In this document: piece by piece, positions 1 to 43,360 of the stretch | Position numbering within the stretch: position 1 is the stretch's first letter | Layout of the letters: every line of letters begins with the position of its first letter | Source: Gammaproteobacteria bacterium | GTDB lineage: Bacteria > Pseudomonadota > Gammaproteobacteria > Arenicellales > Poriferihabitantaceae | Direction of reading: 5' to 3' | Assembly (NCBI GenBank): GCA_022826305.1 | Contig: JAJDVC010000071.1 | Location: 1-43,360, forward strand | DNA length: 43,360 bases | The notes under the pieces: generated by a model | The model's input: the letters and a program-made list of their open reading frames with translations, nothing else | Told to the model about the DNA's origin: nothing | The model's database searches: none | Made by a program: the position numbers and the translations under genes

Positions 1-1632
1 CTGCTCGGCAAATCCGGTTGTACCCGGATGGTCCAGGGCGGCTACAACGTCGCCATCAACCCCGGCGACTCGATCGAGCGGCATTTCATGGACTCCATCG
101 TGGGCGGCAAGTGGCTGCCCAGACAGGATCTGGTGTGGACGCTGTGCGAAACGGCCGTGGAACGGATACAGGAACTGGAAAACGAACTGGGGTGCTACTT
201 TGACCGGAATCCGGACGGCACGTTGCACCAGAAGGCGTTCGCTGGGCAGAGTTTCGATCGCACCGCACACAGGGGGGACCTGACCGGAATCGAGATCATC
301 AATCGCCTGATGGAGAAGGTCCGGTCCCTGAACGTGCGGAAGATGGAGGAGCACCGTGCTGTCGAACTGGTCGGCGCTGCGGATGGTTCCGGGATTTCCG
401 GCGTGCTGCTGATCGACGTGCGAACCGGATGCTACCGGTTCGTGCAGGCCCGGGCGGTCCTGCTGGGCACCGGGGCCGGACCGTCCATGTACCGTTACCA
501 TACGCCATCCGGAGACAAGACCTGTGACGGGCTGGCCATGGCGCTTCGCTACGGTCTCGGCCTGCGGGACATGGAGATGGTGCAGTTCCATCCCACAGGG
601 GTACTGGCCGGCCCGCACACCCGGATGACCGGGACCATCCTCGAGGAGGGTCTGCGCGGTGCCGGGGGATACCTGCTGAACGGTGACGACGAGCGATTCA
701 TGTCCGGCTATCATCCGTCGGCGGAGCGTGCAACCCGGGACATCGTCTCACGCAGCATGTACAACGAGATACGCGCCGGACGCGGCACACCGCAGGGAGG
801 GATCTACATCCAGATGGCGCACCTCGGCCCGGACAATGTCCGCAGAAGATTCCCCGGGATGGTCAGGCGCTGCGAGGACTGTGGTTTCGATCTGGCAGGA
901 GGGCGGGTGGAAGTGGTGCCGACGGCACATTACATGATGGGTGGCATAGAAATGGGACGGCACTGCCAGACCGGGTCGCCGGGCCTGTACGTGGCCGGGG
1001 AGGATGCCGGCGGCGTCCATGGCGCGAACCGGCTCGGAGGAAACGGAGTAGCGAATTCCACGGTATTCGGGGGGATAGCCGGTCAGCGGATGGCGCGGTT
1101 CATCGACGAAGGCGCGCCGTTGCGCGATCCGGACCGGCACGCAATGGAGGCTGGCATGGCGCGGGCCGAAGCCCCCTTCGGAAAAGATGACGGTGACGTG
1201 ACGGGACTGCGCGAGCAGCTCTTCGGGACGATGTGGGACCATGCGGGCATTGTCAGGACGGCAGGCGGGCTGGGCAGGGCCCTGGATGACCTGTCCGGTT
1301 TGCGGCAGTCCCTGTCCGGGATCGGGATCAGGGAAGGGGACAGGTCGTTCAACCTGACCTGGCACGACTGCCTGAACCTGTATAATCTGCTGGATGTCAG
1401 TGAAGTGATCGCCCGGGCCGGACTGGCGCGGGAGGATTCCCGCGGTGCGCATTTCCGGGAGGACTACCCGCAAACCGGGGGCCTGGAGAAGACTGCCTAC
1501 ACCCGCATTACGGGCGGCAACGGCGCCCTGGAGATGGAGATGGTGCCGGTGGATTTTTCCATCGTGCGACCCGGGGACTCGCTGATTGAAGACGAGGCCG
1601 GAGTACCTCCGTCCGGTACGGAGCAGAGCTGA
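1..1632 (+). CDS. FAD-dependent flavoprotein of the succinate dehydrogenase/fumarate reductase/L-aspartate oxidase family. The 5' end lies outside the window.
   Basis: Frame 1 is open from base 1 (LLGKSGCTRMVQGGYNVA...), and the FAD GxGxxG N-terminus is missing. Family motifs seen: MVQFHPTG, AHYMMGGIEM, GVHGANRLGGNGVANS, SRGAHFREDYP. Stop at 1630-1632. Confidence 0.85.
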   Translation: MLGKSGCTRMVQGGYNVAINPGDSIERHFMDSIVGGKWLPRQDLVWTLCETAVERIQELENELGCYFDRNPDGTLHQKAFAGQSFDRTAHRGDLTGIEIINRLMEKVRSLNVRKMEEHRAVELVGAADGSGISGVLLIDVRTGCYRFVQARAVLLGTGAGPSMYRYHTPSGDKTCDGLAMALRYGLGLRDMEMVQFHPTGVLAGPHTRMTGTILEEGLRGAGGYLLNGDDERFMSGYHPSAERATRDIVSRSMYNEIRAGRGTPQGGIYIQMAHLGPDNVRRRFPGMVRRCEDCGFDLAGGRVEVVPTAHYMMGGIEMGRHCQTGSPGLYVAGEDAGGVHGANRLGGNGVANSTVFGGIAGQRMARFIDEGAPLRDPDRHAMEAGMARAEAPFGKDDGDVTGLREQLFGTMWDHAGIVRTAGGLGRALDDLSGLRQSLSGIGIREGDRSFNLTWHDCLNLYNLLDVSEVIARAGLAREDSRGAHFREDYPQTGGLEKTAYTRITGGNGALEMEMVPVDFSIVRPGDSLIEDEAGVPPSGTEQS

Positions 1633-1640
1633 GGGGCATT

Positions 1641-2600
1641 ATGATATCAGGAGAAACCATCGAACAGGCCGGTTACGAGATCATGAAGCGGGCGGCCATC
1701 GACATTCCCGGGGACTACCTGAGCGGGATCAGGGATGCCGCCCGCAAGGAAGCGGAACCACTGTCGGGGTTCGTGCTCAAGACCATGGTGAAGAATTATG
1801 AGACGGCAACCGAGGACCGTCGGCCGATGTGTGCCGATACCGGTTTGCCCCGCTACTATGTCAAGGTGGGGGACGAGGCGCGTTTTTCAGGCGGCTTTAC
1901 CGGTATCGAGCATGCCTTGCGCTCGGCCACCGCACGGGCTACCCGGGATGTTCCGCTCAGGCCGAACCGGGTGCATCCCCTGTGGCGGACGGAATACAAC
2001 AACAATGTCGGCATCAATGCGCCGGAGATCGAGTGGAGCTTCGAGCCGTCAGCCGGCTGGCTGGATATCACCACCGTTCACAAGGGCGGCCTGTTCGGAA
2101 CGGACTACCGGATGCTTTTCCCCGGTGACGGCATCGATGGCATCCGCCGGTTTCTGCTGGATACGCTGGTTGCCTTCGGGAAGCGCGGCCTTTGCTGCCA
2201 GCCGGCGATCGTCGGGGTCGGTATCGGCGGATCCAAGGATACCTGCATGCAGCTCGGCAAGCAGGCGGCCTGTCTGCGCATTGTCGGAGACCGCAATCCG
2301 GATCCGAAGATCGCCGAACTGGAGCTGGAACTGATGGAAGCGGGCAACGGCATAGGAATGGGCCCGATGGGCTTCGTCGGCTCGTCCATGGTGGTGGACC
2401 TGCATATCGAGGTGGGCTTTACCCATACGGGGGGCATGCCGGTCAGCGTGCATACCTTCTGCCTGTCGTCCAGGCGCGCCACCGCGCGCATCCTTGCGGA
2501 TGGCAGGATCACGTACCGCACGGACCCGCAGTGGTTCACACCCTATTACCGGCGGGAAACCGTGGACTGGCCGATGGATGGCCTCGAGGCGGTATCCTGA
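1641..2600 (+). CDS. Fe-S hydro-lyase alpha subunit (class I fumarate hydratase / L(+)-tartrate dehydratase alpha-like)
   Basis: 319-aa ORF starting 8 nt after the flavoprotein stop. The N-terminal region resembles the class I fumarase N-terminal domain, including ...RPMCADTGLPRYYVKVG... (Cys ligand context) and GIGGSKDTC. Confidence 0.85.
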   Translation: MISGETIEQAGYEIMKRAAIDIPGDYLSGIRDAARKEAEPLSGFVLKTMVKNYETATEDRRPMCADTGLPRYYVKVGDEARFSGGFTGIEHALRSATARATRDVPLRPNRVHPLWRTEYNNNVGINAPEIEWSFEPSAGWLDITTVHKGGLFGTDYRMLFPGDGIDGIRRFLLDTLVAFGKRGLCCQPAIVGVGIGGSKDTCMQLGKQAACLRIVGDRNPDPKIAELELELMEAGNGIGMGPMGFVGSSMVVDLHIEVGFTHTGGMPVSVHTFCLSSRRATARILADGRITYRTDPQWFTPYYRRETVDWPMDGLEAVS

Positions 2601-2601
2601 C

Positions 2602-3264
2602 ATGCTTGAAGAGCACCATGTCGATCTGCCCGCCGACCCGGAATCCGTTTCCCGGCTGAAACCCGGTTCCGTGGTATACCTGAATGGTATCGTCTACACC
2701 GCCAGGGAGCGGGTCTATGACTTCATTCTCAACCGGGGCGGCGAATTGCCGGCCGGACTGGCCGATGTCAGCAATGTGAATTTCCACTGCTCTCCTGCCG
2801 CTGCGGCCCGGGATGACGGCAGTTTCCACATCGGCGGCGTGACGGCCACGGCCAGCTTCCGCTTCTCGCGATACATGGCGGACTGGCTGGACCGAAGCGG
2901 TGCGCGGATACTGATCGGCAAGGGAGGCATGCCGGCCGATGACTACCGCAACATCCTGGCTCCCCGCGGCACGGTATACCTGACGACGGTGGGGTATGGA
3001 ACAGGCGCGCTGCTCGGGCGCGGTGTCCGGGGGGTCGAGACGGTATACTGGCTCCGGGAATTCGGCATTGCCCAGGCGATGTGGCTGTTCCGGGTCAGGG
3101 ATTTCGGTCCGTTTCTGGTTGACAGCGACCTTGAAGGCAACTCCCTGTTTGCCGAGCAGGGCGAACTGGTGAACCGGAACCTGGACCGGATATACCGGGG
3201 TCTCAGGAAGCCGACCCTGCTCCGCTACGGAGAAACCGATGACCGCACGGACGAACTGATCTGA
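2602..3264 (+). CDS. Fe-S hydro-lyase beta subunit (class I fumarate hydratase / tartrate dehydratase beta-like)
   Basis: ATG at 2602 is Met37 of the 2494..3264 ORF and sits 1 nt after the alpha-subunit stop. The product MLEEHHVDLP...LNGIVYTARERVYD...IGKGGM... resembles the fumarase C-terminal/TtdB domain. The longer 2494 start overlaps the alpha gene and was discarded. Confidence 0.8.
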   Translation: MLEEHHVDLPADPESVSRLKPGSVVYLNGIVYTARERVYDFILNRGGELPAGLADVSNVNFHCSPAAAARDDGSFHIGGVTATASFRFSRYMADWLDRSGARILIGKGGMPADDYRNILAPRGTVYLTTVGYGTGALLGRGVRGVETVYWLREFGIAQAMWLFRVRDFGPFLVDSDLEGNSLFAEQGELVNRNLDRIYRGLRKPTLLRYGETDDRTDELI

Positions 3265-3279
3265 ATGCTCCAGGGCACT

Positions 3280-3301
3280 CCGGTCAGGGCTGGCCGACCG
3301 G
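3280..3301. terminator. Candidate bidirectional hairpin between convergent genes
   Basis: CCGGTC (3280-3285) and GACCGG (3296-3301) form a perfect 6-bp inverted repeat between the + gene ending at 3264 and the - gene ending at 3341. No clear U-tract follows. Confidence 0.25.
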
Positions 3302-3340
3302 TATCTTGCATGGCGCACCGGGCGGTGGCCGGATCCGGAT

Positions 3341-4138
3341 CTATGAACCGAAATAGCGGACGATGGCCAGCCTCAGGATGCCGATCCGGTTCCGGATGCC
3401 GTAGGGACAGGGCGTAAACAGGCCTCCTGCGCCGCATCGGTTGTTGCCGGAATAGTTGATTTCGTAAGTCCGCTTGCCGAAATCCGTGAGCACGCCCTCC
3501 AGGCGGAATTTCCAGGGACCCTGAAGCGGGCTTTCCATGCCGATACCTGCCGCCCAGCCGAATTGCACGGAGCCGTCGTGAAACGAGTCATCCGGATCCA
3601 TTGCCGGCGGCCGGTCCCGGAGGAAGTCGATGTCGGTGACCGAGTTGGTGATCCGGGCGGCCGCGACCCCGCCGGAAGCGAACACGGTCAGGGGCCCCAT
3701 CTTCCTGTCGAAGCGCGCCCGCAAACTGGTCATCCAGTGAAATTCGGCCCTGACGGTTTCATCCCGAAATGCGGGATCAAGGTTGCTTGAAGCCGCCGAG
3801 AGGCTGCCGAAGGTCGCGTCCATCTCGATCCTGAACGGGATGCCGCGGAGCTCAACCTGCCTGCCGACCAGTACACCGCCCACGGTGTTGATATCCCGGT
3901 ACTTCACGATCCATCCGGGATTGTTCCAGTTCGCGAAGCCCCGGGTATCGACAAACCGGCTGCCAAGTTGTCCGGAACCGGCGAAAAACCCCATATAGGT
4001 ACCGCTCCAGTCAAATCCCTGGTCGGCCCGCAAGGGGCTGTTCAGCAACAGGGGCAGGATGACAAGGGCAAGGACCGCCGTGCCTGGTCCGTATCTGCGT
4101 CGTGAACCGGACCGGATGTATTCTTTCGCTGCATTCAT
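3341..4138 (-). CDS. Outer-membrane beta-barrel protein (OmpA-like/opacity-porin type barrel)
   Basis: 265 aa with an N-terminal signal-like segment (GTAVLALVILPLLLNSPLRA). The rest shows an alternating aromatic/Gly-rich beta-strand pattern and an aromatic residue near the C-terminus (..VRYFGS). Confidence 0.7.
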   Translation of the reverse strand: MNAAKEYIRSGSRRRYGPGTAVLALVILPLLLNSPLRADQGFDWSGTYMGFFAGSGQLGSRFVDTRGFANWNNPGWIVKYRDINTVGGVLVGRQVELRGIPFRIEMDATFGSLSAASSNLDPAFRDETVRAEFHWMTSLRARFDRKMGPLTVFASGGVAAARITNSVTDIDFLRDRPPAMDPDDSFHDGSVQFGWAAGIGMESPLQGPWKFRLEGVLTDFGKRTYEINYSGNNRCGAGGLFTPCPYGIRNRIGILRLAIVRYFGS

Positions 4139-4232
4139 TGTGCTTGACGGAACTCGGGTGTCGGACAGGGTGCAGGGTTTCCGGAACGAGAGGCAATTCT
4201 AACAGCAATAATGGAAAAGCTGTTGCCCGCTA

Positions 4233-4263
4233 TTGACCCTGGATGAAGTACAGGGGTTAAAAT
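4233..4263 (+). promoter_or_regulatory. Weak sigma70-like promoter candidate upstream of the DUF4396 gene
   Basis: TTGACC (4233-4238) and TAAAAT (4258-4263). The 19-nt spacing is long, and the start codon at 4276 would leave almost no leader. Confidence 0.2.
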
Positions 4264-4275
4264 GATAACGAAACG

Positions 4276-4746
4276 ATGGAAACAGCCATGCTTGAAGCTT
4301 CTGCAACGAATCACGACAAGCCCGTTGACTGGCACTGCCCGCATACCTGGCGGCGCAGCGCAAGGAACACCCTGTGGTGCCTTGCAGGATGCTCAATCGG
4401 AGATTTCGGCACAATCCTCTTTTTCCAGCTGTCGGGAATTCCCTGGCCCACGCTGGCGATCATGATACTGGCGATCATCAACGGATTGCTTACCAGCATT
4501 ATCCTTGAAACCATCGTGCTGTACCGGGGCGGCATGACCATGCGGGTCGCCTTCAGGACGGCGATCGGGATGAGCATGATTTCGATGATCGCCATGGAAG
4601 TCGCCATGAATGCCACGGACTGGCTGATGACGGGCGGCGCCATACTTAATCCGTGGGTAGTGCCCCCCATGTTGCTGGCGGGTTTCCTGGTGCCCTGGCC
4701 CTACAATTACTGGCGGCTCAAGAAATGGGGGAAGGCATGTCATTGA
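4276..4746 (+). CDS. DUF4396-family integral membrane protein
   Basis: 156 aa. The motif NTLWCLAGCSIGDFG, followed by several hydrophobic helices, matches my recollection of the DUF4396 signature (..LHCL.GC.IGE..). Confidence 0.7.
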   Translation: METAMLEASATNHDKPVDWHCPHTWRRSARNTLWCLAGCSIGDFGTILFFQLSGIPWPTLAIMILAIINGLLTSIILETIVLYRGGMTMRVAFRTAIGMSMISMIAMEVAMNATDWLMTGGAILNPWVVPPMLLAGFLVPWPYNYWRLKKWGKACH

Positions 4747-5165
4747 AACGCCTGCTCCGATTGTCGGCAGCCGTCGCGATGGCTGCCCTGATGTCCGGTA
4801 CGGCGCAGGCCCAGATTGCGCGGTTCAGCGACGAGGAGGTGATTGCCCGGGGCAAGCGTGTTTACGATGCAAACTGCCTTGCGTGCCACGGAGTCGATGC
4901 AGGAGGCATTACGGAAGACTGGCATATCCCTGATGCACAGGGCAGATACCCGCCGCCACCCCTCAACGGTACCGCGCATACCTGGCATCATCCCATCCAG
5001 GCTCTGGCGCATGTCATACGCGAGGGCACGCAGAAACAGGGCGGTTCCATGCCGGCATGGAAGGACAGGCTGACCGACGAGGATGTCTTTTCCGTGATCA
5101 TGTACCTGAGTTCCCTCTGGCCGGACGAGATATACCAGGCCTGGGCGGAGCGTCACGAGCCGTGA
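4737..5165 (+). CDS. Periplasmic class I c-type cytochrome
   Basis: ATG at 4737 is Met29 of ORF 4653..5165 and gives a signal peptide MSLKRLLRLSAAVAMAALMSGTAQA. It carries the haem motif CLACHG and a distal Met context GGSMPAW. It overlaps the DUF4396 stop by 10 nt. Confidence 0.8.
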   Translation: MSLKRLLRLSAAVAMAALMSGTAQAQIARFSDEEVIARGKRVYDANCLACHGVDAGGITEDWHIPDAQGRYPPPPLNGTAHTWHHPIQALAHVIREGTQKQGGSMPAWKDRLTDEDVFSVIMYLSSLWPDEIYQAWAERHEP

Positions 5166-5545
5166 CGGACAAGCCGCTGACCCGGGTGCAATGCCGAAAC
5201 GATCCGCTACTGCAAAAGGGCCGGACTGCCGGAGGAACCGGTCCGCAGTCCGAACGGATATCGGGTTTGCGATGCCCGGGCTTTGCGGTTTTCATGCGTG
5301 TCAGGACGCTCGTTTTCGACAACCGGAGAATCCGGGAGTTTCTCAGGCTCGCCGGAAACCGCCGAGGCCTGTCCAGGCCTGCTGTCGTTTTTCGACGACT
5401 GATCGCGCCCGGTCAAGGTGTCTGCAAAAGCCCGCGGAATGGTTTCCCCGCATTGACGTTTCCCGTCCTTGTACCGGCTGGATCGTTGCGTGGGCCGGGC
5501 CTTCCGGCATGCGGACTACCTGGGTGAACTGCGCAGCAAGGTCGC

Positions 5546-5573
5546 ATGACATCTACAGGGTACCTGCTACAAT
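5546..5573 (+). promoter_or_regulatory. Sigma70-like promoter candidate, orphaned in front of the hsdM ghost
   Basis: ATGACA (5546-5551), 16-nt spacer, TACAAT (5568-5573), about 34 nt upstream of the ATG at 5607. Confidence 0.3.
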
Positions 5574-5606
5574 CATCCATCGTAGAGTGTCCTGTATTGT
5601 CGGAAG

Positions 5607-5700
5607 ATGAAAGATAACAAGGAAATCGAACGGGCAGAACTCCAGAAGACCATCTGGTGCATCCGCTGATAAGCTTGACAGGCTATTACATGACCCTTGA
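5607..5700 (+). pseudogene. Remnant of the 5' end of a type I restriction-modification methyltransferase (HsdM N-terminal region)
   Basis: ATG 5607 reads MKDNKEIERAELQKTIWCIR then stops. A +1 shift continues with SADKLDRLLHDP and stops at 5698-5700. AELQK.IW..ADKL resembles the conserved HsdM N-terminus (..ELxKxLWxxADKLRG..). Nothing HsdM-like follows. Confidence 0.4.
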
Positions 5701-6024
5701 ACGTCACTCGGTCAGTCAGCCGGGTAGCCGTCATCCGGGCGCGAGGCGCTGTACCGCAGGCCGGAACAGGTCCCGATACGGACAACTTCCGGACAGCATG
5801 AGCACCAACCGGCGGGTATTGCACACGATCACCGCACCGCTGCACAGCAGCTGCAGGCGCAGCGTGCCGACATGTGACCGCGCCAGCCGCGTCCCGCAAC
5901 GGATCCGCTCCAGCAGGGCATATCCCAGTCCACCGGTCAGCGGACCGGTTCGGCCACCACGGCGAACAGCTGGCACGGTCGGCGCACAGATCCAGCTGCT
6001 GCTCCCTGATCCGGTTCTCCATCG

Positions 6025-6061
6025 CCCGAAACCCACAGGATAACCGGCTGTTCGAGGTGCC
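6025..6061. repeat. Solo IS5-family terminal sequence, an inverted copy of 6984-7020
   Basis: cccgaaacccacaggataaccggctgttcgaggtgcc matches the reverse complement of 6984-7020 at 35 of 37 positions. TAG follows it at 6062-6064. Confidence 0.7.
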
Positions 6062-6163
6062 TAGGTATTTATCGTCTGCTCACACACGCGAAGCGACACT
6101 GACATTCATTGCCGCAAGTGGTAAGGTAAGGATTCATTACATCCTTGAAGACGCCGATTCCCC

Positions 6164-6388
6164 ATGCTCGCAAAACTGACTTCCAAAAACCAACTGACCC
6201 TTCCGAAGGCGATGACTGCAGCGGTTGAAGCCACCGAATATTTCGAAGTAACGGCGGAAAATGGCCGGATTGTGCTGACTCCTGTCCGGGTCAACCGTGC
6301 CGATGGAGTCCGGGCGAAGCTCGCTGGTCTGGGGCTGTCGGAAAGCGATGTGACTGAAGCGATCACATGGGCCAGAACAGGCGGGTAA
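6164..6388 (+). CDS. AbrB/MazE/SpoVT-family antitoxin
   Basis: 74 aa. MLAKLTSKNQLTLPKAM...GRIVLTPV is the swapped-hairpin AbrB-type DNA-binding pattern. It overlaps the downstream PIN gene by 22 nt. Confidence 0.75.
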   Translation: MLAKLTSKNQLTLPKAMTAAVEATEYFEVTAENGRIVLTPVRVNRADGVRAKLAGLGLSESDVTEAITWARTGG

Positions 6389-6825
6389 CGTCGGTACGAA
6401 CAGTCCTGGACACGAATGTTCTGGTTTCAGCGCTGCTTTTCCACAACAGCCCACTGGCCTGGTTGCGTGGTGCCTGGCGTTCGGGACGCATTCTACCCCT
6501 AGCGAGCCGGACGACTACAGAGGAGTTGATCCGGGTTCTCGCATACCCGAAATTTGCATTGAATGCAAATCAACAACATGACCTGCTCGACGACTATCTG
6601 CCAGCCTGTGAAATCGTGACAATACCGGTCCTGCCCCCCGAAGTGCCTGAGTGCCGGGACCCATTCGACCGGCAATTCCTGGAGCTGGCCCTTGCCGGGA
6701 ATGCTGAGGTTCTTGTGACGGGTGACGCCGATTTGCCTGCATTAGCTGATAGATTTGCTGTCCCCATCCTGTCTTCCGGGAAGTTCGGACAATTCCTGGA
6801 TCACGAAGAATCCGTGGACAGTTGA
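6367..6825 (+). CDS. PIN-domain toxin (PIN_3-type putative toxin-antitoxin component)
   Basis: 152 aa with VLDTNVLVSALL at the N-terminus, DRQFLELALAG, and VTGDADL near the C-terminus. These are the conserved acidic positions of PIN nucleases. Confidence 0.8.
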   Translation: MGQNRRVTSVRTVLDTNVLVSALLFHNSPLAWLRGAWRSGRILPLASRTTTEELIRVLAYPKFALNANQQHDLLDDYLPACEIVTIPVLPPEVPECRDPFDRQFLELALAGNAEVLVTGDADLPALADRFAVPILSSGKFGQFLDHEESVDS

Positions 6826-6983
6826 TTCCGACAGTCTCATCCGTTTCATTTTGCCGTGGCGGCAACTACCGCCGTACCTGCCGCCTGTGCACCATCCTCC
6901 ATGTAAAACCAACGTACGCATTTCGAGGTGCCGGTCTGGTCGTAGCATCGGCCATTCGATTCAGATCGATAAAATAACAATAG

Positions 6984-7995
6984 GGCACCTCGAACAACCG
7001 GATATCCTGTGGGTTTCGGGCCGTGGAGTCGGGATTTCTGGAGATGGAGGGGTTCCGGAGGAGACAATCGGGACCGGATCCGGGATTTGCGGCCGGTCTT
7101 GCGGGCCGCTTCCCGGTGTTCGGGCGCAATCATGCCTGCCGCGCCACCAGGAACCGGTAGCGGCGCATGTTGTACATCAGGTTTCCCATGAGGGTCCTTG
7201 CCGCGGCGCACTGCAGTCCGATGGTCCGGACCACCCCCGCTGCCAGGGCCCGCACCGGATGGCCGAACACGTGCTCCACCCGGGCATCGTGCACCGCGGC
7301 ATCCGTCACCGGCCTGCGGCGGAGCAGCTTGTGCTCACGATCAATCCCGATGTGGCGCCTGTAACCGCAGCATGAACACGACCGTTGCCTCATCCACTTC
7401 GCATCCCGGTCCTGCTGACGGTGCCGGGGCTTGTGCGCATCGTCCAGATGCTCCCGCAACCGGCGGCCCGCCACGCTCCGCGCATCCACGATCTGTCCGC
7501 CACGGGCCGCCTAACCCGACTGCCGCAGATGGACCTCGAACCGGTCGAACAGCTGCTCCAGCAACCGCTGTCTGATCAACTCCTCGCGGAATAGCCACAG
7601 CGTCGTCGCATCCGGGATCCGGTCGTGCAGACCCGGACCCGGGAACCGCATGAACGACAGACGGTCCTTCACCTGGTGTTCCACCTGCTCGTCCGACAAC
7701 CCGGTCGGACTCGACAGCGCCAGCATCCTGAACAGCAACACACCGTCGTACGCCGGACGCCCGTCCCGCGCTCCCCGGTGCGCTCGCGCTCGCGCCGGCA
7801 ACGGACGGCAGTCGTGCCAGTCAATCACCGCAGCCAGCCGTTCCAGCGGATCTCCCCTGTCCGACAACCGCTCCGCACGCTTCTGAAGATCAGACAGGCT
7901 CGTCTGGCTCATCGCAATACCCCCATGTCCATTCATGAATATCCCATGCCGATTCCATTACAATACGGTCCTGCGGGGGGTTATTCGAGGTGCTC
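6984..7995 (-). mobile_element. Degenerate IS5-family insertion sequence (about 1.0 kb)
   Basis: The terminal inverted repeats are GGCACCTCGAACAACC (6984->) and AGCACCTCGAATAACC (reverse complement from 7994). They enclose the transposase reading frame at 7130-7936. Confidence 0.7.
7130..7936 (-). pseudogene. IS5-family (IS5 group) DDE transposase, inactivated
   Basis: A single frame is interrupted by an in-frame TAG at 7511-7513 (...HLRQSG*AARGGQIVDARSV...). The N-terminal InsH-like region is present (RPAYDGVLLFRMLAL...LSDEQVE..VKDRLSFMRF). VTDAAVHD runs directly into ARVEHVFG, so the central DDE segment present in E. coli IS5 InsH is missing. Confidence 0.8.
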
Positions 7996-8075
7996 ATTTC
8001 ATATAATCCTCCATTCCTGATTCGGTGGGCGGTCCCGGCAGGGTCGCCGATCTATTGGCATTGTGGAGGAACGAG

Positions 8076-9050
8076 ATGAGATTTGAAGGTATCTATCCCC
8101 CGGTAATCACGCCTTTTCATGAAAACGGGGAGATCGACCATGACGGATTTGCCCGCATGGTCGAGCATCTTGTGCAAAGCGGTGTCCACGGGATCATTGT
8201 CGGCGGCACGACCGGCGAGTATTACGCACAGACGAAGGGAGAACGCATCGAGCTGATGCGCATTGCCCACGAGGTAATTGCCGACAGGTTGCCGATGATC
8301 GTCGGCGTCGGTGCAATACGCACCGAAGACTGCATCGAATACGGAAAGATTGCCAGGGAGACCGGCGCCGACGCGATTCTGATGTCCGCACCCTATTACG
8401 CAGTGCCGACCCAGCTTGAGCTGGCCAGCCATGCGCTTGCCGTTGATCACGCCGTCGGTCTGCCCATCATGCTGTACAACTACCCGGGCAGGACGGGGAC
8501 GATCATGCAGGATGCGTTTTTTGACCGGGTGGGACGCAGCCGGAATTTTTGCGGAATAAAGGAATCGACGGGAGACATCAATCAGTTGCACATGCTGGCC
8601 CGTGAATACCCGCACATCACGCTCCTGTGCGGCATGGATGACCAGGCCCTGGAGTTTTTCGCATGGGGAGCACGTGGGTGGGTCTGCGCCGGAGGCAACT
8701 GTCTGCCCCGCGAGCACATAGCCCTGTACGAGGCCTGTGTGCTCGAAAACGACTTCGGGAAGGGGCGGCGGATCATGTCGGCGCTGATGCCGTTCATGAG
8801 CATACTCGAGCAAAGCGGGAAGCTGATCCAGGCCGTCAAGCACGCCTGCCGACTGGATGGCCTGCCGGCCGGACCGATGCGGGAACCCCTGAAGGAGATG
8901 AACAAGGAGGAGAAGAGAAAACTCGAGTCCGTGCTCAGGACCCTCAAGCTTGCCGTGGCAGGTATCCTGTCGGAGAATGCCGTGGGCAAGTCGGATATTT
9001 CACCTGTTCAGGTAACCGGAGACAGCAATGTCATCTCTCTTAACTCATGA
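8076..9050 (+). CDS. Dihydrodipicolinate synthase/N-acetylneuraminate lyase family (class I aldolase/DapA-like) enzyme
   Basis: ATG at 8076 is preceded by GGAGGA. Motifs seen: GGTTGEY, YNYPGRTG and CGIKESTGD (Schiff-base Lys context). The GTG at 8025 was discarded. Confidence 0.85.
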   Translation: MRFEGIYPPVITPFHENGEIDHDGFARMVEHLVQSGVHGIIVGGTTGEYYAQTKGERIELMRIAHEVIADRLPMIVGVGAIRTEDCIEYGKIARETGADAILMSAPYYAVPTQLELASHALAVDHAVGLPIMLYNYPGRTGTIMQDAFFDRVGRSRNFCGIKESTGDINQLHMLAREYPHITLLCGMDDQALEFFAWGARGWVCAGGNCLPREHIALYEACVLENDFGKGRRIMSALMPFMSILEQSGKLIQAVKHACRLDGLPAGPMREPLKEMNKEEKRKLESVLRTLKLAVAGILSENAVGKSDISPVQVTGDSNVISLNS

Positions 9051-10554
9051 AGAATACCAGGCTATTGCCGGGCAGCTCGAGTTGCCCGGATGCGCCTATA
9101 TCGACGGCAAGTTTCGAAGTGCCCACAATGGTGATACGTTCGAATCCATAAATCCGGCCAATGGCCAGGTGCTGGCCAGCATCACTGCGTGCGGGCAGGA
9201 AGAAGTGGACTTTGCCGTATCGAAAGCGAGACAGGCGTTCGAGGACGGACGGTGGTCCGGCCTGCCGCCAGTGGAACGCAAGCAGGTGATGATCCGGCTG
9301 TGCAAGCTGATCGCCCGCAACGCACGCGAGCTGGCGGTCATGGAAAGCCTGGAAAGCGGCAAGCCAATATCGGAAATCGAGACCATAGACATCCCTGAAA
9401 CCATTCATTGCATGCAGTGGCATGCAGAGGCCATGGACAAGATCTACGGGCAGGTTGCACCGGGGCCGGATGATGTGGTTGCCATGATCGTGCGCGAACC
9501 GGTTGGCGTGGTGGCCTGTGTGCTGCCGTGGAACTTCCCGCTGATGATGATCGCCTGGAAGATGGCTCCGGCCCTAGGCGCCGGAAACAGCCTGATCATC
9601 AAGCCCGCCGAGGAGACCAGCATGACTGCGCTGCGTCTGGCGGAACTGGTCACGGAAGCCGGTGTTCCGGACGGGGTGGTCAATGTGACGCCGGGCCCCG
9701 GAGAACTCACCGGCCGCGCGGTCGGCCTGCATCCGGATGTCGACATGGTTTCATTTACCGGTTCGACGGAAGTCGGCAAGCTGTTTCTGAGATATTCGGC
9801 AAACAGCAACATGAAGCGGGTCGTGCTGGAGTGCGGAGGGAAGAATCCGTGCATCGTCCTGGATGATGCAGAGGATCTTGATGCCGTGGCCCGGCATGTC
9901 ACGAACGGCGCTTTCTGGAACATGGGGGAGAACTGTTCCGCAAGCTCCCGCCTGATCGTGCACGAGGCGGTCGCCGACGCGCTCGTGGAACGCGTACTGA
10001 ACTGGTTGCGCAACTGGCGGACCGGACCGCCGCTGGATCCGGCGAGCAGGCTGGGCGCCATTGTTTCGGAAAAACAGCATCGGCAGATTCTCGACCATGT
10101 CAAGTCGGCAGGCCAGCAGGGGGCAACCGTTCTCGCAGGAGGAAAGGCCATGGATATCGGCAGCGGGTTCTTCATCGAACCGACCGTACTTGCCGACGTC
10201 ACGCCGGACATGGCGGTTGCCAGGGAGGAAATTTTCGGACCCGTTCTGGCGGTCATCGCTGTGGGTGACGAGAGTCAGGCGCTCAGGATTGCCAATGATA
10301 CATGCTACGGACTGACGGCATCGCTTTTCACGGCCAGCCTGAGGCGGGCCCATCGCATGTCCCGCGCCATCCGGGCCGGCACCGTGACCGTCAACTGTTT
10401 CGGGGAAGGCAATATCACCACGCCCTTCGGCGGCTACAAGCAGTCGGGATTCGGGGGACGGGACAACTCCCTGCATGCCCATGATCAGTATACGGAACTG
10501 AAGACCATCTGGATTGATGTATCCGATCAGGATACGGGCGAGGATCCGGTATAG
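9028..10554 (+). CDS. NAD(P)-dependent aldehyde dehydrogenase (PuuC / semialdehyde dehydrogenase-like)
   Basis: 508 aa with WNFPL, FTGSTEVGK, catalytic Glu in LECGGKNP and catalytic Cys in GENCSASS. It overlaps the DapA-like stop by 23 nt. Confidence 0.9.
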   Translation: MSSLLTHEEYQAIAGQLELPGCAYIDGKFRSAHNGDTFESINPANGQVLASITACGQEEVDFAVSKARQAFEDGRWSGLPPVERKQVMIRLCKLIARNARELAVMESLESGKPISEIETIDIPETIHCMQWHAEAMDKIYGQVAPGPDDVVAMIVREPVGVVACVLPWNFPLMMIAWKMAPALGAGNSLIIKPAEETSMTALRLAELVTEAGVPDGVVNVTPGPGELTGRAVGLHPDVDMVSFTGSTEVGKLFLRYSANSNMKRVVLECGGKNPCIVLDDAEDLDAVARHVTNGAFWNMGENCSASSRLIVHEAVADALVERVLNWLRNWRTGPPLDPASRLGAIVSEKQHRQILDHVKSAGQQGATVLAGGKAMDIGSGFFIEPTVLADVTPDMAVAREEIFGPVLAVIAVGDESQALRIANDTCYGLTASLFTASLRRAHRMSRAIRAGTVTVNCFGEGNITTPFGGYKQSGFGGRDNSLHAHDQYTELKTIWIDVSDQDTGEDPV

Positions 10555-10714
10555 CCCTTGCCGTGCAGATCCGGTATGCAGGGTGCTGTCAACCAGGGTC
10601 CGGGGGATTGGTCGGCTACAGATGGCCGCACGGCTTCTTCCCTCACCCGCAAGTCGGCCGTGTCCTCCGGTCGCCAGCAGTCGGCGCGGCCGGAAATGTC
10701 ATGAACCGGAGGCG

Positions 10715-12055
10715 ATGGAGCGGGAAATGAATCAGGTGCTTGCCGCAAGGGAAATTCCCAATTTCGAGACGCGTTCCGGATGGTATGCAGTTCTGCCATC
10801 TCCGCCTGCCGCACGTCGGCTTGAGCAGGACGTGCATGCCGATGTGGTGATTGTCGGGGCCGGGTTCGCCGGACTGACCGCCGCGCGCCGATTGCGGCAG
10901 CAGGCGCCGGATTGCAGGATTGTGGTCCTGGAGGCCCAGCGCATCGCGTGGGGAACCTCCGGACGCAACAGCGGCTTCATGATCGACCTGCCGCATCATC
11001 TTCGAGGCAGCGACTACCGCGGTTCGCATGATCGGGACAGGCGGGAGATCGCCATGAATCGTCACGCCATGGATTATGCCCGCTCGATGGTCGGGGAGTT
11101 CGGCCTGCAGGGGTCGATCAGTCATGCAGGAAGGATAAGCGCCGCCGCAAGTCCCGGCGGGATGAAGATGCTGGAAGACTACGTGAAACATCTCGCCGGG
11201 CTTGGGGAGGACTGCACGGTCCTCGACACTGAACAGGTCAGGGAGATTACGGGCACCGGCTACTATCTGGGCGGTATCCATCTGCCGGGTTGCCTGGTGA
11301 TTCAGCCAGCGGCCTATGTGCGGGGCATTGCGTCGGCCCTGTCTGCATCGGTCGATATCTACGAGGAATCCCCGGTCGTGCGGATCCAGTGCGGCAGGAC
11401 TGTCCAGGCAGTAACGCCCGGAGGAACGGTGCATGCCGGGAAACTGATCCTTGCAGTCAATGGACACCTGGAATCCTTCGGCCTGTACCGCAGGCGTCTG
11501 ATGCACGTCGTCCTGTTCGCGAGCATGACGCGGGCGCTCTTGCAGAAGGAGTTGGGTGCCCTGGGCGGCGAGGAGGAATGGGGTATCACCCCTGCCCATC
11601 CCCTGGGGTCCACGGTCAGGAAACTGAAGCCTGGACGTATCGTGATGCGCAATCATATTGCCTACAGTTCCTCACCAGTCCCTGGAGGCAGCGAGCTTGC
11701 CAGGGCTGCCCGTCAGCATGACCGCGCGTTCCATGACAGGTTTCCCATGCTGGGATCGGTAACAATGGAACATCGCTGGAGCGGGATGCTCTGCCTCTCG
11801 GGCAATGACATGCCGGTATTCGGGGAAGTGGCCGAGGGTGTCTATGCCGCATGTTGCCAGAACGGGCTTGGCGTTGCCCGCGGCACGCTTGCCGGACTCC
11901 TGATTGCCGACCATGTGCTCGGCCTTGCAAACGACATGACGGAGTCCTTTCTCAACGCCGATGCGCCCCGCAGGCTGTTTCCCGAGCCCTTCATGTCAAT
12001 CGGCGCAAGCGCGCGCCTGTGGTGGGGGCAGATGCGGGCAGGCAGGGAAATCTGA
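10715..12055 (+). CDS. FAD-dependent oxidoreductase (DAO family, PuuB/gamma-glutamylputrescine-oxidase-like)
   Basis: DVVIVGAGFAGLTAARRL (GxGxxG) is followed by GTSGRNSG. The start is either ATG 10715 or ATG 10727 (MNQVL..., better SD spacing). The 10514 extension is Arg/Pro-rich and was discarded. Confidence 0.85.
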   Translation: MEREMNQVLAAREIPNFETRSGWYAVLPSPPAARRLEQDVHADVVIVGAGFAGLTAARRLRQQAPDCRIVVLEAQRIAWGTSGRNSGFMIDLPHHLRGSDYRGSHDRDRREIAMNRHAMDYARSMVGEFGLQGSISHAGRISAAASPGGMKMLEDYVKHLAGLGEDCTVLDTEQVREITGTGYYLGGIHLPGCLVIQPAAYVRGIASALSASVDIYEESPVVRIQCGRTVQAVTPGGTVHAGKLILAVNGHLESFGLYRRRLMHVVLFASMTRALLQKELGALGGEEEWGITPAHPLGSTVRKLKPGRIVMRNHIAYSSSPVPGGSELARAARQHDRAFHDRFPMLGSVTMEHRWSGMLCLSGNDMPVFGEVAEGVYAACCQNGLGVARGTLAGLLIADHVLGLANDMTESFLNADAPRRLFPEPFMSIGASARLWWGQMRAGREI

Positions 12056-12067
12056 AAGGTGGCTCGC

Positions 12068-13264
12068 ATGCCGAATACCGTGGAAACACTCGGCATGCTG
12101 CAGGCGCGCAAGATCGCCCTGCATGCCCAGCAGGTGCTGACACGGGACCGGTCGGGCAGGGCGATCGACGCCACCCGCTCGGCGATCCGGGCCCTGGGAT
12201 ATGTGCAGATCGACACCATATCGGTTGTCGAACGGGCGCATCATCATACGCTCTGGAACCGCAATCCCCGTTACCGGGCCGCCCATCTGGATCAGCTTCA
12301 GGCACAGGGGAAGGTGTTTGAATACTGGTCCCATGCCGCAGCCTATCTCCCGATCGAGGATTACCGCATGTGCCTGCCGCACATGGAACGGATTCGTGCC
12401 GGCGATGCGCTGTGGTTCAGGGCCGATCCGGACATCAAGCGCCAGGTGCTGGAACGGATCCGGGAGGAGGGGCCGCTGCAGTCGAAGGATTTCGGCAATC
12501 ATGGCAGGACCGGGCTGCCGATGTGGGAATGGAAACCTGCCAAGTACGCTCTCGAGACACTGTTCATGGAAGGTGAACTGATGGTGGTGCGGCGAAACAA
12601 TTTCCAGAAGATCTACGATCTCACCGAGCGGGTGCTGGATACCGGGGTGGATGCAAGGTTTCCCGAACCGCAGGAATATGCAGACTTCCTGATCGACCGC
12701 TTCCTCGGTGCGAACGGGCTGGGCACGGCAGCCCAGATCGGCTACCTGAGAAAGGGCATGACAAGGCGTATCGAGAACCGGCTCGAGGAGAGGGAGGTGG
12801 CGGGAGATCTTGTCGGCCTGGATGTCGCCGGCATCCGGTACCACGCCAAACCCGATGCGCTGGAACTGCTGGATCGCCCCCTGTCCCGCTCCAGGGTTCG
12901 CATCCTTTCGCCTTTCGACAACCTGGTCATCCAGCGGCAACGGATCCGGCACCTGTTCGATTTCGATTATCAGATCGAATGTTATGTGCCGAAAGCGAAG
13001 CGTCGGCACGGCTATTTCTGCCTGCCGGTGCTGTGGGATGCAAGACTGGTTGCCAGGATCGACTGCAAGGCCGATCGCGGGACGCAGACCCTGATCGTGA
13101 GAAACGTGGTACTTGAGCCGAGGCCCCTGAGGCGGGGGAAATTCTGCGAGGCCCTGAAACGGGCATTGTCGGAATTTGCCGTTTTCAACGGATGCGGACA
13201 TGTTCAGGTGGAACAGGCGCCGGATCGGCAAATCCGTGAGGCGCTGCAGGGCGCCGTTTCATGA
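12068..13264 (+). CDS. Winged-helix DNA glycosylase YcaQ/AlkZ family (DUF1006)
   Basis: ALGYVQIDTISVVERAHHHTLWNRNPRY...FEYWSHAAAYLPIEDY...FQKIYDLTERVL matches the family as I remember it. An ATG at 12068 lies behind GGTGG; a GTG at 12059 is also possible. Confidence 0.8.
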   Translation: MPNTVETLGMLQARKIALHAQQVLTRDRSGRAIDATRSAIRALGYVQIDTISVVERAHHHTLWNRNPRYRAAHLDQLQAQGKVFEYWSHAAAYLPIEDYRMCLPHMERIRAGDALWFRADPDIKRQVLERIREEGPLQSKDFGNHGRTGLPMWEWKPAKYALETLFMEGELMVVRRNNFQKIYDLTERVLDTGVDARFPEPQEYADFLIDRFLGANGLGTAAQIGYLRKGMTRRIENRLEEREVAGDLVGLDVAGIRYHAKPDALELLDRPLSRSRVRILSPFDNLVIQRQRIRHLFDFDYQIECYVPKAKRRHGYFCLPVLWDARLVARIDCKADRGTQTLIVRNVVLEPRPLRRGKFCEALKRALSEFAVFNGCGHVQVEQAPDRQIREALQGAVS

Positions 13265-13289
13265 AGCGTTTCGGGCGCAGGAGAGGCTG

Positions 13290-14171
13290 GTGAAACTGTC
13301 CAATCACAGCAAGGGGCTGCTGATCACCGGCATCGGGGTGCTGGCCATCAGCCCCGACGGCCTGCTGCTGAGACTGATTTCAGCCGATGTGCTGCTGATC
13401 ACCTTCTGGCGCGGCCTGCTCTACAGCGCCGGCATGGTGATCCTGCTGACGCTGTACTACAGGACGCGGATCCTGGATGCGTTTCTCGGCATGGGCAGCC
13501 CCGGACTGCTGATGGTCGTCACGTACTTTACGGGCAGCCTGGCATTCGTCTACTCCATTACCCACACGGCGGTGGCCAATACCCTGTTCATCATCAGCAC
13601 GACACCGCTTTTCGCGGCGCTGATAGCCTGGCTTGTCTTTCGCGAGCGGGTACCGCGCCGTACGTGGATAGCGATCGCCGTGTCGGGGGTCGGAATCGTC
13701 GTCATCTGTTCGGGGAAGAGCATCATGCCCGGAGCCTGGCTCGGCAACCTCGCCGGTCTGCTGACCGCCCTGTCGCTCGCTGTCGGATTTACGGTGGTGT
13801 CGAAGGCCCGGGAGCGCGATATGCTGCCTGCGCTTGCGCTCGGCGGCTTTCTGACTGCCCTGGTTCTCGAGCCGTTCGTGGAACCCTACCAGACGACGGA
13901 TCAGGACCTTTACTACCTGTTCATCATGGGATTCGTTCTGACGCCGGTTGCGGCCAGCCTCATGTATATCGGACCCCGGTACATTTCGGCTGCGGAAGTC
14001 GGGCTCATGATGCTGCTGGAGTCGGTGCTCGGGCCCCTGTGGGTATGGTATTTCATCGGGGAGAATCCCGGATCCCTCGTGCTGATCGGCGGTACCGTTG
14101 TCCTGGTCACGCTGTCCGTGCATGCCGTTGTCGGTCTGCGTGAGTCCACGAACGCAAAACCACCGTCCTGA
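13290..14171 (+). CDS. DMT-superfamily (EamA-type) transporter
   Basis: GTG at 13290 is preceded by GGAGAGG. The product is about 293 aa with roughly ten hydrophobic segments in two repeated halves, typical of EamA duplication. The upstream part of ORF 13176 overlaps the YcaQ gene. Confidence 0.8.
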   Translation: MKLSNHSKGLLITGIGVLAISPDGLLLRLISADVLLITFWRGLLYSAGMVILLTLYYRTRILDAFLGMGSPGLLMVVTYFTGSLAFVYSITHTAVANTLFIISTTPLFAALIAWLVFRERVPRRTWIAIAVSGVGIVVICSGKSIMPGAWLGNLAGLLTALSLAVGFTVVSKARERDMLPALALGGFLTALVLEPFVEPYQTTDQDLYYLFIMGFVLTPVAASLMYIGPRYISAAEVGLMMLLESVLGPLWVWYFIGENPGSLVLIGGTVVLVTLSVHAVVGLRESTNAKPPS

Positions 14172-14520
14172 CGGACTTCGTCCCTTTTGAAACGGGGCAT
14201 CGCATCAAGCCGTACGGACTGGATCAGCGTTCCGGATGGATCTGTGATCCGAGAGCCGGCGGACAGCGAAGCGGTGCGAATCCGTTCGTGTTGGTCAGGT
14301 GGTGATAGCCAGTAGACATCACAACTCTCCGTTTTGCCTGCAGGGATTGCTTGCCATCATCCGGCCTGCTGGAAGCCGGGCAGATATCCCGCATCAAACC
14401 TGCATGTGTCGTACCTCAGGCTGGCACGGGGGTGTGGCATGAAATGTTGCATCGGTCAGGAAAGCGGAACAGGCCACCAGAATCCGATTGCACATCTCTC
14501 GCATGGGCGGAATATGTTAT

Positions 14521-15366
14521 CTATGCCCTGGCCGTATAAAGAGATGGTTCCAGGTTGCACTGGTCCTGCAGATGACCATGCAGAGTGAACATCCGTGGCT
14601 TTGAGCCAAATCTGAAAAGGCGGTACAGGAAGTACTGGGACGGATTTTCCCGGGAGAACGCCAGTTCGTTTTTCGTGACGAAAAACGGCGTGTTCTTTCC
14701 GTATTTTGTCGTCTTCACCTCGATGAAGCGATCCTTGCCGTTCTCCTCGCGGGACAGGATGTCGAAGCCAGCCGATGGCCCCCGGGTTTCGGATACCCGC
14801 TCGATGCGGTCGGCCAGCGAGTCCCGGCCAGCCCGGATGAGCCTGGCGCGCTCGAAGTTAATGATGAATTCTTCGCCGGCGTTGCCGAGCCTTTGATTCC
14901 GGGCTTCTCTTTCAAGGTAATTCACACTGGCGGGATTGGGGATGACCGATGTCACTGATCTGGCCGGATCGGCAGGTCCCTCCTTCGGCGGAGGCTCTTC
15001 CATCGCTGACAGCCAGTCTTCGACGGAAGGAATAATTGGATCAGCGTCGGAATGGTCCTGAAATAGCCCCTGCAGCGCAGGATTCCTGTCAAGATACTGG
15101 TAAACCGCATCGGGCAGTATTGACCTCTGGTAATTCGACAGGGGCTTGTAGCCGTCAATGTATGGGATGCCCATCTCGATCAGGACGGCGCTGATATTCT
15201 GATGCTTCCGTTCGACGGAGCCATCGGAACGGTCGTCGAGCCGCTCCAAAAGGATACGCCGATGTTCGGTCTTGTTGAATTTCTGGCCGGAAAGCTCAAG
15301 ACGGAGCATGTCGAAGTAGTCTTCGACTGTCGCCTCAACTTCGGTTCTCGACCAGTTCCTGGACAC
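14521..15366 (-). CDS. DUF3883-domain protein (PD-(D/E)xK restriction-endonuclease-like C-terminus)
   Basis: 281 aa with a GTG start. The C-terminus reads GFDILS...RFIEVKTT...PFFVTKNELAFS...YFLYRLFRF, which matches the DUF3883 pattern. The N-terminus (W.RTEVEATVEDYFDM...SVERKHQNISAVL) resembles the head domain seen on some McrA/HNH-type restriction proteins. Confidence 0.75.
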   Translation of the reverse strand: MSRNWSRTEVEATVEDYFDMLRLELSGQKFNKTEHRRILLERLDDRSDGSVERKHQNISAVLIEMGIPYIDGYKPLSNYQRSILPDAVYQYLDRNPALQGLFQDHSDADPIIPSVEDWLSAMEEPPPKEGPADPARSVTSVIPNPASVNYLEREARNQRLGNAGEEFIINFERARLIRAGRDSLADRIERVSETRGPSAGFDILSREENGKDRFIEVKTTKYGKNTPFFVTKNELAFSRENPSQYFLYRLFRFGSKPRMFTLHGHLQDQCNLEPSLYTARA

Positions 15367-16104
15367 GGTGGACAGATCCGCTTCAGTCAGGCGGAAACAA
15401 CAGGGCTGAGGCGGTTGGCTTGGTCATGTATGTAAACACTATATCCGCTATATCCGCAGAACACGGCATTACCGCAGTGATTCCCACCAAGCATATCACG
15501 AAATGGGTTTGGCGAATCTGGTGGTTTGAATGGGGTTTTCACGGGTATGCGGGCAGGGAAGCCCCTCCGGACAGTGAGTTGAAATGTCTGGTGGTCGCAT
15601 GACTCCCCGAAGAACCCGGCCCGTTGCACATCCGGTCACGGTCGCCAGCTCGGTCTTCCGGTACCCGAACGTGATGGTCCGGTACAGGGTTTCCCATCCC
15701 CGGATGTAGAATTCCGTCAACAGTTCGCGAAATCGTTCCCACAGGCATTTCGAGCCGCCTGCTTTCTCGCGGGCTGTCCGGAACAGCGCGTAGCGCCGCT
15801 GCTGCATCCGGTCGATGAGGAAAGTCGCTGGACAATGGAGGCGGCCCACGGTTTTCCGGCCTTCTCTGACCCGCGACGAGCAGACCCATTCCGGGGTTGG
15901 GCATCTTTGGAGATGCGCAGGATTACAGCATTGGCTGGCGCCTGACACCACCAGAAACCGAGCTAGCCGCCGATCTTTCCTTCGGGGTGCAGGCTAGGCG
16001 GCGAGAGAGCAATGACACAGAGACCGAATAACATGGTCGGGTTCGAAGCACTCTTGCGACGGTAATGCGTGTGCTTGTCGAAGGGTTGGGGTAAGATCAT
16101 CGGC

Positions 16105-17398
16105 ATGAATGAAATGCCCTTTCCGAAGCCGCCAGCAGCGGAGCCGTTGCCGCTGGAAATCTGGCTGGACCGGCCGGACCGCGCCGAAGTCGGCCGGGAG
16201 CCGTTCTTCCGCGGACGGGACGCGGAGTTCGAGGTCTTTCGCCGGGCGGCCTCGACGCAGGCATGGTCGGCGGCGGCACGATGGTGTTCCAGGGTGCGGC
16301 GGGCGCCGACAAGTCGGCGCTGATGGCGGAGTGCATGGAGGCGGTGCGGCGCCATTCGACTCCCGGGGACCCCTGGGTGGCGGTGGCGATCAGGCCCGAG
16401 ACCCTGAAATCCGCCGTCGATGTCATGATGCGCCTGATCGAGGCGGCCAGTGCGGAGAGCGAGCGGCTTTCGCAGATGGCGTCCGGGACAGTCGCCGGGA
16501 AGCTCGAGAAGCTTCTGGAGGTCGGCCGGCAGTTCTACGGGGAGTTGTCGGCACGGGGCATGGGCGTGGCGGGTGTTTCCATGGGGGGCAGGCCTGAAGT
16601 CGGGGGTAGCGGGGGTGCGGACATTTCTGCGGAGCGGATATTCCGGGACGCGGCCCCGCTGCTGGGAGATCTCCATCTGGTGGTGCTGGTGGATGAAGCC
16701 CAGAACACGCCGGTATCCGACACGACCCGGGGGGTGATGGATTGTCTGCACAATCCGCCGGCAGGAATTCCCCTGGTGGCGGCGTTCTTCGGTCTGAGCG
16801 ATACCCAGGATGTGCTGCGCGAGTGCGGCCTGTCGCGGTTCGCCAGTGGGCGGGTGGTGACCCTCGATCGGTTGCCGGCCGGGGATGCGGCCAGCGCCAT
16901 CCGGAGTGTCCTCGACGCCTACGGCTTCACGGGCACGCCGCAAGACCGGGAAGTGTGGGTGAACGAACTGGCCGGACTGTCCCAGGGGTGGCCGCAGCAC
17001 GTCAACCGGGTGGCCGTGCTGCGGCCCGGGTGATCCGTGCCAACGGCGGACGGATCGGTTCGGGACATCTGGACGAGGCCATGGCGGCTGCGGAGGAATA
17101 CAGGCGGGAATACTATGCCGGCCGGCTTGCGGCCGGTTCCAGCCGGGCCTGGATCTATCGGGAACTGGCCCTGGCCGCCCAGGAGAGGGGCGGTGAATTG
17201 TCCCATGACAGGATCGAGTCACTCACCGAAGGAATGCGTGGCAAGGCAGGACAGTCGATGGATGATTTCCTGACCAATGCCCTGCATGCCGGGTTGCTGG
17301 CCCCGTCCCGGGACATGCCCGATCATTACCGGATCCCCATTCCGTCTCTCGGGGACTACCTGCGGGCCTTGCCGATGGATTCTCCATCACGGATCTGA
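16105..17398 (+). pseudogene. AAA/P-loop ATPase (AAA_16-like) disrupted by two frameshifts
   Basis: The sequence reads through three frames. Frame 1 gives MNEMPF...FFRGRDAEFEVFRRA (from 16105). Frame 0 gives ...MVFQGAAGADKSALM...LVVLVDEAQN... (16263-17033). Frame 2 gives ...AAARVIRANGG...LGDYLRAL (to 17398). Walker A reads GAAGADKS, with Asp where the GxxGxGKS Gly is expected. Confidence 0.6.
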
Positions 17399-18002
17399 AA
17401 CTTGTGCAGTGTCGGAGAAGGGTCCCTGCAGACAGTCGCACGACTCGATTGTCAGGGCATTGGGTGAATCCGGTTATCCCCTGATTATGTCGTTACCGGA
17501 TTTTCCGGAATCTGAGATCAACCGGTTGACATATAGTAAAAGATATTAGGTCAGGGTTGCGCTGGATTCATGTTCCTGCAGAAGTGCAACTCCCGGCCAC
17601 CCGGTCGGGTCTCCCAAAACTCCACGAAGTCCACTTCCAGATCGATGTTCGACTGATGCAATGGCGCGCTGTTCAGGAACCGGAAACACGCCATCCTGCG
17701 ACCTGTCCATGGCGCGGGTCGCCACCACCGCGACCACTGACCTGTACCCTGCGCATCCGCCCGGATTTGTCCTGCATCCGAATGATTGTGATCCGGTGTT
17801 CGGCCCTGTCCCTCCGGTCAACTCTCTCTGCGATTATAATCAATGGCGTGCATCAGCCAGGTATCCCTTGAACACATGATGTTCCAATCGAACTCTGCGA
17901 ATGCTTCCTGCGAAGAGGCGGATCATGCGGTTTACTGCATGAGTGCCATGTGTTACCCGCCAGCGTTCGCCCTCGAACCCTCTTTATCCATCGGATTTCG
18001 AC

Positions 18003-19844
18003 ATGCCCGACGATTCCGGTAGATTCGAGATGTTCTCGTCACCCCGATGGAACGGACGATTCTCGATCACGGTCACGCTCGCGACAGCGATTTCTCTTCT
18101 CGTGCTCATATCCGTCGGCGGCGTACTTGGTGTCGGCATGTGGCTTGCCAGCAAGAACACCCTGAAGTTGATGAGCGCCAACGCCAACCAGAGCCTTGCC
18201 AATATGGTTGATCGGATCGAGCATCATTTGCTGCCGGCCGAGGATCAGGCCCGTTTCATCGCCGAGCGTATCAGGAGAGGCGAATTCGACCCTCAGGATC
18301 GTGCGACGCTTGGCCGCCTGCTCACGGGCGGTCTGGCTGGTGTGCCGCAAATCGAGTCACTGTCCTTTATCGATACCGGATTGAAGAAGTTCTTTGCCGC
18401 ACGCCACGAGGGCGACCGCCTCGAGATGGATGAACTGGACCATTCTCGGGATCCGAGATTCCGTGAATATCTGGCATCCATGCCACAGGAACCGCACTGG
18501 ATACCTCCGTTCTGGATTGAGCGTCATAAGGGTACCTATTTCAGTCGGGTTCATCCAGTGCGCCGCGCCGACAGGCTTGTTGGGGCTGCAGTCGCGACGG
18601 CATCGATTCAGGAACTCTCGGCCTATGTTCGCAAGGTCGGCAAGGACGACCCTGGAACACGATTCGTTCTGTACGGGCGTGACCGCGTGCTGGCCCATCC
18701 GTTCATGGTGCGCGACTATCCCGGTCTTTCGCTGGATGATCCGCTGCCCCCTCTTGAGGGGTTTCAGGATACTGTTCTGGCTTCGATATGGCAGGAAGAG
18801 GGGCGATCCGATCTGATTATCTCTCTTGCACAGGGGACGAATGGACATACGGTCCGGATCGATGGGGAATACCACGCCTTCATGTATCGTCGCCTGCACG
18901 GTTTCGGGTCGAAGCCGTTGGCTGTCGGTGTCTGGTTCCATGTCGAGGATGTTGGTGCTGAGCTTCGTCGAATGACTGTTGCTCTGGTTGTCGGAATTGG
19001 TGCCCTGATTGTGTCGATCTTCGCTGCTGTCATGCTTGGTCGACGTATTGCCCGGCCCATTGTGCGGTTTTCCGTCGCCGCTGGACAGGTTCGCCAGCTC
19101 AATATCGGCGAGATCGACGACCTGCCGGGGAGCGTCTTCCGCGAGCTTGATCAGCAGGCCAGATCTTTCAATGCAATGCTGAGCGCACTGCGTTGGTTCG
19201 AACTGTACGTGCCCAGGAAGATTGTCGGACGGTTGGTCAAGCAGGGCGAGATCGAGGACACGATCTCTTCGGTGCATGAGATCACGGTCATGTTCACCGA
19301 CATCGTCGGATTCTCGTCCATGGTCGAGCGCTTGTCGGCTCCCGAGGTTGCCGCACTGGTCAATCGTCACTTTGAAATCGTCGCAGGTTGCATCGAGGTT
19401 GAAGATGGTACGGTCGACAAGTTCATCGGTGATTCGGTGATGGCTTTCTGGGGTGCGCCGGAGGCCCAGGATGATGCCGCTGAACGTGCCTGCCGTGCCG
19501 CCCTCGCGATCGCCGACGGCATCCGGATGGAAAATGTCTTGCGCCGAGCGGACGGTGAGGCCCCGCTGGGTGTCCGCATCGGCGTCCATACCGGCAGTGC
19601 CACGGTTGGCAATATCGGTGCGCCGGGCCGACTCAACTACACGATTATCGGTGATACGGTGAATGTTGGTCAGCGCCTGGAGCAGCTCGGCAAGACACTG
19701 TGTTCTGTGGATGGTGAAACGGTTATTCTTGTCAGTGGTGCGACAGTGGCGTGTCTTGGTACGGGCTTTCATCCTGTGCCGGTTGGCAGGTATTCGGTGA
19801 AGGGACGTATCGGTGAGATCGATGTCTTCAGACTGGGTGCCTGA
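18003..19844 (+). CDS. Membrane-bound class III adenylate/guanylate cyclase with a periplasmic sensor and HAMP domain
   Basis: There are two TM segments (ITVTLATAISLLVLISVGG and VALVVGIGALIVSIFAAVMLG) and a HAMP-like linker. The cyclase motifs are ITVMFTDIVGFS and KFIGDSVMAFWGAP. The start is uncertain (17943, 18003 or 18030). Confidence 0.85.
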   Translation: MPDDSGRFEMFSSPRWNGRFSITVTLATAISLLVLISVGGVLGVGMWLASKNTLKLMSANANQSLANMVDRIEHHLLPAEDQARFIAERIRRGEFDPQDRATLGRLLTGGLAGVPQIESLSFIDTGLKKFFAARHEGDRLEMDELDHSRDPRFREYLASMPQEPHWIPPFWIERHKGTYFSRVHPVRRADRLVGAAVATASIQELSAYVRKVGKDDPGTRFVLYGRDRVLAHPFMVRDYPGLSLDDPLPPLEGFQDTVLASIWQEEGRSDLIISLAQGTNGHTVRIDGEYHAFMYRRLHGFGSKPLAVGVWFHVEDVGAELRRMTVALVVGIGALIVSIFAAVMLGRRIARPIVRFSVAAGQVRQLNIGEIDDLPGSVFRELDQQARSFNAMLSALRWFELYVPRKIVGRLVKQGEIEDTISSVHEITVMFTDIVGFSSMVERLSAPEVAALVNRHFEIVAGCIEVEDGTVDKFIGDSVMAFWGAPEAQDDAAERACRAALAIADGIRMENVLRRADGEAPLGVRIGVHTGSATVGNIGAPGRLNYTIIGDTVNVGQRLEQLGKTLCSVDGETVILVSGATVACLGTGFHPVPVGRYSVKGRIGEIDVFRLGA

Positions 19845-20173
19845 GTCCAGCAGGAGATACGTCGGCAATGGCCGGGCCAGGGACCATGGGAGGATGGTCA
19901 TGACGTTTCAGGATGGGTCGACAAGTCAGTTCTCTGGAACTGAAGGTTTCGCTGCGGATGCTGAGTGCGACGCTGGTTCACCCGGAGCATCGGGAGGAAG
20001 CGCCGCCGCTATCCCTCCGTTTGGGCTACGCCTTCAAGCGAATGATGTATTTCGGAGCGGAGGTGGGGATGCGAAAAATTCCATTTTCATGGTGCACGAT
20101 GGATTTGGCATACTCCACTCATCGGCACCTGTGCCAGAAATGAACTGATGTTCATTGAGGCCATGGGAGCGAT

Positions 20174-21169
20174 ATGACAGGTCTGTATCAGGACACACTG
20201 GTTGAAGAACTGCTTCACGGGGTAAATTCGGTGCTGCACCGGTGGGGATTATCGGCTGATTCCGGTCTCAGCCTGTTATGCATTTCCGAAAACGCCACCT
20301 TTCGCGCCGATGATCCCGAACGCGATCGCCCGGTGGTGTTCAGAGTACACCGTCCGGGATATCACGGATACGATGAAATCGTATCCGAACTTGCCTGGAT
20401 CAATGATCTGCGCACTAACCGGGTGGTTGAAACCCCTTGTCCGCTTGAAGACAGGGAAGGTGAACTTGTTGCCAGTTTTCGGCACCGTGGCGAACTGCGT
20501 TACCTTGTTGCGTTCGAATTCATGCCCGGGGTCGAGCCCGGCGAATCGGATGACCTGAACGACGGTTTTCGCCAGCTGGGTGAAATTACCGCACGCCTGC
20601 ATCAGCACGCGAGGTGCTGGCAAACGCCGCCCGGCTTCGACAGGAAGGTCTGGAATTTCGAGACGATGCTGGGTAGTCAGCCCCACTGGGGTGACTGGCG
20701 CAATGCGCTCGGTCTTGATCCAGACGGCGAAAATCTGCTGGCCGGCTGTGTTTCCCTGTTGTCACGTCAACTTGATGAATACGGCGCCGGCCCCGAGCGA
20801 TTTGGCCTGATTCACGCCGATTTGCGCCTCGCCAACCTGTTGGCGGAAGACGGCCGGCTGGCAGTCATAGACTTCGACGACTGCGGATTCGGCTGGTACC
20901 TGTACGATTTCGCCGCCGCGATCAGCTTTATCGAGACCTCGCCGCAAATACCCGCATTGCAGCAGGCGTGGGTACAGGGCTACCGCAAGGTCGCGTCGCT
21001 CAGTCCCCGAGACGAATCCGCGATACCCATGTTCATCATGTTACGCCGCCTGCTTCTGACCGCCTGGATCGCAAGCCATGCAGAAACTCCCACCGCCAGG
21101 GAACTGGGGAGTGGCTACACTGGCGATACCGTGCAACTGGCACGTGACTATCTGCAACATCATGGTTAG
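20174..21169 (+). CDS. Aminoglycoside/homoserine-kinase-type phosphotransferase family protein (APH fold)
   Basis: 331 aa with the catalytic loop HADLRLANLL and the metal-binding motif VIDFDDCGFG. GGGAG precedes the ATG. Confidence 0.8.
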   Translation: MTGLYQDTLVEELLHGVNSVLHRWGLSADSGLSLLCISENATFRADDPERDRPVVFRVHRPGYHGYDEIVSELAWINDLRTNRVVETPCPLEDREGELVASFRHRGELRYLVAFEFMPGVEPGESDDLNDGFRQLGEITARLHQHARCWQTPPGFDRKVWNFETMLGSQPHWGDWRNALGLDPDGENLLAGCVSLLSRQLDEYGAGPERFGLIHADLRLANLLAEDGRLAVIDFDDCGFGWYLYDFAAAISFIETSPQIPALQQAWVQGYRKVASLSPRDESAIPMFIMLRRLLLTAWIASHAETPTARELGSGYTGDTVQLARDYLQHHG

Positions 21170-21353
21170 CTGAAATACTGTTCCTTCCTTATGCGGCTCA
21201 GCATCTGCACCGCGGGTTGAAATTCAGGAATCCTTTCAAGGCTCCCGGCAGGTCCTGCCCCGGACCGCTGGCCGGAGCACGAAGGGAGTCTGATATCCGC
21301 ACGGGAGCATGGTGCCAGTTTGAAATCCGGACCAGTGCAGGTCCGTGGAACGT

Positions 21354-21370
21354 TGCACAATTACGGTGCG
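21354..21370. promoter_or_regulatory. Candidate NtrC (enhancer-binding protein) site
   Basis: TGCACA-ATTAC-GGTGCG matches the TGCACC-N5-GGTGCA dyad at 10 of 12 positions. It lies about 65-80 bp upstream of the sigma54 promoter. Confidence 0.35.
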
Positions 21371-21412
21371 GGCGGAAGCATGATCCGGGTTCGGGAAAGG
21401 GTAACCTGTTGA

Positions 21413-21850
<438 letters not shown>

Positions 21851-21884
21851 TCTGGCAACAAGCAAACAACCTGACGGGATTTGA

Positions 21885-23156
21885 ATGATGGAAAACAGTA
21901 TTTTTCACGTCCAGTATGCTCTGGATACGTTTTATTTTCTTGTGTGCGGTGCACTGGTGATGTGGATGGCTGCCGGATTCGCCATGCTGGAGGCGGGACT
22001 GGTACGCTCAAAGAACACCGCCGAGATTCTGACCAAGAATGTTGCCCTGTACTCGATCGCATGCACTGCCTATCTGATATGCGGATATCAGGTCATGTAC
22101 GGCGGCGGGTGGTTCCTGGAGGGGATGCCCGATCTGGATGTGGCATCGGTACTGGCGGAGTTTTCCGGGCGGGATGGCGGCGTCGAGGGAGAGGCGATCT
22201 ATTCCGGGGCCTCGGATTTCTTCTTCCAGGTGGTTTTCGTTGCGACGGCAATGTCCATCGTATCGGGTGCGGTGGCGGAGCGCATGAAGCTCTGGGCGTT
22301 CCTGGCGTTTTCGGTGGTCATGACCGCTGTTATCTATCCGGTTGAGGGAAACTGGACCTGGGGTGGCGGGACCGTTTTCGGAATGTACAGTCTGGCGGAT
22401 CTGGGATTCAGTGATTTCGCCGGCTCCGGCATTGTCCATATGGCGGGTGCGGCCGCGGCGCTTGCCGGCGTCCTTCTGCTCGGGCCGCGGAAGGGGAAAT
22501 ACTCCAGCGACGGCAAGGTCAATGCCATACCGGGGGCCAACATGCCGCTCGCCACGCTGGGCACCCTTGTCCTGTGGATGGGATGGTTCGGCTTCAACGG
22601 AGGGTCTGTTCTCAAGCTTGGGGATATCGCCAGTTCGCACAGTGTGGCAATGGTCTTCGTGAATACCAATGCAGCGGCGGCTGGCGGGGCACTCGCTGCA
22701 TTGGTACTGGCGCAGATCCTGTACCGCAAGGCGGATCTCACCATGATGCTGAGCGGTGCGCTGGCAGGACTGGTGGTGATCACGGCCGAGCCCCTGACCC
22801 CGACCCCCTTCCTGTCCGTCCTGTTCGGCGCACTGGGCGGTGTGCTGGCGGTTTTCAGTATCGTGTTCATGGACAAGCTGAGAATCGATGACCCGGTCGG
22901 TGCGATCTCGATACACGGTACCTGCGGGATGCTGGGACTTGTGCTGGTTCCGCTGACCAACGATTCCGTCAGCCTTTACGGGCAACTGGTCGGTGCCGCA
23001 ACGATCCTTGTCTGGGTCTTTGCAGTCAGCTGGGTTGTCTGGATGATTCTGAAACGCACCATGGGGATAAGGGTGGCGGCGGAAGATGAGTACAGCGGAA
23101 TGGACCTCGTCGACTGCGGTATGGAGGCCTATCCGGAATTTGCCAAGAGTCCGTGA
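21885..23156 (+). CDS. amtB: Ammonium transporter
   Basis: 423 aa and polytopic. Motifs seen: AGFAMLEAGLVRSKN, DFAGSGIVHMAGA and GAISIHGTCGMLG (the twin-His context of the Amt family). Confidence 0.95.
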   Translation: MMENSIFHVQYALDTFYFLVCGALVMWMAAGFAMLEAGLVRSKNTAEILTKNVALYSIACTAYLICGYQVMYGGGWFLEGMPDLDVASVLAEFSGRDGGVEGEAIYSGASDFFFQVVFVATAMSIVSGAVAERMKLWAFLAFSVVMTAVIYPVEGNWTWGGGTVFGMYSLADLGFSDFAGSGIVHMAGAAAALAGVLLLGPRKGKYSSDGKVNAIPGANMPLATLGTLVLWMGWFGFNGGSVLKLGDIASSHSVAMVFVNTNAAAAGGALAALVLAQILYRKADLTMMLSGALAGLVVITAEPLTPTPFLSVLFGALGGVLAVFSIVFMDKLRIDDPVGAISIHGTCGMLGLVLVPLTNDSVSLYGQLVGAATILVWVFAVSWVVWMILKRTMGIRVAAEDEYSGMDLVDCGMEAYPEFAKSP

Positions 23157-23796
23157 TGACAGCAGCCTTTTACGGGAGGCTGGAGGGATCGCATATCTTC
23201 GGGTAACTGCCGCCCTGGGAGGCCGAGGTGAAGGCAAAGGCATTTTACCGGATCCTTCCGACATGTTTTCCGGAGCATGGTCCCAGGAGGCAAAAAACGC
23301 GGCTTGCTGAACTTCTGGTGAATCCCCTGGCAGCTATCTTCACTGGTTTCGTTGTTCCAGTTCTGCTGAAGGGTAATCAAACTGTTGGACAATGCGTCTT
23401 GTCTGACGGGAGACCGCCTCTGCGACCAGCTCGGTAAACGACTTTTTGCTGGTAGAATAAACCTCTGTTGTCTGGAGTCAGGACCGAATTTGCAGATCAA
23501 TCTCCATGGTTTCGGCAGTCAGTCTGTAGCCATGACCATCGAAGGCCCTTCAAGGTATTGTCGTGAGATAGCATGTGCTCTCATCATGGTTGCCATGAGG
23601 CCGTCAAGCAGGGCATTTCAGGGTATGCAAGGGAATCATCTGCACACCAGCGGTTCTGGAACCTTGCGATTGCATTGTGTGATACATGCTCAGGCGTTTC
23701 GGCATTACCATATACAATTCCCGAATGTTTCCCTGGAAAGGTACTTGCATGCGGCGCATGAAAGGGGTTGGCGTGACAGCTTTCCGGTAGCCAGAG

Positions 23797-24996
23797 ATGA
23801 TTTCCCATCAAGGTTTATCTGACAGTCGCCATCGCGGCTTTCTTGTCCGGGTTTGTGCGATTGCCATCCCCTTGCTGCTCGGTGTGAATCCGGACGGTTT
23901 TTCGGATACCTCCGAATCGCGAGAGTATCGCTCCGAGAAGCATTCTTTCCGCCTCGTTCCGGTCGGTGGGCCATTCGATCAGGCCTGGGGCATGGCATTT
24001 CTCCCCGACGGACGAATACTGGTGACTGAACTGGACGGCAGACTCCGCATCCTGCGGCCCGGAAAGAGGCCTTCAGATCCGCTTCCCGGTCTGCCGCAGA
24101 TTGAGGCCTACGGTCAGGGCGGATTGATGGATGTTGCTCTCGACCCGGATTTTGCGACCAACAAACAGCTCTATCTGAGCCATGTCTGGGATGTTGCAGG
24201 AGGCAAGACAACTGCTGTCAGCACGGCACGGCTGGATGGCGACCGGCTTCACGGGTTCAAGGTGATCTTCATCGGCCGAGCAGGAAGCCGTTCAGGCCGG
24301 CATTTCGGTTCACGACTGAGATTTGCTGCGGACGGCAAGCTGTTCGTCACCATCGGCGACCGCGCTTCCCGGCCCAACGCCCAGGATCTTGCCAATCATG
24401 CCGGTGCAATCCTCAGGCTCAACCCTGACGGTACGGTGCCTGGCGACAATCCATTCGTTGGTCGTGCGGGGGCGTTGCCGGAGATCTGGTCCTACGGCCA
24501 CCGCAACCCGCAGGGCCTTGCCGTCGATCCCGATACTGGCAGACTGTGGTCGCAGGAACATGGGCCGCGGGGAGGTGACGAGGTCAACCTGATTGAGCGT
24601 GGGCGGAACTACGGGTGGCCGACGATCACTTACGGACGAAATTATGTCGGCACCAAAATCACCGACGAGACCGCACGCGAAGGCATGGAGCAGCCCGTTA
24701 CCTACTGGGTGCCGTCTATCGCCCCTTCGGGATTGACGGTCTATCGCGGCGACAGGTTTCCCCTGTGGAACGGCAACCTGTTTGTCGGCGCACTGCGCGC
24801 CAGGCTTCTTGTCCGGATGGAACTTGATGGAGAGCGGGTAATTCATGAGGAGCATCTGCTGACGGATTTCGGTAACCGTATCCGCGACGTCCGTACCGGA
24901 CCCGACGGCTCGATCTATCTGCTGCTGGACGAGAACGACGCTGCGATCTGGCGTCTGGAGCCGCTCCAGGAGCCTGCGCCGAAGAAGCCCGGATGA
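23797..24996 (+). CDS. PQQ-dependent soluble sugar (aldose/sorbosone) dehydrogenase, YliI-like
   Basis: 399 aa with a signal-like N-terminus. Motifs seen: GHRNPQGLAVDP, EHGPRGGDEVN and GRNYGWP. Confidence 0.85.
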   Translation: MISHQGLSDSRHRGFLVRVCAIAIPLLLGVNPDGFSDTSESREYRSEKHSFRLVPVGGPFDQAWGMAFLPDGRILVTELDGRLRILRPGKRPSDPLPGLPQIEAYGQGGLMDVALDPDFATNKQLYLSHVWDVAGGKTTAVSTARLDGDRLHGFKVIFIGRAGSRSGRHFGSRLRFAADGKLFVTIGDRASRPNAQDLANHAGAILRLNPDGTVPGDNPFVGRAGALPEIWSYGHRNPQGLAVDPDTGRLWSQEHGPRGGDEVNLIERGRNYGWPTITYGRNYVGTKITDETAREGMEQPVTYWVPSIAPSGLTVYRGDRFPLWNGNLFVGALRARLLVRMELDGERVIHEEHLLTDFGNRIRDVRTGPDGSIYLLLDENDAAIWRLEPLQEPAPKKPG

Positions 24997-25031
24997 GATA
25001 ATACAGAGGTTGTATTGCAGAGGCTGGTGAG

Positions 25032-25187
25032 ATGCCGACGAGGTTTCGCCGGTACGATCCGGATCAGGGGCTGTTGCTGTCACCGGATCTGAGGGATTGG
25101 TTGCCGGACGGCAACCCGGTGCTCATGCCCTGTGCAGCCAGGCTGAGGCACATTGCGGGAACGCAGTGGGGAACGCGGAAATCCTGA
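25032..25187 (+). pseudogene. Fragment of a transposase N-terminus (IS1182/IS5-superfamily type)
   Basis: A 51-codon ORF reads MPTRFRRYDPDQGLLLSPDLRDWLPDGNPV... This resembles the conserved ..RF...D..Q..LLPP.L.DWLPE.HP.. N-terminus of that transposase group. Nothing transposase-like follows. Confidence 0.4.
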
Positions 25188-25518
25188 TGGATGAACGCTA
25201 TCGGCATGAAGGAGAACAGTTGATCGCGCCCCCCTGACAAATGTGCGAAAAAATATTGGTGCCATCGGCTGTCCTGATTGCCGCAAAGACCGCAACCCCC
25301 TCAGTCTTGCTGATAAAAAACACCTCCCGGTTGCCGGCCCCGGCATAAATCCGTAGCTATCCCAGACTTCACGCTCGCAAGGGTAGACTGGCTATTCGGA
25401 GCAAGCCAAGGTCATGGCATCTGGAAACCATCTTGCCTTCAGGATTCCTGCTGATATTTTTCCAGTCAGTTGGACAGAGAACACGTTGATATGGCCACGT
25501 GGCATCGCCTTGCCGGTA

Positions 25519-27081
25519 TCAGCAACAGATCATGCTCAACAGCGCGCGTGCCCTGCTCATTCCGACATAGTGAAGCGACCGCAAGGTCTCGCTATGCCCG
25601 GGTCTGGGCATGTCGACAAGAACAACCACCTCGCTCTCAAGCCCCTTGAAATCCGTGATCCGTGCAAAACCGATGGTTCGACGACTGGCGTTGCGGGGTG
25701 AACTGTCGTCCAGGACGGAGATCGAGTCCCGCAAATCCCCGGACAGGGAAGACGCCCAGGACTTCGCAAACGGAACGGGAGAAAGCATGACGATGTCTCC
25801 CGGGCTGAATCCCCCGTCATCCATCAGGCCGCAGAGTTCGTTCTCCAGGGACCGGACGGCATCGTCTGCTCCGGCAACCCGAACTTCATGTACCGCAGGA
25901 CCATCTCCGACTCCTGAATTGCCCACATCGGCGTTCAGGTCGTCCTGTATCCGTCGCAGGATCGGCAGCGAATTCCGGCAGTTCGTCTTCAGGGGAATTC
26001 GCACCGGGCCGAAGCTTTCCAGATAGTCATGGGCATCGGGTACATAGGATCCGCACAGCCCGGACTGATTGTTGGAGTCGTGAAAAAAGCACCAGCGGCT
26101 TTCGCTTATGCCGCCATTCAAACAGCCATCCAGCCGGGCCAGCGCATCCATGTTCAATATGTCCTGGCCTTCATCGACGATCAGCGCGTCAAATTTTTCA
26201 ATGCCGGCACGCCTTGCTGTCACATGAATCGAATCCACCAGGCTGACAGTCAGCCCGGGCCCGGCGTTCCGTTCGAGGAAACGCTTGAGCCAGGGCGAAT
26301 GGCAGGCCAGTGCGGTTTTCATTCCGGACGCGCCCCAGCGTTTCGCCAGCTCAAGCGCCAGCATCGTTTTTCCTGTCCCGGCGCCTCCGGAACATACTAC
26401 CCGCGGGTTGGCCTCGACGACATCAATCAACCCCAGCTGATCCGCCGTCAGGCGAGCGATGCGCATTTCCACATCATGGGCGGAAACATGCAGCGGCACG
26501 ACAGCCTCGAAATCGGGTCGCAGGTGTTGCTGCAACAGATTCAGGTGCGAAGGGGTTGCGACAGTCCTGCGGGCATCCTTCGCACGCCAGTACCGAATGA
26601 ATCGTTCCAGCCACTTTTCGAATTGCCTGAAGTCCCGGCCGTCGGCAAGAACGGCGCGATCCCATTCGGCGCTGTCTGGAAGCCGTTCCACATCCGGCAT
26701 GACCACACCGTATCCGACCACGAAATTCCTGGAGACGGTGGCGGGAAGCTTTTTCCGCAAACCATGGAGTGCCCCCTCCGCCTGTCTGAACGGCGACTCC
26801 CGCAATCGCTCGGTTCGGCCATGCCTGTTCGTGGTTTCCCAGACGCCGTGACGGCAGGAAACGCCGCCACCCTTGACCTCCAGCACGAAAAGGCCGTCCG
26901 GTCCGCAGACGACGAAGTCGATTTCTCCGAAACGCTTGTCTTCATGCCGCGGAAGGTTGAGCGAGTGCATGGCAAACCAGACATTCTTGTCCGGCCCGGA
27001 AAATGCCGCGCACAGCTGGTCGAACATGCGCATTTCCGCATTACTGCCGGTTCCCAGGGGCTGGCTGGGGATCATCCGCAT
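25519..27081 (-). CDS. NERD nuclease-domain / SF1 (UvrD-like) helicase fusion protein
   Basis: The start is ATG 27081, or ATG 27075 forming an ATGA overlap with the upstream stop. The NERD core reads FGEIDFVVCGPDGLFVLEVKGG. SF1 motifs seen: SGGAGTGKT (Walker A), ALIVDEGQD (Walker B), KTNCRNS, KGLESEVVVL and YVGMSRARALL. Confidence 0.85.
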   Translation of the reverse strand: MRMIPSQPLGTGSNAEMRMFDQLCAAFSGPDKNVWFAMHSLNLPRHEDKRFGEIDFVVCGPDGLFVLEVKGGGVSCRHGVWETTNRHGRTERLRESPFRQAEGALHGLRKKLPATVSRNFVVGYGVVMPDVERLPDSAEWDRAVLADGRDFRQFEKWLERFIRYWRAKDARRTVATPSHLNLLQQHLRPDFEAVVPLHVSAHDVEMRIARLTADQLGLIDVVEANPRVVCSGGAGTGKTMLALELAKRWGASGMKTALACHSPWLKRFLERNAGPGLTVSLVDSIHVTARRAGIEKFDALIVDEGQDILNMDALARLDGCLNGGISESRWCFFHDSNNQSGLCGSYVPDAHDYLESFGPVRIPLKTNCRNSLPILRRIQDDLNADVGNSGVGDGPAVHEVRVAGADDAVRSLENELCGLMDDGGFSPGDIVMLSPVPFAKSWASSLSGDLRDSISVLDDSSPRNASRRTIGFARITDFKGLESEVVVLVDMPRPGHSETLRSLHYVGMSRARALLSMICC

Positions 27082-28724
27082 GACGGGCCGTTTCCGTTTT
27101 CCCTTGCGTCGATTTCCTCCAGACTGGCAAGTTTGTCGCGCACGCCGGACTCGATCTGAGGATCTATCGGCGGCCATTGACCGAGACGGCGCAGAAATTT
27201 GGCCTCATCCATTTCTTCCGTGACAGTTGATAGCCTGCCCGGCAACACTACCTGCAAGCCCTTTCGTTCAAGGTTTTCAGGTAAATAGCCATCCTCCAGA
27301 GTGATGTGTGTCTGAATGCAGTCGTTCCACCTGCATTTGCTCGCGAGTTCCATGGCTACATCCTTCTTCATGCGGCACCACTCACCACCTGGTGAAGTAA
27401 AAAGTTCTCTCAAGGGTTTCGGGCGTGGCGGCGCCTTCATGTCAAGCTTGTCAGCTTGTTTCTGGTGCTCGGCATCTGCCATGCGATATGCCACATAGGC
27501 AGACATGGCAGGATCGCGCAACTCCCTGGGCAGCCTCAGCCAGCTGTCACGCACACCGAACAGGATTCCAGCAAGAAGATACTCGGCATCACTCAATAGC
27601 GGATGTGAAAATTCCAGCAGGTCCGTGCAATGCTCACGCAGGCAGAACAGTAGTAAAGGTCTCGATAAAGACCCCCTGTGCCGTTCAAGAAGCTCGGTGA
27701 TTGTTCCGCCACCGAGTCCGAGGAAACCACGCATGTCCGAGATCAGTTGCTCCAGACGTGGCCGAAATTCCATTGCCTGCAACAGATCGAGCTGATTCTC
27801 CAGATACGCAAGCGCCACATCAAGGGGCGTTTGCGGGCGTTCCTGCGTCTGTGCTGTGACCAGCGACTGGATAACGCCCCAAAATAGCCGGGCACCGACA
27901 TCGGCCTGTCCGGATACCTCAAACCCGTCCATCCAGTTGGGAAGCTCGGCCAGTACGGGGTCGCTTTGGACCAGTTCATTATCCTTGTCGTGCACGATTC
28001 CAGTTGCCATGCGAAAGGCTGCAAGCCCCAGATCACTGCGATTGGCGATGTGATACAACATCGCAAGCACGCCACCAAGCGCCAGCCCAAAGGCGGGAAA
28101 ATTGTCACTGCCGTCCTCAGGCAACTGCTCCTGTGGCTGCTTTGCCGGCCACGTGACCTTCGTGTCGGAGGAAAACAGCGAATCCGCAATCTCAATCCGA
28201 TAAGGGAACAGATCAACGTTCGAGACATCATCGGCGGCACTTTCGAATGCCTGTTTGTCCTCGGATGAGCAGAAGTTGACACTCGACAGCAAGGTTGTCG
28301 GTAATGGCGCACGGACAAGGAGTGCAATGTCGCCTAGGCGCCTGCGCCAGTGCGCGCTTCGTGAACCAACCTTTTGCATATCTCCAACCTCTCGCATACC
28401 TCCGTCCCGCGACAGTATCCGAACAGGGCCGGACAGATCACTCAAATCGAAAGACGCGATGCAGGGCAACAAATGCTTGCGTTCACTGGTAGCGTGATTC
28501 AGGGCATCAGCTGGAACCTCGAAATTGACATGAAACAAGGGGATCCAGCCGGGATAGACATCCAATGGATCAGCATAGTGCTTGCTTCGAAAACCCGCAG
28601 GACCCATCACCATGCCGGCAGCCAGCATGTAAAGCATGTTCTGGTGGTTGGTTACCAAGTGCCATATGCGCACCGGTTTTCGTCGATTTCGTGGCTTCCT
28701 TGGAGTATCTGGTTTCGTGGTCAT
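27072..28724 (-). CDS. Hypothetical protein, 550 aa, no recognisable motif
   Basis: A long ORF embedded in the operon. Its ATG at 28724 lies 3 nt after the upstream stop, and its stop overlaps the next start. The basic N-terminus (TPRKPRNRRKP) is followed by WHLVTNHQNMLYMLAAGMVMGPAGF. The C-terminal two-thirds is Leu/Glu/Arg-rich. Confidence 0.8.
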   Translation of the reverse strand: MTTKPDTPRKPRNRRKPVRIWHLVTNHQNMLYMLAAGMVMGPAGFRSKHYADPLDVYPGWIPLFHVNFEVPADALNHATSERKHLLPCIASFDLSDLSGPVRILSRDGGMREVGDMQKVGSRSAHWRRRLGDIALLVRAPLPTTLLSSVNFCSSEDKQAFESAADDVSNVDLFPYRIEIADSLFSSDTKVTWPAKQPQEQLPEDGSDNFPAFGLALGGVLAMLYHIANRSDLGLAAFRMATGIVHDKDNELVQSDPVLAELPNWMDGFEVSGQADVGARLFWGVIQSLVTAQTQERPQTPLDVALAYLENQLDLLQAMEFRPRLEQLISDMRGFLGLGGGTITELLERHRGSLSRPLLLFCLREHCTDLLEFSHPLLSDAEYLLAGILFGVRDSWLRLPRELRDPAMSAYVAYRMADAEHQKQADKLDMKAPPRPKPLRELFTSPGGEWCRMKKDVAMELASKCRWNDCIQTHITLEDGYLPENLERKGLQVVLPGRLSTVTEEMDEAKFLRRLGQWPPIDPQIESGVRDKLASLEEIDARENGNGPSCG

Positions 28725-28727
28725 GAC

Positions 28728-29912
28728 CTACTTCCTGACAAGAATAGAGGGATCGGTGGGCAGTAATCCATCCACGACGGGACAAATATCGCCAGTACGG
28801 AGCAGCATGACCTGTTCCCGGGCACGCGCCACCATTACATAGAAACGTGCCTTGAGCGCATGAGGATCGCGTTTGGGCTGGTGTTGGTCGATATCAGCCA
28901 GGATGACGGTATCAAACTCCAGGCCCTTGCAGGACTGGGCGTTTATGACCATGATGCCGCCCTGTCCGAAGTTCGGCAATTCCTGCTGACCGGAAACAAA
29001 GGTCTGGATCGGCGATTTGTCATTGTCCAGTTCTGGATTGGCGCAACGAAGCGCGTCATCGAATTTCGTCCGCACCTTGTTGTCCGGAGTAATGATTCCG
29101 ATCAGCTTGCGGGGATTGCGGTCGCTCAACTGGAGGATATTGTCTGCAATATCAGCCAGTGTTGCCGTGTTTCCCGTGCCATAAGTCCATAACTCCGGCA
29201 CCGTGGCAGCAGGCATGAGATCGGGCAGGTCCGGCCTTGGACTGGCCGGATCCGCTGGGTAAAAGTGCCGGGCGAGCAGCGCGACAGGATACGCGTTCCG
29301 ATAGTTGGTTTTCAGTTCCAGCGTGTCATCGGGTTCAATGGCCAGCGTGTTTTGAATATCCTGGCGAGAGCTGCACTTGTCGGGGTGAATCTGCTGGTTC
29401 TGGTCGGCTGCCACGTAGAAATTCTCGAATCCCAGGTAAGTCAGTGTTCGATAAAAGGCTGGCGGCATATCCTGTCCCTCATCGATCACCAGAAACTTAT
29501 CGCCTTGATTTTCGATGTTATCCAGCGATTGGACCTGTTGTTCGACGGCATTCCAGTCTATTGGTCGATATCCTCCCGGATCATCTGGCTCAAGCGTGGA
29601 AACGGATCCGAAAAAATGACTGCAGATGTTGCGGAACCAGGAATCCCATGTCTGGGCGGAGAATGTGTGTTCACTACCGAACAGATAACGGTTTGAATGA
29701 TTCAGCAAGTGATTGTAAACGAGAGTACGGTAGTTCTTGTCGTTCTGTGCGAGGCGTCGCGCCCGCAGCAACGCCACCACCGACTTCCCGGTGCCAGGGC
29801 CGCCGACGATCAGGTGTTGCCCCTCCACTGGCAACGCCAGCGCCTCATCCTGATCCTTGTTCAGGTCATGAATGCCGGGGAGGCTGAATCGGCGGGTACG
29901 ATCAACCGGCAT
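28728..29912 (-). CDS. Compact SF1 (UvrD/Rep-like) P-loop ATPase
   Basis: ATG at 29912 (Met42 of ORF 28728..30035) lies 2 nt after the DrmB-like stop. The product is 394 aa. Motifs seen: VGGPGTGKS, FLVIDEGQDMP, LKTNYRNA, SCKGLEFDTVIL and FYVMVARARE. Confidence 0.85.
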   Translation of the reverse strand: MPVDRTRRFSLPGIHDLNKDQDEALALPVEGQHLIVGGPGTGKSVVALLRARRLAQNDKNYRTLVYNHLLNHSNRYLFGSEHTFSAQTWDSWFRNICSHFFGSVSTLEPDDPGGYRPIDWNAVEQQVQSLDNIENQGDKFLVIDEGQDMPPAFYRTLTYLGFENFYVAADQNQQIHPDKCSSRQDIQNTLAIEPDDTLELKTNYRNAYPVALLARHFYPADPASPRPDLPDLMPAATVPELWTYGTGNTATLADIADNILQLSDRNPRKLIGIITPDNKVRTKFDDALRCANPELDNDKSPIQTFVSGQQELPNFGQGGIMVINAQSCKGLEFDTVILADIDQHQPKRDPHALKARFYVMVARAREQVMLLRTGDICPVVDGLLPTDPSILVRK

Positions 29913-29914
29913 GT

Positions 29915-31738
29915 TCAGTTTGTCCCGAAGAATGAAGGCAGCCCGTCGGCAGCATCGCCCTTGACGAATCCGCGATCCAGCAGGGTATTGCCGTATTCGC
30001 AGGCAGGTTCCGGTACCAGCGTACAGGCATGACATGCAGCGCGGTTCAGCAGGCCTGGTCCTTGACCTTCATGCCTGCTGCAAACCGGATCAAGCGAACA
30101 CCAGCGTGAATGCTCCAGTGCTCGAATCAGGATGCCCAGAAAGCGTCGGGGTTCGCTCAGTTCAGCCAGGCCGCCCAGTGAACCGGCGATATCAGGAACG
30201 GCAACATGGATGAGGATACCGGCCATGGGCTCGAGTGCATTGGCGCAATAGATGCGCTCGATCAGCGCCGCCGCCGGATAACCACCCTCGGACTCGATTT
30301 GTCGCATCAGCAGGTGTGACAACGTGTGCAGTAACATGAAGCGCGTTGTTACCGGATTGGGGTCATCCCGACCGGATTGGGCAAATCGGGGAAGCAGTTG
30401 ATCCAGTCGCGAAACAATCGTCGGTGTTTGCTCCCATTCCTTGAGCCGATCCTCATCAAGCGCAAGGAAAATACCCTCTCCGTACAACTCTATGGCTGGC
30501 AACCAATCGGATTTCCCCACGATGTCCGGTGGTACCACTTCCTCTCCTCCCAGGCGGGTAAAACCCCTGAATACCTTCACCGCCTTCAGGCGATCCACAC
30601 GGACAAGATGGCGGATGCCCCGGACAATTTTCCGCTCATCAGCATCCAGATCGACCGCCATACCCAGTTCACGCCACTCCTCACTCCTGTTGCAGGTCAC
30701 CAGGTCTTCGTCCTCGCGCTGGTCGGGCAGCACCTCCAGGAATGCCCTGAACTCGCTTTCCCGCAATTGTCCTGGCGTAAGGTTCTCGCCATACAGGGGA
30801 TAGCCGCTGTCAAGATTGGCCAATGCAGTTTCGATATCGTTGAGGGTACAGCGATATTTCGTCGTCAGTTCCCGCAGGATGCCTTTTCTCGCCAATGGAA
30901 CTCTTGCACTGTCTATGCGACTACGATCACCGGAATTGCGGTACAGGCGATCCACGACGGTTCCCTTGCGCACACGGGATTCCGGCGGAATCACCAGAAC
31001 GGATTCAGCGACTGGTTCGTAAACCCGCGTGTCATTGATCGCCAGCACCTGCGCCTGATCCTTGTCACCTTCTTGCGTGAATTCCATCGGCGAAACCAGA
31101 TCCTCCCTGGTCCATGGCTGCATCCGACCCTGACCAAAGCCCACTCGTTCATCGCCACGAAACCTCGTTGCGGTGCGGCAGGCGCCGCACCGCAATATGC
31201 GTTCTTCGTAGCCACGTTCAATCAACCGTAATTGATCCTGCACCTTGCAGTTGCGTTGCGACGGATCACGGGTCCCTTGATGCGCGAGAAAATGCCAGGG
31301 CACATCGGCAAGGTACCCTTCGGGATGTCCCAGCACCCAGGGCACCTGCTCCAGCTTCGGGTGACGCCTGCAATCCTGATGACTGCAATGGTGTGCGTGA
31401 TCGGGCTGATTGTTCCGCCATGGCCAACGATACATGGCGCCACAGGCCGGGCAGCGCATCCAGGAGGGGAATCGCGTTGCCGGTACACTGGTGCCATCCA
31501 CCCGTCCATTCGCCAGTTCCCTTGCCACTGGTGGCTTGCACAATTGCTCCTTGATGCCCAGCGCGGCACGCACGCGCTCCACATACGGAATCGGCTCGCC
31601 AGCGGGGATACCCTGGCGGTCCGTCCATTGCCGGGTGTCCTGAACGACCACGAGTCCATTCGGCCCACGCACGATTGCCCCGATACCGCTATAGCCGATC
31701 AGGTGTGACAGGCGTATCGGAATCAGTTCATTGTCCAT
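29915..31738 (-). CDS. DUF1998-domain protein, DrmB-like
   Basis: 607 aa. The C-terminus reads LLHTLSHLLMRQIESEGGYPAAALIERIY ... WCSLDPVC ... AACHACTLVPEPACEYGNTLLDR, which is the DUF1998 four-Cys module. N-terminal Zn-ribbon-like pairs are also present (CPACG...HHCSHQDC and RCGACR). Confidence 0.85.
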   Translation of the reverse strand: MDNELIPIRLSHLIGYSGIGAIVRGPNGLVVVQDTRQWTDRQGIPAGEPIPYVERVRAALGIKEQLCKPPVARELANGRVDGTSVPATRFPSWMRCPACGAMYRWPWRNNQPDHAHHCSHQDCRRHPKLEQVPWVLGHPEGYLADVPWHFLAHQGTRDPSQRNCKVQDQLRLIERGYEERILRCGACRTATRFRGDERVGFGQGRMQPWTREDLVSPMEFTQEGDKDQAQVLAINDTRVYEPVAESVLVIPPESRVRKGTVVDRLYRNSGDRSRIDSARVPLARKGILRELTTKYRCTLNDIETALANLDSGYPLYGENLTPGQLRESEFRAFLEVLPDQREDEDLVTCNRSEEWRELGMAVDLDADERKIVRGIRHLVRVDRLKAVKVFRGFTRLGGEEVVPPDIVGKSDWLPAIELYGEGIFLALDEDRLKEWEQTPTIVSRLDQLLPRFAQSGRDDPNPVTTRFMLLHTLSHLLMRQIESEGGYPAAALIERIYCANALEPMAGILIHVAVPDIAGSLGGLAELSEPRRFLGILIRALEHSRWCSLDPVCSRHEGQGPGLLNRAACHACTLVPEPACEYGNTLLDRGFVKGDAADGLPSFFGTN

Positions 31739-31741
31739 GTG

Positions 31742-34700
31742 TCATAACGCCTTGAGCAGTGCGGTGTCTTCGACGTTGCGCAGGGATTGCAGGGCCACCC
31801 ACAGGCCACGAATCGGGTCATCATGGTTGTACAACAGGCGATCGCGCCCATTGTCCTTTTCGGGAACCTGGTACTCCAGCCGTCTTTGATCTTCCCGGCA
31901 ACGCTTGATCTCGCCCGTCCATTCGGCAATCAGGTAGTCGATATGCCTGCTTACCTCATCGACCTGATCGGGCGCTGACAGTACGCAACGTCGTTTGAAT
32001 TGTTCAATGGCCCTGGAAACTCTCGAATCTTCCGGATCAAGGCTGTCGGCGGAACGGTTATGCAACAATCCGGTCGCACCGTGTCGCATCACGATGACCA
32101 ACGCCGCCGGCAGGGCGCGCAGGCGGGCCTGGTAGGTATAAGGCGTGACGCTGGTAGGCTCGACAAAGCGGTAGAAGGCTTCATGGTAAGGGCGGAAGCT
32201 CTCGTAGTGTGACAGGCTGCGAGCCTGTTCACGGTAGTAGTTCGCGAATACCACGCCAGTCGCCGCGCCGCGCCCCACGCGGCTGCTGGCCTGAATGTAC
32301 TCCGCTGTGGTCAGTGGCTGACCGTTGATGATCATCAATGCCAATCGAGCCACGTCAAGCCCGACGGAGATCATGTTGGTGGCCAGCACGGCGTCCAGGC
32401 AGCCATGCTCTTCGCGCGTCCTGCCCAATCGGGAAAAAATCTCTGCATTCTGCGTCGCCGTCTGCAGGCTGGTCAGCTGTGCAATGCGCGGCGTAGAGCG
32501 TTCCTGTCTTTCCACCTTTCCGTCTTCCTGAGCCTGACCGACCATTGTACTGGACAACAGCCGCATGAAATCGCGCACATCGCTCGCAAAGGCCGTGTGA
32601 CTGTTCCCCACCCCCCTTAGACTGCCGTGATACACCACCTGCGTCCACCAGGCATCCAGCAGTTCCCGCTCGTGCTGATCACCCTCAAACAGCACGAGCG
32701 GAGCCAGCAGCAATGCTGCCGCCAGCGGTGCCAGGCATCTCTGACGATTCAGCATCGGCGCAAGATAGCCCACGTAGATTCGGCCCGGGCGTTGATCCAG
32801 AGGCACGGTACGGGCGAAATAGGCATCGTCGCAACTCAGTCCCGGAGGCGGAAACACGGCGACTTCGCGTCCATACAGTCGTTTCACCTGCTGGTCCGCC
32901 ATGCGGATGGTGGCGGTCGATGCAATGTACTTTGGATAGACACCACGCAATTGAAGCACGGTGTCGATGGCGGCTTCGTACAGACCGGCCACCGAACCCA
33001 ACGCACTGGCTATCAGATGCAGTTCATCCTGGATGATCAGTTCCGGTGGTCGATGCTGCGTGCCTCCCAGGAACGCATTGGCACGTTCTTCCCAGGCCAG
33101 CCTCGCGAACTTGTCCACCGTGGCGACCAGCATGGTCGGCGGTTCGGCATACAGGGCTTCATCAACGATATTGCAAGGAAGCACGCCATCCGGGGACACG
33201 CCGAAGCCGCAGTCCGGGTTCCGGCAAAGGAAATGGAAATGTTGCGTGGTGCTGTCGTAGTTGCGGTCTGCCTCAAAGTCCTGCCCGCACCAGGGGCAGT
33301 GGTCGATTGCCAGCTCCGGTTTTTCGTTGGCGGCAATCGCCTTCCTTACCAGTTCGGCGGCTTTCTGGAAGGAGTTGGGGCTGGTGGCCTCTCCCACCCA
33401 CATGCCTATGTTGATCGGCGCGGAACCAAGATCATCGCGTTCGCGCCGTATCAGTTCCAGCGCACAGATCAGGCGGGCGGCGCGCATGAACTGGTCGCGG
33501 GTCAGCAGGCGCAGGGTATAGCGCATCAGGACCGCGGTGCCGCCCCCGGTATCGGGATGGCGAAGACGCCGCAGCGTGATCTGGAATGCGATCAGGCCGA
33601 GGTAGGCTTCGGTCTTGCCGCCGCCCGTCGGAAACCAGATCAAGTCGACCGCATCTCGGAATTCGTTGTCTTCGTTTGCCACGGATTCCAGAGTGGTCAA
33701 CAAGAAGGCCAACTGGAACGGACGCCAGCGATAGGCGCCGTCAGCGCAGGATTTGCCCTGAAGACGATCATGCTGACGCATCTGATCCAGCATGGCGCGA
33801 TTGGTCAGGGCAAGGGCCAGCCGTGCCTGTGCATTGGCGCCCAGCAGGCGCATGCCTGCACGCATGCGCGAGACGGCTGTGTTCATCCGCCCGACCATGT
33901 GTCTTGCGACTGAACGATCATCGGCTGGAAGGTCCGGGATTCTGCCCTGTTGGCTGACAACCCAGTTCGCATATCCGCTTATGAAATCGTCCAGCTCGGG
34001 CAAGAGGGTTGCGTGAGCGTTGTCGATGTCCGCCAGTCTCACCAGCGATAGTACAGGCTCGCCGCCTGATCCGGTATCCGCCGTCATCTGCGGAACCTCC
34101 ACCACCGGCATCGTTTCGGAGCGCAGTTCAGTGACCTTCCCGTCCTTCACCTCCCAGTCGGCGGCGCAACCATGCCCGATGGCGTAAATGTGTCGTTGGG
34201 CGTACTGGAGTTCGATTTCCTGTTCTTCCCGGTCCAGCAGGCTTCGGTCGATGCGAGGATAGACACCGACATCGCCGGCGTCGATCACGCAGTGCAGACT
34301 GGCCTCGAACAGGGTCTTTTCCGCGCGTTCGTAGACGTAGTCGCTACCAGTCGCGCTGTCTGCAAGCTCCTGAGCATTGCAAAGGGAAACCGTGACGATC
34401 CAGCCATCGGCGAAGTGACGCCACTGGATGTCCACGTGCGCCTTGCCTGCCAGTTTTGAAAAGCTCTGGCGCTGATCATTTCCAGGACAGCTGATGTTCT
34501 CGAACTCCAGGAAATCCCCTTGCCCGGAAATCAGGTCCCTGCGTTTCCATTCGTTTTTGTATTGTCCTCTTTCATTTCGCCCTGTGCGTTCATACCTGAC
34601 GGCATGGCACAACACCTGGAACCGGATATCCTCGCCCCTGACAAAAAACGAGAAACCCAGTGACGATGGTGGAATGTAACGTCGCACAACAGCAGGTTCG

Positions 34701-34933
34701 GTTGTGTTTTCTCCCACACCATCAGTAGCACCCTCAATTTCACCAACATCTTCACCAGCAGGGTCAATGCCTTCGCCCCATCTGGATGTGGGGTAAAGCG
34801 CACCGCAAGGGAAACGCTCCGTGGGTAGCACGCCACGGAAATCCGGGCTATCAGCCACAGGATCAAGTGGGCCGATCAATTGATGGCTTACCCAGTCAAT
34901 CAGCCTCTTTCGTGGTTCAGTGAACATCGTCAT
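31742..34933 (-). CDS. SF2 DEAD/DEAH-box helicase, DrmA-like
   Basis: 1063 aa. Motif I is FPTGGGKTEAYLG, motif II is IIQDELHLI, and motif VI is YIQASSRVGRG. A Zn-ribbon insertion reads HCPWCG...FLCRNPDCGF. About 440 aa of N-terminal region has no motif I can name. Confidence 0.85.
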   Translation of the reverse strand: MTMFTEPRKRLIDWVSHQLIGPLDPVADSPDFRGVLPTERFPCGALYPTSRWGEGIDPAGEDVGEIEGATDGVGENTTEPAVVRRYIPPSSLGFSFFVRGEDIRFQVLCHAVRYERTGRNERGQYKNEWKRRDLISGQGDFLEFENISCPGNDQRQSFSKLAGKAHVDIQWRHFADGWIVTVSLCNAQELADSATGSDYVYERAEKTLFEASLHCVIDAGDVGVYPRIDRSLLDREEQEIELQYAQRHIYAIGHGCAADWEVKDGKVTELRSETMPVVEVPQMTADTGSGGEPVLSLVRLADIDNAHATLLPELDDFISGYANWVVSQQGRIPDLPADDRSVARHMVGRMNTAVSRMRAGMRLLGANAQARLALALTNRAMLDQMRQHDRLQGKSCADGAYRWRPFQLAFLLTTLESVANEDNEFRDAVDLIWFPTGGGKTEAYLGLIAFQITLRRLRHPDTGGGTAVLMRYTLRLLTRDQFMRAARLICALELIRRERDDLGSAPINIGMWVGEATSPNSFQKAAELVRKAIAANEKPELAIDHCPWCGQDFEADRNYDSTTQHFHFLCRNPDCGFGVSPDGVLPCNIVDEALYAEPPTMLVATVDKFARLAWEERANAFLGGTQHRPPELIIQDELHLIASALGSVAGLYEAAIDTVLQLRGVYPKYIASTATIRMADQQVKRLYGREVAVFPPPGLSCDDAYFARTVPLDQRPGRIYVGYLAPMLNRQRCLAPLAAALLLAPLVLFEGDQHERELLDAWWTQVVYHGSLRGVGNSHTAFASDVRDFMRLLSSTMVGQAQEDGKVERQERSTPRIAQLTSLQTATQNAEIFSRLGRTREEHGCLDAVLATNMISVGLDVARLALMIINGQPLTTAEYIQASSRVGRGAATGVVFANYYREQARSLSHYESFRPYHEAFYRFVEPTSVTPYTYQARLRALPAALVIVMRHGATGLLHNRSADSLDPEDSRVSRAIEQFKRRCVLSAPDQVDEVSRHIDYLIAEWTGEIKRCREDQRRLEYQVPEKDNGRDRLLYNHDDPIRGLWVALQSLRNVEDTALLKAL

Positions 34934-35058
34934 TACACTTTAATCCCGTCAAACCGTCATGTTGCCGGTGGTGAACACCCCGACCCATGTCAACCTGAGC
35001 TTCACACCCTCCCGGCCGTTCCCGAATTCCCTGATCATGGAAAACATGGAGCAGGGAG

Positions 35059-35886
35059 TCAGGAGCCCTCCAGATCGACATCCAGGATCCGGTGCCCCCA
35101 TTGCTGCTTGGCGGACAGGTAGTGACGGTTCCAGTCATTCACGCCGACAACCAGTTTCTCGATCTGCATCCGGGTGAGTCCGGCCTGCTCCAGATCCTGT
35201 ATCTTCTTCGGATTGTTGGTCATCAGGCGAAACGGGCGATCACCGAGAAAATGCAGGATCAGGGCCGCCGCATCGGTAAAATCCCTGGAATCGGGCGGCA
35301 GGCCCAGCGACTCGTTCGCCTGATAGGTGTTCTCTCCGGAGTCCTGGAGCAGGTAGGTGGCGGCCTTGGCCCACAGCCCTATTCCCCGCCCTTCATGGCC
35401 AGCCATGTAGATGACCAGTCCTCCCGATTCCTCCTGCGTGATACGCTTGACGGCGCTGGCCAGCTGGACACCGCATTCGCATCGCCTTGATCCGAACACG
35501 TCTCCGGTCAGGCAGTTGGAATGAACCCTGACCAGCGGATTTTCCGCTTCCAGCGGATTGCCGATGATCAGGACGCTGTTCACGGCCATCGGCGAGGCGA
35601 GCGTGGCGAAGAGGTATTGTCCTGCGTTTCTCCGCAGTTTTTCCGCCAGATCCTCCACCTTGTCGAGTTCAGCGCTCCGTACGGCTGCATACCAGTTGGC
35701 CTGGCACTCGAAGTCCTGGAGCGACAGCGGGAGCGGGATGGGCCCGAGCAGGCTTATCACCGGTTCGCCATGCGGGGGAAGGGTGTCCGCGCCAAGCAGG
35801 GCGCCCGAAAGGTCGATTCGCTGAAACTTGCCCTCGGAAATCAGCTTCTTTCGCACCGAAGGATTCAGATAGGTAAACACGGTCAT
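35059..35886 (-). CDS. GTP cyclohydrolase II (RibA) family protein with an extended N-terminus
   Basis: 275 aa, against about 196 aa for E. coli RibA. The Zn-Cys triad context is VRVHSNCLTGDVFGSRRCECG. HEGRGIGL and LMTNNPKK are also seen. Confidence 0.8.
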   Translation of the reverse strand: MTVFTYLNPSVRKKLISEGKFQRIDLSGALLGADTLPPHGEPVISLLGPIPLPLSLQDFECQANWYAAVRSAELDKVEDLAEKLRRNAGQYLFATLASPMAVNSVLIIGNPLEAENPLVRVHSNCLTGDVFGSRRCECGVQLASAVKRITQEESGGLVIYMAGHEGRGIGLWAKAATYLLQDSGENTYQANESLGLPPDSRDFTDAAALILHFLGDRPFRLMTNNPKKIQDLEQAGLTRMQIEKLVVGVNDWNRHYLSAKQQWGHRILDVDLEGS

Positions 35887-36003
35887 GTCATGCTGGTTCT
35901 TGATTCGTGGACGATATTAAGATAGATGTAGGGCAAGTTCCAGCGAATCGGGGATGCTGGCGGCATTCCGGTCGCCATCGGTTCCGGTTCATCGGTTCTT
36001 GAG

Positions 36004-36906
36004 GTGCACGGGATGGTTCGACAATCCGGAAAATCGGTACAAGGCAGCGCCATCGGGCAGCTTGCCAGACGGGACAACATTCACGGCGTGATACACATTG
36101 CCGGCCATTTCCTGTTGATGGGGTTGTGTGCCGGATTTCTCGCCCTGGCCGAAGAACCCTGGTCGAGGGGATTCTGGACGCTGACCTTGGGGGGCCTGCT
36201 GGTGTTCCTGTTTGCTCCTCTGCACGAGACCATCCACAAGACCGCTTTCAGGTCCATGTTGCTGAACCGGATGGTCGCTCATCTGTGCGGTTTCCTGATC
36301 TTTCTTCCGCCGAACTATTTCCGTGCATTCCACATGGCGCATCACCGCTATACGCAGCTTCCCGGCAAGGATCCGGAATTGGCCACACCCAAGCCCCGGT
36401 CCATGCGAGAGTATCTGATCTACCTGACCGGCCTGGTCTATTGGAAGGCGCAGGGGCGTATGCTGGTGCTGTATGCGCTCGGACTCAGGCGGGACCGGTT
36501 CGTGAGCGCCGGCAAGCATGGGAAGGTGGTGCGGGAGGCCAGGGTCTACCTCGTGCTGTATCTGGCGATCCTTTTCGCCAGCCTGTATCTGGAGTCATCA
36601 TGGGTGCTGCAATACTGGATTCTGCCGCTGATCGTCGGCCAGCCCTTTCTCCGGAGCTTCCTGCTCGCCGAGCACACGCTGTGCCCGGAGGTTTCCGGGA
36701 TGATGGAAAACACCCGCACCACGCTGTGCAATCCCGCGCTTCGCTGGTTGTGCTGGAACATGAACCATCATGTCGAGCACCACGCATATCCTGCCGTTCC
36801 CTTTCACGGCCTGCCTGCCGCCCATCTGCATATGCGGGATGGAATTACGCATCTTGCCAGCGGGTATCTGCAGGTGCACAGGCAGGTTGTGGCTTCCTTG
36901 CGCTGA
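36004..36906 (+). CDS. Membrane fatty-acid desaturase family protein
   Basis: Three His boxes are present: HETIH, HMAHHRY and HHVEHH. Hydrophobic segments lie between them. The start is GTG 36004 or ATG 36013. Confidence 0.8.
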   Translation: MHGMVRQSGKSVQGSAIGQLARRDNIHGVIHIAGHFLLMGLCAGFLALAEEPWSRGFWTLTLGGLLVFLFAPLHETIHKTAFRSMLLNRMVAHLCGFLIFLPPNYFRAFHMAHHRYTQLPGKDPELATPKPRSMREYLIYLTGLVYWKAQGRMLVLYALGLRRDRFVSAGKHGKVVREARVYLVLYLAILFASLYLESSWVLQYWILPLIVGQPFLRSFLLAEHTLCPEVSGMMENTRTTLCNPALRWLCWNMNHHVEHHAYPAVPFHGLPAAHLHMRDGITHLASGYLQVHRQVVASLR

Positions 36907-36923
36907 CTCGACAAGTTCCCGCG

Positions 36924-38447
36924 ATGCCAGGCCGCTTTACCCCTGATGGTTCCAATCTCGGCATCACGAGACTGGTCCGCTACGCCCGGGATCCGGGTAC
37001 CGTCATCGGGCTGTGTGACGCCGGCCTTGAGCGGATGCGGCTGTCCCGGCGCATTGTCGATGATGCCATCACGCATTCCAGACCGGTTTACGGCCTGACC
37101 ACCGGGCTCGGTTCCCGGGTCACCGAGCCGCTGACCCCGGAACAGTTGTCCGGTTTTCCCATCCAGACCCTGCGCGGCCGTGCCCAGGCCATCGGCGAGC
37201 CGCTGACTCCGGAAGTTACCCGGGGCGCCATGATTGTCCGTCTCAATACCATGATGAGCGGTGCGAGCGGTGCAACTCCCGCCCTGGCCGAACATCTGCA
37301 AGTGTGCCTGAACCGGAGTCTGGTCCCCGTGGTCGGCGCCACAGGCTCGATCGGCGTCAGTGATCTTTGCATGGGCGCTACCATGGGCATGGCACTGATC
37401 GGGGAGGGAGAGATGTGGCTGGCCGGTGGCCGAAGGCGCTCGGCGGCCGAAGCACTGCGTCAGGCTGGCGTGCCGCCTGTCGGTCTGAAACCGGGGGAAG
37501 GTCTCGTGCTGGCGAGCCATGCCGCTTTCAGCGCCAGCATGTCGACTTTTTCGATTGCCGCGGCCGGGATGCTGTACAACTGCTTGCAGGCTTGCGCCGC
37601 CATGTCCATGGAGGCGATCGGTACAGGCTGTTCCGTGATCGAGATGCCCGTAATCGCATTGCAGCAGCATGGTGGGCAGCAGCGGGCGGCCGCCCATTTG
37701 CGAAACATCCTTGCAGGCGGCGGGTTCCTGTCGGGGAATCGGGGCGGCAGGATACAGGATCCGCTCTCGATCCGTAATGCGGTACAGGCGCACGGGTCGC
37801 TGCTTTCTGCCCTGGATGACGCGTTCAGTGCCGTGAATGCAGAACTGAACAGCGTCAGCGACAATCCGGTTGTCGACCTGAAGAACCGGAGGATCGTCCC
37901 GAGCGGCGGGTATTTCTCCTCCCAGCTGCTGCTGGTTCTGGAACTGGTGGCCAGGGGGCTGGATCTGGCAATGGTAATGCAGGTGGCGCGCATCTCGAAG
38001 CTGCTTGGCGAGCGGTTTTCGGGATTGCCCCAGTATCTGGTTCGCCCTGCATCGGATTCGAATGGCTTTGCGCCGGTTCTGAAGGTCGCGGAGGCGTTGC
38101 TGGCGAATGCCAAGCGACAGCTTGCGCCTGTTGTCTTGTGGCCCAGTATCAGCGCCGACGGCATGGAGGATGTGCTGACCAATGCCTTCGAACGCGCCGA
38201 CGCGCTGCATCGTGCGGTCAGGCAGGGATTTGCCTTGTCGGCCATCGAGTTGATGATCGCGGCACAGGCCCTGGATCTTTCAGGGCGGCTGGATACCGCG
38301 GGAACCGGGATCCGGAGTATCCATGGCCCAGTCAGGGAGCGGGTTCCTGAATTGACGACGGACCGTTCCGTTTCCGACGATATCAGGACACTCGCATGCG
38401 CCCTGGAATCAGGGGCGATGGACTTGCCGGACTGGCGGGAAGGGTGA
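36924..38447 (+). CDS. Aromatic amino-acid ammonia-lyase (HAL/PAL) family protein lacking the canonical MIO triad
   Basis: ATG at 36924 lies within the long ORF 36126..38447. Family motifs seen: YGLTTGLG, QDPLSIRN and SVSDNPVV. The expected G-S-x-G-A-S-G-D-L segment reads GSIGVSDL. Confidence 0.8.
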   Translation: MPGRFTPDGSNLGITRLVRYARDPGTVIGLCDAGLERMRLSRRIVDDAITHSRPVYGLTTGLGSRVTEPLTPEQLSGFPIQTLRGRAQAIGEPLTPEVTRGAMIVRLNTMMSGASGATPALAEHLQVCLNRSLVPVVGATGSIGVSDLCMGATMGMALIGEGEMWLAGGRRRSAAEALRQAGVPPVGLKPGEGLVLASHAAFSASMSTFSIAAAGMLYNCLQACAAMSMEAIGTGCSVIEMPVIALQQHGGQQRAAAHLRNILAGGGFLSGNRGGRIQDPLSIRNAVQAHGSLLSALDDAFSAVNAELNSVSDNPVVDLKNRRIVPSGGYFSSQLLLVLELVARGLDLAMVMQVARISKLLGERFSGLPQYLVRPASDSNGFAPVLKVAEALLANAKRQLAPVVLWPSISADGMEDVLTNAFERADALHRAVRQGFALSAIELMIAAQALDLSGRLDTAGTGIRSIHGPVRERVPELTTDRSVSDDIRTLACALESGAMDLPDWREG

Positions 38448-38481
38448 TCCCGCTTCCACCGGAATCATGTCCGACTCCCGT

Positions 38482-40578
38482 TCAGTCACCTGTTTCCGGC
38501 TGTTTCAGCAGGAACAGGGCATCGACGGCGACGGCTCTCCGGGGGTTGACGATAATCGGGTTGATATCCATCTCGGCGATGAAATCCTGCATTGCAACGG
38601 CAAGGCGGGAAAGTTTCACGAGACTGCCTATCAGTTCCGACCGGTTGCCGGGAGGCTGGCTGCGTATTCCCCGAAGCAGCCTGTCGACCTTGAGGCAGGA
38701 GAGCATTTCATCGGTCTCGAGACAGGAAACAGGCGGCAGGGCCACGGCCCGGTCTGCCAGGATTTCGATATGGGTGCCGCCCGCCGATACCATGACAAAC
38801 GGCCCGAATTGCGGGTCATTGATCATGCCGAAGCCGATTTCGGTCCCGGGAGCGACCTGTTCGCAGACAAGGGATTGGGCGCCCAGACGGACTTCCATAT
38901 CCCGGTAGCACCGCTCCAGCTGTTCGGCATTGCGTATGTCCGGAACGACTCCGTTCTGTTCCGTCTTGTGGTACAGGCCCGGTGCACAGGACTTGAGTAC
39001 CACCGGATATCCGATTTCCTGCGCATGTTCCAGCGCATGCTGTACGGAATCGACCGCGAAGCGCCGCGGTACCGCGATATCGAAGTCCTGCAGCATGTTC
39101 ATGGCGGTTGCTTCAGGCAGGTGGCTTTCGTCCGTCGCAGCCAGATGGCACCGCCACTTTTCCGTCATGACCGGATCGGATACGGTGACGATTTCTTCAG
39201 GTGCGCGGCCTGACCGGTCGCGGTAATGATAGAGATGCCGGGTCGCCAGGAGGGCTTCCCGGGCGCCGTCTATGAACGGAATGTCGGCTTCAAGCGCCTT
39301 CCTGCACAATTCCGGGTGAGAGATGTCACTGTAGCAGTTGACCATGGCCAGCGGCTTTTCATTTTCCTCGGATACGTTTCTGACCGCCCTGAAAAAGGCT
39401 TCCGAGAGGTAGTATCCGTCGCGGAAATTAGCGAAGAACATGCCGCTCGCTACCGCAGGATCACGCATCAGGGCGGCGATACAGGCGTAGAACCGGTATT
39501 CGAAGTTTTCGTTGGTTCCCCAGGCATCAAGGGGATTGTCGGCTTTCAGTCCGGGATCGAGGTGGCGGGCAATCTCGTTCCTGGTCTGTCGGCTGATCCG
39601 GGCGAACTCGATGCCGAGGTCATGGCAGATATCGGTGACCAGTTCCATGAAACCGCCCGATTCCTGGATCGTTGCCAGTGCTCCGGGGCCAGGCTTGCGG
39701 GCGGACTGCAACAGCATCAGCAGGGCGGCCATTTCATCGAGCCCCGCCACTTCCATTACCCCGTACTTCCTGAACACGGCCTCCAGGGCAGCATGGTCTC
39801 CTGCCATTGCCCCGGTATGGGTCTTCGCCAGTTCCGCCCCGAGCGGCGACTTCCCGACCCTCAGGACAACGACCGGTACACGTCGGTCAAGGGCTTTTTC
39901 AAGGGCCCCGAGAAAGCCGACCGGATCCCTGACGGTTTCAAGGAACAGGGCGATGGCCCGGGTCGTTTCCTGTTCCAGGGACCAGTCCATGTAGTCCGGT
40001 ACGGAGGTTGCCAGTTCATTGCCGCATGATACGCACAGGTTGAATGCGAGCCGGGCGCCGTTATGGACCAGGGCGGTGAGCGCCGACCCGGACTGGGCGA
40101 TGTAGCTGATGGAACCCGCTTCCATCGTCCTGTCTATCGGGAAGATGCCGGCAAACAGTCCGTGATCGACGGAATAAAAACCCATGCCGTTGCCGCCGCA
40201 GATCGGTATTCCCGCAGTGTCCGCCAATTGCGCCAGGCGCTGTTTCAGCGGTGGATCGGTATCGTTTTCCAGTATGCAGCTGGAATAAATCGTGGCGGCC
40301 TTCGCGCCGTGTTCGACAGCCTCGCGCAATGCGTCTTCCAGACGCTCGTTGGACACGGCCAGGATGGCATGATCGACAGCCTGCGGCAGGGCGGACAGAT
40401 CCGGGAAGCATGGTATCCCGAGAATCTCCGGATATCCCGGATTGACGGGATAAACGGCACCCTGATAGCCGGAATTGATGACAAGTTCCGCCAGGTTCCG
40501 GCCGGGACTGCCTGGTTTTGCCGAAGCACCCACCAGGGCGATGGAATCGGGTTTCAGCAGGGGGTCAAGTCGATGCAC
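38482..40578 (-). CDS. NDP-forming acyl-CoA synthetase (acetate--CoA ligase family; CoA-binding, succinyl-CoA-synthetase-like and ATP-grasp domains)
   Basis: 698 aa. The N-terminus reads PDSIALVGASAKPGS...YPVNP, a CoA-binding fold. The C-terminal half resembles an ATP-grasp domain. Confidence 0.85.
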   Translation of the reverse strand: MHRLDPLLKPDSIALVGASAKPGSPGRNLAELVINSGYQGAVYPVNPGYPEILGIPCFPDLSALPQAVDHAILAVSNERLEDALREAVEHGAKAATIYSSCILENDTDPPLKQRLAQLADTAGIPICGGNGMGFYSVDHGLFAGIFPIDRTMEAGSISYIAQSGSALTALVHNGARLAFNLCVSCGNELATSVPDYMDWSLEQETTRAIALFLETVRDPVGFLGALEKALDRRVPVVVLRVGKSPLGAELAKTHTGAMAGDHAALEAVFRKYGVMEVAGLDEMAALLMLLQSARKPGPGALATIQESGGFMELVTDICHDLGIEFARISRQTRNEIARHLDPGLKADNPLDAWGTNENFEYRFYACIAALMRDPAVASGMFFANFRDGYYLSEAFFRAVRNVSEENEKPLAMVNCYSDISHPELCRKALEADIPFIDGAREALLATRHLYHYRDRSGRAPEEIVTVSDPVMTEKWRCHLAATDESHLPEATAMNMLQDFDIAVPRRFAVDSVQHALEHAQEIGYPVVLKSCAPGLYHKTEQNGVVPDIRNAEQLERCYRDMEVRLGAQSLVCEQVAPGTEIGFGMINDPQFGPFVMVSAGGTHIEILADRAVALPPVSCLETDEMLSCLKVDRLLRGIRSQPPGNRSELIGSLVKLSRLAVAMQDFIAEMDINPIIVNPRRAVAVDALFLLKQPETGD

Positions 40579-41392
40579 CGGGATTCCCGAGCCTCTCTTC
40601 CCGCCACCTCAGGGCTGCCCTGAATCCCTGTTCCCGCAGTATCCGGTTGAATTCCCTGCGAATTGCCGTTTCGGTGGTCTCTATTTCGATGGAGGCCTCG
40701 AGTCCCGCATCCAGGGCCTCGTCGATACCCATTATCCGGTACGTCCGGTTGATCGCCTGCTTGGTCAGACGGACCGAGTCGGGATCCATTAGCGCTGTTT
40801 CGCGGGCCAGGCTTCTGCTGCGGGACAGCACCTCCCGATCGGGCACGACCTCATTGACGAGACCATACTGCAGCGCCTCGTCGGCAGTTATCCGGTCCTG
40901 TCCGGTCAGCAGCATTTTCCTGGCTCGTTTCGGATTGACATACCAGGGCAACAGCAGGGCCACGATGCTGCTGCCGAATCGTACTTCCGGTTCCCCGAAC
41001 AGCGCACTTTCCCCGCAAACCGTCATGTCGCAGGCCAGGGAAAGCTCGAAACCGGCTGCCAGGGCATATCCGTGTACACTGGCAATGGTGGGTTTTTCGC
41101 AGTGCCAGAATCGCATGATGACCGACAGGTCATGCTCCAGGGCCGAGCGCCATTCCTGTTCGCCCCTGCGGTCTTTTTCCACCGATACCTCCAGGTCGAA
41201 TCCTGCACAGAATGACCGGCCATTGCCATGCAGGACGATGACCAGAACCGTATCGTTCCGTTCCAGGCTATCCAGTGCGCTTTCCAGCTCATGGAGCATG
41301 GTGGCGTTGATGGCGTTCAGCTTGCCCGGACGGTTCAGCCTGATCGTGGCGACAGGACCGTCAATCGAAAGCTGGATGGTTTCGTAGGTCAT
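40565..41392 (-). CDS. Enoyl-CoA hydratase/isomerase (crotonase) family protein
   Basis: ATG at 41392 is Met63 of ORF 40565..41578. Motifs seen: GNGRSFCAGFDL and VHGYALAAGFELSLACD. The stop overlaps the acyl-CoA synthetase start by 14 nt. Confidence 0.85.
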   Translation of the reverse strand: MTYETIQLSIDGPVATIRLNRPGKLNAINATMLHELESALDSLERNDTVLVIVLHGNGRSFCAGFDLEVSVEKDRRGEQEWRSALEHDLSVIMRFWHCEKPTIASVHGYALAAGFELSLACDMTVCGESALFGEPEVRFGSSIVALLLPWYVNPKRARKMLLTGQDRITADEALQYGLVNEVVPDREVLSRSRSLARETALMDPDSVRLTKQAINRTYRIMGIDEALDAGLEASIEIETTETAIRREFNRILREQGFRAALRWREERLGNPGAST

Positions 41393-41537
41393 CTCCGTTA
41401 CAGGGGCTCCCCGTGAAAGGAAGGCATTATAGATTATGTCGACGACAGGCAGGCGCAAATAATCGTATCGTGTTTCAGGGTGATCCGTCTGTGCCTCGAT
41501 GCGGCATACGGATGGGCAGGCTTTCCGGCCGTTGGTG

Positions 41538-42656
41538 TCAACTGGTGTTGCCGCCCCAGGCAAACAGGGGCTTGCCAAGCGACTTCAGATCGACTTCCAC
41601 CCCGAGACCCGGGGCCGATGGTGCTGAACCGAACCCCTTGACGGAGCGTGGCTGATAGTGGGCGACGTGCTCGTTGACCCAGTCGTTCATGAATGAAACG
41701 GTGATGACCAGGTCCTTTCTCGTGCTGGCCGCGAGATGGCTGACGGCCGCTGTCACCAGGTCGCCTCCCCACGTGTCCTCGATGGTCATCCTGAGCCCGA
41801 GATGATCGATCAGGTCGCGTACCAGCCTTGATCCGGTCAGTCCCGAGAATCTGGAAAGCTTCAGGTTGATGCCTTCCATGCCGCCTGCGTTGAACGCCCT
41901 GATCAGCGTATTGACGTCCGGAAGCACCTCATCCAGCACCATGGGCAGGGAGGTGTGTCGACGGACATGCAGGCATTCTTCCAGGGTTCTGCAGGGCTCT
42001 TCAAGCAGTATCCGCTGCATGGGCTCGAGCAGGCGAACCGCGTTCATGGCGTCCTGCAGCCGCCATCCACCGTTGGCGTCGGCGATGATCAGATCGTTGT
42101 CGCTCGTTGCTTCAAGCACGCGGGCCACCCGTTGCGCGTCCTCGCAGGGGTCTGCGCCGATTTTCAGCTGAAAACAGTGCATTCCTTCTTCCCGGCGGTC
42201 CAGGACGTACTGCTGCATCTGCTCCGCCGGTCCGAGCGGCACGGCCTTGTAGAGTGGAAACTGCTCCTGCATCCGTCCGCCCAGCAGGGTGGCGACATCC
42301 AGGGAAGCCTGTTTCCCCAGGATGTCCCAGCAGGCCATGTCGACAGCGCTTTTCGCATAGGTGTGTCCTCTCAGAGACCCATTCATGGCCTGATGCATGG
42401 CGGACAGGTTGGTCGGGTCGACACCGATCAGTGACGGCAGCATCTGCCGGATCGCTGCCCGTGCGCCTTCACCATGGGAGTCAAGGTACAATGGTCCGAG
42501 CGGGCAGACCTCGCCCCAGCCTTCCAGGCCGTCGCCTGCAAGTATTCGCACCAGGGTACTCGGGATGCTGGTGACGACCTGATTCCCGGACATCATGTAA
42601 TCGCCGTAACGGTAGCTCAACTGGTAACCGTAGACTTCCATACGCTCGATTCTCAC
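41538..42656 (-). CDS. Enolase-superfamily enzyme (mandelate racemase/muconate lactonizing enzyme family)
   Basis: GTG at 42656 lies 7 nt after AGGAGG; an alternative ATG is at 42641. Metal-ligand contexts seen: IIADANGGW, LLEEPC and PMVLDEV. Confidence 0.85.
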   Translation of the reverse strand: MRIERMEVYGYQLSYRYGDYMMSGNQVVTSIPSTLVRILAGDGLEGWGEVCPLGPLYLDSHGEGARAAIRQMLPSLIGVDPTNLSAMHQAMNGSLRGHTYAKSAVDMACWDILGKQASLDVATLLGGRMQEQFPLYKAVPLGPAEQMQQYVLDRREEGMHCFQLKIGADPCEDAQRVARVLEATSDNDLIIADANGGWRLQDAMNAVRLLEPMQRILLEEPCRTLEECLHVRRHTSLPMVLDEVLPDVNTLIRAFNAGGMEGINLKLSRFSGLTGSRLVRDLIDHLGLRMTIEDTWGGDLVTAAVSHLAASTRKDLVITVSFMNDWVNEHVAHYQPRSVKGFGSAPSAPGLGVEVDLKSLGKPLFAWGGNTS

Positions 42657-42863
42657 GGTCGGACCTCCTGGGTCGGATACAGGTTCAGGGAACTGGCAGT
42701 ATATAGTGAAGCCATCCCGGGTGTGAAACCTTGTCGGCGCTGCGCCGGGCGACTGTGCGGGCTTGCCCCGGTGACAGTTCATAGCTTCCTGCAAGTGGGT
42801 GTGTGAACCGAAAACCTGTCTGAAGATCAGTTGCCCGAAACGACCGAATTTGACTGGGATGTG

Positions 42864-43360
42864 TTAACGCAAACACAGGAATTCGACGATGAGTCCGAAG
42901 GTGACGAAGCCGAGGAACATGACATCGAGCTTGTCGAAACGTGAGAAGATCCTGCGAAAGCCCTTGAGGCGGCGAAACAGGCGCTCGATCTCGTTGCGCC
43001 GCCTGTACAATGCCTTGTCGTACTGCCAGGGCGCGCGCCGATTCCGCTTCGGCGGCACCACCGGCCTGAAACCCCGCGCCCGGACCAGCTGGCGGGTCGC
43101 ATCGTCTTCGTACGCGCGGTCCATGAGCAGGGCCGGACTGTCCGCCGGTCGCGGCAGCCGGTTCAGCATCCTGCGCCCCTGCGGGGCATCATGCGCGTGG
43201 CCGGGCGAGAGCGTCCAGGCGACGGCTGTTCGGGCATCCGCGGCAGCCACATGAAATCTGGTGTCCCAGCCACCCCGGGACTTGCCGATGGCCTGTGGAC
43301 CGTTTCCTTCAGCGCCCCCGTGCCGTCGGGATGCACCTTGATGCTGGTGCTGTCCAGGCC
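42864..43360 (-). pseudogene. IS5-family (IS427-group-like) DDE transposase, partial. It runs off the window and has an apparent frameshift.
   Basis: The C-terminus reads DRAYEDDATRQLV...RRRNEIERLFRRLKGFRRIFSRFDK. Upstream, LDSTSIKVHPDGTGA is in a different frame from GAEGNGPQAIGKSRGGWDTRFH. The frame changes at the C5 run at 43315-43319. Confidence 0.75.

Follow-up and report, generated by a model that had tools for sequence, protein, structure and literature searches.

The closest described relatives of the locus analysed here are defence operons built around YprA-family helicases and systems acting through ADP-ribosylation. In DISARM classes 1 and 2 the YprA-type helicase is split, with DrmA followed by a separate OB-CON-DUF1998 protein, DrmB (Ofir et al., 2018; PDB 7S9V/7S9W, Bravo et al., 2022). 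ARMADA, TALON and BRIGADE, predicted or validated defence operons, are likewise centred on YprA-family helicases, which are however not split and fall within the ARMADA/Druantia branch; a NERD nuclease accompanies the YprA helicase in TALON, which requires TPR-CSD and TBP genes, whereas ARMADA requires BrxHII-like and PglX-like genes and, in type II, has a GajB/UvrD-like helicase at its end (Bell et al., 2025, bioRxiv 10.1101/2025.09.15.676423). DarHTG (Liu-DS3, TgaH-DarTG; NAR 2026, PMC13069673) is composed of a UvrD-like helicase without 2B domain, DarT, and an antitoxin of ADP-ribosylglycohydrolase-like rather than macrodomain type; it protects E. coli, and protection depends on the active site of DarT as well as on the ATP site of the helicase (PMC13069673).

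The locus was found in a 43,360-nt stretch of a gammaproteobacterial assembly (GCA_022826305.1, contig JAJDVC010000071.1, positions 1 to 43,360), hereafter the window. As in DISARM, DrmA and DrmB head the operon, with the same split of the helicase; in contrast to DISARM, DrmC (PLD), DrmMI/DrmMII, DrmD (SNF2) and DrmE are missing, and their place is taken by an SF1 ATPase, a protein with predicted ART/ARH folds and a NERD-SF1 fusion.

Results

Operon organization

Five genes occupy positions 25519-34933 on the minus strand in the order DrmA, DrmB, UvrD-like SF1 ATPase, unannotated protein (the orphan) and NERD-SF1 fusion (Table 1). Read directly from the sequence, neighbours are separated by 2-3 nt or share an ATGA overlap: DrmB starts 3 nt past the DrmA stop (TGA-cac-ATG), gene 3 follows DrmB at a distance of 2 nt (TGA-ac-ATG), genes 3 and 4 meet at TAG-gtc-ATG, and in ATGA the start codon of gene 5 and the stop codon of gene 4 overlap. 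The tightly coupled unit of the original prediction was thus confirmed at all four junctions, and every motif it had quoted for DrmA, DrmB and both SF1 proteins was located in the translations. The longest gene 3 ORF comprises 435 aa from 30035; gene callers place its start at the ATG 2 nt past the DrmB stop, and in an independent assembly it was called as 394 aa. For gene 5, a second in-frame ATG lies two codons upstream. A consensus scan of the region between ribA and DrmA called no sigma-70 site.

Table 1. Features of the five-gene locus (coordinates refer to the window)
Feature	Coordinates	Strand	Remarks
Gene 1, DrmA-type SF2 (YprA-family) helicase	31742..34933	-	1063 aa
Gene 2, DrmB (OB-CON-DUF1998/MZB zinc module)	29915..31738	-	607 aa
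Gene 3, minimal UvrD-like SF1 ATPase/helicase	28728..29912	-	394 aa
Gene 4, orphan	27072..28724	-	550 aa; predicted ART(DarT)-like, ARH-like and small alpha/beta C-terminal domains
Gene 4, predicted DarT-like ADP-ribosyltransferase fold	28125..28670	-	residues ~19-200; Foldseek
Gene 4, predicted ARH3/DraG-type ADP-ribosylglycohydrolase-like fold, all-helical	27330..28112	-	residues ~205-465; Foldseek
Gene 5, NERD (PD-(D/E)xK) nuclease domain and compact SF1 helicase	25519..27075	-	518 aa
Upstream intergenic region between ribA (GTP cyclohydrolase II) and DrmA	34934..35058	-	125 bp; presumed promoter

DrmA and DrmB

The assignment of the helicase and DUF1998 pair to DrmA and DrmB, as originally proposed, is borne out by concordant matches in PADLOC, NCBIfam and 7s9v. 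Gene 1 (GGGKT at residue 437, DELH at 636, QASSRVGRG at 881) matches PADLOC DrmA at 1.3e-200 and Serratia DrmA in the PDB (7s9v_A) at 3.6e-125; against NCBIfam DISARM_DrmAS it scores 812.7 bits, under the cut-off of 950, and therefore represents a diverged DrmA subfamily. Gene 2 (LLHTLSHLL at residue 469, CSLDPVC at 547, AACHAC at 567) matches NCBIfam DrmB_fam with 322.4 bits (cut-off 240), DrmB in the PDB (7s9v_B) at 6.1e-51 and Pfam MZB at 1.7e-5.

Searches for methyltransferase and PLD genes

All 55 ORFs of the window that were at least 150 aa long and judged likely to be real genes were scanned against Pfam, with no match to methyltransferase or PLD families; a crude scan for methyltransferase and PLD motifs gave only spurious or metabolic contexts. 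The earlier statement that neither gene type occurs in the operon or the window therefore stands, and HMM searches found no such domain in any of the five proteins. DrmD and DrmE are also missing from the operon, and across 70 related loci no methyltransferase or PLD gene was a conserved neighbour.

SF1 ATPase and NERD-SF1 fusion

Gene 3 carries GPGTGKS, VIDEGQD, KTNYRN and VARAR motifs and matches Pfam UvrD_C_2 (5.2e-8) and AAA_19, the helicase part of the PADLOC 'NERD+UvrD' model (2.5e-14) and, weakly, HelD/HelR. It is too short to accommodate a UvrD 2B domain and therefore resembles DarH.

Gene 5 matches Pfam NERD (8.9e-11), AAA_30 and UvrD_C_2, with the SF1 motifs GTGKT and DEGQD and an intact NERD D...ExK motif (EIDF / LEVK; D53, E66, K68). 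Its full length is covered by the PADLOC RT-associated NERD-helicase (8e-36), with which it shares the NERD PD-(D/E)xK domain and compact SF1 helicase but not the reverse transcriptase partner; its likeness to the nuclease-helicase Nhi (PADLOC, 8.3e-7) is restricted to the helicase core.

Sequence family and predicted fold of the orphan

No part of the operon is more informative than the orphan. It had no match above threshold in Pfam, PADLOC or NCBIfam, and PADLOC 2.0, run on the five proteins, has no model for it. It belongs to a large unannotated family, for which clustering at 50% identity gives at least 623 clusters. The original description as a 550-aa protein with no recognizable motif no longer holds: the structure was modelled with AlphaFold2 from two independent alignments (pTM 0.83 and 0.90), and Foldseek searches of the PDB point to a DarT-type DNA ADP-ribosyltransferase fold at the N-terminus, followed by an ARH/DraG-like fold. 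In both models the N-terminal part matches Thermus DarT 7omx with probability 1.0 (E-values 8.6e-5 and 7.6e-5; target TM-scores 0.62 and 0.55); further matches are Tpt1 7yw4 and the DarT of M. tuberculosis, 7yk3. The match of the helical middle to ARH3 is weak in both models (E ~0.04, probability 0.96-1.0, target TM-score ~0.32). At sequence level, sub-threshold matches to Pfam 2CompART were obtained for two divergent homologues, and neither the DarT models of Pfam and PADLOC nor a small DarT alignment, compared profile against profile, matched gene 4, which by sequence falls outside Pfam DarT/DUF4433.

Nearly all residues conserved across the family, and the conserved polar residues in particular, lie in the predicted ART-like domain: W21, T/S25, N26, N29, G37, K48, Y49/Y50, D52, G59, F64, E81, P140-L-P142 and N169. 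A by-eye gapless match of the beta1-alpha1 segment to DarT (LeRoux et al., 2022; structures 7OMV-7ON0) aligns T15 with T25 and N19 with N29, so part of the ribose-contact motif is kept, but places L23 at H13. The canonical NAD-binding His was not found, the H13 position being Leu or Phe in the family, and at the expected C-terminal strand no conserved Glu equivalent to E160 was identified, since E161, E178 and E181 are not family-wide. In the ARH-like domain conservation is confined to structural residues (L388, W395, M415), with no conserved acidic metal ligands, and this domain is probably not catalytic. As neither the ART His/Glu nor the ARH metal ligands are conserved, any catalysis by gene 4 is putative.

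Genes 3 and 4 together resemble DarHTG in architecture: in both cases a UvrD-like helicase too small for a 2B domain adjoins a DarT fold and an ADP-ribosylglycohydrolase-like domain. Sequence similarity of gene 4 to DarT is undetectable, and conservation does not extend to the canonical catalytic residues. The cassette further differs from DarHTG in that a single chain of 550 aa combines the T-like and G3-like parts with an extra C-terminal domain, and in that the module sits between DrmAB and the NERD-helicase; from DarTG it differs by having neither a macrodomain nor a NADAR antitoxin.

Conservation and horizontal spread

The genes are conserved as a block, as the original prediction required, in 70 species-level genomes and in far more divergent metagenomic copies, which supports a distinct DrmAB cassette without linked methyltransferase, PLD nuclease, DrmD or DrmE. 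In the clade of the window, all five genes occur in the same order at 25 of the 28 evaluable loci. Almost every locus of the divergent clade has DrmA, DrmB, the SF1 ATPase and the orphan, the near-constant core of the cassette. The NERD-SF1 gene, unlike the orphan, which is found at every divergent locus, is missing within 10 kb at 10 of 27 evaluable loci, and lies upstream of DrmA at 5. The five-gene set, in unchanged order, also surrounds orphans of 24-28% identity, and the 2-3 nt from the DrmB stop to the gene 3 start are conserved.

In blastn comparisons, nucleotide identity of 81-85% is confined to positions 25518-34948 of the window, stopping about 15 nt into the upstream intergenic region; the matched loci are assigned to Gammaproteobacteria, Desulfobacterota and others. 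The cassette is patchily distributed over many phyla at 70-87% protein identity with sharp borders, consistent with an accessory element that spreads horizontally; it is a discrete unit, transferred whole. No flanking gene family is common to more than 8 of the 70 loci, and none of the annotated ones is a methyltransferase or PLD. The flanks in the window are metabolic (ribA, aromatic amino acid lyase, GSDH, Amt) and do not form a defence island. Defence-type neighbours were seen at some loci (Wadjet; SLFN_AlbA_2/HATPase_c_4/HTH genes; an AAA_21 fragment).

Discussion

We consider it somewhat likelier than otherwise that the locus is a self-contained, horizontally mobile five-gene cassette against mobile genetic elements, most likely phages, which is related to DISARM without being DISARM and acts by the mechanism outlined below. 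A reading along the lines of the original prediction, to which we give perhaps a quarter of our belief, would have DrmAB as sensor and the NERD-SF1 protein as sole effector in place of DrmC, with gene 4 as a dead ART/ARH-fold scaffold or a ligand sensor coupling or regulating the helicases. The intact NERD D/E/K residues and both intact Walker motifs speak for this, as do the unconserved ART His/Glu, the missing ARH metal ligands and the want of an above-threshold ART match at sequence level. However, the NERD-SF1 gene is missing within 10 kb from about a third of the divergent loci while gene 4 is always there; N26, N29, K48, D52 and N169 are invariant in the ART-like domain, as for a working pocket; and the mechanism of DarT is itself non-canonical and Arg-dependent (PMC9967889), so that loss of the triad is not decisive. 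The idea that the NERD-helicase replaces DrmC can be called plausible, but it is not secure. Alternatively, a minimal DrmAB unit and a DarHTG-like/NERD-helicase system (genes 3-5) might be two independent systems in one operon, co-transferred and perhaps synergistic. One locus (L053) has genes 3-5 without DrmAB and another (L056) a partial gene 3 and gene 4 alone, DarHTG functions alone in E. coli, and co-localisation and synergy are common among defence systems; we nevertheless judge this improbable given the conserved DrmB/gene 3 spacing, the cohesion of the five genes down to ~25% orphan identity, the lack of a known effector for DrmAB alone, and the rarity of loci without DrmAB (2 of 55 evaluable, one clearly degraded).

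That the locus is a decayed or incomplete canonical DISARM, its methyltransferase, DrmC and DrmD/DrmE lost or encoded elsewhere in the genome, is very improbable: DrmA and DrmB are truly homologous to the Serratia class 1 proteins, but the set free of methyltransferase and PLD genes recurs with intact ORFs in the 70 genomes and in deep-branching metagenomic copies, DNA homology stops exactly at the operon borders, and the DrmA score under the NCBIfam equivalog cut-off points to a separate subfamily rather than a recent remnant. Equally little credence is given to a housekeeping or stress-related repair function without immunity, comparable to that of MrfAB in the YprA repair branch, with DNA that is ADP-ribosylated or damaged in other ways as its substrate. 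YprA-family helicases do include repair enzymes, the flanks are metabolic, and an AlkZ-like glycosylase lies 12 kb from the operon; against this stand the patchy multi-phylum spread with its sharp borders, the split DrmA/DrmB typical of the DISARM defence branch, and the matches of the NERD-helicase to defence-associated models.

For the DISARM-related cassette we infer a defence role. DrmAB would act as in DISARM, as an ATP-driven sensor and translocase on invading DNA, loading via ends or ssDNA rather than by methylation status. Genes 3 and 4 would form a DarHTG-like module with toxin and antitoxin fused in a single chain: upon engagement or unwinding of DNA, the ART-like domain, held back in cis by the ARH-like domain, may bind NAD+ or ADP-ribose and then ADP-ribosylate exposed DNA or gate the system. 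Where present, the NERD-SF1 protein could degrade the marked or unwound DNA. Self would be spared by a requirement for infection-specific DNA structures, with no methylase marking the genome.

The cassette differs from the ARMADA, TALON and BRIGADE operons in that its helicase is split and the BrxHII-like, PglX-like, TPR-CSD and TBP genes are all missing from it; the study describing those operons mentions only 'many uncharacterized DISARM-like classes' (Bell et al., 2025). The locus is probably an unnamed DISARM-related cassette whose effector modules are of ADP-ribosylation and nuclease type, and probably represents an undescribed kind of anti-phage system.

Operon layout and gene identities

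The ORF listing of the window places all five ORFs of the cassette on the minus strand (table). The four translationally coupled junctions of the original prediction read in the sequence exactly as described, and the protein motifs it quoted were all recovered in the window proteins. For gene 3, the longest ORF comprises 435 aa and starts within DrmB; the ATG 2 nt past the DrmB stop, yielding 394 aa, was preferred because it agrees with the Pfam and PADLOC alignments and with an independent gene call. Gene 5 comprises 518 aa from its ATGA start. By consensus scan, no promoter was found in the upstream intergenic region, the few calls of the scan lying inside coding sequence, and no terminator was found 3' of the operon. 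About 180 nt past the stop of gene 5, a GC-rich palindrome (CCGGCAACCGG) is followed by a T-run; it may be a weak terminator, although the consensus scan made no call there.

Coordinates of the cassette and of further features in the window and in related loci (L-numbers)
Feature	Sequence	Position	Strand	Remark
Five-gene operon	window	25519-34933	(-)	
Gene 1, DrmA	window	31742-34933	(-)	
Gene 2, DrmB	window	29915-31738	(-)	
Gene 3, UvrD-like SF1 ATPase	window	28728-29912	(-)	
Gene 4, orphan	window	27072-28724	(-)	550 aa
Gene 5, NERD-SF1	window	25519-27075	(-)	
Junction of genes 1/2	window		(-)	TGA-cac-ATG, 3-nt gap from DrmA to DrmB; read from sequence
Junction of genes 2/3	window		(-)	TGA-ac-ATG; read from sequence
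Junction of genes 3/4	window		(-)	TAG-gtc-ATG; read from sequence
Junction of genes 4/5	window		(-)	ATGA overlap; read from sequence
Palindrome and T-run	window	25311-25345	(-)	
DNA similarity to other loci	window	25518-34948		
NOV_C/DUF3883 protein	window	14521-15366	(-)	
PIN_3 toxin-type protein	window	6367-6825	(+)	
AlkZ-like DNA glycosylase	window	12059-13264	(+)	
Genes 3-5 without DrmAB	L053	8476-13317		Desulfobacteraceae
Partial gene 3 and gene 4	L056	8713-11512		
SLFN_AlbA_2 + HATPase_c_4 gene	L021	100-1632		
SLFN_AlbA_2 + HATPase_c_4 gene	L059	11702-12907		
Ankyrin-repeat gene	L042	2157-3650		
Ankyrin-repeat gene	L065	2118-3605		
Ankyrin-repeat gene	L049	910-3309		
Cassette abutting Wadjet-type locus	L080	11578-17086		
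Orphan with N-terminal extension	L083	7938-10133		

Gene 1 encodes a DrmA SF2 helicase (PADLOC DrmA, 1.3e-200; Serratia DrmA 7s9v_A, 3.6e-125), with a score of 812.7 against NCBIfam DrmAS, under the cut-off of 950. The adjoining gene 2 encodes DrmB as a separate DUF1998/MZB protein (NCBIfam DrmB_fam, 322.4 at a cut-off of 240; Serratia DrmB 7s9v_B, 6.1e-51). Gene 3 encodes a minimal UvrD-like SF1 ATPase (Pfam UvrD_C_2/AAA_19) with intact Walker A and B motifs which, judged by its length, probably has no 2B domain; the gene directly precedes gene 4 in the evaluable loci, in two of them as a fragment only. Gene 5 combines an N-terminal NERD PD-(D/E)xK nuclease with a compact SF1 helicase (Pfam NERD, 8.9e-11, AAA_30 and UvrD_C_2), matches PADLOC RTasNERD-Hel over its full length (8e-36), and has the nuclease residues D53, E66 and K68 as well as intact Walker motifs.

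Fold and conserved residues of the gene 4 protein

At full length, the orphan protein of gene 4 had no Pfam, PADLOC or NCBIfam match, and a profile search against the PDB returned no match; neither PADLOC 2.0 (2023) nor NCBIfam 20.0 holds a model for it. Domain fragments of eight homologues were searched against Pfam and PADLOC at E-values up to 10. Pfam 2CompART, an ART family, appeared below threshold at colinear positions in two divergent homologues (E 0.025 and 0.069), and the fragments had no Pfam or PADLOC DarT and no Pfam ADP_ribosyl_GH match. Aligning seven plasmid DarT genes with the N-terminal orphan profile in hhalign gave no meaningful alignment.

Structures were predicted with AlphaFold2 from alignment A2 (45 sequences; pLDDT 79.7, pTM 0.83) and alignment A3 (38 more diverse sequences; pLDDT 89.0, pTM 0.90), and both models gave the same Foldseek picture. 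Residues ~19-200, an alpha/beta region, match Thermus DarT 7omx in the PDB (E 8.6e-5 and 7.6e-5, probability 1.0, target TM-score 0.62 and 0.55 for the two models), with further matches of this N-terminal domain to Tpt1 and to M. tuberculosis DarT. In the DarTG toxin-antitoxin defence system, DarT is the ADP-ribosyltransferase that modifies thymidine in ssDNA. Residues ~205-465, a helical region, match human ARH3 and DraG more weakly (E ~0.04, probability 0.96-1.0, target TM-score ~0.32). Where the original prediction had seen a protein without recognisable motifs, the models instead point to a DarT-like and an ARH-like fold; we regard the predicted ART-like fold of the N-terminal domain as solid and the predicted ARH-like fold of the middle domain as tentative. 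Matches in BFVD include baculovirus and iridovirus ORFs. Iyer et al. relate to DarT a baculovirus/ascovirus/iridovirus 'ORF28' family, to which these ORFs may or may not belong.

Compared by eye, the DarT beta1-alpha1 motif IYHITHIDNLxxIL and the orphan segment IWHLVTNHQNMLYML can be aligned with no gap. In this match, DarT T15 and N19, which contact the adenine-proximal ribose (PMC9967889), correspond to the conserved T25 and N29, and the position of DarT H13 to a conserved Leu or Phe of the orphan family. Near-invariant family-wide are W21, T/S25, N26, N29, G37, K48, Y49/Y50, D52, G59, F64, E81, P140-L-P142 and N169, all within the ART-like domain. Of these, K48, D52 and F64 may be counterparts of catalytic/NAD-binding residues of Thermus DarT (H13, R51, Y71 and E160). 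Conservation in the orphan family reveals no family-wide Glu where the ART catalytic Glu is expected, and no conserved acidic metal ligands in the ARH-like domain, where the conserved residues are structural only. A non-canonical active site is possible in the orphan, since DarT, too, deviates from the classical mechanism in its reliance on R51 (PMC9967889).

Conservation and spread of the cassette

Homologues of the orphan number in the hundreds, all unannotated. Among 1.84 billion cluster representatives, a profile search retrieved 623 at E ≤1e-3 and 242 at E ≤1e-30, nearly all 510-550 aa long, and the family size is given here as at least 623 clusters at 50% identity. In some members (P0265, P0273, P0294 and others, including the copy in L083), the N-terminus is extended by 100-220 aa, with the five-gene context kept.

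With one genome scanned per species, 70 loci were recovered, all from MAGs, of Gamma- and Alphaproteobacteria, Desulfobacterota, Acidobacteriota, Spirochaetia, Planctomycetota and Gemmatimonadota; many of these are sponge, tubeworm or marine-sediment bacteria. Gene content was determined by tblastn with the five window proteins. The clade of the window has the five genes in the same order and with the same stop-start spacing in 25 of 28 evaluable loci. The divergent clade, with orphans 31-38% identical to that of the window, nearly always has genes 1-4, and NERD-SF1 lies downstream in eight loci and upstream of DrmA in five, with none within 10 kb in ten. Around four metagenomic orphans at 24-28% identity, the arrangement of helicase, MZB, UvrD-like, orphan and NERD-AAA_30 genes is kept as far as the contigs reach. 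The question raised with the original prediction, whether the gene order recurs elsewhere, is thus answered for the window's clade and, for the arrangement, down to these distant copies. Nucleotide identity between the cassette and loci from other classes and phyla is 81-85%, and this similarity is confined to the five ORFs. The cassette is a conserved, discrete unit. It was not found among the IMG/VR viral contigs or the PLSDB plasmids; it may be missing from defence-system catalogues because its known carriers are MAGs, with no cultured isolate among them.

Several loci depart from this arrangement or have particular neighbours. One locus (L053) has genes 3-5 without DrmAB and, in front of them, a 242-aa AAA_21/AAA_15 ATPase fragment; another (L056) has only a partial gene 3 and gene 4, flanked by UbiD and Nuo genes. 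A divergent copy (L055, JAJDZN010000245.1) has no DNA similarity to the window. A gene for SLFN_AlbA_2 and HATPase_c_4 domains, in part with a wHTH, adjoins the cassette in five loci (L001, L021, L024, L031 and L059) and, by analogy with such genes beside other defence systems, may be a regulator. An ankyrin-repeat gene lies directly upstream of DrmA in three Vicinamibacterales/Acidobacteria loci without NERD-SF1 (L042, L065, L049); as a substitute fifth gene it was rejected as probable lineage synteny, being found in three related genomes only. A very divergent metagenomic cassette (L080, orphan ~25% identical) abuts a Wadjet-type locus of DUF2397, DUF2398/JetB and SbcC_Walker_B genes.

Methyltransferase, PLD and flanking genes

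A Pfam scan across the whole window, made on those ORFs of 150 aa or more that were taken as probable genes, detected no methyltransferase, PLD or SNF2 domain, and a simple motif scan of the window for methyltransferases was also negative, in agreement with the original prediction for operon and window alike. DrmD (SNF2) and DrmE had no PADLOC or Pfam match in the operon proteins. For the flank survey, the complete set of flanking ORFs from the 70 loci was clustered and the largest clusters were annotated; no conserved methylase or PLD neighbour was among the annotated clusters, which comprise lineage-specific synteny, ABC ATPases, regulators and metabolic genes only, and the most widespread flanking family is common to at most 8 of the 70 loci. 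The negative result for a DrmMI/DrmMII methyltransferase covers the window and the flanks of the 70 loci; a methyltransferase working in trans may be encoded elsewhere in the genome.

The genes next to the operon in the window are metabolic: Pfam identified GTP cyclohydrolase II and aromatic amino acid lyase genes upstream, and glucose/sorbosone dehydrogenase and ammonium transporter genes downstream. As the NOV_C/DUF3883, PIN_3 and AlkZ-like genes lie 10-19 kb off with metabolic genes between, the window is no obvious defence island.

Comparison with known systems

DISARM is defined here by five features, of which DrmA and DrmB are present, and DrmC, the methyltransferase and DrmD/DrmE, three of the five, are absent; the cassette should therefore not be filed as DISARM. 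ARMADA, TALON and BRIGADE have unsplit helicases of another branch and other partner genes, and the cassette is none of these: Pfam and PADLOC detected no defining domain of ARMADA in the operon, and with TALON it shares NERD, whereas TPR-CSD and TBP were not detected by Pfam and its helicase is split and DrmA-type. With the RT-associated and Nhi-like NERD-helicases, gene 5 shares the fusion of an N-terminal NERD to an SF1 helicase. The DISARM-like clade holds 'many uncharacterized DISARM-like classes' (Bell et al. 2025), of which the cassette is presumably one. A named system with its gene set was not found in the literature searched, including the searchable supplements of Bell et al. 2025; this lack of a name or description applies to the libraries and literature searched and is no proof that the system has no name.

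For genes 3 and 4, the closest architecture is that of DarHTG (Liu-DS3), which was validated in E. coli in a 2026 paper and consists of DarH, a UvrD-family helicase without a 2B domain, DarT, and the antitoxin DarG3, which resembles ADP-ribosylglycohydrolases and not macrodomains; protection needs the DarT active site and the ATP site of the helicase (PMC13069673). A UvrD-like ATPase followed by a predicted DarT fold and ARH fold would be the same three-part architecture, but with the T-like and G3-like parts fused in gene 4. We treat this tie as a resemblance of architecture, with orthology not implied. The cassette would combine modules of the DISARM and DarTG lineages.

Proposed mechanism and alternatives

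We lean towards reading DrmAB, genes 3-4 and NERD-SF1 as one putative system, which is somewhat probable. DrmAB would, as in DISARM, bind invading DNA and translocate along it. Since nothing in the cassette marks self by methylation, discrimination would proceed via infection-specific DNA structures or via a trigger that frees an autoinhibited effector, the latter being a toxin-antitoxin-type mode of defence. The targets of genes 3 and 4 would be the exposed DNA, which they would ADP-ribosylate, or else NAD+/ADP-ribose, bound as a switch; in cis, the ARH-like domain would hold the ART-like domain in check. NERD-SF1, where present, would degrade DNA.

The simpler model of the original prediction takes NERD-SF1, in place of DrmC, as the sole effector and would leave gene 4 as a dead scaffold. 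Its distinct, conserved DrmAB cassette without methylase or PLD stands and gene 4 has no family-wide Glu at the expected catalytic position; the role of NERD-SF1 fits poorly with the ten divergent-clade loci that have none within 10 kb, and we consider the model rather unlikely. That two independent systems share one operon is improbable; the locus with genes 3-5 and no DrmAB fits a module able to stand alone, and the order and spacing of all five genes are kept throughout most of the window's clade. A decayed canonical DISARM, with DrmA and DrmB as its remnants, is hardly credible for a unit so widely conserved, and a repair module is given just as little weight.

A bolder form of the one-system reading, based on the structural models, is speculative and would more probably fail than hold: DISARM-lineage immunity in which methylation is swapped for ADP-ribosylation, with DrmAB and the UvrD-like motor exposing or tracking foreign DNA, gene 4 ADP-ribosylating it and the NERD-helicase reading or destroying it. 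If true, gene 4 would be a fused writer/eraser with a non-canonical site formed from N26, N29, K48, D52 and N169, and the cassette would represent a new helicase-guided marking of non-self DNA, spread over at least 623 protein clusters and to date seen in uncultivated bacteria alone. An ART-like domain active without the classical triad would also widen the catalytic repertoire of nucleic-acid ADP-ribosyltransferases, which are already in use for genome editing.

To our knowledge, how DISARM kills phage and spares self is still not understood, and some systems can do without the PLD nuclease. The cassette provides a natural and widespread comparison, with DrmAB kept and the methylase and PLD exchanged for a putative module of ADP-ribosylation type and a NERD nuclease-helicase, and so separates DrmAB sensing from the execution of immunity. 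It would join the DISARM and DarTG/DarHTG lineages, so far treated apart, and the predicted folds suggest for the first time what structure and function a large unannotated protein family may have.

Follow-up and report, generated by a model that had tools for sequence, protein, structure and literature searches.

The window analysed here, that is, the whole stretch of DNA of 43,360 nucleotides, carries a cassette of closely spaced genes on the minus strand that is flanked by housekeeping genes. The cassette begins with a gene for a DrmA-like SF2 helicase (31742..34933), which matches the PADLOC DrmA model (1.3e-200) and scores 813 bits against NCBIfam DISARM_DrmAS, under the equivalog cut-off of 950 for DISARM. 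It is followed by the gene for DrmB (29915..31738), a DUF1998/MZB zinc-binding protein recognized by NCBIfam DrmB_fam (322 bits, above cut-off) and PADLOC DrmB (4.5e-48), and by SF1a (28728..29912), which encodes a compact 394-aa UvrD/HelD-like ATPase identified by Pfam (UvrD and UvrD_C_2) and PADLOC matches, with Walker A (GGPGTGKS) and Walker B (VIDEGQD) motifs and weak PDB sequence matches to HelD and helicase IV. The last gene, NERD-SF1 (25519..27081), joins a NERD domain of the PD-(D/E)xK type (motif D…EVK; Pfam NERD, 8.9e-11) to an SF1 helicase (UvrD_C_2, AAA_30), also matches PADLOC RTasNERD-Hel (8e-36), and is the probable nuclease-helicase effector of the cassette. Between SF1a and NERD-SF1 lies the gene that is labelled X throughout this article.

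Gene X (27072..28724, minus strand) encodes 550 aa plus a stop codon and starts with ATG; its open reading frame, for which the earlier note had given no strand, is real, as judged from its translation and its homologues, which form an unnamed conserved family. The junctions on either side are as the note had described them: the TAG stop of SF1a (28730-28728) is separated by three nucleotides (gtc) from the ATG of X at 28724, with a Shine-Dalgarno-like AGGAAG at 28736-28731, and the TGA stop of X (27074-27072) overlaps two candidate ATGs of NERD-SF1, one at 27081 and one at 27075, the latter in an ATGA overlap with the stop. The product opens with a basic, disordered tail (residues 1-18, 28671..28724; pLDDT 63-79) that contains the sequence PRKPRNRRKP at residues 8-17 and is weakly conserved in the wider family. 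Directly behind it lies the block W21..F64, which the note had picked out as conserved-looking and which is indeed the family's top-conserved part (mean top-residue frequency 0.64), with N26, N29, G37, K48, and D52 invariant or almost so. Scans against Pfam, NCBIfam, and PADLOC models gave no match to X at threshold, in line with the earlier failure to place P-loop, nuclease, methylase, or zinc motifs, families for which these scans returned no matches, and no match to a housekeeping family was found. A single Zap1 zinc-finger match (E 0.0086) is noise. Two candidate sites were rejected: a PD-(D/E)xK site (D52…E81-x-K83) fails because K83 is not conserved, and a HEPN-like R-x-H site fails because R82 is not conserved.

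X had been called an orphan, which is wrong. Its homologues number 425 or more clusters at 90% identity and 432 at 50% identity, all unnamed and nearly all from metagenome-assembled genomes (MAGs), and full-length homologues are recovered at E values of 0 to 1e-227, so that X is a real gene, well past chance. Almost all members of the family come from uncultured bacteria of marine, sediment, or sponge-associated origin; because its hosts are nearly all uncultured, it has been missed by experimental screens. If X is functional, a family of more than 400 clusters would be invisible to current defence finding with PADLOC, Pfam, and NCBIfam. Among species-representative genomes the cassette is rare, with 70 loci in about 185,000 species genomes, spanning at least six phyla, and its distribution is patchy and crosses phyla with 75-87% identity between them, a pattern that implies horizontal transfer. 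No relatives of X were found among IMG/VR viral contigs, PLSDB plasmids, or INPHARED phages, and profile searches with the N-terminal domain alone, directed toward 2CompART or DarT, recovered nothing but fragments of the X family itself.

Gene order at these loci is strongly conserved. SF1a lies immediately upstream of X in 68/68 loci, and X lies downstream of DrmB in 64/66 and of DrmA in 59/61, so that homologues of X almost never occur outside an SF1a/DrmAB neighbourhood; a single locus (L057) carries an SF1a-X-NERD trio without DrmAB. NERD-SF1 is found downstream of X in 44 of 61 loci, and the NERD gene is wholly missing in 12 of the 61. X is the subunit that defines a conserved relative of DISARM without a methylase, composed of DrmA-DrmB-SF1a-X and usually also NERD/SF1. 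It is also the fastest to diverge among DrmA, DrmB, SF1a, and X in 63 of 64 loci, a pattern often seen in sensor or specificity subunits.

DrmAB helicases of the DISARM type are thought to require a partner methylase for the sparing of host DNA. The cassette has in common with DISARM the split DrmA helicase and DrmB (DUF1998), as recognized by PADLOC and NCBIfam models (Ofir 2018; Bravo 2022, PMC9142583), but two SF1 helicases (one of them NERD-fused) and X replace DrmC, the methyltransferase, DrmD, and DrmE. No PLD domain of the DrmC kind was found by Pfam in the cassette genes or the other window ORFs scanned, no DrmMI, DrmMII methyltransferase, DrmD, or DrmE is present in the window, and none of DrmMI/DrmMII, DrmD, or DrmE occurs between the conserved cassette genes of related loci. 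The suggestion that X is the component that sets this system apart from DISARM has therefore held, since X is not part of canonical DISARM, is tied to SF1a/DrmAB, and is the fastest-diverging subunit. X is no featureless scaffold, given the predicted fold of its N-terminal domain described below. New defence systems built around YprA-family helicases, namely ARMADA, BRIGADE, and TALON, have recently been reported, together with the statement that “many uncharacterized DISARM-like classes” remain (Bell et al. 2025, bioRxiv 10.1101/2025.09.15.676423). TALON also has a NERD nuclease, as does the X cassette, but each of these systems pairs a YprA helicase of the fused type with BrxHII/PglX, Dpd-like, or TOTE partners, and identity with any of them is ruled out by architecture, the helicase here being split into DrmA and DrmB and those partners missing. 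Neither an ART-like protein nor a split DrmAB pair is mentioned in the text or supplements of that study, and no paper connecting DrmAB or DUF1998 to DarT or ARTs was found in the literature.

The structure of X was predicted with AlphaFold2 from a 77-sequence alignment (pLDDT 92.4, pTM 0.92), which supersedes an earlier run on 31 close homologues (pLDDT 59). The model consists of three parts, residues 19-185, 211-465, and 466-545. The first (28170..28670, minus strand; pLDDT mostly 93-98) is a predicted DarT-like ADP-ribosyltransferase (ART)-fold domain: in a Foldseek search of the PDB with the X model, the seven best matches were all DarT (probability 1.00, E 8e-5 to 2e-3), with a target TM of 0.42-0.54 for six of them and 0.30 for 7omu, a longer, natural fusion of DarT to its macro antitoxin. 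Tpt1 was also matched (probability 0.99), whereas among the viral structures of BFVD all matches were to uncharacterised proteins. Structure prediction followed by Foldseek, the route that the earlier note had proposed, thus yields a match of the model to the DarT-type fold for residues 19-185. Within this domain the top-conserved block (residues 21-64, β1-α1-loop-β2; 28533..28664), identified from the conservation table and a DarT motif match, would form the half of the ART fold that binds NAD, and the stretch from β4 to an ARTT-like loop (residues 101-131; 28332..28424; pLDDT 62-74) has the lowest conservation in the domain. The anchor-to-anchor segment 99-136, which contains this loop, varies from 25 to 38 residues across the family, and in the alignment the window copy has eight extra residues in the 101-131 loop relative to its close relatives.

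Comparison of residues 19-185 with DarT (PF14487; PDB 7OMV-7OMY, 7YK3) reveals a predicted fold in common, with seven strands in like order, and the shared motifs T-x3-N-L…G, [WY]-[IV]-P-[LF]-[FY], and, over β5-β6, LV…[LF]P..[LI]I..I; the DarT residues matched by the motifs of the X block are T15, N19-L20, G27, and Y67-V-P-F-Y71. Alignment of the X family with DarT alignments by hhalign was not significant (probability below 2%) and was used as a topological guide only, the residue mapping being a low-confidence forced alignment. On that mapping, DarT His13 is replaced by a hydrophobic residue (L/F/M), Tyr71 by F64, and the Arg50/Arg51 loop is deleted. The equivalent of Glu160, the catalytic residue of DarT whose substitution inactivates the enzyme, lies at the start of β5 and is D/E in 50-61 of 74 sequences and missing in 13-24 of 74. 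X instead has an invariant set of its own, N26, K48, Y49/Y50, D52, and N169, which is not that of DarT. The two differ also in setting: X is a 550-aa protein with two extra domains in a helicase cassette, whereas DarT belongs to a two-gene toxin-antitoxin pair; DarT-HD fusions are carried by prophages, and each DarT locus inspected in prophages and plasmids encoded either canonical DarTG or DarT-HD with macro. The sole sequence-level link of the X family to the ART superfamily is to 2CompART (PF22546, the 2-component-system ADP-ribosyltransferase domain), which is matched by 5 of 77 family members at E values up to 0.01 (best 1.4e-5). In the one match that was mapped, P0222, residues 17-68 lie on profile positions 2-53, over the conserved block; it covers the first half of the profile only and scores 17.6 bits against a gathering threshold of 27. 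The X of the window itself has no 2CompART match, and the genomic context of 2CompART differs. Because of the predicted DarT fold and these weak matches, NAD/ADP-ribose chemistry or binding may be regarded as a specific lead for X.

The second part of the model (residues 211-465; 27330..28094, minus strand) is all-helical, as had been supposed for the C-terminal region. In the Foldseek list, matches to ARH3, which belongs to the ARH3/DraG ADP-ribosylglycohydrolases (ARG; PF03747), follow straight after those to DarT, and are weak (E 0.04-0.3, probability 0.7-0.94, TM about 0.3). An hhalign comparison places X residues 212-231 on the GDAxG N-terminal helix of YegU, an ARG protein, and is not significant. 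The ARG HMM (PF03747) gave no Pfam matches in the 77 family members, and the metal-binding and catalytic motifs of ARG proteins (GDxxG…E, TDDT, TH, GGDTDT) are missing or not conserved in X. The third part comprises a small β-sheet and a long helix in the predicted secondary structure (residues 466-550; 27075..27329), with W466, C469, T472, G479, and G496 conserved; this small α/β element is possibly a partner-binding element. Against PDB sequences, profiles of the X family matched nothing but compositional noise, designed helical bundles included.

A close precedent for the pairing of X with SF1a is DarHTG, which consists of a UvrD-like helicase without a 2B domain, DarT, and the ARG-like protein DarG3, depends for defence on the ATPase of its helicase as well as on the active site of DarT, and has an abortive-infection (Abi)-like phenotype (Liu et al., NAR 2026, PMC13069673). 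Compared by description, SF1a-X has a like parts list, namely a compact UvrD helicase, a predicted DarT-type domain, and a helical partner domain that resembles ARG proteins weakly. SF1a adjoins X and is, like the DarHTG helicase, a compact UvrD-family protein, the missing 2B domain being judged from its size only. DarHTG differs in having a bona fide DarT and a separate antitoxin module, whereas in X the two parts are fused and lack matches to DarT or ARG models, and the X module sits with DrmAB, usually together with NERD-SF1. If X is functional, this recently validated helicase-DarT pairing would extend to a far more diverged, fused form. DarT itself acts on single-stranded DNA (ssDNA) only (PMC11543638). 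X is best read as a module derived from DarT that would face ssDNA and, together with its helicase, handle NAD or ADP-ribose, much as in DarHTG. The association of X, with its DarT-like predicted structure, with a small helicase in a methylase-free relative of DISARM suggests NAD/ADP-ribose chemistry in this system. Methylase and PLD nuclease are both missing from the cassette, and in their place a protein with a predicted DarT fold appears locked to a small helicase. Were X functional, sensing by DrmAB would be tied to NAD/ADP-ribose chemistry.

The explanation tentatively preferred, at not quite an even chance, is that SF1a and X form a DarHTG-like sub-module wired to an ssDNA-sensing DrmAB motor and usually to the NERD-helicase nuclease. 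Invader ssDNA would be exposed by the helicases, NAD+ or an ADP-ribose-like ligand would be bound in the conserved β1-α1-β2 pocket of X, and the variable ARTT-like loop would engage nucleic acid, with the helical domain holding the N-terminal domain in check until the helicases engage. X might then ADP-ribosylate ssDNA via a non-canonical site (K48/Y49/Y50/D52 and the semi-conserved D/E at the start of β5), so that replication is blocked and the DNA perhaps flagged, or it might only clamp or sense DNA, licensing the NERD-SF1 nuclease. What we infer in this scheme is the reading of SF1a-X as a helicase with a DarT-type domain and a helical “keeper” domain, and its wiring to DrmAB and NERD. It is supported by the gene order kept in 70 loci of many phyla and the SF1a-X-NERD trio of L057, by the defence and mobile neighbourhoods, by the confident model with its DarT and Tpt1 matches, by the 2CompART matches and the motifs in common with DarT, by the contrast between a putative NAD-binding half that is the most conserved and an ARTT-like loop that is the most variable, and by the precedents of DarHTG, ssDNA-only DarT, and the 7omu fusion. 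It is weakened by the non-significant hhalign result and ART models that are all below threshold, by the loss of His13 and Arg50/Arg51 and only partial retention of the Glu160 equivalent (on the low-confidence mapping), and by a helical domain that is weakly ARH3-like and without ARG motifs. A stronger version is unlikely. In it, X would be catalytically active as a non-canonical ADP-ribosyltransferase of nucleic acids, with the K48/Y/Y/D52 loop in place of the classical His and the Arg51 loop, and would be licensed by the three helicases; the cassette, independent of methylation, would recognize invaders by DNA topology, disable or mark their ssDNA through ADP-ribosylation, and degrade it via the NERD helicase-nuclease. 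DrmAB systems would thereby gain an effector logic new to them, and the ART fold a further catalytic variant.

The losses relative to DarT and ARG proteins could instead mark X as a pseudoenzyme adaptor or sensor, a rather doubtful alternative in which an exapted, dead DarT/antitoxin-like fusion would have ssDNA, a phage protein, or an NAD derivative as its ligand and act as an allosteric switch of the helicase-nuclease without transfer of ADP-ribose. Consistent with this are the missing canonical His and Arg51 loop, the lack of an acidic β5 residue in some members, and the absence of every ARG signature motif; so are the rapid evolution of X, as expected of a component that contacts phage factors, and the NERD nuclease-helicase on hand as effector. 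Invariant or near-invariant polar residues (N26, N29, K48, D52, N169) in the putative NAD-binding half nevertheless suggest a dedicated site for a small molecule or for catalysis, and loci that lack the NERD gene would require some other effector activity. Loss of the Glu is also compatible with activity, since ART enzymes without it, such as the PARP H-Y-I/L enzymes, can be active mono-transferases. The strong conservation of polar residues of the pocket-forming half, rather than surface patches, likewise argues against X as a pure structural scaffold that bridges SF1a, DrmAB, and NERD-SF1, its likeness in fold being a relic or a prediction artefact. Although the structure is a predicted one and sequence profiles connect X significantly to no enzyme family, the high confidence of the model and the seven independent DarT entries heading the match list render this improbable.

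Just as improbable is a role for X as a toxin of abortive infection whose target is not DNA: it would ADP-ribosylate RNA or a protein of the host, or else hydrolyse NAD+, with the helicases as the trigger only. The predicted ART fold and the phenotype of DarHTG would suit such a toxin, and the interruption of X by an IS element in the cultured Aromatoleum bremense fits a costly or toxic gene, but this insertion is a single case, the partners of X are all DNA motors, and its nearest structural relatives, DarT and Tpt1, are nucleic-acid-modifying ARTs. Less probable still is that the cassette serves as a helicase operon for DNA repair or housekeeping, with X a repair factor that has no part in defence. 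YprA/MrfA relatives of DrmAB do work in repair and the genes flanking the window cassette are housekeeping genes, but the rarity of the cassette, its patchy, apparently horizontal spread across phyla, and the DISARM-type scores of DrmA and DrmB speak otherwise. Its surroundings elsewhere are also those of mobile DNA: the Desulfatitalea cassette lies in a defence-island and mobile-element setting, adjoined by type I restriction-modification genes and an IS element, and the Aromatoleum cassette is carried on an integrative element.

The protein under study, here termed X, is encoded on the minus strand of the window (27072-28724) by an ORF that opens with ATG and spans 550 codons. The TAG stop codon of the SF1 gene upstream (28730-28728) is followed by three bases, 'gtc', and then by the ATG at 28724, with an AGGAAG ribosome-binding motif located 6 nt 5' of the start. 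The TGA stop of X (27074-27072) overlaps two candidate ATGs of the next gene, one at 27081 and the other, at 27075, forming an ATGA overlap. The coordinates and both junctions, a 3-nt gap upstream and a stop/start overlap downstream, are as an earlier note gave them, and the basic tail, conserved block (W21-F64) and helical C-terminal part that it described are confirmed by the sequence, an AlphaFold2 model and conservation. All members of the cassette are carried on the minus strand: DrmA (31742-34933; PADLOC, 1.3e-200), DrmB (29915-31738; over the cut-off of NCBIfam DrmB_fam), the compact 394-aa UvrD/HelD-like ATPase SF1a (28728-29912; Pfam and PADLOC UvrD-type matches), X itself, and a NERD nuclease-SF1 helicase gene, NERD-SF1 (25519-27081; Pfam NERD 8.9e-11, a D…EVK motif, Walker A and B). 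The ATPase and nuclease motifs of these partners are intact. Outside the cassette the window is housekeeping in character, and no PLD nuclease, methyltransferase, tRNA or GC anomaly was found in it.

The earlier note was largely right about X, the exception being its description as an orphan. A search of 5.8 billion proteins recovered homologues in 425 clusters at 90% identity, and an exhaustive profile search of 50%-identity representatives gave 432 clusters when E up to 1e-3 was accepted and 193 when the limit was 1e-30; among these representatives the full-length homologues are mostly about 500-560 aa. No source names any of them beyond 'hypothetical protein'. The homologue search seems to leave out proteins longer than about 1.75 times the query, so short queries bring back fragments only. 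When about 185,000 species were scanned, each represented by a single genome, 70 X loci emerged, all in metagenome-assembled genomes (MAGs); the groups that carry them include Gamma- and Alphaproteobacteria, Desulfobacterota, Acidobacteriota, Planctomycetota, Spirochaetia and Longimicrobiales. Horizontal transfer is indicated by identities of 75-87% across phyla; searches of IMG/VR viral contigs, of plasmids and of phage genomes all found no relative of X. In 63 of 64 loci X is less conserved than any of DrmA, DrmB and SF1a; on average it stands 12.9 identity points below its partners, and at one locus (L038) it is 48% identical where they are 82-84% identical.

The neighbourhood was surveyed by tblastn of the window's five proteins against the 70 loci, counting only loci with enough flanking sequence. 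SF1a lies directly upstream of X in every case (68/68), DrmB is upstream in 64/66 and DrmA in 59/61, and NERD-SF1 is directly downstream in 44 of 61 loci, shifted to the operon front in five and absent from 12. A chromosome-scale Desulfobacteraceae MAG contig (L057, CAXXNM010000003.1; locus coordinates 8476-13317) carries an SF1a-X-NERD/SF1 trio between housekeeping genes and an AAA_21 fragment, neither DrmA nor DrmB lying within 10 kb; this suggests that the trio is a separable module and leaves the SF1a-X pair as the invariant core. In a divergent clade, mainly of Acidobacteriota (L046, L052, L053, L056, L059, L063, L067, L069, L073 and L074; also L051, L055, L062, L065 and L068), X is 31-38% identical to the window copy, and NERD-SF1 is either missing or present as a divergent copy (27-28% identical to the window's) ahead of DrmA at the operon front. 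The Bryobacterales member (L059, MAG contig JAJDZN010000245.1), with an X only 33% identical to that of the window, was fetched as ~18 kb of sequence absent from the window. The only cultured bearer of the cassette seen is Aromatoleum bremense (L121, CP059467.1, 3389120-3409716; locus coordinates 3368-14538), in the order wHTH regulator, DrmA, DrmB, SF1a, X, NERD/SF1; here an IS element (DDE_Tnp_1) interrupts X, leaving pieces of 198 and 348 aa, and the cassette resides on an integrative element with DUF3987, AlpA-like HTH_17, SSB and transposases. In Desulfatitalea the cassette adjoins a type I restriction-modification gene and an IS element.

No sequence library places X, and AlphaFold2 gave a poor model (pLDDT 59) when supplied at first with 31 close homologues. 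With an alignment of 77 family members, down to 24% identity, the model reached pLDDT 92.4 and pTM 0.92, and divides X into a disordered basic tail (residues 1-18), an α/β domain (19-185), an all-helical domain (211-465) and a small β-sheet with a long helix (466-545). The best seven Foldseek matches in the PDB are all DarT (7OMV, 7OMW, 7OMX, 7OMY, both chains of 7YK3, and 7OMU), with probability 1.00, E 8e-5 to 2e-3 and target-normalised TM of 0.42-0.54 for six and 0.30 for 7OMU, a longer DarTG fusion. Tpt1, another ADP-ribosyltransferase (ART)-fold enzyme, matched with probability 0.99, and ARH3 ADP-ribosylhydrolases come next in the list (E 0.04-0.3, probability 0.7-0.94, TM about 0.3). Independently of Foldseek, the Pfam ART family 2CompART is matched by 5 of the 77 family members (best E 1.4e-5). 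The match was mapped in one of them (P0222), where it covers residues 17-68, on the conserved block, at 17.6 bits, under the gathering score of 27. The predicted DarT-type fold of X is well supported.

For residue-level comparison, the full sequence of a Thermus DarT was taken from a prophage locus. Although profile-profile comparison of the X family with DarT is not significant, a forced local alignment is collinear across the whole domain. It pairs T25 of X with T15 of DarT, N29-L30 with N19-L20, G37 with G27, W60-I-P-L-F64 with Y67-V-P-F-Y71, E81..H84-L with E93…H97-L, and 'LLV(P/R)APLPxxxIxxIxF' with 'FLVYKAFPWALIEEIAV'. In the same alignment the equivalent of DarT His13 is hydrophobic (L/F/M), and the loop bearing the invariant Arg50/Arg51 is deleted, with an invariant K48-Y-Y-x-D52 in its place. 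Substitution of Glu160 renders DarT catalytically null (PMC11543638); this position aligns with the start of β5 in X, where an acidic residue occurs in 50 of 74 sequences (positions 132/133) or 61 of 74 (131-133), and is D132 in the window copy. Nowhere in the protein is conservation higher than in residues 19-66, the NAD-binding half. The segment from β4 to the ARTT-like loop (101-131) is the most variable in the domain, and the anchor-to-anchor segment around it (99-136) ranges from 25 to 38 residues across the family; relative to all close homologues, the window copy carries eight extra residues (…DMQKVGSR…) at about 113-128 (window 28332-28424, minus strand). The signature motifs of ADP-ribosylglycohydrolases (ARGs), drawn from YegU, MJ1187 and ARH3 (GDxxGxxxE, TDDT, TH and GGDTDT), are none of them conserved in the helical domain, the sole trace being a non-significant alignment of residues 212-231 with the GDAxG helix, in which the Asp is replaced by Gly218. 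The canonical DarT active site and the canonical ARG hydrolase site are both absent from X, and a conserved polar pocket is predicted.

Among known systems, canonical DISARM is ruled out as the identity of the cassette by the lack of DrmC, methylase, DrmD and DrmE, and the cassette is none of ARMADA, BRIGADE and TALON, the description of which left many DISARM-like classes uncharacterised (Bell et al. 2025, bioRxiv 10.1101/2025.09.15.676423). The nearest published analogue of the SF1a-X pair is DarHTG, composed of a UvrD-like helicase without a 2B domain, DarT and the ARG-like antitoxin DarG3, and validated by work in E. coli, in which the system needed both the helicase ATPase and the DarT active site (PMC13069673). 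X looks like a fused, far more diverged form of the DarT/DarG3 part, fusion precedents being the natural DarT-macro fusion 7OMU and prophage DarT-HD fusions. X and its cassette are a variation on kinds already known, namely systems akin to DISARM or DarHTG and the ART superfamily; the cassette escapes current annotation tools. No paper tying DrmAB or DUF1998 to an ART turned up in the literature collection searched, and the connection of DrmAB with ADP-ribosylation to which the cassette may point is unexpected.

The earlier suggestion that X is a sensor, specificity subunit or scaffold setting the system apart from DISARM is partly supported, and is narrowed to a DarT-fold protein family. Given the cassette's conserved co-location and gene order, predicted folds and conservation pattern, we tentatively favour, at a little short of an even chance, an ssDNA-facing module that handles NAD or ADP-ribose and is possibly a non-canonical ADP-ribose writer. 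DrmAB, SF1a and the NERD-SF1 helicases would make or track invader ssDNA, on which X, tethered to SF1a, could act through a pocket derived from that of DarT and through the variable ARTT-like loop; the helical domain may restrain the N-domain, and the NERD-helicase, where present, would break down invader DNA. A purely non-catalytic sensor or adaptor, to be weighed with the loss of both canonical sites on one side and the predicted polar pocket on the other, appears rather unlikely. Improbable, and about equally so, are an Abi toxin directed at protein, RNA or NAD+ and a plain scaffold, the latter to be set against the conservation of residues 19-66. A role outside defence is very improbable.

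Elsewhere in the window, a NOV_C (DUF3883-type) domain protein has near it an ORF that looks P-loop-like by eye (14521-15366, minus strand, and 16263-17033, plus strand); the two, some 10 kb away from the cassette, may be a further gene pair of defence type. An AlkZ-like DNA glycosylase gene (12059-13264, plus strand; Pfam 1e-76) sits amid metabolic genes. IMG/VR prophage contigs (L080, L081, L083, L090, L095, L104, L105, L110-L112 and L114) encode proteins of about 440-450 aa at about 2965-4310, and both of those scanned (L080 and L104) are DarT-HD domain fusions; the DarT N-terminus weakly matches Pfam DUF7002. A macro-domain DarG follows the prophage DarT gene in 3/3 loci scanned (L080, L095 and L104), and in L080/L081 the fusion adjoins tail-fibre genes. 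In E. coli STEC1012 (L119, CP061270.1; locus coordinates 1165-9805), a canonical DarT and macro DarG pair sits between hsdS and hsdR of a type I restriction-modification operon.
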